A stretch of 64,000 bases of DNA from Desulfosoma sp. (GTDB taxonomy: Bacteria > Desulfobacterota > Syntrophobacteria > Syntrophobacterales > DSM-9756). A program made the translations under genes and the position numbers. Below the pieces are notes generated by a model. The model was not told the origin of the DNA. It ran no database searches and saw only the letters and a program-made list of their open reading frames with translations. The stretch is taken from assembly GCA_037481835.1 (NCBI GenBank), contig JBBFKW010000016.1:32001-96000 (forward strand). Reading direction: 5' to 3'. Shown here one piece after another: positions 1-64,000 of this stretch (positions are counted from its first letter, which is position 1; every line of letters starts with the position of its first letter).

Positions 1-67
1 TCTGGTCGCTGATCTTGATCGAGAGCGCATTGGGCTGGAGTTGGCAAGCGTCGCGAACCGTTTTCAT
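1..67 (-). CDS. 5' end (partial) of probable DUF499-family ATPase, runs off the window
   Basis: ATG at 67 after an AGGAGG SD. Reads MKTVRDACQLQPNALSIKISDQ, which resembles DUF499 N-termini as I recall them. Only 22 aa are visible. Confidence 0.5.
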   Translation of the reverse strand, partial: MKTVRDACQLQPNALSIKISDQ

Positions 68-237
68 CAGTGGGCCCTCCTAATTCTGATCGCATCCTGG
101 TCGTCGGGTAGTTGCTGATCCCTCCAGTCGGAGATGCTGAACGGCTGGTCATTCTTCGCGCGGTATCCGTCGCCGATGAGGAGCACGCCGGCGTCGATCA
201 AGTTGCGGACCTCGTGTTCCCGCCACTCACCCCCCAT
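67..237 (-). pseudogene. hsdS: Truncated type I RM specificity subunit (HsdS N-terminal stub, 56 aa)
   Basis: MGGEWREHEVRNLIDAGVLLIGDGYRAKND... starts inside a copy of the hsdM 3' end (ELGYGG*/MGGEW overlap typical of hsdM-hsdS). It stops after 56 codons with a TGATG overlap into the next gene. Confidence 0.6.
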
Positions 238-251
238 ACCCCAGCTCCTTG
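226..251. repeat. Direct repeat copy 1 of the hsdM-stop/hsdS-start junction
   Basis: ctcacccccc-ataccccagc-tccttg, 24/26 identical to 1511-1536. Confidence 0.85.
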
Positions 252-267
252 GGTTTCCTTGCAGTTT

Positions 268-1446
268 TCATAGCACTTCCGTTCCTTCGCTGAGGATACT
301 CAGGTAGCGGTCGTAGGCGAAGATGCGGTTGCGCTGTTTGCCGGTGATCTCCCGGACGATGCCCAGGCGTGCCAATGCATCCATGCTTTTGGCGACTGCC
401 GGAAAGGTCAGCCCTGTTTGGCGGACGCCTTCATTCAGGGTGAGGAGCGGCCGCCGGCAGCAAACCTGGAAGACCCGCAATGCCGATCCGGCGACCCGAC
501 CGGACGCCTGGATCTTGCTGGCGTCTTCCTGGAACAGAGCGACCAGTCGTTGGGCGGTCTCTACAGCATTGTGCGCAGTGCGATTCACGCCTTCGAGGAA
601 GAAGTCGAGCCAGGTCTCCCAGTCGCCGTCCGTTCGCACCAGATCGAGCAGCCGGTAGTATTCGCTGCGATGCTGCTTGAAGAACAGGCTCAGGTAGAGC
701 ATGGGTTTCTTCAGAATGCCTTCGTGATGGAGAATGAAGGCGATGAGCAGGCGCCCGATGCGGCCGTTGCCGTCGAGGAAGGGGTGGATGGTTTCGAACT
801 GCACATGGGCCAGCGCCGCCCGCACCAGCGCCGGATAAGGAATCGTTTCGTCGTGAAGAAAACGTTCCAGCGCCGTCATACAGTCTTCCACGGCATCGGG
901 TGGAGGTGGAACGAAGGCGGCGTTGCCGGGACGGGTGCCGCCGATCCAGTTCTGGGAGCGGCGAAACTCGCCCGGGGATTTCTCGCTCCCTCGTCCTCTC
1001 GAGAGCAGGACGCCGTGCATCTCGCGGATGAGCCGATTGGAGAGGGGGAAACCTTCCTGCAAGCGCTTCAACCCGTGTTCAAGCGCCGCCACGTAGTTAG
1101 AAACCTCGACCACATCATCAATTGGCACTCCCGTCGCCTCAGCCAGTTCGAACAGCAAAAGGTCAGAAAGAGAGGATTGGGTCCCTTCAATCTGCGAGGA
1201 GAGAAGTGCCTCCCGCCGCACATAGGCATACAGAAAAACGTCGGTATCAGGCAAAAGGAGTGTAATACTGTCGAGTCGGCCAAGTGCCAGCGTGGCCTGT
1301 TCCAATAGCCGGGTCCGGCTGCCTGTCAGGTCCAAGGGCGGTTTTGGCGGCAAAGGATGAGGCAAAAAGGCGCGGATCGTCTCACCTCCGACCACAGTGA
1401 CCCGATGTTCTCCCGTGGGGCCGCGTTTCACAGCCGGTCTCCTCAT
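268..1446 (-). CDS. fic: Fic family protein with internal inhibitory helix and C-terminal wHTH-like region
   Basis: Canonical HPFLDGNGRIGR motif; SSQIEG matches (S/T)xxxE(G/N); FRRSQNWIGG. Confidence 0.95.
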   Translation of the reverse strand: MRRPAVKRGPTGEHRVTVVGGETIRAFLPHPLPPKPPLDLTGSRTRLLEQATLALGRLDSITLLLPDTDVFLYAYVRREALLSSQIEGTQSSLSDLLLFELAEATGVPIDDVVEVSNYVAALEHGLKRLQEGFPLSNRLIREMHGVLLSRGRGSEKSPGEFRRSQNWIGGTRPGNAAFVPPPPDAVEDCMTALERFLHDETIPYPALVRAALAHVQFETIHPFLDGNGRIGRLLIAFILHHEGILKKPMLYLSLFFKQHRSEYYRLLDLVRTDGDWETWLDFFLEGVNRTAHNAVETAQRLVALFQEDASKIQASGRVAGSALRVFQVCCRRPLLTLNEGVRQTGLTFPAVAKSMDALARLGIVREITGKQRNRIFAYDRYLSILSEGTEVL

Positions 1447-1473
1447 TCAACGAACGTTAAATAGTCTACATCG

Positions 1474-1505
1474 TTATTAAACGAAAACAGGCTTTCGTTT
1501 GATAA
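1474..1505. promoter_or_regulatory. Operator-like inverted repeat upstream of fic
   Basis: TTATTAAACGAAA-N6-TTTCGTTTGATAA, arms 12/13 complementary, in an AT-rich spacer. Confidence 0.5.
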
Positions 1506-1511
1506 AAAACC

Positions 1512-2689
<1,178 letters not shown>

Positions 2690-4116
2690 GGTCTACCTCC
2701 TTCGATCGTTTCGCTTGGCGTTGGCTTGGGGCGCCTAACGCTCAGGATCAGCACCCGCCAAGGGGCACCCCGATTTACTCAATAAGGCGACGTCTATTCT
2801 TGTACACTTCGCCCCTCGCCAATGATGGGGCATTCAACTCGTGGCTCTCCCATTTCTCCGTTCTTCGCGACATCCAGGTTCACGCGGATCAAGCGCCGTG
2901 ATGATTGTTTCATTTCATGCCAGGTCTTTGACTTCTGTGGGGTCATGTTAAATCTGCCCGAAGGTTGGCTTAACGACAGCCATGTATTTTGCTCGGGAAT
3001 CCTCGCGGAGGATAGGGCAACGCTGGGGAGCGAGCCGAACAGAACCAAACCCGATTGGTTGTTGGGCGTGGCCTGGAGGCTTGTTCAACCTCGATCTTTT
3101 CCATGGTTGGACCTGCCGAGCGAATTGGCGACATGAGCTTTTCTGCCAGAACAAGCTTGCGAAGTCAATGTGTTACATAACATACGACAGGTTTATGGAT
3201 AGATCTTCGAACAATTTATTTTCCCCAATTCCACGTTTATGTTCAGACAGTCACCTGAATTTATCACGGCTGCGGGGGTGAACCTCTCCGGAGCGTTTAG
3301 GGCCCCCTTTTTCGGCTTCCATGCAAAACAGCGGAGGGTCTCAAAGTGCAGCCGGGGTTGGCACTCGCGCGCGCAATGCAAGCGGGAAAACAGGGAGGGC
3401 TCCCCCTCTGCTGCCATATCCCTTTTTCAGGTGCGAACCTGTACCCAAAACTGGTCTCCCATGCCCATTGCGATACCCCCATAACACAACTCGCAGGTGC
3501 AAAATTGGGGTGCTATGCGCCACTAGAGCCGATGAGGGCCGTTGCACTACAGGAAGGACCCTGAAAGGTCGCTGGAGCCGCGAAAACGGTCCCAGGAATG
3601 CAGATCGCCCACAACCCCCGCCCTAGTAGGATCCGAGGAAATCGTGCGTTTTTCCGCTGGAAAGGCCCCTTGAGCGCACAAAGAACGGCCATCGAGATTT
3701 CCTTCTAGTTGCCGTTCTGCATCTGGTCCATCTCCAAAAACTAGGCGTTGGCGCAAGATCGTGCGTTACAAGCCAACCTCGAAGGCCCTTTTTCGGCCGA
3801 AACCCATGAGATTCCCGCCTGGGGTTTCGCCTGCTAAGCGGCCTGTACCTTCATTTCTAATCCCCAGACTGCGAACCGGGCCTCGCCGGCCTGATGCGAC
3901 TTGCCGGGTGCTCCCGCGAGCGCGTGAAGTCCACCACGGCCCGGCTTCCTGGAAGGACGGAGGACACATCATGGACCCGGCCCGCATCTTCCTGACCATT
4001 GGCGGGGCCTACGGCTTCGCCCTGCTCGAAAAGCGTGCGGCAGACGCGGCCCTGGTGGTCCTGAGGCCCAGAGGGTGAGGGTCCCGCCCAGCTACGATGG
4101 TTTTTCCTTCCTGGCT

Positions 4117-4134
4117 GAGACACAGGCGAGACAC
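4117..4134. repeat. Tandem GAGACAC direct repeats, possible integrase arm-type sites
   Basis: GAGACAC at 4117-4123 and 4128-4134, about 50 bp beyond the tRNA 3' end. Confidence 0.35.
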
Positions 4135-4135
4135 G

Positions 4136-4180
4136 AAAAACGAAGGGGTTAGGCCGGTTGACCTAACCCCCTTGGTTTTT
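4136..4180 (-). terminator. Hairpin/terminator downstream of tRNA-Thr
   Basis: GGGGTTAGG-N8-CCTAACCCC flanked by A and T runs. Confidence 0.7.
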
Positions 4181-4181
4181 C

Positions 4182-4256
4182 TGGAGCCGGCGATGGGATT
4201 CGAACCCGCGACCTGCTGATTACGAATCAGCTGCTCTACCCCTGAGCTACGCCGGC
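4182..4256 (-). tRNA. tRNA-Thr(CGT)
   Basis: GCCGGCGTAGCTCAG...CTGAT-TCGTA-ATCAG...GGTTCGAATCC...GCCGGCTCCA, encoded CCA. Confidence 0.97.
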
Positions 4257-4368
4257 CCATGGAGCGGAAGGCCTTATAGCACGCGGGTTTGGAGGCGGTC
4301 AAGGCGAAAACCGCACCGCAGGACGGCCCGGTTCTTGGGCGTCTTTGCAGGACGTGCCGGGGGAGGCC

Positions 4369-4752
4369 TCACGCCTTTACGGCGATGCACTTGATTTCGA
4401 TCTGGGCGCCTCGAGGCAGGGCGCTCACCTGCACGACGGCTCTGGCGGGTTTGTGGGCCCCGAAAGCTTTTTCGTAAAGGGCGTTGAAGGTCTGGAACAT
4501 GCCGAGATCGGTCAGGAAGACATCCACGGAGACCACATCGCCCAAGCCGTAGCCCGCCGCGCTCAAAACGGCTTGGATATTTTGAAGCACCTGGCGCGCC
4601 TGGGCTTCGAAGTCCTCGCCCACCATGTGTCCCGTTTCGGGCACCAGGGGGATCTGGCCGCTGACGAAAAGCCACGGGCCCGCCTGCACGGCTTGGCTGT
4701 AAGGGCCGATGGCCGCCGGAGCTTTCTCGGTTTGAACGTACTGGAAAGGCAT
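4369..4752 (-). CDS. ridA: RidA/YjgF family reactive intermediate deaminase
   Basis: APAAIGPYSQA, LFVSGQIP, PARAVVQVSALP. Start set to MPFQY at 4752. Confidence 0.93.
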   Translation of the reverse strand: MPFQYVQTEKAPAAIGPYSQAVQAGPWLFVSGQIPLVPETGHMVGEDFEAQARQVLQNIQAVLSAAGYGLGDVVSVDVFLTDLGMFQTFNALYEKAFGAHKPARAVVQVSALPRGAQIEIKCIAVKA

Positions 4753-4915
4753 GGGTGCACTCCTTGTCGATAGGGTGTTTTCCAAGGGCGCCGGCGCGGC
4801 GCACTGCCGCCCTTCTAGCACCGGAAAAGACGGTTGCCAAGGTGCGTCCGTCCCTTTAAGATGCCGCTTCAGAGATTCTACGGAATCTCGGACCCTTGGG
4901 TTTCGAAAGGACCGG

Positions 4916-6145
4916 ATGACGGCGGGGGGACGTGTGGCTTCTTTGGCCGTAAAAAAAATCCTCATGTACAGCCACGATACCTTCGGCCTCGGCCATATCC
5001 GCCGCACCCTTGCCATCGCTCGAGCCCTGCGCAAAGTCCCCGCCACCGTGCTGATCCTCACGGGCTCGCCCCTCGTCGGCCGGTTCAAGATCCCCCGCAG
5101 GGTGGATTTCGTCCGCATTCCCGGCATGATCAAGGTGACCAACGAGGAATACCTGCCTCTTTCCATGAAGCTTGAGGCCACCGAAGTGCTGGAGATTCGC
5201 AAAGGCATCATCCTGAGCACGGCCAAGACCTTCAGCCCCGATTTCTTCATCGTCGACAAGGCCCCTCTGGGGCTGAAGCGAGAGGTCGTGGACACGCTCC
5301 ATTGGCTGCGCGAAGGCCTTCCCCGATGCACCACCATCTTGGGACTTCGAGACATCATGGACGGGGCCCAGGCGACCATCGAGGAGTGGGAAACCAAGGG
5401 CATCTACGGGGCCATGGAAGCCCTTTACGACGAAATCTGGGTCTACGGCGTGCAGTCTTTCTACGACCCGGTGAAGGAATACCGAATCCCGGAAACCCTC
5501 GCCCCGAAAATCACTTTCACAGGCTACATTCCCCGGCATGTGCCGTCGGCGTCCGACGTGAAATCCGTGCGCCGCGAGCTGGGCTTGGGCGCGCAGGACA
5601 AGATGGTGCTCATGACCGCCGGGGGCGGCGGGGACGGCTACCCGGTGGTCAACACGTTCCTCAGGGCCTTTGAAGAAAACGCCCCGCCCCCCTCCGTGCG
5701 CGTCGTCATCGTCACCGGGCCGTTCCTTTCGCCGACGCATTACAAGGAAGTGGAAAGGCGCTGCGAGCCCTTGGGCTTTCATCTTTTTCGGTTTCATCGT
5801 TTCATGGAGCGGCTCATCGGGGCGGCGGACGTGGTCGTGAGCATGGGCGGCTACAACACGGTGTGCGAAATCATCAGCCAGCGAAAGCCCTTTCTCATCA
5901 TCCCCCGGTGCGTTCCCAGGGAGGAGCAGCTCATTCGCGCCGAGGTCCTGTGCCGCCGCGGTTATTGCGAGTACCTGCCTCCGGAGCGCTTGAGCGCGGA
6001 GGCCGTCTACCGGAAGGTGCGGCAACTCCTGGAAAACGGGACGGAGGTGTCGTCCAAGGCTGCGGATTTTCCCTTTACCGCCTTGGATGTCATTCGATCG
6101 CGGATCCTTGAAAGCACCAAAGGAGCGCGGGTCCAATGGGCCTGA
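4916..6145 (+). CDS. Predicted glycosyltransferase (COG4671-like, GT28 C-terminal type)
   Basis: YSHDTFGLGHIRR, AGGGGDG, SMGGYNTVCEI, PREEQ. Start after AAGGA. Confidence 0.85.
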   Translation: MTAGGRVASLAVKKILMYSHDTFGLGHIRRTLAIARALRKVPATVLILTGSPLVGRFKIPRRVDFVRIPGMIKVTNEEYLPLSMKLEATEVLEIRKGIILSTAKTFSPDFFIVDKAPLGLKREVVDTLHWLREGLPRCTTILGLRDIMDGAQATIEEWETKGIYGAMEALYDEIWVYGVQSFYDPVKEYRIPETLAPKITFTGYIPRHVPSASDVKSVRRELGLGAQDKMVLMTAGGGGDGYPVVNTFLRAFEENAPPPSVRVVIVTGPFLSPTHYKEVERRCEPLGFHLFRFHRFMERLIGAADVVVSMGGYNTVCEIISQRKPFLIIPRCVPREEQLIRAEVLCRRGYCEYLPPERLSAEAVYRKVRQLLENGTEVSSKAADFPFTALDVIRSRILESTKGARVQWA

Positions 6146-7479
6146 CGGATCGGCGCACCGCGGCGGAGGGGGAGGCCTTCGGGCAGGGGAGTGCAGACAG
6201 GGGCTTTCCCGCAGGCGGGCCGTCTTCGGAGTTCTTTTCGGCCGGACTTCTCGGCATGATCCTCAAAGGGTATCCTCGCATTTCCGAGAGCTTCATCAGC
6301 CAGGAGATCGCTCTTCTGGAATCCCTGGGCGTTTCCATGGAGATTTATTCCCTGCGCCGCCCCAGGGAGTCGTTCACCCACGGAAGCGTCCGCACCATTC
6401 GGGCGCCGGTGAGCTATCTTCCCGAATACGTCCTGCCCAATCTCCGTGCGCTCCTCGGCGCCAACGGGCGGTTGGGAGCCCGGCTGGGGCGTCGATACGC
6501 CCACAGCTTTCGCAAAGCCCTTCGGCGCGCCGTGGATCGGCGCACTTCGGCCACCGTGCGGCATTTCTTGCAAGCCGGTTTCCTGGCATGGCATCGGTTG
6601 CTCGGCCGTCCCGTCCGGCACCTGCACGCCCATTTTTGCCACACACCCGCCTCGGTGGCTTTTTTCGCCTCCGAACTCACGGGGCTTCCGTACAGTTTTA
6701 CCGCCCACGCCAAGGACATTTACACGTCCGACCCGGAGCAACTGCGCCGCAAGATGGCCCGCGCCCGATTCGTCGTCACCTGCACTGCCTATAACGCGCG
6801 CTATCTCCGGTCGCTCCTGGGAGAAGCTGCGCCCCCCGTGCCGATCCACACCATCTATCACGGGATCGATGTGAACTTTTTTCGATACGGCACAGACCCG
6901 CCGCCGGCGCCGCCCTTTCGGATTCTTTCGGTGGGTCGGCTCGTCCCCAAGAAGGGCTACGACGACGTCTTGGCCGCCTTGAAAATCCTGGAAAAAATGG
7001 GTCTCGATTTCCGCTTCGATCACATCGGCTCCGGCGAAGACAAAGAAAAGATCAGGTCCATGGCCCACGCTCTAGGACTGGATCGGCGTGTGACCTTTCA
7101 CGGCACGCTTCCCCACGAACAGGTCATCGCCTTTTATCGCCGGTCCCACGCCTTTGTCCTGGCCTGCAAGACGGCGCCCGACGGGGATCGGGACGGTATC
7201 CCCAACGTTTTGGCGGAAGCCATGGCGGTGGGCGTGCCGGTGGTCAGCACACGCCATTCGGCCATCCCGGAACTGGTGGAAGACGGCGTGACCGGGACCT
7301 TGGTGCCGCCTGGATCTCCCCAGGCATTGGCCGGAGCCCTGAAAAAGGTCTTGGAGGCCGGGGCGTCCCTGGAAGGGCAGCGGCGGGCCGCCCGCATGAA
7401 GGTGGAGATGGTCTTCGACAATCGCCGCTGCATTGAAAAGCTTTTTGCCCTCTTCCGCGAGGCCGTCAAGGCGCCTTGA
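6136..7479 (+). CDS. GT4 family glycosyltransferase
   Basis: KGYPRISESFI, HLHAHF, TAHAKDI, GRLVPKKG, DGIPNVLAEAMA. Confidence 0.9.
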   Translation: MGLTDRRTAAEGEAFGQGSADRGFPAGGPSSEFFSAGLLGMILKGYPRISESFISQEIALLESLGVSMEIYSLRRPRESFTHGSVRTIRAPVSYLPEYVLPNLRALLGANGRLGARLGRRYAHSFRKALRRAVDRRTSATVRHFLQAGFLAWHRLLGRPVRHLHAHFCHTPASVAFFASELTGLPYSFTAHAKDIYTSDPEQLRRKMARARFVVTCTAYNARYLRSLLGEAAPPVPIHTIYHGIDVNFFRYGTDPPPAPPFRILSVGRLVPKKGYDDVLAALKILEKMGLDFRFDHIGSGEDKEKIRSMAHALGLDRRVTFHGTLPHEQVIAFYRRSHAFVLACKTAPDGDRDGIPNVLAEAMAVGVPVVSTRHSAIPELVEDGVTGTLVPPGSPQALAGALKKVLEAGASLEGQRRAARMKVEMVFDNRRCIEKLFALFREAVKAP

Positions 7480-8612
7480 GAATCGCTTTTTATTGCCCCA
7501 ACAAACCCTTGGGCCACCCCGAGCCTTCCGGCGACCAAAGCATCGCCCGAGGTCTCGTGCAGGCTTTGGAAAGTGAGGGGCATGGGGTCCGGGAAATGAG
7601 CACCTTTCGAGCGCGCTGGTTCTGGGCCCAAAGCGACGGGATCCGGCAGGCGGCGCTCGGATGCGTGGAAGCCCTGCGCCGATCCCTGGCGTGGCGCCCC
7701 GAGCTGTGGCTGACCTACCATAGCTACTATAAGGCGCCCGACGTGATCGGCCCGTGGCTGTCGCGCCTTCTTCGGGTGCCGTACGTCCTGTTTCAACCCA
7801 TGTACGGCACTCGGCGTCGGCGGGATGCCAAGACTCGGCCCGGCTTTTACCTGAACCGATTGGCCCTTCGAAGCGCATGGATTGCCGTGACGAACAATCG
7901 AAACGATCGGGCGGCCCTGGAACGCATTATCCCTCGGGAGCGCGTGGCGCACCTGGCCCCGGGAATCTTTCCCGAAATGTTTTCCAGGGACGATGCCGCC
8001 GGACGGACGGTGCGGACCCGCTACGGGGTGGCGGACAAGGACCGCCTGGTCCTTGCGGTGGCCCGGTTTCGGCCCGGGGTGAAATGGGAGAGCCTGCGCT
8101 TTCTTTTCCGCTCCCTGTCTTTGCTCGACGCCGTAGGGCTGTCCATGCGCCTCATGGTTGTGGGGGACGGACCTCTGGAAACCTCGGTCCGCCGGGAAGC
8201 CTCGGAGGGCTTGGGCGGGCGGGTGGTGTTTCCGGGGCGTGTGCCGCGCCGTGAACTCTACGCCTACTACAGCGCCGCGGACCTCTTTGCCTTTCCGGGC
8301 ATTGGGGAATCCCTCGGCATGGTGTACCTGGAAGCTCAGGCCTGCGGCCTTCCCGTGGTGGCTTTGCGGGAAGGCGGAGTGGATCAGGTCGTTGCGGACG
8401 GGGCAACGGGCGTGTTGGTTCCCGAACGCGACCCTGCAAGGTATGCGGAAGCCGTTTCGACCTTGATGCGCGAGGAGGGGCTGCGCCGCGCCATGGGCCG
8501 GGAAGCCGCCCGCTTCGTCCGGCGGCACCGCAACCTGCATCGGCAGGCCCGGTACCTGTCCGAGCTTTTGGAGTCGCTCCTTCGGGGGCCCAAGAGATTC
8601 TTTCGACGATGA
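7476..8612 (+). CDS. GT4 family glycosyltransferase
   Basis: IAFYCPNKPLGHPEPSGD, YHSYYKAPD, ESLGMVYLEAQACG. Confidence 0.9.
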   Translation: MRIAFYCPNKPLGHPEPSGDQSIARGLVQALESEGHGVREMSTFRARWFWAQSDGIRQAALGCVEALRRSLAWRPELWLTYHSYYKAPDVIGPWLSRLLRVPYVLFQPMYGTRRRRDAKTRPGFYLNRLALRSAWIAVTNNRNDRAALERIIPRERVAHLAPGIFPEMFSRDDAAGRTVRTRYGVADKDRLVLAVARFRPGVKWESLRFLFRSLSLLDAVGLSMRLMVVGDGPLETSVRREASEGLGGRVVFPGRVPRRELYAYYSAADLFAFPGIGESLGMVYLEAQACGLPVVALREGGVDQVVADGATGVLVPERDPARYAEAVSTLMREEGLRRAMGREAARFVRRHRNLHRQARYLSELLESLLRGPKRFFRR

Positions 8613-9334
8613 AAATCGCCATCCTTTCGGACATCCACGGCAACCTGGAATCCTTTCGGGAAGTGCTTCGCGATCTGGAAGAAGTCCGGCCCGAGAAAAT
8701 CGTGTGCCTGGGAGACGCCGTCGGGTACGGGCCCGATCCCGAAGCCGTGGTCCGGCTCCTCAAATCGCGGGGTATCCCCGCTCTTTTGGGGAACCACGAA
8801 TGGGCCTTGAGGCACCCCGAACACCTGGAATGGTTCAACCCGTCGGCTCGGCGGTCTTTGGAAAAGACCCTGGAACTTCTGTCTCCCGAAGCGGTGCGTG
8901 CCGTCACTCGATGGCCGACGACGCTTCGGGTGGAAGGGGCGCTGTGCGTGCATGGATGTCCGCCGGATTCGGTGACCCGGTACCTTTTCGAAGTTTCTTA
9001 CGAAGAATTTCCCGCCCTGTTTTCCACGTACGAAGAGCCCCTGTGTTTCGTCGGGCACACGCACCAGCTGCTCTGGGTCCGCTGGGACGGGCACGAGGTC
9101 ACCTCGGGCCGGTTCCTTGAAGACTTGTTGGAACTTGACCCCTCCGGCCGCTACATCGTCAACGTGGGCAGCGTGGGCCAGCCTCGAGACGGGGACAACC
9201 GTGCCAAGTATGTCCTGTGGGACACCCAAGCCCGGACGATCCACGTCCGGCGCGTGCCCTACGATATCGCCAAGACGGTCGAAAAAATTTTGGCCTTGGG
9301 ATTTCCACGCATAAACGCCGATCGGCTCTGGTAA
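8609..9334 (+). CDS. Metallophosphoesterase (calcineurin-like)
   Basis: SDIHGN, LGDAVGYG, GNHE, GHTH, NVGSVGQPRD. Confidence 0.92.
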   Translation: MKIAILSDIHGNLESFREVLRDLEEVRPEKIVCLGDAVGYGPDPEAVVRLLKSRGIPALLGNHEWALRHPEHLEWFNPSARRSLEKTLELLSPEAVRAVTRWPTTLRVEGALCVHGCPPDSVTRYLFEVSYEEFPALFSTYEEPLCFVGHTHQLLWVRWDGHEVTSGRFLEDLLELDPSGRYIVNVGSVGQPRDGDNRAKYVLWDTQARTIHVRRVPYDIAKTVEKILALGFPRINADRLW

Positions 9335-9352
9335 AACAAGCCGTCTGGCGCG

Positions 9353-10741
9353 GTGAAAAAGATCGGGAGAGAACCCGTGCGGCGGATCGGTCGATACCCC
9401 ATCGTGGGGGCTTTGGGTCGAGGAGGCATGGGGCGGGTGTATCGCGTGCTGGAGCCCGATACCGGTCGGCTCTTGGCGCTCAAAATCCTGGATCCCCACC
9501 CGCACCTCGTCTCGGTCCTCGGGGAGGCCCGGGCCCGGCAGCTCTTCCTTGTGGAAACGGCGGTCATGGAAAAGGTGCGCCACCCCAACCTGGCCGCCAT
9601 GATCGACCGGGGCGTCCATGAAGGGCGCCCTTTTTTCGTGATGGAATACCACTGCCACCAGCTGGCGGATCATATCGGGGAGGCCGACGTGCTGGAGCGG
9701 CCCACTCGGCCTTTGCCCGCGCATGAGGCCTTTCGGATGACCCGCGAGATCCTCCAGGGCCTGGCGGCCATGCACCGGTCGGGAATGGTCCACCGGGACG
9801 TCAAGCCCGCCAACGTGCTCTTGACGGAAGACGACGGCGTCAAACTCATCGATTTCGGGTTGTCCAAAATCTCCGGGGTGTCTTTTCCCAAGACGCGCCG
9901 GATCGTCGTGGGAACGCCCTACTACGCCGCACCCGAGCAGGAAAGGGATCCGGAGGCCGCGACGGCGGCTTCGGACCTCTACAGTGTGGGTGTCCTTTTC
10001 TATCGGCTTCTGACTGGAAGGTTCCCGTCGGAGCTTTCCCGTAACGCCACGCCCCATCCTTTTGACGGCCCGTCATGGAAGGCTTTTTTCCGCAAGGCCT
10101 GCACCGCCGACCCCGCCGGGCGTTACCGGAGCGCCCAAGGGATGCTTCGAGCCCTGAGCGCGCTTCAAAAGACCTTCCATGCCTCCCTGGACCAGGCATG
10201 CCGCCTGTGGCACGAGGAGGCGCCTCGGTGGGCGGAGCCGGTGCGGTGTCGTCGCACGGCCGTGAAGGTGGGTCGCAAGGAGGCCGAGAAATTCTTCGAC
10301 CTGGACGCCTTGTGGCGGCCGCGGCGCGAAACCGTCAACCGCTGGACCCTCTACGGGGAGATCCTTTGGGATGAGACGACGGGGTTATGGTGGCAGCGGG
10401 GTGGTTCATCGGATCGGCTCACGTGGCCTGAAGCCCGGGCGGCCGTGCAACGGCTGTGCGATGAACGGTTTTTCGGCCGGAGCGATTGGCGGCTTCCCAC
10501 TGTTGACGAAGTGGCCACGGTGCTCAAAAGGCCCCGATATCCCGACACGTTTTGTCTGGAACCGGTCTTTTCCCGGGATGTGCGGCGGTTTTGGACCTCC
10601 GACCGATGTTCCTTTCGATCGGCCTGGTATGCCAGTTCCGAGCTGGGCTATATTGCGGTCCAGGATTTTTCCTGCCGCATGCATGTTCGGGCCGTGGCCG
10701 GCCCGGATGAGGAGACGCCCAAAAGACGGGGGGAACCATGA
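9353..10741 (+). CDS. Hanks-type Ser/Thr protein kinase with C-terminal DUF1566 domain
   Basis: GRGGMG, LALK, HRDVKPAN, DFG, APE. C-terminal DETTGLWWQ...W.EA...DWRLPT.DE matches DUF1566. Confidence 0.9.
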   Translation: MKKIGREPVRRIGRYPIVGALGRGGMGRVYRVLEPDTGRLLALKILDPHPHLVSVLGEARARQLFLVETAVMEKVRHPNLAAMIDRGVHEGRPFFVMEYHCHQLADHIGEADVLERPTRPLPAHEAFRMTREILQGLAAMHRSGMVHRDVKPANVLLTEDDGVKLIDFGLSKISGVSFPKTRRIVVGTPYYAAPEQERDPEAATAASDLYSVGVLFYRLLTGRFPSELSRNATPHPFDGPSWKAFFRKACTADPAGRYRSAQGMLRALSALQKTFHASLDQACRLWHEEAPRWAEPVRCRRTAVKVGRKEAEKFFDLDALWRPRRETVNRWTLYGEILWDETTGLWWQRGGSSDRLTWPEARAAVQRLCDERFFGRSDWRLPTVDEVATVLKRPRYPDTFCLEPVFSRDVRRFWTSDRCSFRSAWYASSELGYIAVQDFSCRMHVRAVAGPDEETPKRRGEP

Positions 10742-12156
10742 CGCCTCGGTGGTCGGAACGGTTGAAGGTCTTCCTCTTTGACAGGGCCCGAAGCCCGGAA
10801 GGGACCCTCAGGGAAAAAGCGCGCTTTTTCGGCCGGGTCCTCTATCTCAGCGTGTGGAAGTTCAACCGGGACTTCTGTTTCGATCGAGCCGCCAGCCTGG
10901 CTTTCGCCACCATCCTGTCCCTGATTCCTTTTGCGGTCCTTTTCTTCAGTTTCGTGGGGCTCCTTGGCGGCGGAGAGAAGATTATTCACTTCGTGCAGCA
11001 AAAAATCCTCCCGGCCGTAGTCCCCGAATTCCAAGAGCAGGTGGTGGAATGGCTGGAGCGCTACATTTCCCCGACGGTCTTCAAGGCCGGCCCGGCAGGC
11101 CTCATCAACCTGGCGGCTTTGTTGGGCTTGGTCATGGGGGCGCTCAACATTCTCATCACCGCGGAAAGGGTCTTCAACCATATCTGGCGGGTCAAGGGAA
11201 CCCGGCATTATTTCCAGAAGGTCACGGCCTTCTGGGTTTTGCTCACCTCAAGCCCTTTCGTGATCGTGGCTTCCATGTGGGTGGGCAACGTCCTGGTGCC
11301 CCAGGGGGGCGCCGTGGAATCCTTTCTGCGGCGTCACTGGCTGGCGCAGGGCCTCTACGTGCTTGTCGCGCCGGTCCTGGTGGAAACCGTCTGCTTTGCT
11401 TTGATCTACCTCTTTTTGCCGTCGGCCCGGGTGCGTCTGAGAAACGCCGTCATCGCGGGATTGTGCGCCGCGCTCCTTTGGGAACTGTCCAAGAAGGGCT
11501 TTTACCTTTACGTGAGCCGAGCCGGGGAGGTGACCAACTTCTATCGTCAGCTGGCCGCCGTGCCCCTTTTTTTCCTCTGGCTCTTTCTCACTTGGATCAT
11601 CGTGTTGTGGGGCGGCCAGATAAGCTATGCTTTGCAAAACGCCCAATCCCTGACCCTGGAGCAACAAAAGGGGGTGAATATCCATCGGTTTTCCCTGGCA
11701 TCGTTGGGACTTTTTCTTCTCTTTCGCGTCTACGGCGATTTCTTGGAAGGACGACCGTCGCCGGACCTTGACAGGCTTGCCGACGAACTGGGCGTGCCCC
11801 AGGACCTGCTTGCGGACATTGCGGACTTCTTGGGGGATCGAAGCGTCCTCGTGGAAGACGCGCGCCACCCCGGTCGATACACCCTGGGGCGACATCCGTC
11901 CCGCATTGTCCTCGGTGAAGTGGTCCGGGGGCTCTATGAAAAGGAGTTTCCCGGAGAGACGCCCTTCTTGAGGCCGGAGGGTTTTTCGGGAAGGGACGGT
12001 TCGGCAGCGGATCGCGGCTTTCCCAACCCGGCGCACATCCTTTTGGAGGCGGCTCTTAGGGGCTATTTTGCCGCCTTCGAGGGAAAAAGCCTGGAAGCGG
12101 CCTGGGCGGAAGCTTCAGCGAGCCGAAGCGTTTTTTCTGCCGAGGGGAGCGTCTGA
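10738..12156 (+). CDS. YihY/BrkB family membrane protein with C-terminal wHTH-like extension
   Basis: AASLAFATILSLIP, FNHIWRV, LAAVPLFFLWLFLTWIIVLWG, multiple TM segments. Confidence 0.85.
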   Translation: MTPRWSERLKVFLFDRARSPEGTLREKARFFGRVLYLSVWKFNRDFCFDRAASLAFATILSLIPFAVLFFSFVGLLGGGEKIIHFVQQKILPAVVPEFQEQVVEWLERYISPTVFKAGPAGLINLAALLGLVMGALNILITAERVFNHIWRVKGTRHYFQKVTAFWVLLTSSPFVIVASMWVGNVLVPQGGAVESFLRRHWLAQGLYVLVAPVLVETVCFALIYLFLPSARVRLRNAVIAGLCAALLWELSKKGFYLYVSRAGEVTNFYRQLAAVPLFFLWLFLTWIIVLWGGQISYALQNAQSLTLEQQKGVNIHRFSLASLGLFLLFRVYGDFLEGRPSPDLDRLADELGVPQDLLADIADFLGDRSVLVEDARHPGRYTLGRHPSRIVLGEVVRGLYEKEFPGETPFLRPEGFSGRDGSAADRGFPNPAHILLEAALRGYFAAFEGKSLEAAWAEASASRSVFSAEGSV

Positions 12157-12399
12157 TCAAAGCCCTTGCTCTTGCAAACCCTTTCCAGTTTATATCAAAG
12201 TCGCGGTCGGGATCCGGGAGGGCGGGACTTTCATGGTTCGTTGTCTCGCCGCGCGCGATGGGGGTTATCGTAAAAAGGTACAATGCGGCCCCGGCCATGA
12301 GCCACAATCGTGAGGGCCGCTCATCTAGGGACAGGGGGTCGGATTCGCATGAGCAGGTTTGACGACATGCCGCCGTCATCGGCCGCTTTCGAGGAGTCG

Positions 12400-13596
12400 A
12401 TGACGGACGGGGATGTCTTGACGGACAGGGACGAAAACCTTTCGGACCGACGGTCCTGGTTTCAGCGATGTCGCCGCCTTGTGGTGAAGGTGGGCAGCGC
12501 CGTGCTCACCACCCCGAGGGGCTTGGATCGGGTCATGATTCATCGGCTGAGCGATCAGCTGGCGGCCCTGAAGGAGCGCGGCCATGAGGTTCTCATCGTC
12601 TCTTCCGGGGCGGTGGCTTCGGGGATGCGTAAAGTAGGCCTGAAGGAAAAACCGCGGACCATCCCCCAGAAACAGGCCACGGCCGCCATCGGCCAGACCT
12701 TCCTCATGAACGCCTGGGAAGAAGCCTTTGACAAATTCGACCTTCTCACCGCCCAGATTCTTCTCACCCACGAGGATCTGGCCCATCGGCATCGGTATCT
12801 CAATGCGCGAAACACGCTGGAAACCCTCCTGGACTGGAACATCATCCCGGTGATCAATGAAAACGACACCGTCGTCGTCGAGGAAATCAAGTTCGGCGAC
12901 AACGACCAGCTCTCGGCCCTCATTGCAGGCCTGGTGGCCGCGGACCTGGTGGTGATCCTCACGGACACGGAAGGGCTCTACGACTGCGACCCCAGAACCC
13001 ATGACCATGCCCGGCTCATCCGGGTCGTCCACGGATTCAGCCCCAAGCTCATGGCCTGCGCCACGCCGCAACCCGGTACCGTGGGCACCGGGGGGATGCT
13101 GAGCAAGCTTCAGGCGGCCAAGAAGTGCCTTGCTTCGGGAATTCCCATGGTCATCGGCCCCGGGCGGGAAAAGGACATTCTGCTGCGGCTTTTCGATGGC
13201 GAACCGCTGGGGACCGTGTTCCTCCCCAAGAGGCGCCTGTATCACGGCAAGAAGATCTGGCTGGCCAATTTGACCAAACCTGCCGGAGAGCTGGTCCTGG
13301 ACCAAGGGGCGGTGAGGGCGCTGCAGAAGGCGGGAAAATCCCTGCTGCCCATCGGGGTGCGCGAAGTGCGCGGCACGTTCGGCGTGGGCGCCCCCGTTCG
13401 GTGCGTCGATGAAAAGGGAACGGTCATCGGCGTGGGACTCACCAACTATCGGTCCGGAGAAATTGAGCGGATCAAGGGCCACCACACCGAGGAGATCGAA
13501 GGGCTCCTGGGGTACAAGCATTCGGACGAAGTGATCCACCGAAACAATTTCGTTTTGGCGGAACCGGCCGGCGCCGTCGAGGCGGACGGCGTCTAG
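12400..13596 (+). CDS. proB: Glutamate 5-kinase with PUA domain (start uncertain)
   Basis: VVKVGSAVL, SSGAV, INENDTV, FGDND, GTGGM, SLLPIG. Confidence 0.95.
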   Translation: MTDGDVLTDRDENLSDRRSWFQRCRRLVVKVGSAVLTTPRGLDRVMIHRLSDQLAALKERGHEVLIVSSGAVASGMRKVGLKEKPRTIPQKQATAAIGQTFLMNAWEEAFDKFDLLTAQILLTHEDLAHRHRYLNARNTLETLLDWNIIPVINENDTVVVEEIKFGDNDQLSALIAGLVAADLVVILTDTEGLYDCDPRTHDHARLIRVVHGFSPKLMACATPQPGTVGTGGMLSKLQAAKKCLASGIPMVIGPGREKDILLRLFDGEPLGTVFLPKRRLYHGKKIWLANLTKPAGELVLDQGAVRALQKAGKSLLPIGVREVRGTFGVGAPVRCVDEKGTVIGVGLTNYRSGEIERIKGHHTEEIEGLLGYKHSDEVIHRNNFVLAEPAGAVEADGV

Positions 13597-13852
13597 GAAG
13601 GGAAAAGCCCGTCTCGACGATCCCACGGGATTCCGCACCCAGCGGGCAAGGGCCAATCCACCATCTCCAAGAACCTCGTGACAGGGAATTGGAGGAGCGG
13701 ACACTCAATGCGGTGCGGGCGGAAAGTCTTCGTGCCTGTGGGGGCGGCTGGAAACCGTGCGGGGCGGGTTTTGATGGGTTTTGAGGGGCGGAGGTGCGGG
13801 TCCGCCCTCAGATGCGTTTCAAAGGCATGACACAGGGGCTGGAGGAGAACCT

Positions 13853-15109
13853 ATGGGCTATCGGGAAGCCATGACGGCCATGGGCCGGCGCGCCCGTGAG
13901 GCGGCACACCTCATGGCCAAGGCCGGAATGACGGTCAAGGAAGTCTTTTTGGAAAAAACGGCCGATCGGATTCTCGCCGAACAGGAGCGAATCGCCCAAG
14001 CCAACGCCCTGGACATCGCCGCGGCGGAAGCCAAGGGCCTGCCCAAGGCCAAGGTGGATCGGCTCCGCCTGACGGACAAGGTGATCAAGGAAATGACGGA
14101 CGGTCTTCGCCAAGTGGCGCGGCTGCCGGATCCCGTGGGGCAGATCACGGGCATGTGGACCCGGCCCAACGGGCTGCGCGTGGGCCGCATGCGCATCCCC
14201 TTGGGGGTTGTGGGGATCATCTACGAATCGCGCCCCAACGTGACCGTGGATGCTGCGGGCTTGTGCATCAAGGCCGGAAACGCCGTGATCCTTCGGGGCG
14301 GCTCGGAAGCCTTTCATTCCAACCGATGCCTGGCGCAGATCCTCCAAGAAAGCCTCGTGGAATCCGGACTGCCCGAAGCGGCCGTCCAGGTGGTGGAGAC
14401 GACGGATCGGGAGGCGGTTTTGGAGCTGCTGCAGTTGGAAGACTACATCGACGTCATGATCCCCCGGGGAGGCGAAGAGCTCATCCGGTTTGTGGCCCAA
14501 AACGCCCGCATGCCGGTTCTCAAACACTACAAGGGCGTCTGCCACATTTACGTGGACGAGCGGGTGGATCTGGACATGGCCGAACGGGTGTGCCTGAACG
14601 CCAAGGTGCAACGGCCCGGGGTGTGCAACGCCATGGAAACCCTTCTCGTCCATCGAGGCATCGCCCCTGTGTTCCTGCCACGCATGGCCGAAGCCTTTCG
14701 CCGGCACGGCGTGGAACTTCGCGGATGCCCGGAAACCTGCCGCCTTGTTCCGGAATGCCGGCCGGCTACAGAGGAGGATTGGGGGGCGGAATACCTGGAC
14801 CTCATTTTGGCCGTGAAGGTCGTCCCTTCCATGGATGACGCCATCGAACACATCACCCGGTACGGATCCAGCCATACGGAGGCCATCTTGACGGAAGATT
14901 TTCAGCAGGCCATGCGCTTTATCCAGGAAGTGCAATCCAGCCTCGTGCTCGTCAATGCCTCCACTCGGTTCAACGACGGGTACCAATTGGGATTGGGGGC
15001 GGAAATCGGCATCTCCACGTCCCGGCTTCACGCCTTCGGGCCCATGGGTGTGGAGGAGCTGACGACCACCAAGTTCATCGCCTTCGGCACAGGCCAGTTG
15101 AGGCAATAG
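13853..15109 (+). CDS. proA: Gamma-glutamyl phosphate reductase
   Basis: [44 protein letters not shown]. Confidence 0.97.
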
Positions 15110-15133
15110 GGGGCGGAGGAAAACGGGACGGTC

Positions 15134-15823
15134 ATGACCGGGCATACACCACGGCGCATCGGGATCTTGGGCGGGACGTTCAATCCGGTCCATGTGGGCC
15201 ATCTGCGCATGGCCGAAGAGGCCGTGGAAGCTCTGGGCCTGGACGTCTGCCTGTTCATCCCGGCTTGGGCGCCGCCTCACAAGAGCGACCCGAAGATGGC
15301 GCCTTTCGAGCACCGGTGGCGAATGTTGGAACTGGCCACGGCGGGGCACCCGCACTTTCACTTATCCGACCTGGAAAAGCGCTTGGAAGGGACATCCTAC
15401 ACGGTGCGCACGCTTCGGGCCCTGGCAGAGGAATTGCCTCCGGAAACCGTGCTGTTCCTCTTGGTGGGGACGGATGCCTTTTTCGAAATGCCCACGTGGT
15501 GGCGGTATCGCGAGATTTTCCGGAGAGCTTCGGTGGCTGTTTTGGAAAGACCGGGAACAGAGGAAGAAAATCCCTTGGCCTTCCTGCGCCGACATGTTTC
15601 GGCGGACTACGACGAGGACCCTGGGGCCGTGGGCGACGACCCGTGGATCCTTCGCACGTGTTACCGTGCGCCGGCGGATCTTCCGGTGGTTTTTCTGCAC
15701 ACGACCCGACTGGATATCGCCTCGTCGCGCATCCGGGCCCTCACCGCTGCGGGAAAATCCGTTCGGTTTCTGGTCCCCGATGCGGTGATGGATTATATTA
15801 ACGAAAAAGGTCTGTATCGGTGA
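15134..15823 (+). CDS. nadD: Nicotinate-nucleotide adenylyltransferase
   Basis: GGTFNPVHVGH, PPHK, SYT, IASSRIR. Confidence 0.95.
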   Translation: MTGHTPRRIGILGGTFNPVHVGHLRMAEEAVEALGLDVCLFIPAWAPPHKSDPKMAPFEHRWRMLELATAGHPHFHLSDLEKRLEGTSYTVRTLRALAEELPPETVLFLLVGTDAFFEMPTWWRYREIFRRASVAVLERPGTEEENPLAFLRRHVSADYDEDPGAVGDDPWILRTCYRAPADLPVVFLHTTRLDIASSRIRALTAAGKSVRFLVPDAVMDYINEKGLYR

Positions 15824-15850
15824 GGTTTAAAAAAGCGTCTCGGAGGAAGG

Positions 15851-16267
15851 ATGGCTCATTCCGTGAAACACGTGAAAAACCCTCGAACGATCATGGATCC
15901 TTTGGCCAAGGCCCTCTCATGCGCCAAGGAAGCGGACGACCGCAAGGCTTCGGACATCGTCCTGCTGGATGTGTCCAGGATCACCACGTTGGCGGATTAT
16001 TTTCTCATCTGCAGCGGCCGATCCAGCCGTCAGGTGCAAGGCATTGCGGAAGCGGTCCAGACGCGCCTGCGGGAACTGGGCGTGCGGCCCTTGGGTGTGG
16101 AAGGGGAGCGGGAAGGCCACTGGGTCCTCATGGACTACGGGGATGTGATCGTGCACATCTTCTATGCCCCCATTCGGGAGCTCTACGACTTGGAAAGCCT
16201 GTGGTCGGACGGCACGGTGGTCTCGTTGGACGAGCATCTGGCCATGCGGCACGGTGAATCGTCATGA
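15851..16267 (+). CDS. rsfS: Ribosome silencing factor
   Basis: DYFLICSGRSSRQV, WVLMDYGDVIVHIF, YDLESLW. Follows nadD. Confidence 0.95.
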   Translation: MAHSVKHVKNPRTIMDPLAKALSCAKEADDRKASDIVLLDVSRITTLADYFLICSGRSSRQVQGIAEAVQTRLRELGVRPLGVEGEREGHWVLMDYGDVIVHIFYAPIRELYDLESLWSDGTVVSLDEHLAMRHGESS

Positions 16268-17700
16268 ACCGAACGTGGCGGGCGGCCGTCGCCGCCTTTC
16301 TGGTGCTGAGCCTCCTTGCGGGCACGGGGCCCTCGTCCCGGGCGTGGGCTCTGGATCTGGAAGAGGAAAAGGAACTGGGCCGAAAGATGCTGCAGACGGT
16401 CCGGGAACACTTCCGCCTCATCGAAGATCCCGAGGTGGCCGGATACGTCCAAGGCATCGGCAAGAGGGTCGTTCGGGCCCTGGGGCCGGCCCATTACGAC
16501 TATGCCTTTTTTGTGATCGACGACGCCACACCCAACGCTTTCGCCATTCCCGGCGGCTATGTGTTCGTCTTTCGCGGGCTCATGGAACTCATGGACTCCG
16601 AAGCCGAACTGGCCGGCATCTTGAGCCATGAGTTGGCCCATGTGCAGGCGCGCCACATTCACAAGCAGCTGGAAAAAGGGCGAATGCTCAGTATCGCCGC
16701 CATCGTGGGAACCCTTGCGGGGGCTTTTCTCGGGCTGGATGGTGCGGCCGCCCAGGCCCTGGCGGTGGGGAGCATGGCGGGAGCCCGAAGCCTGCAGCTG
16801 AAATACAGCCGGGAAAACGAAGAGGAAGCGGACCGCTTGGGCTTTCAATATCTCACCTCGGCGGGCTATGACCCTCACGCCATGGTCACGGTCATGCAGA
16901 AGATGCGGCGCATGAACTGGCAAAGCGACAGCCGCGTGCCGTCTTACCTACTGACCCACCCGGCTTTGGGGGAACGGGTGGGATACTTGGAACAGCTCGT
17001 GGAACACGGCGGGACAGGCGGTTCCGGGCGGGCTTTTCGCGATTCCGTGGGGGATTACCCTTTCATGCAGGCCGTCTTGATGAGTCGCCACACGGATTTC
17101 GATGCGGCGCAGAACCGCTTTACCGGGTGGTTGCAGGATCCCGCGCGAAAGGCGGCCGCTCTCTACGGCCTCGGGCGGTTGGAGTTGCAAAAGGGGCGCC
17201 TCGAAGACGCCTTGGCCCATTTACGCCAAGCGGCGATCCTCAAGCCCGCAAGCCCGCTGGTCTTGAACAGTTTGGGCGAAGCCTACCAGCGCCTGGGCCG
17301 GTTGGACGAGGCGGAAAAAGCCCTGCGCTCGGCCCTGATGATGGACGACGAATCGCCTATGGTGCACCTCAGGCTCGGCCTGGTTTACCAGGACGAGAAT
17401 CGATGGCAGGAGGCCCTGCAGCATCTCAAGAGAGCCGAAGGGCTGTCGCCGCTCAACGCCGAGCTGGACTACCACCTGGGGGTCCTTTACGGGCGCATGC
17501 AGGATCTGGGGCCCGCTCACTACCACCTGGGCCGATACGCCATGCGAAAGGGCGATCCCCAGTTGGTGGCCTTTCACCTGGAAAAGGCCAAATCCTTTCT
17601 TGCCCCCTCCGACGACCGGATCAAAGAATTGGAACGGTGGCTCAAAGAAGCCAAGAAGACCCCTCGGGACAGCCGACGGCAAGTGCTTGACGGTTTTTGA
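16264..17700 (+). CDS. M48 family metalloprotease with TPR repeats (BepA/YfgC-like)
   Basis: Signal peptide, NAFAIPGG, HELAH, YSRENEEEAD, THP, TPRs. Confidence 0.9.
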   Translation: MNRTWRAAVAAFLVLSLLAGTGPSSRAWALDLEEEKELGRKMLQTVREHFRLIEDPEVAGYVQGIGKRVVRALGPAHYDYAFFVIDDATPNAFAIPGGYVFVFRGLMELMDSEAELAGILSHELAHVQARHIHKQLEKGRMLSIAAIVGTLAGAFLGLDGAAAQALAVGSMAGARSLQLKYSRENEEEADRLGFQYLTSAGYDPHAMVTVMQKMRRMNWQSDSRVPSYLLTHPALGERVGYLEQLVEHGGTGGSGRAFRDSVGDYPFMQAVLMSRHTDFDAAQNRFTGWLQDPARKAAALYGLGRLELQKGRLEDALAHLRQAAILKPASPLVLNSLGEAYQRLGRLDEAEKALRSALMMDDESPMVHLRLGLVYQDENRWQEALQHLKRAEGLSPLNAELDYHLGVLYGRMQDLGPAHYHLGRYAMRKGDPQLVAFHLEKAKSFLAPSDDRIKELERWLKEAKKTPRDSRRQVLDGF

Positions 17701-17798
17701 AAAGCAGTGTTACACATGCAGCTTACACGTGAGGGGCCGTTGGAGGACCAATCCAGTGTCGACCCGAGGTGCGGGCCTGGGGTTTTGAGGAGGGATCC

Positions 17799-19382
17799 AT
17801 GAAAATCCTTGTGAGCGACAATCTGTCCGAGTCGGGAATAGAAAAACTCAAGGCCGTTCCCGGCTTTGAAGTGGAAGTGAACACGAGTCTCACCCATGAG
17901 GAGCTGTGCAAGATCATCAAGGAATACGACGCCCTGGTGATCCGCAGCGCCACCAAGGTGACGCGCGACGTCATCGAAGCCGCCGACAACCTCAAGGTGA
18001 TCGGCCGGGCGGGGATCGGGCTGGACAACGTGGACATTCCCGCCGCCACCAAGCGCGGCATCGTCGTGATGAACACGCCGGAAGGCAACGTGATCACCAC
18101 GGCCGAACACACCATCGCCATGCTCATGGCGCTCAGCCGCAACATTCCCCAAGCCAACACGTCCATGAAGGAAGGCAAGTGGGAGAAGAAGAAGTTTCGA
18201 GGCAAGGAAGTGTTCAACAAGACCCTGGGCGTGGTGGGCATCGGCCGCATCGGCCGGGTCGTGGCCGATCGAGCCAAGGGATTGAAGATGAACGTCATTG
18301 CCTACGACCCCTACATCAATGAGGAAACCATTCGAAAGCTCGGGGTCGAGGCGGTGAGCTTCGACGAGCTGCTGGCGCGGGCCGACTACATCACCGTCCA
18401 TACGCCCATGACCCAGGAGACCCGCAATCTCATCAACAAAGAGGCGTTCAGCAAGATGAAGCGCGGCGTCTTCATCATCAACTGCGCCCGCGGCGGGATC
18501 GTCAACGAAAAGGATCTCTACGACGCCATTCAAGAGGGGATCGTGGCGGGAGCGGCTTTGGACGTGTTCGCCGAAGAGCCGCCCAAGAACAACCCCTTGC
18601 TGGAGCTCGACAAGGTCATCGCGACGCCCCACTTGGGGGCCTCCACGGACGAGGCCCAGGAAAACGTGGCCCTGGCGGTGGCCGACCAGGTCATTGATTT
18701 CCTGCTGAACGGCACCATTCGCAACGCCGTCAACGCCCCTTCCATCGATGGGGAGCTTTTGGCCACCATGCGGCCGTATCTAGAACTTTCCGAAAAACTG
18801 GGGAGCCTGGTCCAGCAGATCACGCCGGGGGCGCCGCAACAAATCTCCATCGAATACGTGGGCGACGTGTGCCAGCTCAGAGACACCAAGCCCTTGACCA
18901 TTTCCGTTCTGAAAGGAATTCTCACGCCCATGCTGGGCGAACAGGTCAATTTCGTCAACGCCCCCATTCATGCCAAGGAACGCAACATCCGCGTGACGGA
19001 AAGCCTGAGGAGCGAGGCCGAAGACTTCACCAACCTCATCAGCATTTACATGAAGACGTCCCAGGACGAAAACCTGGTGGCGGGAACCATCTTCGGCAAG
19101 AAAGACGTCCGGCTGGTGCGCATCAACGACTTTAGGCTGGAAGCGGCCATGGAAGGCCACCTGGTCCTCATCTACAACATCGACACCCCGGGGACCATCG
19201 GTGCCATCGGCACGTGCCTCGGACGGCACAACATCAATATTTCCATGATGGACGTCGGCCAGGTTCTGGAACGGGGGCAAAACATCATCCTGTTGCGGAC
19301 GGACACGCCCGTGACCCCCGAAGTCGTGCAGGAACTGCTTTCGTTGGAAAACGTCAATATCGTGCAGATTCTCGAACTGTAG
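17799..19382 (+). CDS. serA: D-3-phosphoglycerate dehydrogenase
   Basis: RAGIGLDNVD, GIGRIG, NCARGG, TPHLGAST, C-terminal ACT domain. Confidence 0.97.
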   Translation: MKILVSDNLSESGIEKLKAVPGFEVEVNTSLTHEELCKIIKEYDALVIRSATKVTRDVIEAADNLKVIGRAGIGLDNVDIPAATKRGIVVMNTPEGNVITTAEHTIAMLMALSRNIPQANTSMKEGKWEKKKFRGKEVFNKTLGVVGIGRIGRVVADRAKGLKMNVIAYDPYINEETIRKLGVEAVSFDELLARADYITVHTPMTQETRNLINKEAFSKMKRGVFIINCARGGIVNEKDLYDAIQEGIVAGAALDVFAEEPPKNNPLLELDKVIATPHLGASTDEAQENVALAVADQVIDFLLNGTIRNAVNAPSIDGELLATMRPYLELSEKLGSLVQQITPGAPQQISIEYVGDVCQLRDTKPLTISVLKGILTPMLGEQVNFVNAPIHAKERNIRVTESLRSEAEDFTNLISIYMKTSQDENLVAGTIFGKKDVRLVRINDFRLEAAMEGHLVLIYNIDTPGTIGAIGTCLGRHNINISMMDVGQVLERGQNIILLRTDTPVTPEVVQELLSLENVNIVQILEL

Positions 19383-19400
19383 CCGCAGGACGGAGGGCCT

Positions 19401-19853
19401 ATGGAGGAGCAGGAAAAAAAAGGCTTTGTCGTTCGGGATCGGCGAAAGATCGTTCTAGACGATGCGGACAAGGAGGAAAAGGTTCGGGACGCCGCGGAGC
19501 CGAGCACCGAGCCGCCCCGCGCGGGAGCATCTCAGGCCTCGGGTCCCGAAAAGGCCGACCCCGGTGCGGCCCGTTGGGAAGGCGAGGCGAAGACCGCACG
19601 GCCTTACCCTCAGGTGACCTTTTCCACTTTCGTCTTTTCGCTGAGTTCTTCGGCGTTGGTCCATCTGGGCGAGGTCCCGGACCCGTCCACACAAAAGGTG
19701 GAAAAGGACCTGCCCTTGGCAAAACAGATCATCGACACCTTGGCCATGCTCCAGGAAAAGACCAAGGGCAATCTGGACAAAGACGAAGAGCAATTGCTGC
19801 AGACGGTGCTCTATGATCTGCGGCTGCGCTTCGTGAAGCAGAGCGGTTCCTAG
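19401..19853 (+). CDS. DUF1844 domain protein
   Basis: FVVRDRR, ALVHLGEVPDP, AKQIIDTLAMLQEKTKGNL. Confidence 0.85.
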   Translation: MEEQEKKGFVVRDRRKIVLDDADKEEKVRDAAEPSTEPPRAGASQASGPEKADPGAARWEGEAKTARPYPQVTFSTFVFSLSSSALVHLGEVPDPSTQKVEKDLPLAKQIIDTLAMLQEKTKGNLDKDEEQLLQTVLYDLRLRFVKQSGS

Positions 19854-19916
19854 ACCCTTCGGCGAGGCCTTCAAAGCGGTTTCTTTGTGATTCAGGATGG
19901 ATTGTGCAATGGAAGG

Positions 19917-19943
19917 AAGGGCACGGCATGCCGCCGTGCCCTT
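19917..19943. repeat. REP-like palindrome (GGGCACGG...CCGTGCCC family)
   Basis: aagggcacgg-catgccg-ccgtgccctt, 10-bp perfect stem; related to 33267-33298. Confidence 0.55.
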
Positions 19944-19981
19944 CCGGTTTCGGCCGATGCCGGCCCAGGGCGTGACGTGCC

Positions 19982-20836
19982 GTGAAAGCCGTGGTGACCG
20001 TTCCCGGAAAAATCAATTTGTGGCTGGAGGTGCTGGGCAAAAGACCCGACGGGTATCACGAGGTCTCCACGCTCATGCTTCCGGTGGCCCTCTTCGATCG
20101 CCTGGTGCTGGAACCCCAGGGCGAGGGAATCCGACTGGAATGCGCTCATCCCCTGGTTCCCGTGGATGAAAGAAACTTGATCCATCGCGCGGCGGAGGCT
20201 TTTTTCCGAAAAACGGGATGGCGGATCGGGTTGCGGGTTCGCCTGGACAAAGCCGTTCCCGTGGGGGCCGGCATGGGCGGGGGGAGCGCCGATGCGGCGG
20301 CCGTCTTGTCCTTCTTGAACGAAATGGCCCCTCGGGCCCTGCCTTTCTCCGCCCTGCACGAGCTCGCCCGAAGCCTCGGCGCCGATGTGCCTTTCTTTCT
20401 CCTGAAGCGGCCGGCCCTGGCGACGGGTGTGGGCGACGCGTTGAAGCCCATCTCGGGACTTCCCCGGTACCCGCTGGTGCTCATCAAGCCGCCCTTTGAG
20501 GTGTCCGCGGCGTGGGCTTACGGGAGTTTGAAGTTGACAAGGGGGGGGAGTCGCATTAATATCGACACGCTGTTGGCCTGCCCTCACAACCCGGCGTCAT
20601 GCTTGGAAAATGACCTGGAAGATGCGGTTTCGGCCAGGCATCCAGAGGTTGCCGCCATCAAGGGTTGGCTGCTGCGCAACGGGGCCGTAGGGGCGCTCAT
20701 GACGGGGAGCGGTCCTACGGTTTTTGGCATCTTTGAATCCATGGATCACGCCTCGGCCGTGGAAAGGGTCGCCCGGCGCGCGTGGGCGTCCTGCTGGTGC
20801 GCCGCAACCAGCACGCTTGGCGAGTCGGGGATCTGA
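19982..20836 (+). CDS. ispE: 4-diphosphocytidyl-2-C-methyl-D-erythritol kinase
   Basis: PGKINLWL, PVGAGMGGGSADAA, GADVPFF, MTGSGPTVF. Confidence 0.95.
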   Translation: MKAVVTVPGKINLWLEVLGKRPDGYHEVSTLMLPVALFDRLVLEPQGEGIRLECAHPLVPVDERNLIHRAAEAFFRKTGWRIGLRVRLDKAVPVGAGMGGGSADAAAVLSFLNEMAPRALPFSALHELARSLGADVPFFLLKRPALATGVGDALKPISGLPRYPLVLIKPPFEVSAAWAYGSLKLTRGGSRINIDTLLACPHNPASCLENDLEDAVSARHPEVAAIKGWLLRNGAVGALMTGSGPTVFGIFESMDHASAVERVARRAWASCWCAATSTLGESGI

Positions 20837-20860
20837 CGAGGCGGCGGGCGCAGGGCGTTT

Positions 20861-20935
20861 TGGGGTGTCGCCAAGGGGAAAGGCACGGGTCTTTGGAACC
20901 CGCATTCGGAGGTTCGAATCCTCCCACCCCAGCCA
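20861..20935 (+). tRNA. tRNA-Gln(TTG)
   Basis: TGGGGTG acceptor, CGGGT-CTTTGGA-ACCCG anticodon arm, GGTTCGAATCC, CCA end; canonical ispE-tRNA-prs position. Confidence 0.97.
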
Positions 20936-21030
20936 CAGGGCGCCGTGAGGTGTGCGCGAGAGGGGGGCCGGCGACAAGGCGGCCTGGGCGGTCGGCTGAA
21001 AATCGGCGCCCGTGAGACGGGTCGGGTAGG

Positions 21031-21966
21031 ATGCGCAGACGATTGAAAGTCTTTTCCGGATCGTCCAACCCGACACTGGCCCAAAGCCTGTGCCGACACT
21101 TGGGATTGTCCCTGGGCAAGGCTCTGGTCACGCGATTTTCCGACGGGGAAATCCGGGTGGAAATCGGGGAGAATGTCCGCGGGGTGGATGCGTACGTGGT
21201 CCAATCCACGTGCCGTCCGGTCAACGACCACCTCATGGAGCTCCTGCTCATGGTGGACGCCCTCAAGAGGGCCTCGGCGGCGCGCATCAATGCGGTCATC
21301 CCGTACTACGGCTATGGGCGAAGGGACCAGAAGGACAAGCCCCGGGTGCCCATAACGGCCAAAATGGTGGCCAATCTTCTGACGGCGGCTGGGGTGGACC
21401 GGGTCGTGTCGTGTTCGCTCCATGCCGGGCAGATCCAAGGATTTTTTCGACTGCCCGTGGACGACATTCCGGGGCAGTGTTTCTTCATGGAAGAGCTGGG
21501 CCGGAGCGCCCGCAAGGACACTGTGGTGGTGGCTCCGGATGCGGCCGGGGTGGGCCGGGCCAGGCTCCTGGCGGAAAAGCTTCAAGTTCCGTTGGCGATC
21601 ATTCACCATGAACGGGAAACGGGCCAGAGGGATCCCGTGGTGGTGGGGGATGTGCGCGGCAAGTCCGTCATCATTTTCGACGACATGGTGGATACGGGGG
21701 CCAAAGTGAGTGCGGCCGCGCAGGCGGTCATGGCTTACGGCGCGCACGAAGCGGATGCCGTCTGCGTCCACGGGGTTCTTTCCGAAGGGGCCGTGGAACG
21801 CATCGAAGCCTCCCCGCTGCAAAGGCTTGTGGTCACCGATACCATCCCCATGGGGGACAAGGCGGCCCGGTCCGCGAAGATTCACAAGGTGAGCGTGGCG
21901 CCCCTTCTGGCGCAGGTTATGGAGCACATCCATCGGGACGAATCGGTAAGCGGGCTTCTTTCTTAG
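21031..21966 (+). CDS. prs: Ribose-phosphate pyrophosphokinase family protein with degenerate catalytic motifs
   Basis: FSDGEI, ENVRG, LHAGQIQGFF, DDMVDTG and synteny. Several active-site motifs are altered (see findings). Confidence 0.9.
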   Translation: MRRRLKVFSGSSNPTLAQSLCRHLGLSLGKALVTRFSDGEIRVEIGENVRGVDAYVVQSTCRPVNDHLMELLLMVDALKRASAARINAVIPYYGYGRRDQKDKPRVPITAKMVANLLTAAGVDRVVSCSLHAGQIQGFFRLPVDDIPGQCFFMEELGRSARKDTVVVAPDAAGVGRARLLAEKLQVPLAIIHHERETGQRDPVVVGDVRGKSVIIFDDMVDTGAKVSAAAQAVMAYGAHEADAVCVHGVLSEGAVERIEASPLQRLVVTDTIPMGDKAARSAKIHKVSVAPLLAQVMEHIHRDESVSGLLS

Positions 21967-22005
21967 CGGTTCGATTCCGAAGTCCTTTTCATGTGGAGGC
22001 GATTT

Positions 22006-22635
22006 ATGGCGATGGTGGAGTTGACGGCGAAAGTTCGCGAACGAACCGGGAAAGGCCCCGCGCGAAGGCTGCGGCAGCAGGAATGGATTCCGGCGATCTG
22101 TTACGGCCCCAAGACGTCCCCCCTGCCCTTGTCCGTTCCCCGCAATAAGCTGCTCAAGTGTTTGAAGGAAATGGGAGAGGAGACCCGCCTGATCCCTCTG
22201 GTGGTGGAAGACGGATCGACCCGGACGACGAAAAAAGTGGTCATCCGCGAGGTCCAGGTGCATCCTTACAAGCGGCGGGTGATCCATGTGGATTTTCACG
22301 AGGTGGCCCTCGATGAACCCTTGACCGTGGATGTGCCGGTGGAAATTACGGGCACGGCGGCGGGTGTGGCCGACGGCGGCATGCTCAACCAAATCCGCTA
22401 CACCCTCTCCGTGAGGTGCCTACCTACGGAAATTCCGGAAAAAATCACGGTGGACGTGAGCCCGCTCGGCATGGGGGAGTCCCTGCACGTGTCGGATCTC
22501 CGAGGCAAGGTTCCCTTTGAGATCTTGGACGATGACAGCTATACTGTGGTGACCGTGGCAGCTCCGGAATCGGAAAAAGCACCTGCAGTGCCTGAATCGA
22601 CAACCGAAGGTGGAGAGGAGGTGACAAAGGCATAG
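22006..22635 (+). CDS. rplY: 50S ribosomal protein L25 (CTC type)
   Basis: GKGPARRLR, IPAICYG, HVDF, CLPTEIPE. Confidence 0.95.
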   Translation: MAMVELTAKVRERTGKGPARRLRQQEWIPAICYGPKTSPLPLSVPRNKLLKCLKEMGEETRLIPLVVEDGSTRTTKKVVIREVQVHPYKRRVIHVDFHEVALDEPLTVDVPVEITGTAAGVADGGMLNQIRYTLSVRCLPTEIPEKITVDVSPLGMGESLHVSDLRGKVPFEILDDDSYTVVTVAAPESEKAPAVPESTTEGGEEVTKA

Positions 22636-23307
22636 GTGGTCCAGGGGGATTTCCGCCCGGGGGCCGAGAGCCGAAAGCCTTCCGGCGCGGAGCGCATCGA
22701 CGTCGTGGTTGGGCTGGGGAATCCGGGCCGCCGCTATGAGGGCACGCGGCATAACGCGGGGTTCCAGGTGGTGGATGCCTTGGCGAGCCATTACGGGATG
22801 GGGCTCCAGGAACGGAAGTTTCCGGCGCAGTGGGCGGAGGCTGTGGTGGAAGGGCGCAAGGTCCTTTTCATCAAGCCGACGACATACATGAATCGAAGCG
22901 GAGATGCCGTTTACGCCATGCTCCAATATTTCAAGATCCCGCCCTCTCGGATGCTCGTCATCCACGATGATTTGGACATGCCCTTGGGGCGCGTCAAAAT
23001 CGTGCGCGCGGGGGGAGCGGGAGGTCATCGGGGCGTGGCCTCCATCATCGAGCGGGTGGGGGACGGCGGCTTTGCTCGTCTGAAGCTGGGCATCGGCCGG
23101 CCTCCACACGGTGAGCCGGTTGAAGTGTACGTGTTGAGCGGCCCGGAGGAGGATGAGCGGGACCGGTTCGAGAAGATGGTATCCCACGGTGCCGAGGCGG
23201 CTCGAGCCGTTCTGGAACGGGGCCTGGAGGCGGCCATGAACCTCTACAACGTGAGGGATGCGGCCGCGCTCATGGGGCCACGGATTCGGGCGGAAACGGG
23301 AGCGTAA
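22636..23307 (+). CDS. pth: Peptidyl-tRNA hydrolase
   Basis: GLGNPG, TRHNAG, YMNRSG, HDDLD, GGHRG. Confidence 0.95.
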   Translation: MVQGDFRPGAESRKPSGAERIDVVVGLGNPGRRYEGTRHNAGFQVVDALASHYGMGLQERKFPAQWAEAVVEGRKVLFIKPTTYMNRSGDAVYAMLQYFKIPPSRMLVIHDDLDMPLGRVKIVRAGGAGGHRGVASIIERVGDGGFARLKLGIGRPPHGEPVEVYVLSGPEEDERDRFEKMVSHGAEAARAVLERGLEAAMNLYNVRDAAALMGPRIRAETGA

Positions 23308-23363
23308 GCTTTTTTTTGGCCTGTCAAGTTAAATTTTGCACAAGGTGAAGGAGGATGGGAGCG

Positions 23364-25358
23364 ATGCTCAACTACACGATGTACGCACCGATCTTTGGTA
23401 TCGCCGGGTTTGCCGTGGCCTTCATGATCTTTCTCTGGGTCAAGAAGCAGCCCCCCGGCACGGAAAAAATGCAGGAATTGGAAGAAATGATTCACGTGGG
23501 CGCCATGGCGTTTCTCAAGACCGAGTACTCGGTCCTCTTGATTTTCATTGCCGTGGTGGCCGGTCTTCTCTATTTCGGCGTCAATCCCCAGACGGCGTAC
23601 TGCTTCCTGGGCGGTGCGGCGTGTTCCATCATCGCCGGTTTTACGGGCATGACGGCGGCAACGCGGGGGAATTCGCGTACCGCGTGGGCCGCCAATCAGT
23701 GGGGTCAGGCCAAGGCCTTGACGGTTTCCTATTTTTCCGGGTCCGTCATGGGGCTTTCGGTGGCCGGCCTTGGGCTTTTGGGCGTGGGCATTGCCTACTA
23801 CCTGTTCGGCAAGGATCCGGCGACGGCCAACTACATCAACGGCTTTGCCATGGGCGCCAGCTCCATCGCCTTGTTCGCTCGTATGGGCGGCGGCATCTAC
23901 ACCAAGGCGGCGGACGTGGGTGCCGACCTTGTGGGTAAGGTGGAAGCGGGCATCCCGGAAGACGATCCGCGCAACCCGGGCGTCATCGCCGACAACGTGG
24001 GCGACAACGTGGGCGACATCGCCGGCATGGGCGCCGACATTTTCGAATCTTACGTGGGCGCCATCATCGCCACCATCGCCATCGCGGCCACCATGCCTCA
24101 GGAAATGCTTCAGGGTGCGGACCGTATGGCATACATGGCCATGCCCCTCCTGGTGGTCATGGGCGGCTTGGTTTCGTCCTTCCTGGGCGTCTTCAGCCTC
24201 AAGGCCATGAGCGGCATGAACCCGCAAAGCGCGCTGCGCTACACGACCTTTGTGGCGGCCGTCGCTTTCATCGGGATCACCTATTACATCGACAAGGCTT
24301 TGGGCTTGCCGATGGGGGTGTTCTACGCGGTGGTGAGCGGCCTTGTGGTGGGCATCATCATCGGGCTCTTGGCGGAATACTACACCTCCATGGCGCCGGT
24401 GCGTAAGATCGCGGCCCAGTCCGAAACGGGTCCGGCCACGGTCATCATCGCCGGTCTCGCCGTGGGTATGGAAAGTGTGGCCCTGCCCGTGATCGGCATC
24501 TGTGCGGCGACCTACATCGCCTACGTGACGGGCGGCATTTACGGCATCGGTATTTCCGCCGTCGGCATGCTCGCCACCGTGGGTGCCACCATGACCGTGG
24601 ACGCCTATGGTCCCATCGCCGACAACGCGGGCGGCATTTCCGAAATGGCGGAACTGGGTCCTGAAACCCGCGCCATCACGGACAGCCTGGATGCGTTGGG
24701 CAACACCACGGCGGCCATCGGCAAGGGCTTTGCCATCGGCGCGGCGGCCCTCACCGCGGTCGCTCTGTTCCAGGCTTTTGCCCAGGCGGCCAAGCTCCAG
24801 ACCATCGACATCACCGATCCCTACGTGACCATCGGCGCCCTCATCGGCGGCATCGTGCCGTTTGTCGTGGCCGCTCTGACCATGACGGCCGTGGGCGATG
24901 CGGCTTTCGACATGGTGGAAGAAATCCGCCGTCAGTTCCGTGAAATCCCCGGCTTGATGGAAGGCAAGGGCAAGCCCGACCCGGCCCGCTGCGTGGCCAT
25001 CGCCACCAAGGGCGCCATCCGCCGCATGATGCTCCCGGGTCTCGTGGGCGTGACCACCCCCGTGGTCGTGGGCTTCCTCATCGGCCCCCAGGCTCTGGGC
25101 GGGACGCTCCTGGGCTGCACCATCTCCGGCGTCATGCTGGCCCTGTTCATGGCCAACGGCGGCGGTGCGTGGGACAATGCCAAGAAGTACATTGAAAAGG
25201 GTCACTTCGGCGGCAAGGGTTCGGACAACCACAAGGCCGCCGTGGTGGGCGACACCGTTGGCGACCCGTTCAAGGACACCTCCGGCCCCACCATGAACAT
25301 CCTCATCAAGCTCGTGTCGGTCATCTCACTCGTCATCGCCCCGCTGCTCATCCGCTAA
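23364..25358 (+). CDS. hppA: Membrane-bound pyrophosphatase, K+-dependent type (probably Na+-translocating)
   Basis: [26 protein letters not shown] (Ala at the K+-dependence site), [14 protein letters not shown]. Confidence 0.95.
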
Positions 25359-25380
25359 GCGACGACGCGCCATGACCCGA

Positions 25381-25410
25381 AAGGGCCCCCGGGCAGTTCC
25401 GGGGGCCCTT
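25381..25410 (+). terminator. GC-rich hairpin after hppA
   Basis: aagggcccccgg-N6-ccgggggccctt, short U tract. Confidence 0.55.
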
Positions 25411-25598
25411 GAATGTAGGGCGGGCGTTTGCCCCGACGGATCCCTGCGCTTTTCCGACCTCTGTTTGCCCTTTGCAGTGCGTCTTCAAGGTGTTATTATT
25501 TTGAAACTTATCAGTTTGCGGGCCCACCGGGTGGGCCCAGGGGATTAGGGCGTCTTTCGACGGAGGGAGTTCCTCCATCGGGAGACAGGGAGGTCGTG

Positions 25599-26078
25599 AT
25601 GTTCAAGGTCGGGGATCTTGCCGTGTACCCTGCCCATGGCGTCGGCAAAATCGAAGCCATCGAAACCAAGTCCATCGGCGGTCATTCCCAGGATTTTTAC
25701 ATCATGCGCATCCTGGAAAACGATATGAAAATCATGATCCCGGTGCAAAACGCGCACGTGGTGGGTCTGCGCCGCCTGATCGCCGCGGACGAGGTCCACA
25801 AGGTCTACGACATTTTGCGCCGCAGGGAGATTTCGGTCAACTCCACCACGTGGAACCGGCGCTACCGGGAATACATGGAAAAGATCAAGACGGGATCCAT
25901 TTACGAACTGGCGGAAGTGCTCCGGGATTTGACCGTGCTCCAAAACGATAAAGAATTGAGTTTCGGGGAACGCAAGATGCTGGAAACCGCTCGAGCGCTC
26001 TTGGTGACGGAAGTCGCCATGGCGAGAGGGGCCCAGGAAAGCCAGATTGCCTGTGAAATCGACGAAATTCTTCAATAA
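25599..26078 (+). CDS. carD: CarD/CdnL family RNA polymerase-binding regulator
   Basis: MFKVGDLAVYPAHGVG, WNRRYR, LSFGERKM. Confidence 0.93.
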   Translation: MFKVGDLAVYPAHGVGKIEAIETKSIGGHSQDFYIMRILENDMKIMIPVQNAHVVGLRRLIAADEVHKVYDILRRREISVNSTTWNRRYREYMEKIKTGSIYELAEVLRDLTVLQNDKELSFGERKMLETARALLVTEVAMARGAQESQIACEIDEILQ

Positions 26079-26207
26079 CCCATCCCTCTTTGTCTCCGGC
26101 AATCGGTGGGCGTTCAGGAAGCGGCCGGGCGTTTCGTTCCTCCACCGGGATTGTCTCCCGTAGCGCGCTTCAAGGATTGGGGTTTCGGCCATTTTTCATG
26201 AAGGGGG

Positions 26208-27242
26208 GTGGAATATGTGGCTTGGGCCAGTCTTGTCACGAAGATTGTCCTGATCGTCGTCTGCAGCGTCGGCGGGTATCTCATCGCCGGCCAGATCGGG
26301 CACCTGGCCCCTTACGGGTGGGCCCCGTGGGCGGGTGTGGCCGTCGGGTTTTGTTTCGCACTTTTAGCCATTTGGTTGGTCAAGACCGTTCGCCGCTTGC
26401 CCATCAAGGTCCTTTTGGGGGGCACCCTGGGACTGGTGATGGGGCTTTTGATCGTCAAACTGTTGAGTTTCGCCTTTATCGGCATTGAGAACACCACGAT
26501 CCGGGTGGCCAGTTCCGTGGTCCTCGTGTGCATCTTCGGCTACGTGGGCGTCGTCCTCGGCAGCATCAAGATCGAAGAATTGGGGTGGCCGAGTTGGCCT
26601 TTTTTCCATCGGGCGGGAGGCCGCGGGGCCTCGCTCAAGATTCTGGATACCAGTGTCATCATCGACGGGCGTATTGTGGACATCCTGCAGGCGGGGTTTT
26701 TGGAAGGCGTTCTCGTGATCCCCGAATTCGTGCTTCAGGAGCTCCAGCATATCGCCGACAGCTCGGATCCGTCCCGGAAGCTTCGCGGCCGGAGGGGCTT
26801 GGACATGCTGAAGAAGCTCCAGGAAGAGAAGCTGGCTGAGATTCGCATCGAACGGCAGGATTTTCCCCATTTGAGCGACGTGGACGCCAAACTGACGGCG
26901 CTGGCCGTGCGCCTCAACGCGTCCATCGTCACCAACGATTACAACCTGTCCAAGGTGGCGGAAGTGCAAGGGATTCCCGTACTGAACATCAACCGGTTGG
27001 CCAATGCGCTGCGGCCCGTGGTGTTGCCGGGAGAAGTGCTCCGTCTGCAAATTCTCAAGGAAGGCAAGGAGGAGGGCCAGGGGATCGCCTATTTGGAAGA
27101 CGGCACCATGGTGGTGGTGGAAAATGCAGCCAAGCTTTTGGGCCAGGAAGTGGAGGCTTCGGTGACGAGTATCTTGCAGACCACCGGCGGCCGAATGATC
27201 TTTACGACCCTCAAACCGTCGGAATCGGGTCGGCGGCATTAG
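26208..27242 (+). CDS. PIN/TRAM domain membrane protein (YacL-like)
   Basis: N-terminal TMs, LDTSVIIDGRI, RGRRGLD, TNDYNL, YLEDGTMVVVE. Confidence 0.92.
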   Translation: MEYVAWASLVTKIVLIVVCSVGGYLIAGQIGHLAPYGWAPWAGVAVGFCFALLAIWLVKTVRRLPIKVLLGGTLGLVMGLLIVKLLSFAFIGIENTTIRVASSVVLVCIFGYVGVVLGSIKIEELGWPSWPFFHRAGGRGASLKILDTSVIIDGRIVDILQAGFLEGVLVIPEFVLQELQHIADSSDPSRKLRGRRGLDMLKKLQEEKLAEIRIERQDFPHLSDVDAKLTALAVRLNASIVTNDYNLSKVAEVQGIPVLNINRLANALRPVVLPGEVLRLQILKEGKEEGQGIAYLEDGTMVVVENAAKLLGQEVEASVTSILQTTGGRMIFTTLKPSESGRRH

Positions 27243-27250
27243 TCTCCCCC

Positions 27251-28261
27251 ATGACCAACGTCTCCGCCCCAACCCGCATCGTTCACGTCCAGGCGCCGGA
27301 CAAGGGACAGCGCCTGGACGTTTTTTTGAGCGACCGAGACCCCGATCGATCCCGGTCGCAATACAAGAAATGGATCGAAGCGGGACACGTCCTCGTCAAC
27401 GGCGCACGGGTCAAGCCGGGCTATGTGGTTCAGGCGGGGGACGAGATCACCGTGCGGGACGTGGAACCTTCCGGCGCAGGGGTCCTGGTTCCCGAGCCCA
27501 TGCCGCTCCATGTGCTCTATGAAGACAGTGATCTCATTGTCGTCAACAAGCCGGCCGGGCTGGTGGTCCATCCTGGAGCGGGGCATGAGCGCGGCACGTT
27601 GGTTCACGGGCTGCTCGCCCATTGCCCCCGGTTGGCGAACCAAGGAGCACCGCTTCGCCCCGGCATCGTGCATCGGCTGGACCAGGAAACGTCCGGCGTT
27701 TTGGTGGTGGCCAAAAGCGACGGCGCCTACCTGGACCTCATCGAGCAGTTCAAGGGCCGTGAAGTGCGAAAGACGTATTGTGCCTTCGTCTACGGCCGTT
27801 TCAGCGAGCCGTACGGGGAGCTTCGCACCAAGATCGGTCGCCATCCCAAGGACCGCAAGAGGATGGCCGTGGTGGAACGGCTGGGCAAGGAGGCCGTCAC
27901 ACTCTGGCGGGTGCGAAGGGTCTGGTTCGATCTCGTCTCGCTCTTGGAGGTGCGGATTCTCACGGGTCGTACCCATCAAATCCGCGTCCACTGTCACGCC
28001 ATGAACCGCCCCGTGGTGGGGGACGAAACCTATGGAGGAGGCATGCGCCGGGCGCAGCGCCTCCCCAATCCGGCCGTTCGAGCCGCGGTCCTGGCCCATG
28101 CCCATCGCACCATGCTGCACGCATGGCGTTTGACCCTGAAGCACCCCCGGACGAGGGAGGAGCTCCACTTCGAAGCCCCCCTGCCTCAAGATTTTTTGGA
28201 TCTGGAAGCCGCCCTCCAGGAAACCTTCACGGCGTCCCCGTCCTCGTCGGGTGAGGCGTGA
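27251..28261 (+). CDS. rluD: RluA-family pseudouridine synthase with S4 domain
   Basis: RLDVFL, NKPAGLVVHP, HRLDQETSG, TGRTHQIRVH, LHA. Confidence 0.9.
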   Translation: MTNVSAPTRIVHVQAPDKGQRLDVFLSDRDPDRSRSQYKKWIEAGHVLVNGARVKPGYVVQAGDEITVRDVEPSGAGVLVPEPMPLHVLYEDSDLIVVNKPAGLVVHPGAGHERGTLVHGLLAHCPRLANQGAPLRPGIVHRLDQETSGVLVVAKSDGAYLDLIEQFKGREVRKTYCAFVYGRFSEPYGELRTKIGRHPKDRKRMAVVERLGKEAVTLWRVRRVWFDLVSLLEVRILTGRTHQIRVHCHAMNRPVVGDETYGGGMRRAQRLPNPAVRAAVLAHAHRTMLHAWRLTLKHPRTREELHFEAPLPQDFLDLEAALQETFTASPSSSGEA

Positions 28262-28363
28262 TGGATTGCGCCCGGAGGCCTTCCCGGAAAAGTCGTTGAC
28301 AAGACTGCTCGGACGGGCTTTTGTTGGCCTCATGAGACCATCGTCAAAGGAGAAAGGGATTCC

Positions 28364-28588
28364 ATGGCCGAAAACCGATTGATTCACGCATTTCAAAAGA
28401 ACGCCCTTGAAGAAATCCGAGTCTCCCTCAATGTCTTTCGCGGGAAGGAATACATTGATATCCGCATTTTCTATAAGGGGGACGACGGCGAGTATCACCC
28501 GTCCAAGAAAGGCGTCACCCTCTCCCCGGAGCTTCTTCCCGATTTACAGGAAGCGGTGAAAAAGCTGGAAGAAACCCTCGAGGCGTAA
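28364..28588 (+). CDS. PC4/YdbC family ssDNA-binding protein
   Basis: EEIRVSLNVFRGKEYIDIRIFY...PSKKGVTL. Confidence 0.88.
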   Translation: MAENRLIHAFQKNALEEIRVSLNVFRGKEYIDIRIFYKGDDGEYHPSKKGVTLSPELLPDLQEAVKKLEETLEA

Positions 28589-29131
28589 ATGCCCGCACCC
28601 GCCGATGCCCCTCGCAGCCAGTTTACCTGGTGCCCTAAGGAAGAACGTTTCATCCCGCTGCTGCGGTGCCTCACGTGCCGGCCGCCGTGCGCCGCTTCGG
28701 CGGCGGCGGTAGCCGAGCCCAACGCGGCCCTGTGGGTGGCGGCGGGGAAAATCAAGGAGGCCTACACGATGAAGCCCAAGGTCCGTGCCCAGGAAACCCG
28801 CGAAGAAAGCCCTGCGCGCTTCTTTCTCGTGGAAGACGGCACGCTGCGCGATCTGAACCCGGACGAGTACAGCCCCGCCACCGTTTACGAGGCGTTGGGG
28901 AGCTACGGTGTGGAGCGCCGTTTCGTCAAGCCCGAGGAAAAAGGGGATCTCGTCTTTGAAGGGAAAAAGCCGCCGAAGCAAACGGTTCCCGTCCTCGTTT
29001 TGAAAAACGGCACCGCGGCTGTGCTCTCCTCGTGGGACGAACTGATATCCAACCCGGAAAGGCTTTCCGAAGCGAAGGAAGTCCGGGTCGCCCGCGCCGT
29101 CAAGCAGGTTTTCGTCCTCAAGGCCCTGTGA
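28589..29131 (+). CDS. Hypothetical protein with N-terminal Cys cluster
   Basis: Abuts the PC4 gene (TAA-ATG); CPKE...CLTCRPPC; host-like codon use. Confidence 0.6.
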   Translation: MPAPADAPRSQFTWCPKEERFIPLLRCLTCRPPCAASAAAVAEPNAALWVAAGKIKEAYTMKPKVRAQETREESPARFFLVEDGTLRDLNPDEYSPATVYEALGSYGVERRFVKPEEKGDLVFEGKKPPKQTVPVLVLKNGTAAVLSSWDELISNPERLSEAKEVRVARAVKQVFVLKAL

Positions 29132-29182
29132 TCTGGCCGTCGGCCGCCCGTGGCGCCATGGGCCTTAAGGTTCAATAAAACC

Positions 29183-29213
29183 GTAGGTTGGGGTACGCTT
29201 CGCTCACCCCAAC
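29183..29213. repeat. GTAG-type REP-like palindrome
   Basis: GTAG-GTTGGGGT-acgcttcgctc-ACCCCAAC; core 26/27 identical to 49228-49254. Confidence 0.75.
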
Positions 29214-29481
29214 GCCATTCCAGGCGCAGCCACCCCCAACGTCATTCCAAGGGCCAACGCCTCCAACCTCACCCCCCAAGGCAAAGGGGCTGCCCCGAGC
29301 CCACCCCCTTCCCTCGGCGCGGCCTGTCGCCCCCGTCAAGCCGCGTCCGTTCTATCGACAATCCCGATGGAAAGTGTCTTTGGCGATCGCCTTTCCATTG
29401 CCTTCCGGGTCCTGAATGCTCTATTTTCTCTTCAATGGCCCATCAGGGCATCATGGGGACTCACAAAGAAGGAGGAAGGTT

Positions 29482-29832
29482 ATGGCCAATTTCCTTTTTG
29501 TGCTCAGTCGAGACGACCACGAACCCGCCACGCGCTGTTTCCAGTTGGCGAAAATCGCCCATTCCCAGGGGCACAAGGTGGATGTGTTTCTCATCGACGG
29601 AGGGGTTCGTTGGGCGGACACCACTCGGGACTACACGGTCAAGACGGCCACCGGCGATTGCGTTCAGGACTACCTCCCCTATCTGGTGGACAACGAGATT
29701 CCCATCTATGTCTGAATTCCCTGCGCTCGAGCCCGTCAGGTTGACGAGGCGAAGTTTTATTCCAACATGGCCCTGGAAGGCGGCCCATTGCTCATTAAGC
29801 TCGCCGCCGAAGCTAAGGTGTTCAACTTCTAG
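29482..29832 (+). CDS. DsrE-like protein, probable selenoprotein (Sec at TGA 29713-29715), 116 aa
   Basis: GGAGG SD; GHKVDVFLIDGGV DsrE core. After the TGA the frame stays open as U-IPCARARQVDE...KVFNF*, giving UxxC where DsrE has CxxC. Confidence 0.85.
29731..29750 (+). promoter_or_regulatory. Bacterial SECIS-like hairpin
   Basis: GCC-CGTCA-GGT-TGACG-A-GGC; G-starting apical loop 23 nt after the UGA. Confidence 0.7.
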
Positions 29833-29839
29833 GGGTATC

Positions 29840-30550
29840 CTAAAACCCCAAATAGGCCTCGCGCACTTTCGGGTCTTTCTCCAGCTCTCGGCTTGATCCG
29901 TGCCGGACGATGCGCCCGCTTTCGATAACGTAGCCGTAGTGGGCGATCCGAAGGGTCTGGTGGACGTTTTGTTCCACGAGAAAGATCGTAAGGCCCATGG
30001 CGTTCAATTCTTGAATCACCCGAAAAACCTCGTGAACCAGGATGGGGGCCAGCCCCAGGCTTGGTTCATCGAACAGGACCAGGGTGGGGTCCTGCATGAG
30101 TCCTCTGCCGATGGCGAGCATTTGCTGCTCGCCTCCGGAGAGGGTTTCGGCGATCTGGTTACGCCTTTCGGCGAGCCGTGGGAAAAGATCATAGACGCGC
30201 CTGAGGTTTTGGGCGCGTTTTTCTTTGGCGCGCTTCAGGTAGGCGCCGAGGATGAGGTTCTCTTCCACGGTCATCTTGGGGAAGAGCTGGCGGCCTTCGG
30301 GAATGAGGGTGATGCCCTGGGCGACAACCTCGTGCACGGGCATGCCACTGATGCGGCGGTTTTCATAGCGGATCTCGCCGGAACTTACAGGCAGCAGGCC
30401 GCAAATGGTCTTGAGCGTCGTGGTTTTTCCGGCCCCGTTGGCCCCGATCAGGGCGATGATCTGGCGTTCTTGGACATCAAGTGTCATGTCCCACAGGGCC
30501 TGCACATCACCGTAATGGGCCGAGACGTCTTGGAGATGAAGGAGGTTCAT
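29840..30550 (-). CDS. LIV-type ABC transporter ATPase (LivF-like)
   Basis: GANGAGKTT, LSGGEQQML, DEPSLGLAP. Confidence 0.93.
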   Translation of the reverse strand: MNLLHLQDVSAHYGDVQALWDMTLDVQERQIIALIGANGAGKTTTLKTICGLLPVSSGEIRYENRRISGMPVHEVVAQGITLIPEGRQLFPKMTVEENLILGAYLKRAKEKRAQNLRRVYDLFPRLAERRNQIAETLSGGEQQMLAIGRGLMQDPTLVLFDEPSLGLAPILVHEVFRVIQELNAMGLTIFLVEQNVHQTLRIAHYGYVIESGRIVRHGSSRELEKDPKVREAYLGF

Positions 30551-31272
30551 GCGACGGATTCTCCCAGGTAGGCTTCGATGACAGCGGGATTTTGGGCCAC
30601 TTCCTCTGGAGCGCCTTCGGCGATCTTTTGGCCGTAGTTCAGGACCACCACCCGGTCGCTGATGTTCATGATGACGCGCATGATGTGTTCCACGATGATG
30701 ATGGTGAGACCACGGGCTCGCAGGCTGAGAATGAGCTGCACCGTGCGGTCGGCTTCTGTGGGGTTGAGCCCCGCGACGACTTCGTCGAGCAGGAGCAGGG
30801 ACGGTTCCAAGGCCAAAGCCTTGCTGATTTCCAGGCGCTTTCTGCCGGCAAGGGTGAGGGTTGAGGCCTGATCCCGAGCTCTGTCCGCCAAACCCGTAAA
30901 TTCCAAAATGTCCCACGCATGACGCTCCGCATCCTGCCGGCGGGGGTGCTTGAGCAAGGCCGCTACCACAACATTGTCCAAGACCGTCAACCCGGTGAAG
31001 GGCTTGACGATCTGGAAGGTCCGCCCGATGCCGAGCCGCGCCAGGTTATACGGAGGCAGGCCCGTGATGTCCTGTTCGCGAAAAAAGACTCGCCCCAGCG
31101 TGGGCCTGTAGTAACCGCTGATGAGATTGAACAAGGTGGTTTTCCCGGCGCCGTTGGGCCCGATGAGGCCGAGAATTTCCTGGGGAGCAACCGTGAAACT
31201 GACAGCCTCCACGGCGTGCAGACCGCCGAAGACTTTGGAGACGGAATCCACGCGAAGCATGGGCTCAGCCAT
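30547..31272 (-). CDS. LIV-type ABC transporter ATPase (LivG-like)
   Basis: GPNGAGKTT, GRTFQ, LLLDE, VEH. Confidence 0.93.
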   Translation of the reverse strand: MAEPMLRVDSVSKVFGGLHAVEAVSFTVAPQEILGLIGPNGAGKTTLFNLISGYYRPTLGRVFFREQDITGLPPYNLARLGIGRTFQIVKPFTGLTVLDNVVVAALLKHPRRQDAERHAWDILEFTGLADRARDQASTLTLAGRKRLEISKALALEPSLLLLDEVVAGLNPTEADRTVQLILSLRARGLTIIIVEHIMRVIMNISDRVVVLNYGQKIAEGAPEEVAQNPAVIEAYLGESVA

Positions 31273-32254
31273 TGGGAACCTCCGAGGCCTTCTTCTTGGT
31301 ATCCGGTTGGGGGGCTTCCGTGGGGACGAGCGGCCTTTTGGCGGTTCGGCTCAGGATCGAGCCCCATAGGCCGTCGGGAAGGAAGACCACACTGAACGCG
31401 ATGAGGGCTCCGAGGATGATGAGATACAGAACCTGGTAGTCGGAAAGATAGGCCCAGAAGTAGGTCTTGAAAGAAAAGAGGACAATGGAGCCGAGAACGG
31501 GGCCGATCAAGGTACCCAGTCCTCCGAAGACAGCCATGACCACGGCCTGGTCGGTGATGATGTCTCCCAGGGTGGAGGCGGGGTCGATGTAGGTGATCCA
31601 GTACGCGTAGATTCCTCCGATGATCCCCGCCGGGCACGCAGACAGGATAAAGGCTTGGATTTTGATACGGGCGGGGTTGAGACCCAGCGCCATGGCTCCG
31701 GCTTCATTTTCCCGAATGGCTTTCAGTTTGAGTCCGAATGGGGCTGTTTCCAGGAGATACCACAGAAGAAAGAAAACGGCCGCCGTGACCGACAACATGG
31801 CGTAGTAGAAAAATTGGGGATGCAGGAACGGCGGCAGCCGCATGCCGTCGGGCCCTCCGGTGATTTCCAAAATCAAAGCCACCTGTTGGACCGCTCGGGC
31901 CAGCGCCCACGTGGCGATGGCAAAATAAGCCCCTTTGAGGCGCAGGGTGGGGATTCCCGCGATGAAAGCCGCCACCGCGGCCACCAGGCCTCCCGCCGCC
32001 ACGGCGAGTGGGAAAGGCCAGCCTCCATGTCCCATGAGGATCGCCGTCGTATAGGCTCCCAGGCCGAAAAAGGCTCCATGACCGAAATTCAGGTAACCCG
32101 TGTATCCAGCCAAAACGTCCCATGTGATGGCCAGCCCGATCCACATGACGGCTTCCGTTAGGACGCGCAAGTAGAACGTATCGTGAACGATCAAAGGGAT
32201 AGAGGCCAGCAGGGCTGTCATGGCGACGGCCCAAAGAATCACCTTCCGGGGCAT
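31265..32254 (-). CDS. LIV-type ABC permease (LivM-like)
   Basis: GYTGYLNFGHGAFFGLGAY, LRLKGAYFAIAT, AIRENE. Confidence 0.92.
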   Translation of the reverse strand: MPRKVILWAVAMTALLASIPLIVHDTFYLRVLTEAVMWIGLAITWDVLAGYTGYLNFGHGAFFGLGAYTTAILMGHGGWPFPLAVAAGGLVAAVAAFIAGIPTLRLKGAYFAIATWALARAVQQVALILEITGGPDGMRLPPFLHPQFFYYAMLSVTAAVFFLLWYLLETAPFGLKLKAIRENEAGAMALGLNPARIKIQAFILSACPAGIIGGIYAYWITYIDPASTLGDIITDQAVVMAVFGGLGTLIGPVLGSIVLFSFKTYFWAYLSDYQVLYLIILGALIAFSVVFLPDGLWGSILSRTAKRPLVPTEAPQPDTKKKASEVPNG

Positions 32255-32257
32255 GAA

Positions 32258-33142
32258 TCAAACTCCCTTCCTGAAGAGCCCAGTGGGTGAGATGAGCAAG
32301 ATCGCGTAAAGAATGGCGAAGACGGCCAAGAGCGTATAAGCCGGGCTGAGGTAGATGAGGAAGAAGGATTGCACGAAGCCGAGGAGAAAGGCGGCCCACG
32401 GGACGCCCGCCAAATAGCCCATTCCCGCCAAGACGACGACGAAAAAGGCGAAGACCGTGAGATCGGGGCCCATTTGGGCGCTGATGGAAAAAATGCACCC
32501 GAAAATGGTTCCCGTCATGGCACTGATGGCCACATAGAGCCCGTAGACATGGGAACTGACACGCTTGGCGTTGATTCCCATGAGTCCCGCCGATTCCTTG
32601 TGCTGGGCCAGGGCCTGGACGGCAAGGCCGAAATCGGTCTTTTTCAGCAGGTAATGAAGGCCCACGGTCACCGCCAAGGCATAGCTCAAGCCTGCAAAGC
32701 GAATCACGGGGATGGTCACGAAGAAATTGCCGGATTGAAAGAACCAGGACCCTTTAGCGAGGGCGGACGAAATGGATCGGGAAAAGAAACCGAACCCCGT
32801 CAAAGCCAGCCCTCGAAACATAAGCGCCAAACCGAAGGTGAACACCAACCCCATCAAGACGGGGTTCCCCCGACGACCGCTGAGGACGCGATGGATGAGC
32901 GGCTGCAGGCAAAACCCGACGATGTAGAAAACCAAGAAAATGATCGGCAGATAGAGGAAAGGTTCCCAGCCGAACCATTGGTTCAGGTAATAACCGAGGA
33001 AGGCGCCCAACATGATCCATTCGCCAACAGCGAAGTCAATGATGTGCATGACGCCGTAGGCGAGGGAAAAACCGATGGCGATGGTGATGTAGATGCCTCC
33101 GATGAGGAGCCCATCCACGATGGCCTGTGGCAAAAGCAGCAT
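32258..33142 (-). CDS. LIV-type ABC permease (LivH-like)
   Basis: GLLIGGIY..AIGFSLAYGVM, KTDFG, GIN. Start after GGAG. Confidence 0.9.
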   Translation of the reverse strand: MLLLPQAIVDGLLIGGIYITIAIGFSLAYGVMHIIDFAVGEWIMLGAFLGYYLNQWFGWEPFLYLPIIFLVFYIVGFCLQPLIHRVLSGRRGNPVLMGLVFTFGLALMFRGLALTGFGFFSRSISSALAKGSWFFQSGNFFVTIPVIRFAGLSYALAVTVGLHYLLKKTDFGLAVQALAQHKESAGLMGINAKRVSSHVYGLYVAISAMTGTIFGCIFSISAQMGPDLTVFAFFVVVLAGMGYLAGVPWAAFLLGFVQSFFLIYLSPAYTLLAVFAILYAILLISPTGLFRKGV

Positions 33143-33266
33143 GATGCGGCAACTCCGGATCGGGTTAATGTCCGGATCGGACCTGGACCCGCGACGCAGA
33201 CCTGAGGCGGGGATCCGCAAACCGTGGCTCGCGGGCCGTCGAAGACCTTCGGCGAGATTGACGGCA

Positions 33267-33298
33267 GGAGGGGCACGGTTCATGCGCCGTGCCCCTCC
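33267..33298. repeat. REP-like palindrome between the SBP and permease genes
   Basis: ggaggggcacgg-N8-ccgtgcccctcc, 12-bp perfect stem. Confidence 0.6.
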
Positions 33299-33350
33299 AC
33301 GGCCTAAGGTTCACGAGCCCGCAACGCCACCGACACGGGGAAGGCGCCTC

Positions 33351-34589
33351 CTAGCGTTCCTTCCAGGCCTTCAGGGGGTAAATGGGCGCGTTTTCCGCAT
33401 GCTCCTTGGGGCCGACGATCTTCACATGGCCTCCTTGGATTTGAATGGTCAGCGGGGTCAGGCCCACGTTGGCGTGATAGTATTCCCCTTCGTCGGCGAA
33501 GTTGATCTTCCCGTAAAAGGTGTCGATATCCAGCTGTTCAAGGGCCTTAACCAGCGCCTCGCGTTCTTCTTCGGACAAGGGCGGTGTGGCCTTGATCTTC
33601 TGGACGGCTGCCTGGAAGGCAATGCCAGCTGCCGAAGACCCCGCTTGGGTGTAATCGGCGGGGACGTTAAAGGCCTTCAAGGCCGCCTGGGCATAAGTCG
33701 GAGCATCCGGCCAAATGAGGGTTCCGTGCGTCTTCAGGCTCCCCGTCCAGACGGATCCCCCGAAAACCCCTTCCGCGTCCTTTCCCAAGGCTTCGATGAA
33801 GGCAGGCTCCGTCACGCCGTAGTGCATCAAGAGGGCTTTGGGCGTGTAGTCGATTTGGCGGAGAGCCTTGACGAGGTTAATGAGTTCTTCATCGTGGCCG
33901 CCGAAGGCGATGAGGTCCGGCCGCGTGGCCTTGGCCACCGACATGTAGGGCGTGAGGTCTTGGCCCGCCGGGACGATGTCGAACTTCAAGACCTTGATGC
34001 CTCGGGCTTCGGCGGCGGCCTTGAAGGCTTCCGCGGTCGCTTTGGAAAAGGCGTCGTTGGATCCCAAGATAATGGCCGTTTTCGGTGCCGGATCAAGGGT
34101 CATAAGGGTTTCGATGGGCACGGACCCCGTGTAGTTGACCGGCGGGATGGTCCCGAAAGTGTAGCGGAACTTCTGCCGCCAAATGAGCGGCGATTCGGCG
34201 GATCCGGTGATCATCGGGATGCGGTACTTTTCCAATACGGGGGCGCAGGCAAGGGTGACCCCGGAAGAGTATGGCCCCAGGACGAAGTCGACCTTTTCCT
34301 GTGTTGCCAGGCGTTCTGCGGCAGACGCCCCGACGGCGGGTTCCGATTGGGCGTCGGCGTAGAAAAGCTTTACGGGGTATTTCTTCCCGTCGATTTCGAT
34401 CCCGCCCTGCTCGTTGACTGCCTGGGCCCACAAATCGTAGCCGCGCTTGGTCACGTTGCCGCCTGTGGCCAAGTCCCCGGAAAGGGAAGTGATGACCCCG
34501 ATCTTGAAAAAGTCCCGGGTTTCTTCGGCGCCGACGGAGCCGATAAAAGCGCAAACGAGGACGAGGCAAAAAACCAAAACTCTTTTCAT
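33351..34589 (-). CDS. Amino acid ABC transporter substrate-binding protein (LivK family)
   Basis: Signal peptide, KIGVITSLSG, VNEQGGI, LGPYSS. Confidence 0.92.
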   Translation of the reverse strand: MKRVLVFCLVLVCAFIGSVGAEETRDFFKIGVITSLSGDLATGGNVTKRGYDLWAQAVNEQGGIEIDGKKYPVKLFYADAQSEPAVGASAAERLATQEKVDFVLGPYSSGVTLACAPVLEKYRIPMITGSAESPLIWRQKFRYTFGTIPPVNYTGSVPIETLMTLDPAPKTAIILGSNDAFSKATAEAFKAAAEARGIKVLKFDIVPAGQDLTPYMSVAKATRPDLIAFGGHDEELINLVKALRQIDYTPKALLMHYGVTEPAFIEALGKDAEGVFGGSVWTGSLKTHGTLIWPDAPTYAQAALKAFNVPADYTQAGSSAAGIAFQAAVQKIKATPPLSEEEREALVKALEQLDIDTFYGKINFADEGEYYHANVGLTPLTIQIQGGHVKIVGPKEHAENAPIYPLKAWKER

Positions 34590-34654
34590 GGAACGCCTCC
34601 TGTGCCGTTAAGGGGAAAACCTCTCAACCATCCCATGACCATTCACTTAAATGA

Positions 34655-34671
34655 AGCAACATCCATACCGG
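34655..34671 (-). promoter_or_regulatory. Sigma54 (-24/-12) promoter for the ABC operon
   Basis: CCGGTATGGATGTTGCT = GG-N10-GC, about 65 bp upstream of the SBP start. Confidence 0.6.
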
Positions 34672-34751
34672 GAAACATGAGGGCCACGATCGGTTTTTCC
34701 CATAAGGATGCCTTACCGCAGCCGGTCGGCCCCCTTTCCGCAATCTATGCA

Positions 34752-36632
34752 TTAGGGCATAGGGCTGTTCAGTCTTTGGGGGCGGTCCGATCCCAGGCCG
34801 TATTTTTTCATTTTTCGGGACACCGTGGACTGGTTGATGCCCAGCTTTCTCGCAACGGTCCACTGCGAGCCGTAGGTTTCCAGGGCCCTGGTCAGAATGC
34901 GGTATTCGGCGGCTTCCAGGAGGGCTTTGAGAGAGGTGCCTTCCAGGGGGATCTCTTCGGCCCCTTCCCGGTCCCCTGGGCGGCACACGACGTTTTGGGG
35001 CAAATCGTCCAGCCGGATAGGGTTGTTTTCGCACATCACCGCAAGACGCTCGCACAGGTTGACCAGTTCTCGGACGTTTCCCGGATAGTCGTAGGCGGTG
35101 AGCGCATCCGCCGCCTCCCGGCTCAATCGAAGGGCCGGCTTTTGGAGTTTGGTGCAAAAACGTTCCAGATAGTGCTGAAGCATGGGAAAGATGCACTCCC
35201 GCCGTTCCCGCAAGGGGGGGATCCACAAGGGGATGACGTTCAGGCGGTAATAGAGGTCCTTTCGGAATTCACCTCGATCAACCATGGCAGCCAGGTCTCG
35301 GTTCGTGGCAGCAAGGATGCGCACATCCAACTTGCGGCTCGTGGTCCCGCCGACCCGGGTGATTCGCCCGTCTTCCAAAAAGCGCAGGAGTTTCACTTGG
35401 GACGCTAGGGGCAGTTCGGAAACTTCATCCAGAAGAAGGGTTCCTCCGTCGGCCGCCTCGAAATAGCCGGGCTTGCCGCTCTGGCGGGCTCCGGTAAAGG
35501 CGCCGCGTTCGTAGCCGAAAAGTTCCGCCTCGATGAGGGTTTCCGGAATGGCACCGCAGTTGATGCGAATCATGGGGTGCTGGGCGCGGGGAGAAAACTT
35601 GTGGATAATGTCCGCAATCAGGCCCTTGCCAACGCCGGATTCGCCATGGAGGAGCACGGTGGAGTCGACGGCGCTCACCTTCAAGGCTTGGTGCAACACG
35701 TTGACCATGGCAGGGCTTCGCGCGATGATCTCATGGTCGTGAAGGCGCGCCAGCTGCATGTCCACGATCTGGTTTTTGTATTGGTCCTTGAGGGCTTTTT
35801 CCTGTTCGAGGCTCTTGTAGAGGGCGTCGATTTCCGTGATGTCCCGTTCGTTGACGACGATGAGGGACAATCGACCGCTCTCGTCAAAGACGGGGCTTCC
35901 GGTAAGCATGAGTTTGCGGCCATTTCGGGTGTTTTGAAGGAGGTTGACGACGCGGCCCGTGCGGATGACTTCCAAGGTGGCCGAACAATCCACAAGGCCT
36001 TCTTCCACCAGCTGCCGCATGTTCCGGCCCACCACATCCTGGGCCTTCAGGGCATTAAGGCGTTCCGAGGCGCGGTTGATCCGCAGAACGGTTCCCTCGC
36101 CGTCACAAATCCAGAGCCCGTCGTAGGAGGAGTCGATGATGGCGTCCAGTTCGCGGGAAAGGTTCTGGTAGGACAACAGGGCGCGGGTCACGTCCTCCAA
36201 TTGCAGGCTGTTTTGGAAATGGCACAAGACACCCGGACCGAAGGGGGGACTTTCGAGGGGGCTGATGCGCACCATATAGCGAATTGCGCGGGCATCCTGA
36301 ATACATCCATACCGAACGGCGCCGTCCCTCAGCGTGGCGGACGCTTCGTGCCACACAGCCGGAAAGATCGTTTCAAGATTCGCTCCTTCGGCGATCCCTA
36401 GAAGTTCCCGGCAGGCTTTGTTGACCACGGTGATCGTCTTGGAGGGGTTTGCGGCCAAAAGAGGGTCCCCCATGGCGTCCAAGAGCCGCATGCCGAGGTC
36501 GTCCCAAGGGCGGTCGGATTCCTTTTCCGTCGGTACGTGGGAAAAATATGCTTTCGCCGAGGCCTCCACCACCGTGCGCTCCATCTGGAAGGAAGAAATC
36601 GTCCTTATCAAGTCCGCTCTGGCCCATGCCAT
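34752..36632 (-). CDS. PAS-domain sigma54-dependent activator (bEBP)
   Basis: GESGVGK, GAFTGA, LLDEV, YPGNVREL, C-terminal HTH, PAS domains. Confidence 0.95.
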   Translation of the reverse strand: MAWARADLIRTISSFQMERTVVEASAKAYFSHVPTEKESDRPWDDLGMRLLDAMGDPLLAANPSKTITVVNKACRELLGIAEGANLETIFPAVWHEASATLRDGAVRYGCIQDARAIRYMVRISPLESPPFGPGVLCHFQNSLQLEDVTRALLSYQNLSRELDAIIDSSYDGLWICDGEGTVLRINRASERLNALKAQDVVGRNMRQLVEEGLVDCSATLEVIRTGRVVNLLQNTRNGRKLMLTGSPVFDESGRLSLIVVNERDITEIDALYKSLEQEKALKDQYKNQIVDMQLARLHDHEIIARSPAMVNVLHQALKVSAVDSTVLLHGESGVGKGLIADIIHKFSPRAQHPMIRINCGAIPETLIEAELFGYERGAFTGARQSGKPGYFEAADGGTLLLDEVSELPLASQVKLLRFLEDGRITRVGGTTSRKLDVRILAATNRDLAAMVDRGEFRKDLYYRLNVIPLWIPPLRERRECIFPMLQHYLERFCTKLQKPALRLSREAADALTAYDYPGNVRELVNLCERLAVMCENNPIRLDDLPQNVVCRPGDREGAEEIPLEGTSLKALLEAAEYRILTRALETYGSQWTVARKLGINQSTVSRKMKKYGLGSDRPQRLNSPMP

Positions 36633-36744
36633 ATCGCATAGCCTATGCCGAAGCGCATGGTCAAGCCTGGTGTGTGGGGACGTTTCTTGCAGCGCCTTTT
36701 GCGCTTGACTGGCCTAGGCCTTCAGGCATGGCGAGCGGCGAGTA

Positions 36745-36761
36745 TTGGTATGCTCCTTGTT
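36745..36761 (+). promoter_or_regulatory. Possible sigma54 promoter for gabT-aor (variant -12)
   Basis: TTGGTATGCTCCTTGTT = GG-N10-GT. Confidence 0.35.
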
Positions 36762-36820
36762 AGGTGAGCGGTTCGGCACCTTTTCCGTTGCACGATCCTG
36801 CCTTGAGAAAGGAGTTCAGC

Positions 36821-38125
36821 ATGACCGGATTGTCAAGCGCTCTAATCGAAAGAAGAAACCGCAACGTTCCTCAGGGACCTTTCAATGTGACGCCGGCTTT
36901 CATCAAAGAAGCCCGAGGGGCCGTCTTGATCGACGTGGATGGCCGGGAACTCATCGACTTTGCAGGCGGCATTGGTGTCATGAATGTCGGCCATTCCCAT
37001 CCCAAGGTGGTGGCCGCCTTGAAGGATCAGGCGGAGAAGTTCACGCACACCTGTTTTCACGTGGCCATGTATGAACCCTACGTGGCGCTTGCCGAACGGT
37101 TGAATGCTCTGGCCCCGGGCGATTTTTCCAAGATGACCCTCTTTGCCAACAGCGGTGCGGAGGCGGTGGAAAACGCGGTCAAAATCGCTCGATACGCGAC
37201 GCAAAGGCCGGCCGTCATTTGCTTTGAAAACGGCTTTCACGGTCGAACGCTGCTCACCATGACGCTGACCAGCAAGGTCAAACCCTACAAGCTGGGTTTC
37301 GGGCCCTTCGCTCCGGAAGTCTATCGCATGCCCTATGCCTACTGTTACCGATGTCCGTTCCGTCTGCATTACCCCGGCTGCGACGTTGCCTGCGCCGATT
37401 ACCTTGAAGAGTTTTTCATCTCCCATGTGGCTGCGGAATGCACGGCGGCCGTCATCGCCGAACCCATTCAGGGAGAGGGGGGATTTGTCACGCCACCTCC
37501 GGAATATTTCGCCAAACTTCAAAGGATTTGCCAAAAATATGGCATCCTGCTTATCATCGACGAAGTCCAATCGGCCATGGGCCGCACGGGAAAACTCTTC
37601 GCCATCGAACACTGGGGCGTCGTTCCCGACCTGATGACCCTCGCCAAGAGCTTGGCGGCGGGCATGCCGTTGAGCGCCGTGGTCGGTCGGGCCGAACTCA
37701 TGAACAAACCCCACGTGGGCGGCCTGGGCGGCACCTACGGCGGGAACCCTCTGGGATGCCGGGCGGCTCTGGCCGTGCTGGAAATCCTCTTGGACGACGG
37801 CCTGCTCAAGACGGCCGAAGCCTTGGGCGCAAAGGTCCGAAGCGCCTTCAACCGGTTGCAGGAGTCCTACGAAATCATCGGGGATGTGCGGGGCAAGGGG
37901 CCCATGCTCGCCATGGAACTGGTCCGGGACCGGGAAACCAAGGAACCGGCGACGGACGAGGCCAAGAAACTTGTGAATCTCTGCTACCAAAAAGGGCTTG
38001 TGCTGCTTAGCTGCGGCAATTTCGGAAATGTCATCCGAACCCTGATGCCTCTCGTGATCACCGATGAACAATTGGATCGGGGCATGGCCATCTTGGAAGA
38101 ATCCTTGAGGGAACTGACCCGTTGA
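36821..38125 (+). CDS. gabT: 4-aminobutyrate/5-aminovalerate aminotransferase (class III PLP)
   Basis: IDFAGGIGV, NSGAEAVENAVKIAR, FHGRT, EPIQGEGG, DEVQ, AKSL, GGTYGGNP. Confidence 0.92.
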   Translation: MTGLSSALIERRNRNVPQGPFNVTPAFIKEARGAVLIDVDGRELIDFAGGIGVMNVGHSHPKVVAALKDQAEKFTHTCFHVAMYEPYVALAERLNALAPGDFSKMTLFANSGAEAVENAVKIARYATQRPAVICFENGFHGRTLLTMTLTSKVKPYKLGFGPFAPEVYRMPYAYCYRCPFRLHYPGCDVACADYLEEFFISHVAAECTAAVIAEPIQGEGGFVTPPPEYFAKLQRICQKYGILLIIDEVQSAMGRTGKLFAIEHWGVVPDLMTLAKSLAAGMPLSAVVGRAELMNKPHVGGLGGTYGGNPLGCRAALAVLEILLDDGLLKTAEALGAKVRSAFNRLQESYEIIGDVRGKGPMLAMELVRDRETKEPATDEAKKLVNLCYQKGLVLLSCGNFGNVIRTLMPLVITDEQLDRGMAILEESLRELTR

Positions 38126-38193
38126 AGACCCAAGGGTCTGAATGAAATATGGGAACGGCATTAGATGGCTTCGGGCAAGTAAAAGGGGGGCGT

Positions 38194-39948
38194 ATGAAAG
38201 GGTTTTTCGGCCGCTATCTCGTGATTGATGTGAAGGAGACCCGGTGGGACGTGGTGCCGCTGGACGAGGCGCTTCTTCGCCGCAGTCTTGGAGGAAAGGG
38301 GCTGGCCACCCGGTTGCTTTTGGAAAGAAACCCCGCAGGGGTCGATCCCCTGTCGCCCGACAACCACCTCATCTTTGCCCTGGGTCCGGCAAGTGATACG
38401 GCCGTCTACGGCTCCTGCCGGCACGGGATCTTTGCCAAATCCCCCCTGACGGGGTTTTACGGCGAGTCCTATTCCGGAGGGCGGGTGGCCATTCCCATGA
38501 GCCGCACGGGTTACGACGCCATAGTGATCCGAGGGGCGTCCGCATCTCCCGTGTGGCTTGAAATTTCGGATATGGAGGTGCGCTTCCACGACGCCTCCGA
38601 CCTGTGGGGCCTGGACACCTTTGAGACGGAAGACCGCGTGCTGGAAAGAGCCGGAATGGACGGGGCGGGCGCCGTGGTCATCGGTCCTGCCGGGGAAAAT
38701 TTGGTCCGCTACGCCGTTGTGGAAAACGACTACTGGCGGTCGGCGGGACGCTGCGGCATGGGGGCGGTCCTCGGATCCAAGAAGATCAAAGCCGTGGTGT
38801 TTCACGGCACGCGATCGCGGCCGGTGGCCGATGAAGAAGGCATCAAGACCTACGCTCGAGAAATGGTCAAGAATCTTAAGGACCACAAGGCGACCCAGGC
38901 GTACCGCACCCACGGCACGCCCATGATGGTGGCTTTGCTCAACACGGTGGGAGGGTTCCCCACCCGGTACTGGGCCAAAGGCACCTTCGAACATTGGAAG
39001 AAAATCAGCGCCGAAATCCTGGTGGATCGGTTGGGGGCACGCCCCAAGGCGTGCCGCACGTGCTTCATGGGGTGCGGTAAGTATGTGGAAATCCAGGAGG
39101 GCCGCCACAAGGGGCTAAAGATCGAAGGGCCCGAATATGAAACCATTTATGCCTTCGGCGGCCTGTGCGAAATCGATGCGCTGGATGAAATCGCCCACCT
39201 GAACGATCTGTGTGACCGTCTGGGCATGGACACCATCACGGCGGGAAACATGGCGGCCTTTGCCATCGAAGCCTCCCGACGCGGCGTGATCCGCGAGCGG
39301 CTCGATTATGGGGACGTGGACGCCATCGCCGATCTCCTGGTAAAAATCGCCAAACGGGAAGGAATCGGCGATCTCCTTTCCCAGGGAATCCGTCCGGCGG
39401 CCGCGGAGCTCAAGCTGGAAGAGCTGGCCGTGCACGTCAAAGGCTTGGAACCCGCCGGCTATGACCCCCGTGCCCTCAAGGGCATGGGCCTGGCCTACGC
39501 GGTGAGCGACCGCGGAGCATGCCACCTTCGGGCCACATTTTACAAAGCCGAACTGGCCGGGTTGATCGATCCCCAAAAGATCGAAGGGAAAGCCGAGCTT
39601 TTTTTGGATTTCGAAGACCGATGCACGCTCTTTGACTGCCTTGTCCTGTGCCGTTTCTACAGGGATTTTTACCCTTGGGAGGAGCTTGCTAAGATCATTG
39701 AACTGACCACGGGCGAACACATGGAAAAGGCCGATCTGCAGAAGATCGCCTCCTTTGTTGTGGACAGTGCGCGCCAATTCAATCTGCGGGAAGGTCTGAC
39801 CGCGGCCGACGATCGCCTTCCCCGAAGGCTTCTCGAGGAGCCTTTGGAAGACGGCCGACGCATCACCCAAGAAGAAATGCAGCGGCTCGTCCAAGATTAT
39901 TATCGGCTCAGAGGCTGGAATTCCCAAGGCGTGCCGTCCGTGACATAG
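38194..39948 (+). CDS. aor: Aldehyde:ferredoxin oxidoreductase family (W/Mo)
   Basis: KSPLTG, IGPAGEN, GAVLGSKKIKA, CRTCFMGC, EGPEYET, DRLGMD, RGACH. Confidence 0.93.
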   Translation: MKGFFGRYLVIDVKETRWDVVPLDEALLRRSLGGKGLATRLLLERNPAGVDPLSPDNHLIFALGPASDTAVYGSCRHGIFAKSPLTGFYGESYSGGRVAIPMSRTGYDAIVIRGASASPVWLEISDMEVRFHDASDLWGLDTFETEDRVLERAGMDGAGAVVIGPAGENLVRYAVVENDYWRSAGRCGMGAVLGSKKIKAVVFHGTRSRPVADEEGIKTYAREMVKNLKDHKATQAYRTHGTPMMVALLNTVGGFPTRYWAKGTFEHWKKISAEILVDRLGARPKACRTCFMGCGKYVEIQEGRHKGLKIEGPEYETIYAFGGLCEIDALDEIAHLNDLCDRLGMDTITAGNMAAFAIEASRRGVIRERLDYGDVDAIADLLVKIAKREGIGDLLSQGIRPAAAELKLEELAVHVKGLEPAGYDPRALKGMGLAYAVSDRGACHLRATFYKAELAGLIDPQKIEGKAELFLDFEDRCTLFDCLVLCRFYRDFYPWEELAKIIELTTGEHMEKADLQKIASFVVDSARQFNLREGLTAADDRLPRRLLEEPLEDGRRITQEEMQRLVQDYYRLRGWNSQGVPSVT

Positions 39949-40272
39949 GGCAAACCCATGGATGACCATAGTAAAAGGATTTAAACCTTGCCATCACGGG
40001 GGCTGTTCCTAGGACCAAACGACAAAGTTTCTTTCAAGGTCGCCAGAATCCAGGGACAAATAAAGCACTGGCGAAATTCGAGAGAATGACTGGGCGATAT
40101 ATATGGGGAATTTCCCCCGTAAAAAACCGTCATCAGGATATTCCCGCTCACTATATCAACACCAGTCGTCAGTTGATGGCTTGGATCGTCAACGTGTACA
40201 GCATGCGGCGTTTTATAACTTTTGCAGGCTCCGCCTGTTCTCACAAGATAAATATCCCTGCAACAGCACAGG

Positions 40273-40560
40273 TTGGAAAATTCGGAAACCTTGGCTGTCA
40301 TGCTGACAGGCATGTATCTGACGAAGGATATTTTGCAAAAAACTATAAATGGTGCCGACATTCTAGCCAACGCTGGCGGGGCCTGCGTATCCTATTTCGA
40401 AGCGATTCAAAATGTTCGTCAGCTTTTACAGACAGAAAGCGATACCAACGCGTCCATCAAATCAAGAAAAGAGCCTTTCAAGGAGGCTGCACTGTCACTA
40501 TTCGGGGAAAAGTATGCATTTGTACGGCTGCCCACATACGCCATTCAGCACGTGGTGTGA
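40273..40560 (+). pseudogene. Degraded C-terminal remnant of a Glu/Leu/Phe/Val dehydrogenase
   Basis: DILANAGGACVSYFEAIQN matches the GDH motif PDILANAGGVxVSYFEWxQN; upstream frames are broken. Confidence 0.6.
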
Positions 40561-40650
40561 GCGAAAAAGCCGCGAGGGACGTTTTCGTGGCAATGGCATA
40601 GGCGCTCTACTTTGTTGATCTCTCAGTGTCATCCAAAAGAGGAGAGCATT

Positions 40651-41148
40651 ATGAAATCAGGACTACCAATCGAATTGGTCGTTCCGGTGCTGGCCGCACT
40701 ATCGTGCCTTTTAATGAAGGTGGGAGGAGGCCTTCCTGTTTGGGCGGTCTTTCTTGGATGGGCGTGGTATTTTGCTATGGGAGCCACTCCCTCGATTTTA
40801 AAAAAGATTTATCCCGCAGTGATACCTGGATCAGTTCTTGGCGGGCTCTGTCTTTGGCTCATTGGAGCACTGCACAATCTAGGAATTGGGGGCATGCCCG
40901 GCATTATGCTGGCAGTGTTCGTTACCGTATTTATTCTCATGCTTTTCCTGAGGATACCATTAACCAGTGCCGGTCTTCCTGCTTTTAATGCCTACTCTAC
41001 TGTGTTTGCGCTTTATGCTATTCCCAATGGATTTCCTTCTATTGGGGGCAACCCGATTTTAGGCTGTATCGTTTGGGGTATGATAGCCAATTTTCTCGGT
41101 CCTGTGTTCGGTTTTTTAAGTATTTATTTATTGTTCAAGAAAGAATGA
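40651..41148 (+). CDS. DUF1097 family membrane protein
   Basis: GAGGAG SD; WAVFLGWAWYFAMG; about 5-6 hydrophobic helices. Confidence 0.75.
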   Translation: MKSGLPIELVVPVLAALSCLLMKVGGGLPVWAVFLGWAWYFAMGATPSILKKIYPAVIPGSVLGGLCLWLIGALHNLGIGGMPGIMLAVFVTVFILMLFLRIPLTSAGLPAFNAYSTVFALYAIPNGFPSIGGNPILGCIVWGMIANFLGPVFGFLSIYLLFKKE

Positions 41149-41221
41149 TGGTCTATAAAAGTCCTTTGTGCTTCGTCGATGCTTTCCATTTTGTTTTTCC
41201 GCAAAGGCTAGGAGTATGTCC

Positions 41222-41974
41222 ATGAAAGTAGATATTAACGCTGATGTTGGAGAAAGTTTCGGTCTCTATCGTATGGGTAATGACGAAGAATTTATGCAGT
41301 ACATCACAAGTGCCAATGTTGCCTGTGGGTTTCATGCCGGGGATGCCACCGTCATGCATAGGACCGTGCTCCTGGCAAAGAAATACGGTGTACAGATCGG
41401 TGCTCACCCGGGGTTGCCCGACCGCCAAGGGTTTGGCCGACGTGAGATGAACTGCAGCATTGAGGAAATTTATGACGACGTTATGTATCAGGTTGGAGCG
41501 TTGAAGGCTTTCGTTGAAGCTTCGGGAATGAGATTGCATCATGTGAAGCCTCACGGCTCACTCTATGGCATGGCCAATCGTCGGGCTGAAGTTGCTGAAG
41601 CCATTTGCCAAGTGATCCTTGATGTCGACCCGAAAATGTATTTCTACACGATGAAAAAAGGCCTTGTTGGACAAGTTGCCCGGAAGATGGGCGTGCGGGT
41701 TGTGTTCGAGCTCTATGGAGATTTGGAATACGACCCCGAAGGGAATCTCGTCATTACAAGGCATCATGAGGCTCAGAAACCCAATGCCGTTGCCGCTAAA
41801 GTTCTAAAAATGGTGCAGCACGGCAGAGTTACGGCGACGGACGGGAGCGAAATTGCCATTGAAGGGAGTTCCGTGTGTCTCCACTCGGATACGCCGGACG
41901 CAGTTGAGATTCTCAGGGCTGTGAACCAGGGCCTAAGGGAAGCAGGCTTTTTACTAGAATCTCCTCCTCTATAA
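41222..41974 (+). CDS. pxpA: LamB/YcsF (PxpA) family protein
   Basis: DINADVGESFG, SANVACGFHAGD, GAHPG, HVKPHGSLY, CLHSD. Confidence 0.93.
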   Translation: MKVDINADVGESFGLYRMGNDEEFMQYITSANVACGFHAGDATVMHRTVLLAKKYGVQIGAHPGLPDRQGFGRREMNCSIEEIYDDVMYQVGALKAFVEASGMRLHHVKPHGSLYGMANRRAEVAEAICQVILDVDPKMYFYTMKKGLVGQVARKMGVRVVFELYGDLEYDPEGNLVITRHHEAQKPNAVAAKVLKMVQHGRVTATDGSEIAIEGSSVCLHSDTPDAVEILRAVNQGLREAGFLLESPPL

Positions 41975-42148
41975 GTAGGGGATCAACCCGCTTGGATCGC
42001 CTCATGCTGAACCGATTATTCCACGTGAGGACATGCATAAGCACGGTAATGTCCTTTGCAGCTAAAGGTGCCCCACAGAAAGCGTGTTTTAAATGATGGA
42101 AATTGAATTAAAGATTGTAAACATTCTGTAGACGGGAGGATGACGATT

Positions 42149-43135
42149 ATGAGCAGGGGAAAATATCACGTCATACTCGATACGATGCCCGAAACTCCAT
42201 CGAGGTTGGAAATCCTTTTCCGACAGGCTGGAGATGGTTTCCTGCAGGTGGAATATGGACGGGAGCCGCGCGCTGCCCTACAGGATTCCTTTAGAATTTT
42301 GGCGGTGAATGACATCATCCGCGATAAAAAAATCAAAGGGCTTATTGAAACAGTTCCTGGACTTCGAACAAATCTTTTTCACTACGATCCTGAGATTTTG
42401 TCAGTCAAAGAGCTAATTGAGCAAATTAAAGAAGCTGAAGATTCAATGCCGACCATCGATGATGTTGTTTTGAATTCCAGATTGATTCATCTTCCCATAG
42501 CTTTCGAAGACAGCGAGACGAAAAAAGCGGTTGAAAAATATGTGAGAGAAGTGAGGCCGGACGCGCCTAATGTCATAAACGGATACAATCTTGAGTATAT
42601 CGCTCTTTGTAATGGGGTAACGGTGGAGGAAGCGAAAGGAATGATTTTGGGTACGGAATGGTTTAACAGCGGATGTGGTTTTTGGCCCGGAGGGGCATTC
42701 CTATGGCCCATGGATCCGCGGTGCGCATTGGTGGTCCCCAAATACAATCCCCCCCGAACATGGACCCCGGAAGGCGCCGTGGGGATCGGTGGACCTTGCG
42801 TGTTTACTTACACGACACCGACGGGCGGTGGGTATCAGCTTTTCGGACGGACAATCCCGACATTTCAATTCGCCTGTAAACACCCGATTTTCAAAAACGG
42901 CCCATTCCTCTATCGACCGGCGGACCGCGTGAAATTCCATGAGGTTAGTGAGCAGGAGGTGCTGAATATTTTTGAACATGTCCATGATAAAACGGACTAT
43001 ATATATCAGATCGAAGAAGGGCAGGTGGTTGCCAAAGATTACCTGAAATGGGTACAAAGCGAAGATGTTCAGAAAGGTGTTGAGCAATTAAAGGCAAAAC
43101 AGGCCGAGGGTGTGAGAAAAGCTCCGCGGCTTTAG
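42149..43135 (+). CDS. Carboxyltransferase subdomain C/D (urea carboxylase type, PxpB-like)
   Basis: RQAGD..LQVEYG, PKYNPPRTWTPEGAVGIGG, GGYQLFGRT; about 330 aa. Confidence 0.85.
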   Translation: MSRGKYHVILDTMPETPSRLEILFRQAGDGFLQVEYGREPRAALQDSFRILAVNDIIRDKKIKGLIETVPGLRTNLFHYDPEILSVKELIEQIKEAEDSMPTIDDVVLNSRLIHLPIAFEDSETKKAVEKYVREVRPDAPNVINGYNLEYIALCNGVTVEEAKGMILGTEWFNSGCGFWPGGAFLWPMDPRCALVVPKYNPPRTWTPEGAVGIGGPCVFTYTTPTGGGYQLFGRTIPTFQFACKHPIFKNGPFLYRPADRVKFHEVSEQEVLNIFEHVHDKTDYIYQIEEGQVVAKDYLKWVQSEDVQKGVEQLKAKQAEGVRKAPRL

Positions 43136-43165
43136 AAATCTAAAAAAGAGAAAGGAGTTTCATCC

Positions 43166-44149
43166 ATGTTAAAAATTTTGAATCCCGGAATAGAAGTTTT
43201 AGTTGAAGACTGGCCCGGTCGGCTTGGGTATTTGGGTATGGGGATGTCTGCGTCGGGAGCATTTGATAACGTAGCCCTTGGCTTGGGAAATATTCTGGTA
43301 GGAAATCCTCCCGGCGAGGCAGGCTTGGAAATTACGGGCGGTTTCTTGGAAGCCCAGTTCGGGGAGGATACCGTCATTGCCGTGACTGGAACCGATATGC
43401 AACCGACCCTTAACAATGAACCTTTTCCCATGTGGCAATCGGTTAGAGTGTCTCGAGGAGATGTGATTAGATTCAAGCATATCGGGCCGTACGGGTTTCG
43501 AAGTTATTTGGCCATAGCCGGTGGCATTGATGTGCCGGTATATCTCGGCAGCAAATCTACGTGTATTTTCGGAGGGTACGGCGGCTTTCAAGGGCGCAAG
43601 CTGGCGGCAGGGGACGAGCTCCGATTGGGGAGGCCAAGTGCTTCCTTAAGTGAACTGGCGGATCGAAAGCTTAAGCCTGGGGTGCAGCCGCAATACGAAC
43701 GTGAATGGCGACTTCGAGCGATACCCGGACCGAACACGTGCCCTGATTACGTCACCGAAGAAGGGATGGATCTTCTGTTTTCCAAATCCTTCAAGATCAA
43801 TCACAACTCCAATCGTTCTGCCTATCGTCTGGATCCCTTGCCCGACAGCTTCTTTGCTCGGCCTGACGGCGGGGTAGGTGGGAGCCATCCATCCAATATC
43901 CTGGATCATGCTTATGCCATTCGGGGGGCCTTAAATGTTTGCGGAAACACGCCGATTTTGCTCATTGCCGACGGCCCCACCCTCGGCGGTTATATCTGCT
44001 GCCTAAACGTCATTAACGCTGATTTGTGGAAGATTGGCCAGGGTGCTCCCGGTCGTGATTTTATTAAGTTTGACTACGCAGATCAGGAAACGGCGACACA
44101 AGCACGGATAGCTCAGAAGAAGCTTCTCAGTGAGGATTCCTTAGCTTAA
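43166..44149 (+). CDS. Carboxyltransferase subdomain A/B (PxpC-like)
   Basis: DWPGRLG, SGAFD, GLEIT, RSYLAIAGG, GSKST, GGSHPSNI, DGPTLGGY. Confidence 0.88.
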   Translation: MLKILNPGIEVLVEDWPGRLGYLGMGMSASGAFDNVALGLGNILVGNPPGEAGLEITGGFLEAQFGEDTVIAVTGTDMQPTLNNEPFPMWQSVRVSRGDVIRFKHIGPYGFRSYLAIAGGIDVPVYLGSKSTCIFGGYGGFQGRKLAAGDELRLGRPSASLSELADRKLKPGVQPQYEREWRLRAIPGPNTCPDYVTEEGMDLLFSKSFKINHNSNRSAYRLDPLPDSFFARPDGGVGGSHPSNILDHAYAIRGALNVCGNTPILLIADGPTLGGYICCLNVINADLWKIGQGAPGRDFIKFDYADQETATQARIAQKKLLSEDSLA

Positions 44150-44183
44150 GGTCTTACAGATAACAACTTATAGGAGAGTGTCC

Positions 44184-44402
44184 ATGGAAAAAACTGTTAA
44201 TGCAATTATGCCGGGATTGACCGCACGCGTGGTGGTGAACGTGGGAGATAGAGTGGCAAGAGGCCAGGAGGTGGCCGTCATTAACTGCATGAAAACCGAA
44301 ATTCCCGTTGTGAGCGAGGATGATGGGGTCGTTAAACAAATCCTTGTAAAGGAGTGGGATGAGCTCCAGGTGGGGGATCCCATGGTGGTTTTAGAAGTAT
44401 AA
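44184..44402 (+). CDS. Stand-alone biotin carboxyl carrier protein
   Basis: 72 aa biotinyl fold, V.VGD.V...CMKTE...GVVKQILVK. Confidence 0.8.
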   Translation: MEKTVNAIMPGLTARVVVNVGDRVARGQEVAVINCMKTEIPVVSEDDGVVKQILVKEWDELQVGDPMVVLEV

Positions 44403-44409
44403 ACCCGGA

Positions 44410-45759
44410 ATGGTATCTATGAACATGATCAAAAAACTCCTTGTGGCCAACCGTGGTGAAATCGTCCGCCGCATTATCCGAACGTGCCGAGAAATGGGCG
44501 TTCAAACGGTTGCTGTGTTTTCGGAAGCAGATCGCGGGGCTGCTTATGTGACCGATGCAGACCAGGCTGTTTGTATCGGTCCTGCGAATCCTCTGCAGAG
44601 TTATCTGAACATCGATGCCCTTTTGGATGCGGCGCGAAAAACGGGGGCCGATGCGGTTCACCCCGGGTACGGTTTTCTTTCGGAGCGCGGTGCGTTCGCA
44701 GAGGCCGTAGAGAATGCCGGGATGATTTGGGTCGGTCCCCCATCAAAACTCCTGCGCAGGATCAGTTCTAAGTGTGCGTGCAGGCAGATTGCGAGTGAGG
44801 TGGGGGTGCCAGTCGTGCCAGGTACGCTGAAACCGGTTGCCGATCCTGAGGAAATTTTAAAATATGGAAGGCGGCATGGATACCCCCTTTTCCTAAAGCT
44901 CGACAAAGGAGGTGGGGGCAAAGGTATTTCGAGGATTAACGGCCCCGAGGATGTGGAGCGAGTCTTCAAGCAGGCGAGCAGTATTGGAAGTGTGGCTTTT
45001 GGATCTTCGGACTGCTATTTAGAGCATGTCGTGGCAAAGCCTCGCCACATTGAGGTCCAGTTTGTGGCGGACAAGCACGGCAACTGTGTTTGTCTCGGAG
45101 AGCGCGAGTGTTCCATTCAACGACGAAATCAAAAAATTATAGAGGAGGGTCCATCGCCTGCGGTCTCCCCAGAAGAGCGAGCCCTGTTATTCGATTGGAC
45201 CAGGCGGATTGTGCTCCGTATGGGATACCACGGGGCAGGAACGATCGAAGGGCTTCGGTCCGCGGATGGGAGCTACTATTTCATGGAAATAAATGCCCGC
45301 CTGCAGGTGGAACATGCGGTGAGCGAGTTCATAACAGGCCTTGACATTGTCAAGTGCCAGCTTGAAATATCTTGCGGGATGCCGCTCAGTTTTGTTCAAG
45401 AGGAAGTTAGCCTTAGCGGACACGCTATCGAGGCGCGAATTTACGCCGAAGACCCCGAAACCTTCATGCCTTCACCGGGCATTATCAAAAGACTCAGTCT
45501 TCCCGCAGTTAATAATTGCCTGAGGATCGACCATGCCCTTGCAGAAAACACAACTGTTCCCCCATATTACGATCCCCTCCTCGCCAAGGTCGTTGCTTGG
45601 GATGGGAATCGGCCAGCGGCCATTGGGCGACTAACCGAGGCGCTCAAGCGTATTGAAATTGAAGGGATTAAGACCAACATTCAAACGAGCCTGAAGGTCC
45701 TAAGTAGTGAGTTGTTTCTGCGCGGTGAGTATGACACCTCGTTTTTGAGTGGAGAATAA
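44410..45759 (+). CDS. Biotin carboxylase subunit
   Basis: VANRGEI, HPGYGFLSE, GGGGKG, ERECSIQRR, EINARLQVEH, YYDPLLAK. Confidence 0.92.
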   Translation: MVSMNMIKKLLVANRGEIVRRIIRTCREMGVQTVAVFSEADRGAAYVTDADQAVCIGPANPLQSYLNIDALLDAARKTGADAVHPGYGFLSERGAFAEAVENAGMIWVGPPSKLLRRISSKCACRQIASEVGVPVVPGTLKPVADPEEILKYGRRHGYPLFLKLDKGGGGKGISRINGPEDVERVFKQASSIGSVAFGSSDCYLEHVVAKPRHIEVQFVADKHGNCVCLGERECSIQRRNQKIIEEGPSPAVSPEERALLFDWTRRIVLRMGYHGAGTIEGLRSADGSYYFMEINARLQVEHAVSEFITGLDIVKCQLEISCGMPLSFVQEEVSLSGHAIEARIYAEDPETFMPSPGIIKRLSLPAVNNCLRIDHALAENTTVPPYYDPLLAKVVAWDGNRPAAIGRLTEALKRIEIEGIKTNIQTSLKVLSSELFLRGEYDTSFLSGE

Positions 45760-45913
45760 TGTAATATTATTTGTGAATCGCGTGACGACTTGGTAAGGGC
45801 AGGAAGTCTATCCTGCCCTAAGATATTAAATTCGATTTTCCTGGAAGCATATAGAAACAAAGCGTTTTCCTCCGAATGAATTTCAACGCCGAGGGGGGGT
45901 GTTTCTTTGGAGA

Positions 45914-47476
45914 GTTGAATCCGTGACGGCTAAGGGAATGAGCCTCTATGGAGCCCTGGGAGAACCTTTTTGAGCACCACGGCGGTCGATTGACATCAGA
46001 ATCGGACGCCGCAGCCGTCAAATCCGGTTGATGTATGACGGAGCAATAAATTGTGCCTCTTTGGGACGCACTTCCCCCTTTAAGACACTTCGGGGTGTCT
46101 GTGTTTACCGGCCCCCTCATGGGGGTTTTAGGCCAGGCAGAATTTTACAAAGAGCCTTCGAAAGGGTGCATACCCCGAACGATGCCGCCCGAATTGAAGC
46201 TCGATGAGCCGTCCCGTGTGAATCACCCGGGCCGCAAGGACGATGAGTTCCTGGATGACGGTTCCAATGCGCCGCCTTTTGGCAGGATGGCGAACCGGGG
46301 CGTCGTCTCCCAGAAGGCCTTCCTCGCCGATTATCCGAAGAACATTGTCAACCATCGCCCCAAGAGTCAGCACCAAGGCGTTGATGGAAAACTTTCCCGA
46401 GGGCAGCCGCTCCAAATCCAGGTCCGTTTTGATTTCACTATGAAACGGCTCGCTCAGACCCCGGTTTTCGTAAAGAACGATGATGTCTTCTTCAGGAAGA
46501 TGCACGTTCGTCTACCATCCTTCGAGCTCGATAACCGGCTCAAGAAGCCTCTGTCCCTTGGCGTCGGCCGTCCTGATCGTAACCCGAATTACCAACCGAT
46601 AATGCTCAAGCCTGCCCTCGTGGTTTCGGGGTATCGACACGCTCAAAAGCCCCAGCTGCTTTCCGGAACTCCGCTGGCCTACGCACCCTTCGGTGGAGAC
46701 TTTCTGTGCCCAATGGGCCCGATTCGCTCTTCGTGGATTTCATTTGACGATAAAGGCGGTGATCTCATGGGCCGAAAGTTCCGCTCGGGTCTCCACAGCA
46801 TCATGAGCCGCATCAAGCCTCACGAGAAGGGGCTTTTCGGTCAACCGGCGGGCGTTGTCCAAGGTCCCTCGCAAGAAAGGCACAAACCCGTTCTGGGAAT
46901 GCTGACTCCCCTCCCGCAGCTCAACCCCGAGGCACCATCCCTCCGATCCCAGGTAGGCCCCAATGGGCGCATAGCCGTCATAGCCCTGGGAGGTTCGAGA
47001 AACGCCCTCTTTTTGGGTCTTGGAATTGTCCAAGCAGAAAACATCCACGTCCAAAGCCACGTGGCCAGTAGGAAGCTCCGTTACGGGAATGTGGACGTTC
47101 TCCAGAAGCTCCACTGCCAATGGCCTCCCGGAACCACGCGTCCTTGCTCACTCCACGGACGGCCTGAAAATCGCTCCTGCCCGTTGCCAACACCCCGAGG
47201 GAGGTTTTCATCACGTCCTTGTGCGGGGTTTTGGGATACCCCCAACCCCATCCTGTTCTGGAAGAGCGTCGTGTAGTTATTGACCCGCGCCCCGAAAAGG
47301 GCCAGACCTGATTACTGTAGATGACCTTGGAGGATTGATCGATCTCGATCTGTTCATCATTGAACCTTCAGAGTGAGTTAAATACTGTAACGTCTATGCC
47401 ATAAAAAGCTAGATAAGTCAACCTCGTGAATGGCATATTATACTTTTATGGATAGGTCTTCTTTCACGGATTCAGG
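45914..47476 (-). mobile_element. IS1380-family insertion sequence, decayed
   Basis: Terminal IRs gtTGAATCCGTGA (45914-45926) and TCACGGATTCAGG (47464-47476) enclose transposase fragments. Confidence 0.8.
46128..47360 (-). pseudogene. IS1380-family DDE transposase, multiply frameshifted
   Basis: Fragments in several frames: GLALFG, TGRSDF, LDVDVFCLDNSKTQKEGVSRT..GYAP, RLDAAHD, HSEIKTDLDLERLPSGKF. Confidence 0.85.
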
Positions 47477-47489
47477 GAGATGTTAAAAG

Positions 47490-47906
47490 ATGATGCATCA
47501 AATTGAAGGGCGTTTCAAAATCCTTGTGGGGTACGACGGGACGCGGACAGCGAAAGAGGCCCTGAACGTGGCCTTGTTTCATGCGCGACATTTTCATGCG
47601 GAGGTGCATGTGGCCTGGTCCCTCACGGGAGGTCAAAGCACTTCGGCGGAAGAAATCGACACCGCCCGGGATGGACTCCACCATGTGGAAGATCTGTTCG
47701 GGGAGGCCCAGATCCCCTGTCAAACCCATCTCCTGATCCGGGGGCTTTCCCCGGGAGAGGATTTGGTGCGGTTCGCTGAAGAGCATGCGGTGGGGGAAAT
47801 CATCATCGGGGTCCGACGCCGTTCCCAGGTGGGAAAGCTTCTTTTCGGCTCCACAGCGCGCTACGTGATCCTCAACGCCCCCTGCCCCGTTGTCAGCGTC
47901 AAGTAG
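47490..47906 (+). CDS. Universal stress protein
   Basis: ILVGYDG, IIIGVRRRSQVGKLLFGSTARYVILNAPCPVVSV. Confidence 0.92.
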   Translation: MMHQIEGRFKILVGYDGTRTAKEALNVALFHARHFHAEVHVAWSLTGGQSTSAEEIDTARDGLHHVEDLFGEAQIPCQTHLLIRGLSPGEDLVRFAEEHAVGEIIIGVRRRSQVGKLLFGSTARYVILNAPCPVVSVK

Positions 47907-47935
47907 TGCGGTTTTCCAAAGGGGGCCCTCCCAAG

Positions 47936-47971
47936 AAAAAAGCCGCCCTCCCCGGGGGGAGGACGGCTTTT
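47936..47971. terminator. Bidirectional intrinsic terminator between usp and tRNA-Leu
   Basis: AAAAAAGCCGCCCTCCCC-GGGGGGAGGACGGCTTTT. Confidence 0.75.
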
Positions 47972-48021
47972 CGTGTCCGTGAGCTTGCCCGCCGTCTGTA
48001 AAAACCACAAAAAGCAAAAGA

Positions 48022-48109
48022 TGGTGCCGAAGCGGGGACTCGAACCCCGACAGGCCTATTGCCCACTAGATCCTGAATCTAGCGCGTCTACCAATTCCGC
48101 CACTTCGGC
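48022..48109 (-). tRNA. tRNA-Leu(CAG)
   Basis: GCCGAAGTGGCGGAATTGGTAGACGCG-CTAGA-TTCAGGA-TCTAG, long variable arm, GGTTCGAGTCC, CCA. Confidence 0.97.
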
Positions 48110-48216
48110 ATTATCATACGAAAAAGGCGTTGCCTTGGAAGCGCCGATAAACTATGGTAAAAGCCTTCAGCTGTCAAGCGCATTTTGTGGTGAAACCGGA
48201 GGTTCCCAAACAAGCG

Positions 48217-49170
48217 ATGAAGGTGATCCGAAGCGTGGAAGACATCCAAAAGCCACTTCACAATCCCGTGATGACCATCGGCAATTTTGACGGGGTCCAT
48301 CGCGGCCACAAGGCCTTGTTTCAACGCGTCGTGGATTGGGCGAAAAAACTTGGCGGTCAATCGGTGGTGATGACCTTCGATCCCCACCCTCTCCAGGTGT
48401 TGGCGCCGTCCCGAGGACCGGATTTCATCACATCCCATGGAAAGAAACTGGAACTCATCGAGGCCGAAGGGATCGACGTCACCATCGTGATCCCGTTTAG
48501 CAAGGATTTCGCACAGATTTCCGCCCACGACTTCGTCAAAGACCTTCTCGTGGACCGCATCGGCATCAAGGGGATCGTCGTGGGCTACGATTATCGGTTC
48601 GGCAGAAACCGCGAGGGCGACATCCGCCTGCTGCGGGAACTGGGCAACCGATACGGTTTCCAGGTGGAGATGGTGTCCGGCATTGAGCTGGAGGGCACCC
48701 TGGTGAGCAGCACGGCCATTCGCCAGCTCATCCGCGACGGCGAAATCCGGGAGGCGGAGCGGCTCTTGGGGCGGCCCTATGAAATCGTCGGGCGCGTCGT
48801 CAAAGGGCGCGAGCGGGGGCGGCTCCTGGGATTCCCCACCGCCAACGTGGATGTCCAAAAGCAAGTGCCGCCCAAGCCCGGCGTCTATGCCGTGGAAGTG
48901 GACCTGGACGGCGAAACCTACATGGGTGCGGCCAACTTCGGATGGAACCCCACCTTCGGGGATCCGACGCCCTCCTTGGAGGTGCACGTGCTGGATTTCG
49001 ACGGCGACCTGTACAACAAGGAAATCGCCGTCCGTTTTGTGGAGCGCATTCGAGACGAGCGGCGCTTCCCCGGCCCGGAAGCCCTTGTCGCCCAGATCCA
49101 TAAGGATGTGGAGACCGTGCGGGGCATTCTGGCCACAAGGAAACCCATGGCCATGGCCGCATCGGGTTGA
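48217..49170 (+). CDS. ribF: Bifunctional riboflavin kinase/FAD synthetase
   Basis: IGNFDGVHRGH, VGYDYRFG, VSSTAIR, GFPTAN, LEVH. Confidence 0.96.
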   Translation: MKVIRSVEDIQKPLHNPVMTIGNFDGVHRGHKALFQRVVDWAKKLGGQSVVMTFDPHPLQVLAPSRGPDFITSHGKKLELIEAEGIDVTIVIPFSKDFAQISAHDFVKDLLVDRIGIKGIVVGYDYRFGRNREGDIRLLRELGNRYGFQVEMVSGIELEGTLVSSTAIRQLIRDGEIREAERLLGRPYEIVGRVVKGRERGRLLGFPTANVDVQKQVPPKPGVYAVEVDLDGETYMGAANFGWNPTFGDPTPSLEVHVLDFDGDLYNKEIAVRFVERIRDERRFPGPEALVAQIHKDVETVRGILATRKPMAMAASG

Positions 49171-49227
49171 AGCCGCACTGGAACCGTGCCGCGCCCTGCC
49201 GTGATGGGGTGCGGTTTTACGGATCTT

Positions 49228-49254
49228 GTTGGGGTTCGCTTCGCTCACCCCAAC
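49228..49254. repeat. REP-like palindrome, copy 2
   Basis: gttggggttcgcttcgctcaccccaac, between convergent ribF and hflX. Confidence 0.75.
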
Positions 49255-49280
49255 ACCCCCCAAAAGACCTTCCCCCCTTT

Positions 49281-51035
49281 TCAGGACAGGGCCAGCGGAG
49301 TGGCGAAGCCTTTTTCATCCAAGGCCGGGCTCCCTTGCGGCGTGAGAGATCCCTCGTCCGCGCTCTGTCCCATCGCTTCGCCCTCCATTGGCCTTTCGGG
49401 AAGGAAGAAATTTTCCACCTTGTTCTGAAGCACCTCGATCAAGGGCATGAGCGTGTTTCGGTCGATGGCCGACACGGCCACGGCTTCGCCGTGCCGACGC
49501 AAGGCCCTGGCGACGGTTTCCCCATCGATCTTGTCGATCTTGTTGAATACGAGAACCATGGGCTTTCGGTCCAGTCCCAGCTTTTCCAGGACCACGTCCA
49601 CCGAGGCCATGTGTTCTTCGTAACGGGGGTTGCTGATGTCCACCACGTGGAGCAGCAGGTCCGCATCGTTCAATTCTTCCAGCGTGGCGGCGAAGGCGTC
49701 CAAGAGGTTTTGCGGCAGATTGCGAATGAAACCCACGGTGTCCGTCACAATGACTTCCATGTCGCGGGGAAAGCGCAACCGCCGTGTTGTGGGATCCAGG
49801 GTCGCGAACAATTGGTCTTCCGCCCAGACGCGGCTGTGGGTGAGCGTGTTCAGCAGGGTGGATTTTCCTGCGTTCGTATAGCCCACGATGGACAGGATGG
49901 GGAGCGTTTGGCGCAGGCGCTTGGCGCGACGCTGTGAGCGATCCTTGCGCACCTGCTTCAGCTGCCTTTCCAGGTGGGCGATGCGGTCTTTGATGCGCCG
50001 CCGGTTGATTTCCAGCTTGGTTTCCCCGGGGCCACGCACGCCGATGCCGCCCCTCAGCCGGGACAAGGCGTCGTCTTTGACACCGAGACGGGGCAGGAGG
50101 TACTTGAGCTGGGCGATTTCCACTTGGAGTTTTCCTTCCCGGCTTTGAGCGCGCTGGGCGAAGATGTCCAAAATGAGCTGTGTGCGGTCGATGACGCGCA
50201 ATTCCGTGGTGTCCGTGATGGAGCGGATTTGGGACGGATTCAGGTCCTGGTCGAAAATGAGGAGATCGACGCCGCATTGCAGGGCCCGGACGATGATTTC
50301 ACTCAGCTTCCCTTTGCCGATGAGGTACTTGGGATTGGCCTGGCGCTGGCGCTGGATGATGGTATCCGCCACGCTGATGCCGGCGCTGCGCGCCAGTTCA
50401 CGCAGTTCCTCCAGGGACGCTTCGGCCGTTTCCCGATCCTCCGTCGTCACGCTCACCAAGATCGCCCGATCCTTGGCCTCTTCGGCGGCAAAGGACTGGC
50501 GTCCCCGTTCCAGTTCTTCTTCCAGAGACTGCACGAATTGAAGAAAATCCAAGGACGGTTCCGCGCAGGGCGTCGGCGGCAGAACCCGCCAGGCCGCTTC
50601 GGTTTTCCCCGAGGAGGGCAGAAGGTGCGCCGTTTCCAGGTCCTTGGCCCCTCCGTGGAGGTCCACCCGCACGACGGCGACGCAGTCCAGCCGCAGAAAG
50701 ACGAGGTCCATGAGATCGTCTTGGCTCAGCGGTTCTTCTCGAAGGTGCGTGTGGACGAACCGAAGGCCCCGGAGGCGCCACCGGCCAGCCCGGGACTTGG
50801 GAAGATCGGGGATGTAGATGGATCCGGAATCGCCCACCAGGACCATTTCCACACTGCCGTCCCGGCCGATCATGAGACCGATCTGGCGGCCGCTTTCAAA
50901 GGACAGCCGGGCCAGGTCCCGGGCCAGTTCGGGCGAGATGACGTCGCGGGGCAGGCAGCGGCGGCGGGTGAGGTTTTCCAGGCGCTTGCGCACCTGCTTC
51001 TTCAGGCCTGTGATATCTCCGTAGATTCTCGAGAT
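49281..51035 (-). CDS. hflX: GTPase HflX (long form); start probably ATC at 51035, alternative ATG at 51083
   Basis: DRTQLILDIFAQRA, GPGETKLE, GYTNAGKST, FATLDPT, DTVGFI, NKID. Confidence 0.93.
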   Translation of the reverse strand: MSRIYGDITGLKKQVRKRLENLTRRRCLPRDVISPELARDLARLSFESGRQIGLMIGRDGSVEMVLVGDSGSIYIPDLPKSRAGRWRLRGLRFVHTHLREEPLSQDDLMDLVFLRLDCVAVVRVDLHGGAKDLETAHLLPSSGKTEAAWRVLPPTPCAEPSLDFLQFVQSLEEELERGRQSFAAEEAKDRAILVSVTTEDRETAEASLEELRELARSAGISVADTIIQRQRQANPKYLIGKGKLSEIIVRALQCGVDLLIFDQDLNPSQIRSITDTTELRVIDRTQLILDIFAQRAQSREGKLQVEIAQLKYLLPRLGVKDDALSRLRGGIGVRGPGETKLEINRRRIKDRIAHLERQLKQVRKDRSQRRAKRLRQTLPILSIVGYTNAGKSTLLNTLTHSRVWAEDQLFATLDPTTRRLRFPRDMEVIVTDTVGFIRNLPQNLLDAFAATLEELNDADLLLHVVDISNPRYEEHMASVDVVLEKLGLDRKPMVLVFNKIDKIDGETVARALRRHGEAVAVSAIDRNTLMPLIEVLQNKVENFFLPERPMEGEAMGQSADEGSLTPQGSPALDEKGFATPLALS

Positions 51036-51245
51036 GGTTTCCCTCCCTAAGTCATCGTCCCGAAGGCAACCCCCTCGGGCCATGCCGGTCTATGTTGGCT
51101 CAGCTCTACGAGCCCAAACTTTATCGACACTTTATTATAATCGGATGTTAAAGAAAAACCAGGCGGCGGTTTTTTCGCGCCTCCTCGTGTCGGCCCGCTT
51201 TCGGGCACGGCGGTGTGGAGGAATGGCCGGTCTTTCGGCTTTTCC

Positions 51246-52571
51246 CTACGCCCCGTAGGGGTTTCGACGATCCACGAGGCGCACCGCCTTGCCTTCGTTT
51301 CGCGGCAGTCCGTGCGGTTCCACGAGCCGGACTTCGGGGGTAACCAGCAGTTCGCTTTTGAGTTCCTTGGTGATCTTCTTCTGGAGCCTTTGCAGCTGGC
51401 GCATGTCTTCCACGAAGATCTTGTCGGTGACTTCCACTTCCACGGTCATGACGTCCACGTTGTCGAGCCGATCCAAAACGATGCGGTAATTGTTCCCCAC
51501 CTCGGGGATGCCCATGAGCACTTGTTCCACTTGGATCGGGAAGATATTGACCCCCTTGAGGATGAACATGTCGTCGGAGCGGCCCTGGATCCGATCCAAC
51601 CGCCGATGAACCCGGCCGCAGGGGCAGTCCCCCGGCAGGATCCGGGTGAGGTCCTTGGTGCGGTACCGAATCAGGGGCATGCCTTCACGGTTGAGGGTGG
51701 TGAGGACCAATTCGCCCAGGGCGCCTTCGGGGACGGGTTCCAAGGTCTTCGGATCCAGCACTTCCACCAGGTAGGCGTCTTCCCAGATGTGCAGTCCGTT
51801 TTGGTGGACGCATTCAAAGGCCACACCGGGGCCGTTCATTTCCGAAAGACCGTAACTGTTATAGACGCTCACGCCATAGAAGGCTTCCACCCTTCGGCGC
51901 ACCTCTTCCGAATAGGGTTCGGCGCCCAAGTAGGCGATACGGAGGTGTAAGTCCCTTGAGGGGTCCACGCCCATTTCCGCCATGACGTCCATCAGGCGCA
52001 GGGCGTAGCTGGGGATGATGTGCATGACGGTGGTGGAAAAATCCCGCATGAGCTGGATCTGGCGTTTGCTGTTTCCGGCTCCCGCGGGGATGGTGAGCAA
52101 TCCCAGGCGTTCGGCCCCGTAGTGGAATCCCAGGCCGCCCGTAAAGAGGCCGTAACCGGAAAGGTTTTGAAAGACGTCTCCGGGCCGGGCTCCACTCATG
52201 TACAGGCACCGCGCCATGAGATCGGCCCAGACGTCCACGTCTTTTTGGGTGTAAAAGACGGCCGTCGCCTGCCCCGTGGTGCCGGAAGAAACGTGGAGGC
52301 GGATGAGCCGATCTTTCGGCACGCACAAGAACCCGTAGGGGTAGGCGGCGCGAAGATCGTCTTTGGTGGTCACGGGTAACAGGCGAATATCCTCGAGAGA
52401 GCGGATGCGCCGCCACGGCTCAGGGCCCAGGCTCTCTCGATAAAAAGGCGCTTGGGCCGCTCGGCGCAAGGTCTCGCGCAGCCGTTCCTGCTGGAGCTGC
52501 TCCAAGGCCGCTCGGGAAAGGGTTTCCGCTTCCGGGTCGTAGTACGAAGCATTGTTTCGTGTCGTGTTCAT
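51246..52571 (-). CDS. paaK: Phenylacetate--CoA ligase family protein
   Basis: HVSSGTTG, YGLFTGGLG, YGLSE, YRTKD, GRSDDM. Confidence 0.88.
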   Translation of the reverse strand: MNTTRNNASYYDPEAETLSRAALEQLQQERLRETLRRAAQAPFYRESLGPEPWRRIRSLEDIRLLPVTTKDDLRAAYPYGFLCVPKDRLIRLHVSSGTTGQATAVFYTQKDVDVWADLMARCLYMSGARPGDVFQNLSGYGLFTGGLGFHYGAERLGLLTIPAGAGNSKRQIQLMRDFSTTVMHIIPSYALRLMDVMAEMGVDPSRDLHLRIAYLGAEPYSEEVRRRVEAFYGVSVYNSYGLSEMNGPGVAFECVHQNGLHIWEDAYLVEVLDPKTLEPVPEGALGELVLTTLNREGMPLIRYRTKDLTRILPGDCPCGRVHRRLDRIQGRSDDMFILKGVNIFPIQVEQVLMGIPEVGNNYRIVLDRLDNVDVMTVEVEVTDKIFVEDMRQLQRLQKKITKELKSELLVTPEVRLVEPHGLPRNEGKAVRLVDRRNPYGA

Positions 52572-52695
52572 TATCGGTTTCTTTCGGTGTCTCCATGACT
52601 TTCAAGGCCCAATCGCAGGCCCCGGCGAAGAAGCCCCTGCGCCGCCATCATCCGGGCCGGAGCGCAGGGCCTTGCACGGCTTCAGGCTTCGTCCC

Positions 52696-54045
52696 CTAGA
52701 TTGTGGGGTCGTGCCCGGCCAGATCTTCAAAGCGCGTGTAGCTGCTGATAAAAGCCAGTTTCACGCGGCCCGTGGGGCCGTTTCGCTGTTTTCCCACGTG
52801 GATTTCCGCCGTGCCCTTGTCCTTGCTGTCCGGATTGTAGACTTCGTCCCGGTAGATGAAGACGATCACATCGGCGTCCTGTTCGATGGCGCCCGATTCC
52901 CGAAGATCCGCCAGCTGGGGCCTCTTGTCGTGGCGCTCTTCCACCTTGCGGTTGAGCTGAGACAGGGCCACCACCGGAACGTTCAATTCCTTGGCCAGAG
53001 CCTTGAGGGAGCGGGAAATGTCGGAAATTTCCAGTTCCCGCCTTTCGCTCTGTTCCCGGCTGCGCATGAGCTGCAAATAATCCACGACCACAAGGCCGAT
53101 ATTGTGTTCCGATTTGAGGCGGCGGGCTTTGGCACGAAGTTCCAGCGTGGAGATGGCCGGCGTATCGTCCACGAAGATGGGGGCGTCCATGAAGGTGCCG
53201 GCAGCGGTCAGGAGCTTGGCGCAGTCGTTTTGGCTGAGAAAGCCGGTGCGCACCTTTTGGGAATCCACACGGGCTTCGGCGCACAGGAGGCGCATGGCTA
53301 GCTGCTCTTTGCTCATCTCCAAGGAGAAGAAAGCGCACGGCACACCGCTTTTCATGGCCGCGTTGCGCACGATGTTGAGGGCGAAGGCGGTCTTGCCCAT
53401 GCTGGGTCGAGCGGCGATGATGATGAGGTCCGAAGGCTGGAGCCCGGAGGTGATTTTGTCCAGGTCCGCAAAATGCGTGGGCACGCCGGTCACCATCTCC
53501 CGGCGCTCTTGAAGCGCCTCGATGGTCCCGATGCTTTGTTTGACCACATCCTTGATGACGGTGTACGAGCTTCGGACACGCCGTTCGGTGATGGCGAAAA
53601 TGGCGGCTTCGGCGCGATCCAGGATTTCCTCGGCGTTTTTTCCGGGCCCGTAGCACCAGGACATGATTTCGCCGGAGACCTGGATGAGGCGGCGCAGGAC
53701 GGCCTTTTCGCTGACAATCTTGGCGTAGGCGGCCACATTGGCCGCCGAAGGGACCAGTTCCGTCAGCGAGGCCAGATAGGCGGCCCCACCGACGGATTCC
53801 AGTTCGTCCTTCTGCTGGAGCCACTCGGCGACGGTGATCAGGTCGACCGGCTCGTTGCGTTCGAAAAGTTCCTGGATGGCTCGAAAAATGATCCGGTGCG
53901 CGTCACGGTAGAATTCGTCGCCTCGGAGGATTTCCAGGGCCGCAGGCAGGCCGCTGTTGTCCACGAGAAGCCCTCCGATGAGCGATTGCTCGGCTTCGAT
54001 CTGGTGCGGAGGGATTCTCCTGAGCTCGTCGGCGAGCACTTCCAT
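52696..54045 (-). CDS. dnaB: Replicative DNA helicase
   Basis: ARPSMGKT, FSLEM, DYLQLM, LSQLNR, DLRESGAIEQDAD; no intein. Confidence 0.97.
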   Translation of the reverse strand: MEVLADELRRIPPHQIEAEQSLIGGLLVDNSGLPAALEILRGDEFYRDAHRIIFRAIQELFERNEPVDLITVAEWLQQKDELESVGGAAYLASLTELVPSAANVAAYAKIVSEKAVLRRLIQVSGEIMSWCYGPGKNAEEILDRAEAAIFAITERRVRSSYTVIKDVVKQSIGTIEALQERREMVTGVPTHFADLDKITSGLQPSDLIIIAARPSMGKTAFALNIVRNAAMKSGVPCAFFSLEMSKEQLAMRLLCAEARVDSQKVRTGFLSQNDCAKLLTAAGTFMDAPIFVDDTPAISTLELRAKARRLKSEHNIGLVVVDYLQLMRSREQSERRELEISDISRSLKALAKELNVPVVALSQLNRKVEERHDKRPQLADLRESGAIEQDADVIVFIYRDEVYNPDSKDKGTAEIHVGKQRNGPTGRVKLAFISSYTRFEDLAGHDPTI

Positions 54046-54048
54046 GCA

Positions 54049-54495
54049 TTACTCTTCCTTGGAAACCACCACGGTGATGTTGGCCGTGATGTCCGCATCG
54101 ACCTTGACGGGCACCGAGAATTCGCCCAACTGCTTGATGGGCTGATCCAGGAGGATGAACCGCTTGTCAAGGTCGAAGCCTTTCTCCTGCAAGGCCTTTT
54201 GAACGTCCGTGGCATTCACGGACCCGTAGAGTTTGTCTTCTTCGATCACCTTGCGCACGAACGTCAGGGTCGTCTCGTTGAGCTTTTCCGCCACGGAAAG
54301 CATCTGCCGGCGCACGCGCTCTTTCTTCTGGGCCAGCACCCGCTTGTGGTGTTCCAGTTCGCGGATCTTGGCGCTGGAGGCTTCCAGGGCCAAGCCTTTG
54401 GGCAGCAGGTAGTTGCGGGCGTATCCGGGAGCCACCTTGACGATGTCTCCGATTTGTCCGAGATTGGGAATGTTTTCCGTCAAAATCACTTTCAT
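54049..54495 (-). CDS. rplI: 50S ribosomal protein L9
   Basis: MKVIL, GYARNYLLP, KLYGSV. Confidence 0.97.
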   Translation of the reverse strand: MKVILTENIPNLGQIGDIVKVAPGYARNYLLPKGLALEASSAKIRELEHHKRVLAQKKERVRRQMLSVAEKLNETTLTFVRKVIEEDKLYGSVNATDVQKALQEKGFDLDKRFILLDQPIKQLGEFSVPVKVDADITANITVVVSKEE

Positions 54496-54555
54496 TGTTC
54501 ACTCCTTCAAGGCATTACCCATCGGACCCGCGCCTCGGCACAGGGCACGGACCGG

Positions 54556-55548
54556 TCACGAGGGAGACGGGACGTCAGCTTTTTTCTTCATGCGTCGAAA
54601 GTCGAACCATGTATCGAAAAACCCCATGAGCGCCACGGCGAGGCTCACGAACTGCTGCAAAAAGATCAAAGTGTAGCCGAAAGCCTGCACCAGGGTGGGC
54701 AGGCGCCATCGGCCGAAATAGTAGGCCGTGATGGCCAAGCCTTGGAGCAGGTAGACGGCCCCGAGGGCGATGATCACGTTGGCCCCTACGACTTTGGCGT
54801 CGGCGAAAGGGACCAGCATGAGAAACCCCGCGGCAATCACCGCCCACACCAAGGGCTCGGGGGCGCTCCACAGCGCCCACGGGGGCCACGGCGGCAGCGG
54901 CACGCCCCGGCGGGCGAGGACCTTGCGCGACAGATAAAGAGTCAGCCAGGCGCACACGATGGTCGTGCCCATGGCCACGCCGGGAAAAAGGCGGGCCAGA
55001 AGGGCGATCCACGCCCCCACCTCTTCGGGGAGGGCCGTTCCGGATACGGTTTCCGGATGGGCCTGTTCCAGGAACGAAACGATAAAGTCCCGCAGCCGGC
55101 TTTCCAGGTGCCCCCATAGGCCGCCGTCGGCATGGCGGTGCACCAGCCAGAAGACCAGGGACCCGAAAGCAAAAACCTTGATGGCGGCTTGCGCCACAAC
55201 CCGGGTAACGGACCATCCTTGGCGCATGCCGGCGCCCAGCAGTGTGCCGAGCAGGAGCAGCTCGAAGAAATACGTCACGCTCTGGGGCGCTTTCAAGAGC
55301 AGGGAAAGGGTTCCGCCCACCACGGCCGACCCTCCGGGAACCGCATACCCCAGGGGATTCCCGAACCGATAGACACTGATGAGAGACGGCACGGGAACGA
55401 TCATCCCGGCGGCGACGCCCGTTATCGGGATGAAGAGAAGGGCCAGGAACATGGCGACGCTGAGGGCGATCCCTGCAAGGAGGTCGCGCATCGCTGCCCT
55501 GCCCGGCCCCTGTCCAAGGGTGTTTCCGTGCCGCGTTTCCATTTTCAT
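54556..55548 (-). CDS. DUF2232/YybS membrane protein
   Basis: Multi-TM, YLLQGLAI, GFFDTWFDFRR; rpsR-YybS-rplI synteny. Confidence 0.85.
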   Translation of the reverse strand: MKMETRHGNTLGQGPGRAAMRDLLAGIALSVAMFLALLFIPITGVAAGMIVPVPSLISVYRFGNPLGYAVPGGSAVVGGTLSLLLKAPQSVTYFFELLLLGTLLGAGMRQGWSVTRVVAQAAIKVFAFGSLVFWLVHRHADGGLWGHLESRLRDFIVSFLEQAHPETVSGTALPEEVGAWIALLARLFPGVAMGTTIVCAWLTLYLSRKVLARRGVPLPPWPPWALWSAPEPLVWAVIAAGFLMLVPFADAKVVGANVIIALGAVYLLQGLAITAYYFGRWRLPTLVQAFGYTLIFLQQFVSLAVALMGFFDTWFDFRRMKKKADVPSPS

Positions 55549-55703
55549 TTCAGGCGGCCTGGACCGTCATGCCCGTCTTCGCCCCGCGTCCACGAGTGTT
55601 CCCCAAGACTTTCCCGGAGAGCGCCTCGGCGCCCATGGGCCGGACAGGGCACGCATGCCCTGTCCGCTCTGCCCGGAGTCTCGGGGCCGCCCGGCTCCCC
55701 TTG

Positions 55704-55955
55704 TCAAATGGAATGGTCCACCGTGTACGGCAGCAGCGCCATCTGGCGGGCCCGCTTGATGGCCAGCGTCAATTCCCTTTGATGCTTGGCGCAGTTATCC
55801 GAGATGCGCCGAGGGATGATCTTTCCCCGCTCCGTGAGAAAGTAGCGAAGCATCTTGGCGTCTTTGTAATCGATGCGAAGACTGCTGTCCGCGCAGAATC
55901 GACAGACGCGGCGGCGGCGAAAAACCCTTCTCCTTCTTTTCCTTTTGACAACCAC
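55704..55955 (-). CDS. rpsR: 30S ribosomal protein S18
   Basis: [27 protein letters not shown]. Confidence 0.97.
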
Positions 55956-56013
55956 GGGACGCTCCTTCTTTCACTCAATGCTCAAGATTCATAAGCCGTG
56001 CTCAGGCAGGCCG

Positions 56014-56454
56014 TTATTCCTCGTCTTCGTCCTCTTCTTCCTCTTCGTCTGCCTCTTCGTCCTCACGGGTCGCGGCGAACCGAGGCGGCGCCTCTTCGTC
56101 GTCTTCGGCCAGAGGCGGCGGCGCGGGCCGTGCCCGTTCCTTTTCTTTTTCCGGGTCGAATTCGTCGTCCAGTTTCACCGTGATGAACTTGAGCACACGC
56201 TCGTCTATGCGCATGGTCCGCTCAAGTTCGGCGATGAGGTCCGGGCCCGAGGCAAATTCCATGAGGACGTAGTAGCCGTAGGATTTCTTCTTGACGGGGT
56301 AAGCCAGTTTCTTTTTTCCCCAGGGGGCGTAGGCCAACACAGTGCCCCCGCCCGTTTCCACGACGCCGCGGAATTTTTGGGCCACCCCTTGGTAGGCGTC
56401 TTCGGGCAGATCGGGGTCCACGATGAAAAAAGACTCGTACTTGCGCAACTGCAT
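56014..56454 (-). CDS. rpsF: 30S ribosomal protein S6 with acidic tail
   Basis: RKYE, WGKKKLAYPV, GYYVL; start after GGAGG. Confidence 0.95.
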   Translation of the reverse strand: MQLRKYESFFIVDPDLPEDAYQGVAQKFRGVVETGGGTVLAYAPWGKKKLAYPVKKKSYGYYVLMEFASGPDLIAELERTMRIDERVLKFITVKLDDEFDPEKEKERARPAPPPLAEDDEEAPPRFAATREDEEADEEEEEDEDEE

Positions 56455-56463
56455 GGAAGGGAT

Positions 56464-56509
56464 CCTCCTTTCGGGTTTAAAGCCCCGCCCTCCACGGCGG
56501 AGCAAGGAG
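56464..56509 (-). promoter_or_regulatory. S6:S18 ribosomal protein leader RNA
   Basis: CTCCTTGCTCCGCC...GGCGGGGC...ACCCGAAAGGAGG: anti-SD/SD stem, inner hairpin and CCG motif directly upstream of rpsF. Confidence 0.75.
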
Positions 56510-56621
56510 CGTGATGAATCGGAACTGCTTCGACTACCACAGCGCCTGAAAAGGCGTCAAGCCCTTTGCTTGCCTTCAGAGGGGAAAGGGCCTCGGAGTC
56601 TGGAGGTCCCCGGGATGCGGT

Positions 56622-56972
56622 TTACTTGGTTGGGCCGGTGGGGCCGGGCGCCGAAGCCTTCGGCGGGGTGAATTGGATGAGGATTTCGTTGTCCCGGATA
56701 AGATCCAGGTTCATGCGCAAAAACCTTTCGGCATAGACCGGGTCTTCCTTGAAGCGTTGCGTTTGGAGGTACAGGTGTTGGGTTTCCTCCCGCAGGGCCA
56801 TCACCCGCTGTTGCAAGGAAGCCACCTGCTCGCGTTTGTTTCGATATCCCGCCAGCCCTTTGGGCGACAAGAAGACCGCCCGAAACAGGAAAAGGTCCAC
56901 GGCGGCTAGGAAAAGGACCAGGACGATCGTTCCCCAGCGTCCCACAACGTGATGCCAATCCCATCGAAACAT
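56622..56972 (-). CDS. ftsB: Septum formation initiator (FtsB/DivIC family)
   Basis: One TM, GL..Y, coiled coil, DPVYAERFLRMNLDLIRDNEI. Confidence 0.75.
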   Translation of the reverse strand: MFRWDWHHVVGRWGTIVLVLFLAAVDLFLFRAVFLSPKGLAGYRNKREQVASLQQRVMALREETQHLYLQTQRFKEDPVYAERFLRMNLDLIRDNEILIQFTPPKASAPGPTGPTK

Positions 56973-56975
56973 CGG

Positions 56976-58574
56976 CTACCCCATGGCGCGAGGATGGATG
57001 GTGACGGACGGAAAAAGTTTCGGGTCCGTGTGGGGCAGAAAGGTCGCCCCTCGGAATTCGTTCATCAATTCCAGGTTCACGTTCAGCTCCACATAGGTGA
57101 TCCGCTGACGCACGGCTTCCATATCGGCAAGGAGGCTGCGATCGAGAAGCGCCATGGCGGCTCCGCGGCCGGCAGTGTTGCCGAGCCCTTTGTAGGTCTC
57201 CAAAGGCAGGTCGGGGAGCATGCCGATGCGGATGGCCATGACCGGATCGATGTGGCTCCCGAAGGTTCCGGCCACAAAAAAATGACGGATATCGTGGACG
57301 GTCAACCCCACCTTCTTGGTGATGATGTTGAGGATGGTGTACATGGCGGCTTTGGATTTGAGGAGGATGCCGATGTCGATCTCTGAGACCATGAGATCCT
57401 GTCCGTCGGCCGTTTCCCCGGCCCAGGCGACCACGTAGGCGGGTCCGTGTTCCGTGCGGACGATCCGGGGCGAGGAGATCTTCGTGTTGATTTTGCCCTG
57501 GATGGTGAGAAGGCCCGCCATGAACATTTCCGCCACCAAATCGATGAGGCCCGAGCCGCAAAGACCTTTGGGCTTTTCGTCGTTGAGCACATGGTAGGTG
57601 AGTTCCAAGGTGTTCGGATCGATCCGCACCCGGTCGATGGCTCCGGGTTGGGCCATCATGCCCCGTTCCACCACGCCCCCTTCCAAGGCGGGCCCTGCCG
57701 CTCCTGCACAAGCCACAAGCCAGTCCTTGTTGCCCAGCACCACTTCCGCGTTCGTCCCCACGTCCACGAGCAGACACACCTCGTCGGTGCGATGCATGCC
57801 CGTGGCCAAGATGCCGGCGATCAAATCCCCGCCGAAGTACGAGCCCACATTGGGAAAGACCACGACGAGCCCCCTCGGGTGCATGCCGAGCCGAAGATCG
57901 GCGCCGTGTAGGATGGGAAAGGTATTGGCCACGGGGATGTAGGGTTCCTTGCACAGGCGGGACGGGTCCAAACCCAGGAAGAAATGGGTCATGGTGGTGT
58001 TGCCGGCCACCGTGAGAGCGTAAATGTGGGTGAGGCGGTAGCCGTGTTTTTCTACGAGGAAGGTGAGCGTTTCGTTGAAGGTGGCGCGCAGAAGATTGCG
58101 CATGAGGATCAGGTTGTCGGGTTTGGAGGCGAAAACGATCCGGGTCAGGATGTCCTCCCCGTAAGGGATTTGAGGATTGGGGACGGACAGGCGGTCCAGA
58201 AGGGCGCCGGTTTCAAGGTCCACGAGATAGAAGGCGATTTGGGTCGTCCCCAAATCGGCGGCCACACCCAGGAGAGGTTGGTCCGGCGTTCCTGGAAACA
58301 GTTCCGTGAGTTCCCAGCCGTCTTCCGTGTGGCTCAAAACGGCGGTGGCTGTGAAATTTCCGTCCCGGAAACGGTTTGCATACGCGCCCAATTCACCGGG
58401 AGGCAGACGCACGGGAGCATATCCCGACTGTTTGAGCGCCCGTCGAAGCCGATCCAAATCGGCGGTGTTGTCTTCCAGGGAAGGAGCGGGGGCCCTTACG
58501 ACTCGGCGCACCACCAGCGGTTCAAAGGACAGCCATTCGGGAAAAATCTCTCTGTCAGGACGCGTCTCCGCCAT
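56976..58574 (-). CDS. ASKHA ATPase DUF4445 (RACo/RamA-like corrinoid activator) without Fe-S domain
   Basis: DLGTT, NPQ..YGEDI..RI, GNTTM.H, GGD, DVGTNAE, AGPALEG, GLCGSG. Confidence 0.88.
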   Translation of the reverse strand: MAETRPDREIFPEWLSFEPLVVRRVVRAPAPSLEDNTADLDRLRRALKQSGYAPVRLPPGELGAYANRFRDGNFTATAVLSHTEDGWELTELFPGTPDQPLLGVAADLGTTQIAFYLVDLETGALLDRLSVPNPQIPYGEDILTRIVFASKPDNLILMRNLLRATFNETLTFLVEKHGYRLTHIYALTVAGNTTMTHFFLGLDPSRLCKEPYIPVANTFPILHGADLRLGMHPRGLVVVFPNVGSYFGGDLIAGILATGMHRTDEVCLLVDVGTNAEVVLGNKDWLVACAGAAGPALEGGVVERGMMAQPGAIDRVRIDPNTLELTYHVLNDEKPKGLCGSGLIDLVAEMFMAGLLTIQGKINTKISSPRIVRTEHGPAYVVAWAGETADGQDLMVSEIDIGILLKSKAAMYTILNIITKKVGLTVHDIRHFFVAGTFGSHIDPVMAIRIGMLPDLPLETYKGLGNTAGRGAAMALLDRSLLADMEAVRQRITYVELNVNLELMNEFRGATFLPHTDPKLFPSVTIHPRAMG

Positions 58575-58700
58575 CGGTTTACTCTTTCGGCATCATTCGG
58601 GTCTTTTGGATTGCACTCATGCCTTTCCTCCCCCGCCTTCGCCCTTGCAGCCCATCAGGCCCATGATCAAGGTGTTTCCTAGCAAACCCTCGCGGAGGGT

Positions 58701-59528
58701 TCAATGTGGATTTCCGATCCATTGCACGGGGCGAAAGCCCATGACATTGACGGCGAATTCCACAAATCCGCACACGAGCACATCGGAAAGTTCCAAGCCC
58801 AGGGTTTCGTCCAGGCGTTGGAGCGCGTCCATCACCGGGGTCGAGGGTTCCACGTTGAAACGCACGGCATTGGCGTGTTGGAAGTGTTCCGGCCGGCACC
58901 AGTGAGGCGGAGAGAGGCTGAAATGGATCCGGCACGCCAAGGGTCTCTGTCGATAGAGGCTGCACAGGCCGGCATGGAGGAACGGGCAGGGCACGTTCAG
59001 GGTATGGTAGCGGCTGAGCCGCCCCGCCACCCGTTGGTCAAGGGAGGCCTCTCCCGGAGGGTCCCGATCCCATCGGCAGATTTCTCCCCACATCTCCATG
59101 CGTTCCATGGAACGGCGGAACATGCGATCCAAAATTCCGGCCCCGGAGGCTCCGTCGTAAAGATAAAGGATTTCCGCGCCCGTAAGTCCCGACGGCAACT
59201 GGGTGCAACAGTAGTGGCAGCCCGGGGCGCATGTCACGGTCCAGCCCGCCCGGCGAAGGTGACTCTGGACGAACCGAAGGGATTGATCGTAGACCAAGAA
59301 AGCCCTTTCCAGATGGGTCAGAAAAGCCTTGGGAAGGGCTCGGTGGTTTTCCCACGCCCCGGGAATGATGGCTTCCTGGGCTTGACGCAGGGAGGCGGAC
59401 ACCCTCTCGTCGTAATGTCTCAGGGCGGCTTGCGCCTCCGCCGGAAGGCAGCTCAGCTCAAAAGGGTTGTCAAGACTTTGGGCCTTCACCGTGTCTCGAC
59501 TTTGGCCCCGATAGCACGGAGCTTTCAT
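58701..59528 (-). CDS. YkgJ family cysteine-cluster protein
   Basis: CAPGCHYCC, CPFL...CSLY..RPLACR. Confidence 0.8.
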   Translation of the reverse strand: MKAPCYRGQSRDTVKAQSLDNPFELSCLPAEAQAALRHYDERVSASLRQAQEAIIPGAWENHRALPKAFLTHLERAFLVYDQSLRFVQSHLRRAGWTVTCAPGCHYCCTQLPSGLTGAEILYLYDGASGAGILDRMFRRSMERMEMWGEICRWDRDPPGEASLDQRVAGRLSRYHTLNVPCPFLHAGLCSLYRQRPLACRIHFSLSPPHWCRPEHFQHANAVRFNVEPSTPVMDALQRLDETLGLELSDVLVCGFVEFAVNVMGFRPVQWIGNPH

Positions 59529-60519
59529 GGAGGACCATGACCAGCTGCCGTGCCAGCAGGGGGGCGTTGCCTCCCGCCCGGTTGTTCACGATCACGCACA
59601 CCGTTTGATGCCCTTGAATCCCCCGTGCCACGAGCTGCGCCGTATCACGAAACATGCTGGGCTGGACCATGTCCTCCATGAGGCGATCAAAAGGGTGGGC
59701 CCGAGCGTAGGCTTCTTCGTAACGCATGCCCCGCGGGGTCAGAAGGCGCACGACGACCAGGCCCGATGCGTTGAAAAACCGCCGACCGCTTTTCTGCCAT
59801 TGGCTTAAAAGCGTAGGGAGCCATGTCCAGTGGGAGAACACCTGGCCTACGCCGTGATCGGCCAGAACCCGAAACACCGGTTCGCACAAGTAGCTTTCGG
59901 TCCTGAGCTCCACATGATAACGGGGATCTTGGGGGGCTGCGCGGAAAAACGCGTCCAGACGACGGGCCAGGTCGGCGGGATCCATGCGATCGGCTTTCCT
60001 GTGATATTCCTGTTCGAAGAGGAAGGCCGCAAGCCGATCGCCCAGCAACGCCACAGCGGGTTCGTAAAAGGCCTTCCGAAAGAGGCCGGGGTCAAGAAAG
60101 CTGGGATTTTCCGAAGCGTTCTTTCCCGTCCAGAACCGATATGCGCAGATCTTTTGGGGCACTTTCAGAAGGACTCGGGCTCCAGGCAGGAGATGTTCGG
60201 CGTACCGGGCCAGGGTTCTATGACTTTCGGTGGGGAGACCTTCCGGGGACAACAGGAGGCTGTAAAAGGTGAAATCCAATTCCAAAGCGGAAAAGTGCTC
60301 AAAGTATTCGCGGACGCTGTCGATGGGAAGAACCGCGGAGGTGAAGCTTTCGGACCCCACCTTTTGGACCCTTTGGCTCATCCGGCCTTCGTAGCGCGAC
60401 GCCGTGTAGATCTGCCCGATCCAGCCGCTGTAGCGGTCGCTCGCCGTACCGAGAAGCAGCTGAGGGTGAAGGTCCCGAAACACGAAACGGGAGGCCGCCT
60501 CTAAGGGATCGGCGTGCAT
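59470..60519 (-). CDS. DUF72 domain protein
   Basis: GTASDRY..W.GQIY, ELDFTFY, LKVPQ, VELR, NNRAGGNAP; start after AGGAGG. Confidence 0.8.
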   Translation of the reverse strand: MHADPLEAASRFVFRDLHPQLLLGTASDRYSGWIGQIYTASRYEGRMSQRVQKVGSESFTSAVLPIDSVREYFEHFSALELDFTFYSLLLSPEGLPTESHRTLARYAEHLLPGARVLLKVPQKICAYRFWTGKNASENPSFLDPGLFRKAFYEPAVALLGDRLAAFLFEQEYHRKADRMDPADLARRLDAFFRAAPQDPRYHVELRTESYLCEPVFRVLADHGVGQVFSHWTWLPTLLSQWQKSGRRFFNASGLVVVRLLTPRGMRYEEAYARAHPFDRLMEDMVQPSMFRDTAQLVARGIQGHQTVCVIVNNRAGGNAPLLARQLVMVLHESSVLSGPKSRHGEGPKS

Positions 60520-60584
60520 TCCGGCCTCCTCGGGCATGAACCATTGCGGATGCGCCGCAGACAGGGCCGCATCTGCACGATGGA

Positions 60585-60872
60585 TCACGAGGGTTTGGAG
60601 CGTTCCTCCGCGCGGGACGAGGAACGTTTTCTTTCCGACCAGCGCTTCAAGAAACGACCGATGGAGCTTTCCGCCATGGGGGATGGGGCCGAAGGGGTTT
60701 TCAGGACCCCTTGCGCCTGCAGCGCTGCTTGGAGACACGAGCGCACCTCCGGGCACTGGAGGCACTCCCGTTGAGGCTCAATAAAGCCGTCCTCATTTCG
60801 GGGACATACCCTTTCGGGATCCCCGAAACAGGACGGCGTGATTCTCTCCGGCTCCACAGGCGTGTTTTCCAT
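60585..60872 (-). CDS. Small Cys-rich hypothetical protein
   Basis: CFG...VCP...CLQC....C; starts 6 bp after the khpA stop. Confidence 0.65.
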   Translation of the reverse strand: MENTPVEPERITPSCFGDPERVCPRNEDGFIEPQRECLQCPEVRSCLQAALQAQGVLKTPSAPSPMAESSIGRFLKRWSERKRSSSRAEERSKPS

Positions 60873-60878
60873 AGCGGC

Positions 60879-61124
60879 TTATTCCAGGATTTCCAGCACG
60901 GCCCTCTTACGGAGCTTGGTCGCCGCAGCGTTCATGATCGTGCGAATGGCGTGGGCGTTTCGACCTTCCTTGCCGATAATCTTTCCCAGATCTTCCTTGG
61001 CGGCCCGCAGCTCGATCACCGAGAGCTGGTGACCGTTGATTTCGCGCACCTGAACTTTGTCGGGATATTCCGCCAAAGCGCGAGCGATGTATTCGACCAG
61101 GTTCTTGATTTCGCTGTCACCCAT
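60879..61124 (-). CDS. khpA: KH-domain RNA-binding protein
   Basis: [28 protein letters not shown]. Confidence 0.9.
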
Positions 61125-61317
61125 GAACGTCTCCCCCCGCTTGCGTGGCCATGGAATTTAGAATGCGCAGCACACTTTAGAAAAGAAAGCACAAAATGCG
61201 TTTGAAAGAGACCTCATCAAGCGCCGCACACCACGCGGGCGCTCCAACTGTCGCTGCCTTAGGGGTTTTCGCAAGAGGCTGATAATGACGGCACCGTGGA
61301 TTCTCAATACACGGCGC

Positions 61318-61346
61318 ACTGTAGAGAATCCACGGGACCCTGTCAA
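61318..61346 (-). promoter_or_regulatory. Sigma70-type promoter upstream of khpA
   Basis: TTGACA-17 nt-TACAGT on the minus strand. Confidence 0.6.
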
Positions 61347-61395
61347 GGGAAGAGAAGAGCGGGTTTCGAAACGTGTTTCGGGGACGGAGGTCCTC

Positions 61396-62058
61396 TTAGG
61401 GTTCACATCGGTGTTTGATGTTAACCCCCTGGACGATGAAAATAACACTTTCGGCGATATTCGTCGTTTGGTCGGCCACCCGTTCCAGACATCGCGCGGC
61501 GATGATGGCCTGCACCGCTCTTTCGATGCTGCGGCTTTCGGTGACCATGAGGTCGATCATGCGCCGCAGGACTTTATCGTTCAGTTCGTCGGCCTCGTCG
61601 TCCATCTGGCAGACATCGTAGGCCTGGCTGATGTTTTGGCGGGCAAAGGAGTCGATGGCCACCCGCAGCATGTCCATGGCGGTTTCGGCCAAGGCGTCCA
61701 ACTCGGGAATGAACTCCAGTGGGGGTCTCTGCGCGAGAAATTGGGCTCGCTGCGCGATGTTCACCGCCTGATCAGCGATCCGTTCCAAGTCGATGCTCAT
61801 GCGCAGGGCTCCGATGATAAAACGTAAGTCTTTGGCCACGGGTTGTTCCAAGGCCAGCAGGGAAAGGCACAGGTTGTCGATCTTCATTTCCAGCTGGTTG
61901 ACCACATGGTCTTCCGCGATGACCTGGGCGGCGAGCTTTTCATCTCGGGTTTTGAAAGCCTGGAGGGCCTTGTGCATGGCTTTTTCAGTGAGAGCCGCCA
62001 TTTCCAGCACGGTCATTCTCAGTTCTTCCATCTGCCGGATAAAATGTGATTTCATCAC
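61396..62058 (-). CDS. phoU: Phosphate signalling complex protein
   Basis: QPVAKDLR, DLERIADQAVNIA, LERVADQTTNIAE. Confidence 0.95.
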   Translation of the reverse strand: MMKSHFIRQMEELRMTVLEMAALTEKAMHKALQAFKTRDEKLAAQVIAEDHVVNQLEMKIDNLCLSLLALEQPVAKDLRFIIGALRMSIDLERIADQAVNIAQRAQFLAQRPPLEFIPELDALAETAMDMLRVAIDSFARQNISQAYDVCQMDDEADELNDKVLRRMIDLMVTESRSIERAVQAIIAARCLERVADQTTNIAESVIFIVQGVNIKHRCEP

Positions 62059-62080
62059 GTCGACTCCAAGGAAACTTTGG

Positions 62081-63889
62081 TCAGCTTTCGGCGCTCTTTT
62101 TCTCTTCGGGTTCGGCGGCCTGTTTTACCGTGAACAAGAATGCCGAGCCTCGGTCCTTGCCCCGCACCGGGCTTTCCACCCAGATCCGTCCCCCCATGTT
62201 CTGCACGATATGGCGGCAGATGGCAAGCCCGAGCCCCGTGCTTCCCGTGGAGGTTTCTCTTTGCCTGTCCACGCGATAGAAGCGTTCAAACACCCGGGCT
62301 TGGTGTTCGGAAGGAATGCCGGGTCCCTCGTCTTCGACGGCGAAAAGGATCGTCTCCTCCCGCACTTCGGCCCGGATGCGGATGGGTGTGTTCGGGCGGC
62401 TATAGCGCACGGCGTTGTCCAAGAGATTTTGAAAAACCTGGACCAGTGAATCCCGTTCGGCCCGGACCCACAGGGGGCGGTCGGGCAAAAGGGTCTGGAT
62501 TTCCATGTTCTTCTTCCGGGCCTCCGGAAGGCATGTTTCCACGGCCGAAGCAATGGCCGAGACGGCGTCCACGGCGGTTTCGGGGATTTGAGGCGGCTGG
62601 CTTTCCAGGCGAGTCAGGGTGAGCAGATCGTTGACCATGCGGCTCATATGGTTGGCTTTGCGCACGATGGTTTCGATGAACATTTTGGCTTCTTCGTCTT
62701 GGGCGCACGGGCTTTCCAGCAGGGTTTCCGCATAGCCCTTGACGGCGGTCAGCGGGGTGCGCAGTTCGTGGGAGACATTGGCCACGAAATCGCGGCGGAT
62801 TCTCGCCAGCCGCTTCAGCTCCGTGATGTCGTGCAGGACGATGACCGCCCCCCTCGGCACTACCGGGCTGTGCAGGGAGACCACGTGGACGTCGAAGAAT
62901 CGGTCCGGATCCAGGACAACTTCCAGGTGCACGCTGTCTTGACCCGCCAAGACCCGGTCACAGGCCTTCTGCAATTCCGCGTTCAAGAAGACTTCCAAGG
63001 GTTTCAACCCCAAGGGCGATTGGGTCCCGCGCTGGATGTGCAAGGCCGCACGGTTGGCGGCCGTGATCCGCCCTTGGCCGTCCAGGAGAAGCACCCCTTC
63101 CTTCATGCCTTCCAGAATGGCGTGGAGTTGGGCCCGCTGATCTTCCATGCTTTTGAATTGCGTCTCAATCCGCTGGGCGACATCCACAAGCGTCTCTCCC
63201 AAGGCGTCCAAGACGGGATACCCCGACGGGCGCAGTCGAGGGCGTTCCCGGCGTCCCATGGCGCGCACCATTTCCAGCATGGGCGCCAGGGGTTTTTCCA
63301 TGAGCCGGGAGAGAAAAAAAGAGAGGACGCCGGTCGCCGCGAAAGACAGCCCCAAGATCACGGCCAGGTGCAGGCGCTGCTGGTCCAACTTTTCCTTGAT
63401 CTGCGAAACCGGCATGGCGATGCGCACGACGCCGTCAGGAAGGTTCGTGATGCCGGAGACGGGCATGGCGCCGTAGAGGAGTTCCTTGCGCAATGTGTCG
63501 CTTCGCCGCACGCTGAACCCGAAACCTTCGCGGCGGGCCGCCGCCACTTCCGGCCGATTCCAATGGTCTTCCATGAACCCGAGTTTGTCGTAGGGCACGT
63601 CGCTGTCGGCCACCACCCGCCCCCCTTGGGCGATGTAGGTGATCCGGATTCCCAAGAGGCTTCCCACTTGGGTGCACCAGTCGTCCAAATCGCTCAGCCA
63701 CTGGAAAGGTTCGTGGCTCGTAAGCGCCCAAAGGACAAAGGTCAGGTTTTGACGGATTCGGGCTCTGGATTCGTCCATAAGGACCTGGTGCAGCTGGCGA
63801 TGGAAATAGGACACGGGCGCCAGCACACACAGCAGGAGCACAACCCAAAAGGCGAGGAGCAATCTGGTGCGCACGCTCACGGGCTTCAT
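62081..63889 (-). CDS. phoR: Phosphate regulon sensor histidine kinase
   Basis: 2 TMs, [46 protein letters not shown]. Confidence 0.92.
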
Positions 63890-64000
63890 GAAACGCTCCG
63901 TTCCCGAAACCGGTATCCCACGCCCCGAATCGTTTCCACCAGATGCGCATAGGGGCCCAGCTTTTGGCGAAGGCGCCGGATGTGGGTGTCCACCGTACGG
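63886..64000 (-). CDS. phoB: 3' end (partial) of OmpR/PhoB response regulator
   Basis: [15 protein letters not shown]...[14 protein letters not shown] overlap with phoR. Confidence 0.85.

Follow-up and report, generated by a model that had tools for sequence, protein, structure and literature searches.

Does this locus of Desulfosoma sp., in which gabT and aor are followed by LamB and the parts of a split biotin enzyme, encode a route from a lactam through an omega-amino acid to a ferredoxin-linked aldehyde oxidation? In the present study, we put the probability at about 0.6 that its genes would specify a route in which 2-pyrrolidone is opened to GABA in an ATP- and biotin-dependent step, followed by GabT and AOR. 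Pfam recovered every gene named in the sequence-only reading at its place on the plus strand of the window (the whole stretch of 64,000 nucleotides that was analysed), and the neighbours named there, a PAS/sigma54 activator and a Liv-type ABC importer, were found upstream on the minus strand. The features are as follows.

29840..34589, minus: Liv-type ABC importer with two ATPases, two BPD_transp_2 permeases and Peripla_BP_6 (Pfam)
33351-34589, minus: Peripla_BP_6 binding protein of this importer
34752..36632, minus: sigma54-dependent activator, divergent from gabT, with an N-terminal region of unknown family, PAS, AAA+ and HTH (Pfam)
36676..36691, plus: weak candidate -24/-12 promoter, GGGGAC-N5-TTGCA
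36822..38125, plus: gabT, 4-aminobutyrate:2-oxoglutarate transaminase type (Pfam Aminotran_3, E 2e-134)
38149..39948, plus: aor, tungsten-type aldehyde:ferredoxin oxidoreductase (Pfam AFOR_N, AFOR_C)
39949..~47430: inserted island (composition, synteny)
40074..40586, plus: gdh pseudogene (tblastn with the GDH of locus L087; Pfam ELFV_dehydrog fragment in 40273-40560)
40652..41148, plus: DUF1097 small membrane protein (Pfam)
41216..41974, plus: LamB_YcsF (PxpA-type) hydrolase subunit (Pfam)
42140..43135, plus: CT_C_D carboxyltransferase subunit, subdomains C/D (CT_CD; Pfam)
43166..44149, plus: CT_A_B carboxyltransferase subunit, subdomains A/B (CT_AB; Pfam)
44178..44402, plus: minimal BCCP of 74 aa, biotinyl-lysine motif CMKTE with Lys39 (Pfam)
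44410..45759, plus: biotin carboxylase (BC), ATP-grasp (Pfam, NCBIfam)
46128..47250, minus: dead IS1380-like (DDE_Tnp_1_4) transposase gene (Pfam fragments, three-frame translation)
47490..47906, plus: usp, native right flank of the insertion site (Pfam Usp, synteny)

The starts of gabT, DUF1097 and LamB are the likely ATG codons (36822, 40652 and 41216) within the open reading frames 36764-38125, 40612-41148 and 41168-41974, respectively.

For both carboxyltransferase subunits, the match to the urea carboxylase of K. lactis covers the full length. With the urea carboxylase model TIGR02712, CT_CD scored 231 bits vs 53 bits with PxpB (cut-off 145.55), and CT_AB scored 295 bits vs 176 bits with PxpC (cut-off 500). 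Among structures, CT_CD matched 3VA7 (K. lactis urea carboxylase) with 133 bits over residues 12-312, and CT_AB reached 213 bits with 3VA7 vs 117 bits with YbgK; CT_CD also resembles urea carboxylase in its C-terminal extension. In a tree of 97 CT_AB rows, the 63 module sequences, including that of the window, formed one clade (SH-aLRT 99), which was sister to 12 fused urea carboxylases (SH-aLRT 97) and stood apart from 21 plain PxpC. CT_CD carries Lys201 within the motif KYNPPRTWTPE. The lysine equivalent to KlUA K1605, which PMC5770610 describes as probably acting as general base in the CT reaction, is present in 58/58 module CT_CD and 12/12 urea carboxylases, whereas PxpB has arginine at this position in 21/21. 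The subunits were rejected as PxpBC on the basis of these cut-offs, the tree and the Lys/Arg difference. NCBIfam, the PDB matches and the tree thus bear out the earlier description as split LamA/urea-carboxylase-like, with urea carboxylases, not LamA, as the comparison set. In addition, the module CT_CD has 30 invariant positions at which urea carboxylases invariably carry another residue; the acceptor is therefore a different one, although its identity is not indicated by these positions. The module LamBs split from plain PxpA on a single branch (SH-aLRT 92), and the biotinyl M-K motif is kept in 75/75 BCCP matches across the 80 related loci of our survey.

We propose that LamB, CT_CD, CT_AB, BCCP and BC make up a split biotin enzyme of the urea carboxylase type, with LamB as its hydrolase. 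At the expense of ATP, this enzyme would open an unstrained lactam to the omega-amino acid; the most likely substrate is 2-pyrrolidone (gamma-butyrolactam), which would yield GABA. The BC, with ATP and bicarbonate, would carboxylate biotin on the 74-aa BCCP, and the CT_CD/CT_AB pair would move the carboxyl to the ring nitrogen with Lys201 of CT_CD as base, by analogy with urea carboxylase acting on urea. The resulting N-carboxy-lactam would be an activated imide-like species suitable for hydrolysis by LamB, and the carbamate product would lose CO2 to give GABA. GabT would then produce succinic semialdehyde, which AOR would convert to succinate in a ferredoxin-linked oxidation; recycling of 2-oxoglutarate would have been the task of the gdh that has since been lost. 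The DUF1097 protein, with four hydrophobic spans in a Kyte-Doolittle scan, is a putative channel or permease for the pathway substrate, probably admitting a small neutral molecule. The gabT product passed the GABA transaminase model TIGR00700 (566 bits, cut-off 506.65), as did the gabT of C. ljungdahlii. In the literature, we found no biochemistry for such a biotin-dependent lactam-opening enzyme. A PxpABC paralogue of P. putida is reported to be required for growth on butyrolactam (bioRxiv 10.1101/2021.12.09.472016), and lamA/lamB of A. nidulans are placed in the AmdR regulon together with the GABA genes gatA and gabA (PMC8016842).

The linkage was surveyed in 80 related loci, of which 53, from two phyla of anaerobes, had at least 18 kb of sequence; these are kin loci and not independent samples. 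The controls were 21 loci of the same order that carry plain pxpABC. A gabT-like gene adjoins the module in 31/53 long loci and an AOR (52-60% identity to the window aor) in 12/53, vs 0/21 for both in the controls; in 22/53, gabT was not found within 10 kb. The sigma54 activator (35-46% identity) adjoins the module in 28/53 loci vs 1/21 controls. LamB and BCCP are each present in 53/53 long loci and BC in 51/53, while BC and BCCP are found in 0/21 controls. The linkage occurs in at least seven gene orders in the two phyla: in one arrangement of Desulfobacterota, gabT sits between LamB and CT_CD; in Pelotomaculum, it is divergent from aor-CT_CD; and in Clostridium, it lies behind a PucR regulator. 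In 19/80 loci, all of Bacillota, the module is followed by a DUF1097 gene. In one locus (L062), the BC is followed by 4-hydroxybutyryl-CoA dehydratase (AbfD; 1U8V, 675 bits), 4-hydroxybutyrate CoA-transferase (3EH7, 515 bits), Fe-ADH and GabT, which extends this locus to the full GABA fermentation route via 4-hydroxybutyrate. On this comparative basis, the biotin/ATP-dependent lactam opening, transamination and ferredoxin-linked semialdehyde oxidation put forward in the sequence-only reading are supported, the substrate being what we infer.

It is possible, though on balance unlikely, that enzyme type and mechanism are as proposed and that the cell uses them for a ring amide or amide other than 2-pyrrolidone. 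The candidates are delta-valerolactam (through 5-aminovalerate to glutarate semialdehyde), an unsaturated lactam that an OYE would reduce beforehand, or a ureido or imide compound. GabT enzymes commonly accept 5-aminovalerate too, and for this reason the ring size is fixed only at the loci with 4-hydroxybutyrate genes (AbfD in 3/80: L062, L087, L097). The 30 altered positions of CT_CD are in line with such an acceptor. Caprolactamase-family HydA/HydB adjoin the module in 4-5/80 loci vs 0/21 controls, which suggests that several lactams are handled. OYE or OYE-DPD-like reductases and TorT-like binding proteins, each in 14/53 long loci, go beyond a plain 2-pyrrolidone route and could indicate an unsaturated or different ring substrate. 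However, the diagnostic downstream genes (AbfD, CoA-transferase, Fe-ADH) are all of C4 type, genes of the glutaryl-CoA pathway are absent from the recurring neighbour families scanned, and hydrolysis of ureides and imides does not normally require ATP.

We consider it improbable that the module is a PxpABC variant acting as a biotin-assisted 5-oxoprolinase, with the glutamate deaminated by GDH and gabT/aor adjacent for some other reason. LamB passes the PxpA subfamily model NF003814 (312, cut-off 226), and GDH is a neighbour, intact in 5/80 loci and as a remnant in the window. GDH is, however, equally expected beside GabT for regenerating 2-oxoglutarate, and CT_CD and CT_AB differ from PxpB and PxpC as described above. 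All four module-bearing genomes of the comparison, this one and three relatives, retain a separate plain pxpC-type copy; hence the module is an addition, not a replacement. Furthermore, a 5-oxoprolinase leaves gabT, AOR and the 4-hydroxybutyrate genes, which are absent from the 21 plain pxpABC loci, unexplained.

The 2-pyrrolidone pathway must also be seen against the history of the locus. The DUF1097-LamB-CT_CD-CT_AB-BCCP-BC block is a recent insertion of foreign DNA, lying on a ~7.5-kb island with the aor stop codon on one side and usp on the other. The GC content falls from ~0.59 to ~0.49 at 39950, and GC3 is 0.49-0.56 in the island vs 0.61-0.73 in flanking genes. In a genome of the same genus (G002, locus L029) the site is empty, window position 39919 being joined to 47512 with ~200 nt between. 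The same-genus genomes are without the module, whereas aor is native, with orthologues at 84-86% in all three of them (G001-G003). The best DNA match of the island among the 80 loci is only 69%. Besides the enzyme genes, it carries a decayed gdh and a dead IS. By tblastn, the gdh remnant is in two pieces, 40074-40292 and 40357-40586, which are out of frame with each other and correspond to residues ~162-229 and ~380-457 of a 458-aa GDH, so that the N-terminal third and the middle are missing. The transposase gene, disrupted by stops and frame changes, forms the right-hand part of the island; by depth this IS region is multi-copy, with the contigs of run X1 breaking there (depth 57 to ~100). 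The GC drop, the dead IS and the insertion had not been mentioned in the sequence-only reading. An assembly artefact at the aor-island junction was ruled out, because a single contig from run X1 (which may be the source) spans 35000-46148 and an 812-nt contig of run X3, a metagenome from a separate study, spans 39819-40630, both with 0 differences.

Could the adjacency be the chance landing of a silent or decaying mobile island, with no pathway operating in this genome? Its foreign composition, dead gdh and dead IS, and its absence from the same-genus genomes, fit this view. No regulator gene was found within the island and no -24/-12 site with at most one mismatch in 28000-48000. The candidate site ~130 nt before the gabT ATG has two mismatches to TGGCAC-N5-TTGCW and is not evidence by itself, because the window contains about as many such matches as expected from shuffled sequence (29 vs 29.7). 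Elsewhere, in L059, CT_CD and the divergent gabT are each preceded by an exact TGGCAC-N5-TTGCA site, and in L038, L080 and L095 similar pairs, with one mismatch in some cases, lie before aor and gabT. The island may thus be poorly expressed or decaying, having no recognisable sigma54 promoter, no regulator and a dead gdh. We nevertheless give chance landing little likelihood. The five enzyme ORFs align end to end with their orthologues and, like DUF1097, are intact despite the decay of gdh and transposase, which fits selection; the island has the orientation of gabT-aor and follows these genes directly, no strong terminator being predicted in between; aor directly precedes LamB also in the closest relative (L032); and this DNA, junction included, is present in several metagenomes. 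It was found in no RNA run. The sequence-only reading would have taken clusters never linked to omega-amino-acid genes as chance insertion, and this argument fails since homologous clusters adjoin gabT-like and AOR genes, with 0/21 in the controls.

A true split urea or guanidine carboxylase for nitrogen assimilation is highly improbable: urea carboxylase is the best NCBIfam and PDB match of both CT subunits and public records label relatives 'urea carboxylase' or 'allophanate hydrolase subunit 1', but the 231 and 295 bits are far under the equivalog cut-off of 1303.85, the module clade is separate from the fused enzymes, LamB is an obligate partner (53/53), the 30 CT_CD positions are changed, no guanidine or other riboswitch was found in the window, and no amidase-type allophanate hydrolase occurs in the neighbour families scanned (seven opposite-strand core-overlapping families and a few others fell outside the scan).

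In this genome, the link between gabT-aor and the lactam-opening module is composite, gabT-aor being native and the module inserted. The Liv-type importer is a native module common to G002 (L029; 69-92% protein identity), gabT is 90% identical to that of G002 and 68-72% to the module-adjoining gabT of L014 and L015, and the top NCBIfam model of the activator is PrdR, under its cut-off (387 vs 795). It appears that the locus was assembled stepwise, with aor native and the ABC-activator-gabT block common to one congener; the module would have come later on the ~50% GC island, directly behind aor and with no activator gene accompanying it. In many other anaerobes, these genes are again found together.

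In the present study, genes for a LamB/YcsF protein, two CT subunits (CT_CD and CT_AB), a BCCP and a biotin carboxylase (BC), here termed the module, were found to recur beside GABA transaminase genes (gabT) in many genomes. From sequence comparison, we put the probability that the module opens a lactam and feeds the product into GABA metabolism at roughly 60%. Every gene that the sequence-only reading had placed in the run from gabT to the BC gene is present, all on the plus strand, by ORF listing and Pfam. GabT scores above the NCBIfam GABA transaminase equivalog cut-off (566 vs 506.65). The features of the locus are as follows, in window positions.

29840-34589, minus strand: Liv-type ABC importer, five genes, on the gabT-divergent side (Pfam)
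34752-36632, minus strand: PAS/sigma54 activator, divergent from gabT (Pfam)
36764-38125, plus strand: gabT ORF, likely ATG at 36822 preceded by AAAGGAG (Pfam)
38149-39948, plus strand: aor, for aldehyde:ferredoxin oxidoreductase, AOR (Pfam)
inside the island (see below), plus strand: glutamate dehydrogenase gene fragment (gdh), two pieces in different frames (Pfam, tblastn)
likely 40652-41148, plus strand: DUF1097 (Pfam)
likely 41216-41974, plus strand: LamB/YcsF (Pfam)
42140-43135, plus strand: CT_C_D subunit, CT_CD (Pfam)
43166-44149, plus strand: CT_A_B subunit, CT_AB (Pfam)
44178-44402, plus strand: BCCP, 74 aa (Pfam Biotin_lipoyl)
44410-45759, plus strand: biotin carboxylase (Pfam Biotin_carb_N, CPSase_L_D2, Biotin_carb_C)
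46128-47250, minus strand: IS1380-like transposase gene, stop-interrupted (Pfam, translation)
48025-48109: tRNA gene

The locus is composite. Along the window, GC drops at 39950, from about 0.59 to 0.49, and rises again past about 46000, and GC3 is 0.49-0.56 in the six genes of this low-GC island vs 0.61-0.73 in the activator, gabT, aor and usp. A same-genus genome, G002, aligns with the window across the ABC importer, activator, gabT and aor to position 39919 and resumes about 200 nt later at window 47512; what lies between the aor stop codon and the usp gene (Pfam), from 39949 to about 47430, has therefore been inserted. In three same-genus genomes the only CT_AB relative is 38-40% identical and of the plain pxpC type, and a copy of this type also lies on another contig of the window's own genome. 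The junction between aor and the island is real: a 13.6-kb contig from metagenome run X1, possibly the source run, covers 35000-46148 with zero differences, and an 812-nt contig from X3, a run of a different study, covers 39819-40630, likewise with zero differences. Over the dead IS, contig breaks and raised depth were seen, as a repeat would give. No near-identical island donor was found among the 80 module loci described below, the best DNA identity being 69%. The adjacency of gabT-aor and the module in the window genome is the product of horizontal insertion.

The aor gene is kept in the two other same-genus genomes, G001 and G003 (protein identity 84-86%), and the importer-activator-gabT block is absent from both and present in the window genome and G002. 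In G001 and G003, aor comes directly after DNA matching window ~29100-29985, and the block (window 29985-38004) is variable when compared with the same-genus loci L028 and L030; the locus seems to have grown around aor in two steps. The G002 aor orthologue (L019, G002:C11:46780-48540) has one in-frame TAA inside the match, which may mark a pseudogene or a sequencing error. The read data gave some further observations. Summed contig depth in X1 rises from 57 to ~100 over the dead IS (window 46022-47524). Past the tRNA gene (window 48026-49528) it climbs very steeply in two places, 48.0-48.5 kb and 49.0-49.5 kb, reaching ~1190 in X1 and 850 in the matching metagenome run X6, with many loose ends; both places have the look of repeats or of widely conserved sequence. 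In X3, the activator and gabT (window 35688-37768) are covered by contigs of depth 22-25 that carry several differences, at an island depth of ~6.5-7, which suggests a commoner related strain in that sample that may be without the island.

Linkage of the module to gabT, aor and other neighbours was compared across genomes. Among 40 relatives, CT_AB orthologues (67-69% identity) were present in only three genomes, of another family; two of these have flanks long enough to show, at native GC, a sigma54 activator and a gabT (68-72% identical to that of the window) beside the module. Scanning a single genome for each species gave 80 loci with CT_AB identity of 57-82%, in which the loci of these three relatives are counted once. 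By record title all are from Thermodesulfobacteriota or Bacillota except for a 1.6-kb contig in a Methanothrix bin, and they include records of Clostridium ljungdahlii, Pelotomaculum propionicicum and Desulfoferrobacter suflitae. Neighbours were counted by tblastn with the window proteins at no less than 50% coverage and set identity thresholds, in 53 module loci spanning at least 18 kb and in 21 plain pxpABC loci of the same order; related loci are non-independent, and the comparison is one against these control loci, with no further statistics.

Neighbours in module loci and in plain pxpABC loci
LamB: 53/53 vs 19/21
BCCP: 53/53 vs 0/21
BC: 51/53 vs 0/21
gabT-like: 31/53 vs 0/21
AOR (at least 50% identity): 12/53 vs 0/21
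sigma54 activator: 28/53 vs 1/21
OYE-type reductase: 14/53 vs 0/21
TorT-like binding protein, with CUT2-type ABC system: 14/53 vs 0/21
DUF1097: 12/53 vs 0/21
unnamed 201-aa membrane protein: 15/53 vs 0/21
GDH: 4/53 vs 0/21

In the full set, gabT is found in 38 and AOR in 16 of the 80 loci. Several Desulfobacterota have the order activator-TorT-type ABC-LamB-gabT-CT_CD-CT_AB-BCCP-BC-OYE-(GDH)-AOR; in Pelotomaculum, gabT is divergent from AOR-CT_CD-CT_AB-LamB-BCCP-BC-membrane protein-activator; Clostridium has PucR-gabT-CT_CD-CT_AB-BCCP-LamB-DUF1097, and Lachnospiraceae have gabT-FeADH-BC-CT_CD and onward. In L032, the closest relative (82%), aor lies immediately 5' of LamB, the same as in the window. 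The orders listed, apart from that of L032, come from a crude longest-ORF caller, in which antisense ORFs displaced some real genes in high-GC loci; the neighbour counts are independent of it. The sequence-only reading had set linkage to omega-amino-acid genes against chance insertion, and chance adjacency as the whole story is rejected on two grounds, the control loci and the number of different gene orders.

Other genes also adjoin the module, among them biotin ligase genes in 6 loci and carbonic anhydrase genes in 2. A protein of ~200 aa with 4-5 hydrophobic spans is encoded 3' of BC or between BCCP and BC in 20/80 loci (for example L054:13637-14242 and L060:13734-14339), in the place that elsewhere belongs to DUF1097; the 201-aa protein has no Pfam match at E <= 1 and no NCBIfam match, and the family is a candidate substrate channel of an undescribed kind. 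The BC of Clostridium and Lachnospiraceae is 653-668 aa long (L110:3378-5339, L074:6974-8938, L073:6061-8067), with ~200 residues after the BC domains that match no NCBIfam model at the threshold used. The Methanothrix-binned contig, L065, encodes the CT_AB (64%) and BCCP of this module, and its place in the tree is among records of Desulfomonilia and Syntrophales; the bin is probably wrong, and an archaeal copy less likely.

Promoter scans were carried out as well. In the window, a sigma54 consensus with 2 mismatches was found 29 times vs 29.7 expected in shuffles, no site with at most one mismatch lies in 28000-48000, and sigma70 and terminator scans of 36000-48000 stayed at chance level. 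Across the 80 loci, the pattern TGGCA[CT]-N5-TTGC[AT] with at most one mismatch was found within 450 nt 5' of module genes in 20 (a count without a shuffled control), such sites making up 28 of all 91 in these loci. Eleven stand before gabT, 5 before CT_CD and 3 before aor; in L038, L059, L080, L095 and L105 a site is present on both arms of the gabT/(aor-)CT_CD divergon. No RNA sequencing runs with window DNA were found.

The nearest sequence relatives of both CT subunits are the urea carboxylases and urea amidolyases (K. lactis 3VA7, 5I8I). Against the urea carboxylase model TIGR02712, CT_CD scored 231 bits and CT_AB 295 bits, below the equivalog cut-off of 1303.85, and BC scored 457 bits to its BC part. 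CT_CD reached 53 bits against PxpB (TIGR00370; cut-off 145.55) and CT_AB 176 bits against PxpC (NF045499; cut-off 500); LamB passes the PxpA subfamily model NF003814 (312 vs 226) and stays below the PxpA equivalog models (273 vs 392). With K. lactis urea carboxylase 3VA7, the CT domains align over their full length (CT_AB 213 bits, CT_CD 133 bits; residues 479-798 and 824-1122, subdomains A-D), and the match covers a C-terminal extension of CT_CD that PxpB-type proteins do not have. E. coli YbgK and YbgJ gave 117 and 40 bits. Fused proteins named urea carboxylase are 40-46% identical to CT_AB, and the 120 fused forms among the matches listed are prokaryotic or metagenomic.

A quick maximum-likelihood tree was built from 97 CT_AB sequences: the window copy, 63 module ORFs (300-345 aa), 12 domains of urea carboxylases and 21 plain PxpC, with L032 absent from the trees because the ORF caller did not pick it up. 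The module sequences group in a single clade (SH-aLRT 99); the fused urea carboxylases are its sister group (97 for the branch joining the two), and PxpC stands separately (96). A second CT_AB copy in L051 lies outside; it is very divergent (end branch 2.3) and adjoins a second TorT-type ABC system. The window sequence falls in a subclade of Desulfarculaceae and Desulfosarcinaceae-type records, not in that with Syntrophobacteraceae records, which fits a horizontal arrival. Module LamBs are split from plain PxpA by one branch of SH-aLRT 92, which is not strong.

As to catalytic residues, carboxyl transfer in the K. lactis urea amidolyase KlUA probably uses K1605 as general base, as described in PMC5770610. 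This lysine aligns with CT_CD Lys201, which is K in 58/58 module proteins and 12/12 urea carboxylases and R in 21/21 PxpB; among the urea-binding residues of urea carboxylase, K1605 alone was compared. At CT_CD positions invariant in urea carboxylase, 54 are common to the module and 30 more are invariant in both groups but different, as would be expected for another acceptor. The biotinyl-lysine M-K motif is present in all 75 BCCP hits of the 80 loci, as CMK[TNVIM]E in 74 (CMKTE in the window) and SMKME in one. Among the recurring neighbour families scanned, which do not include every small family, there was no amidase-type allophanate hydrolase and no gene for urea or guanidine uptake or sensing, and no riboswitch was found in the window. 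The family is large (812 protein clusters at 90% identity with E <= 1e-30 for CT_CD, among near-length candidates), and the public names of the relatives, 'carboxyltransferase domain-containing protein', 'urea carboxylase' and 'allophanate hydrolase subunit 1', are generic or misleading.

The substrate suggested by the invariable LamB, by gabT as partner and by the need for ATP is an unstrained lactam that gives an omega-amino acid. GABA fermentation in Clostridium aminobutyricum proceeds by GabT, 4-hydroxybutyrate dehydrogenase, AbfT and AbfD, and the downstream half of one locus, L062, matches it enzyme for enzyme. In L062, genes 3' of BC match 4-hydroxybutyryl-CoA dehydratase (C. aminobutyricum 1U8V, 675 bits) and 4-hydroxybutyrate CoA-transferase (3EH7, 515 bits), together with Fe-ADH and GabT, the textbook gene set of this route. 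L087 and L097 likewise have AbfD-like genes after the module (3/80 in all; 0/21 controls), and it is in these three loci that the downstream genes fix the product as C4. Unlike C. aminobutyricum, the window's genome (99% complete) has no match to AbfD, and AOR would there oxidise succinic semialdehyde to succinate instead. Caprolactamase-family HydA/HydB genes neighbour the module in 4-5/80 loci, which strengthens the lactam theme. The OYE reductases and TorT-like binding proteins are unexplained by a route from 2-pyrrolidone to GABA and leave room for an unsaturated or other ring compound. For the lactam-to-GABA reading, the linkage recurs elsewhere and the question of chance insertion is answered in its favour; the lactam-opening interpretation first put forward from the sequence is supported as a hypothesis.

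On the model of urea carboxylase, BC would carboxylate biotin, and CT_CD/CT_AB would transfer the carboxyl group to the ring nitrogen of the lactam. LamB would hydrolyse the activated N-carboxy-lactam, and the carbamate would then lose CO2, for a net reaction of lactam + ATP + H2O -> amino acid + ADP + Pi. In a cryo-EM study of a mycobacterial PxpC/PxpB-type pair, biotin on BCCP is held where a carboxyl group could be transferred, and no urea carboxylase activity was detected.

In Aspergillus nidulans, LamA is a urea-carboxylase-like BC-CT-BCCP protein and LamB a LamB/YcsF protein, and both are needed to use 2-pyrrolidinone via GABA. The parts list is thus like that of the module when compared by domain content; LamA is one fused polypeptide of an aerobic fungus, whereas the module is made of five separate subunits in strict anaerobes (in the window, five genes instead of two) and is coupled to a ferredoxin-dependent AOR or a 4-hydroxybutyrate route. 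The genes lamA and lamB lie within the AmdR regulon of GABA genes and are co-regulated with GABA transaminase and permease genes (PMC8016842), which parallels the linkage of module and gabT.

PxpABC and its P. putida paralogue PP_2920-2 share with the module a LamB/PxpA hydrolase, CT_C_D- and CT_A_B-type subunits and, as proposed here, the ATP-dependent opening of a five-membered lactam; a preprint describes PP_2920-2 as required for growth on butyrolactam (bioRxiv 10.1101/2021.12.09.472016). They differ in that PxpABC has no adjoining BC or BCCP genes in the control loci, that PxpB is ~220 aa, without the C-terminal extension and with Arg in place of the Lys of CT_CD and urea carboxylase, and that the two form separate clades in the CT_AB and LamB trees. 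The mycobacterial pair (MSMEG_0435/0436 with AccA3) works on the BCCP biotin of an acyl-CoA carboxylase BC-BCCP, unlike the module with its dedicated genes, and is nearer to PxpBC (100 bits to window CT_AB vs 213 for urea carboxylase).

Urea carboxylase has the BC, BCCP and CT logic and the catalytic lysine motif in common with the module, but it is a fused single chain of a distinct clade, from which module CT_CD differs by its 30 subfamily-specific changes. In guanidine carboxylase, the partner is formed by other subunits. The partner in urea amidolyase is an amidase-type allophanate hydrolase, according to PMC5770610, and LamB in the module. Caprolactamase CapAB and OplBA, of the hydantoinase/oxoprolinase family, carry out ATP-driven hydrolysis of unstrained lactams, as described in PMC8453981. 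They have the task in common with the module, but are biotin-free and of an unrelated protein family; genes of that family stand beside the module in the few loci named above, as neighbours and not as relatives.

A split biotin-dependent lactamase, or a lactam pathway in anaerobes, was nowhere found described in the full-text literature searched, most subscription journals being outside this scope. Tentatively, and at somewhat less than even odds, all parts may be read jointly. A large misannotated family would represent a new reaction class of biotin enzymes, in which transient N-carboxylation as activating group makes the otherwise uphill hydrolysis of unstrained lactams ATP-driven and feeds a ferredoxin-linked or 4-hydroxybutyrate GABA pathway in strict anaerobes, the window being a stepwise horizontal assembly around a native aor. 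Since cultured, genetically tractable carriers exist, the hypothesis is directly testable. If it is true, hundreds of genes that now bear the label urea carboxylase, 5-oxoprolinase subunit or allophanate hydrolase subunit would gain a function, the few reaction types of biotin-dependent enzymes would be joined by another, and the enzyme, as an ATP-driven lactamase, would be of interest for lactam and nylon-monomer biotechnology. The hypothesis would also explain the anaerobic use of stable lactams; butyrolactam is among the carbon sources reported as abundant in root exudates. If the reading holds, the window is a clear case in which an island, by landing beside genes that use its product, has extended a catabolic pathway.
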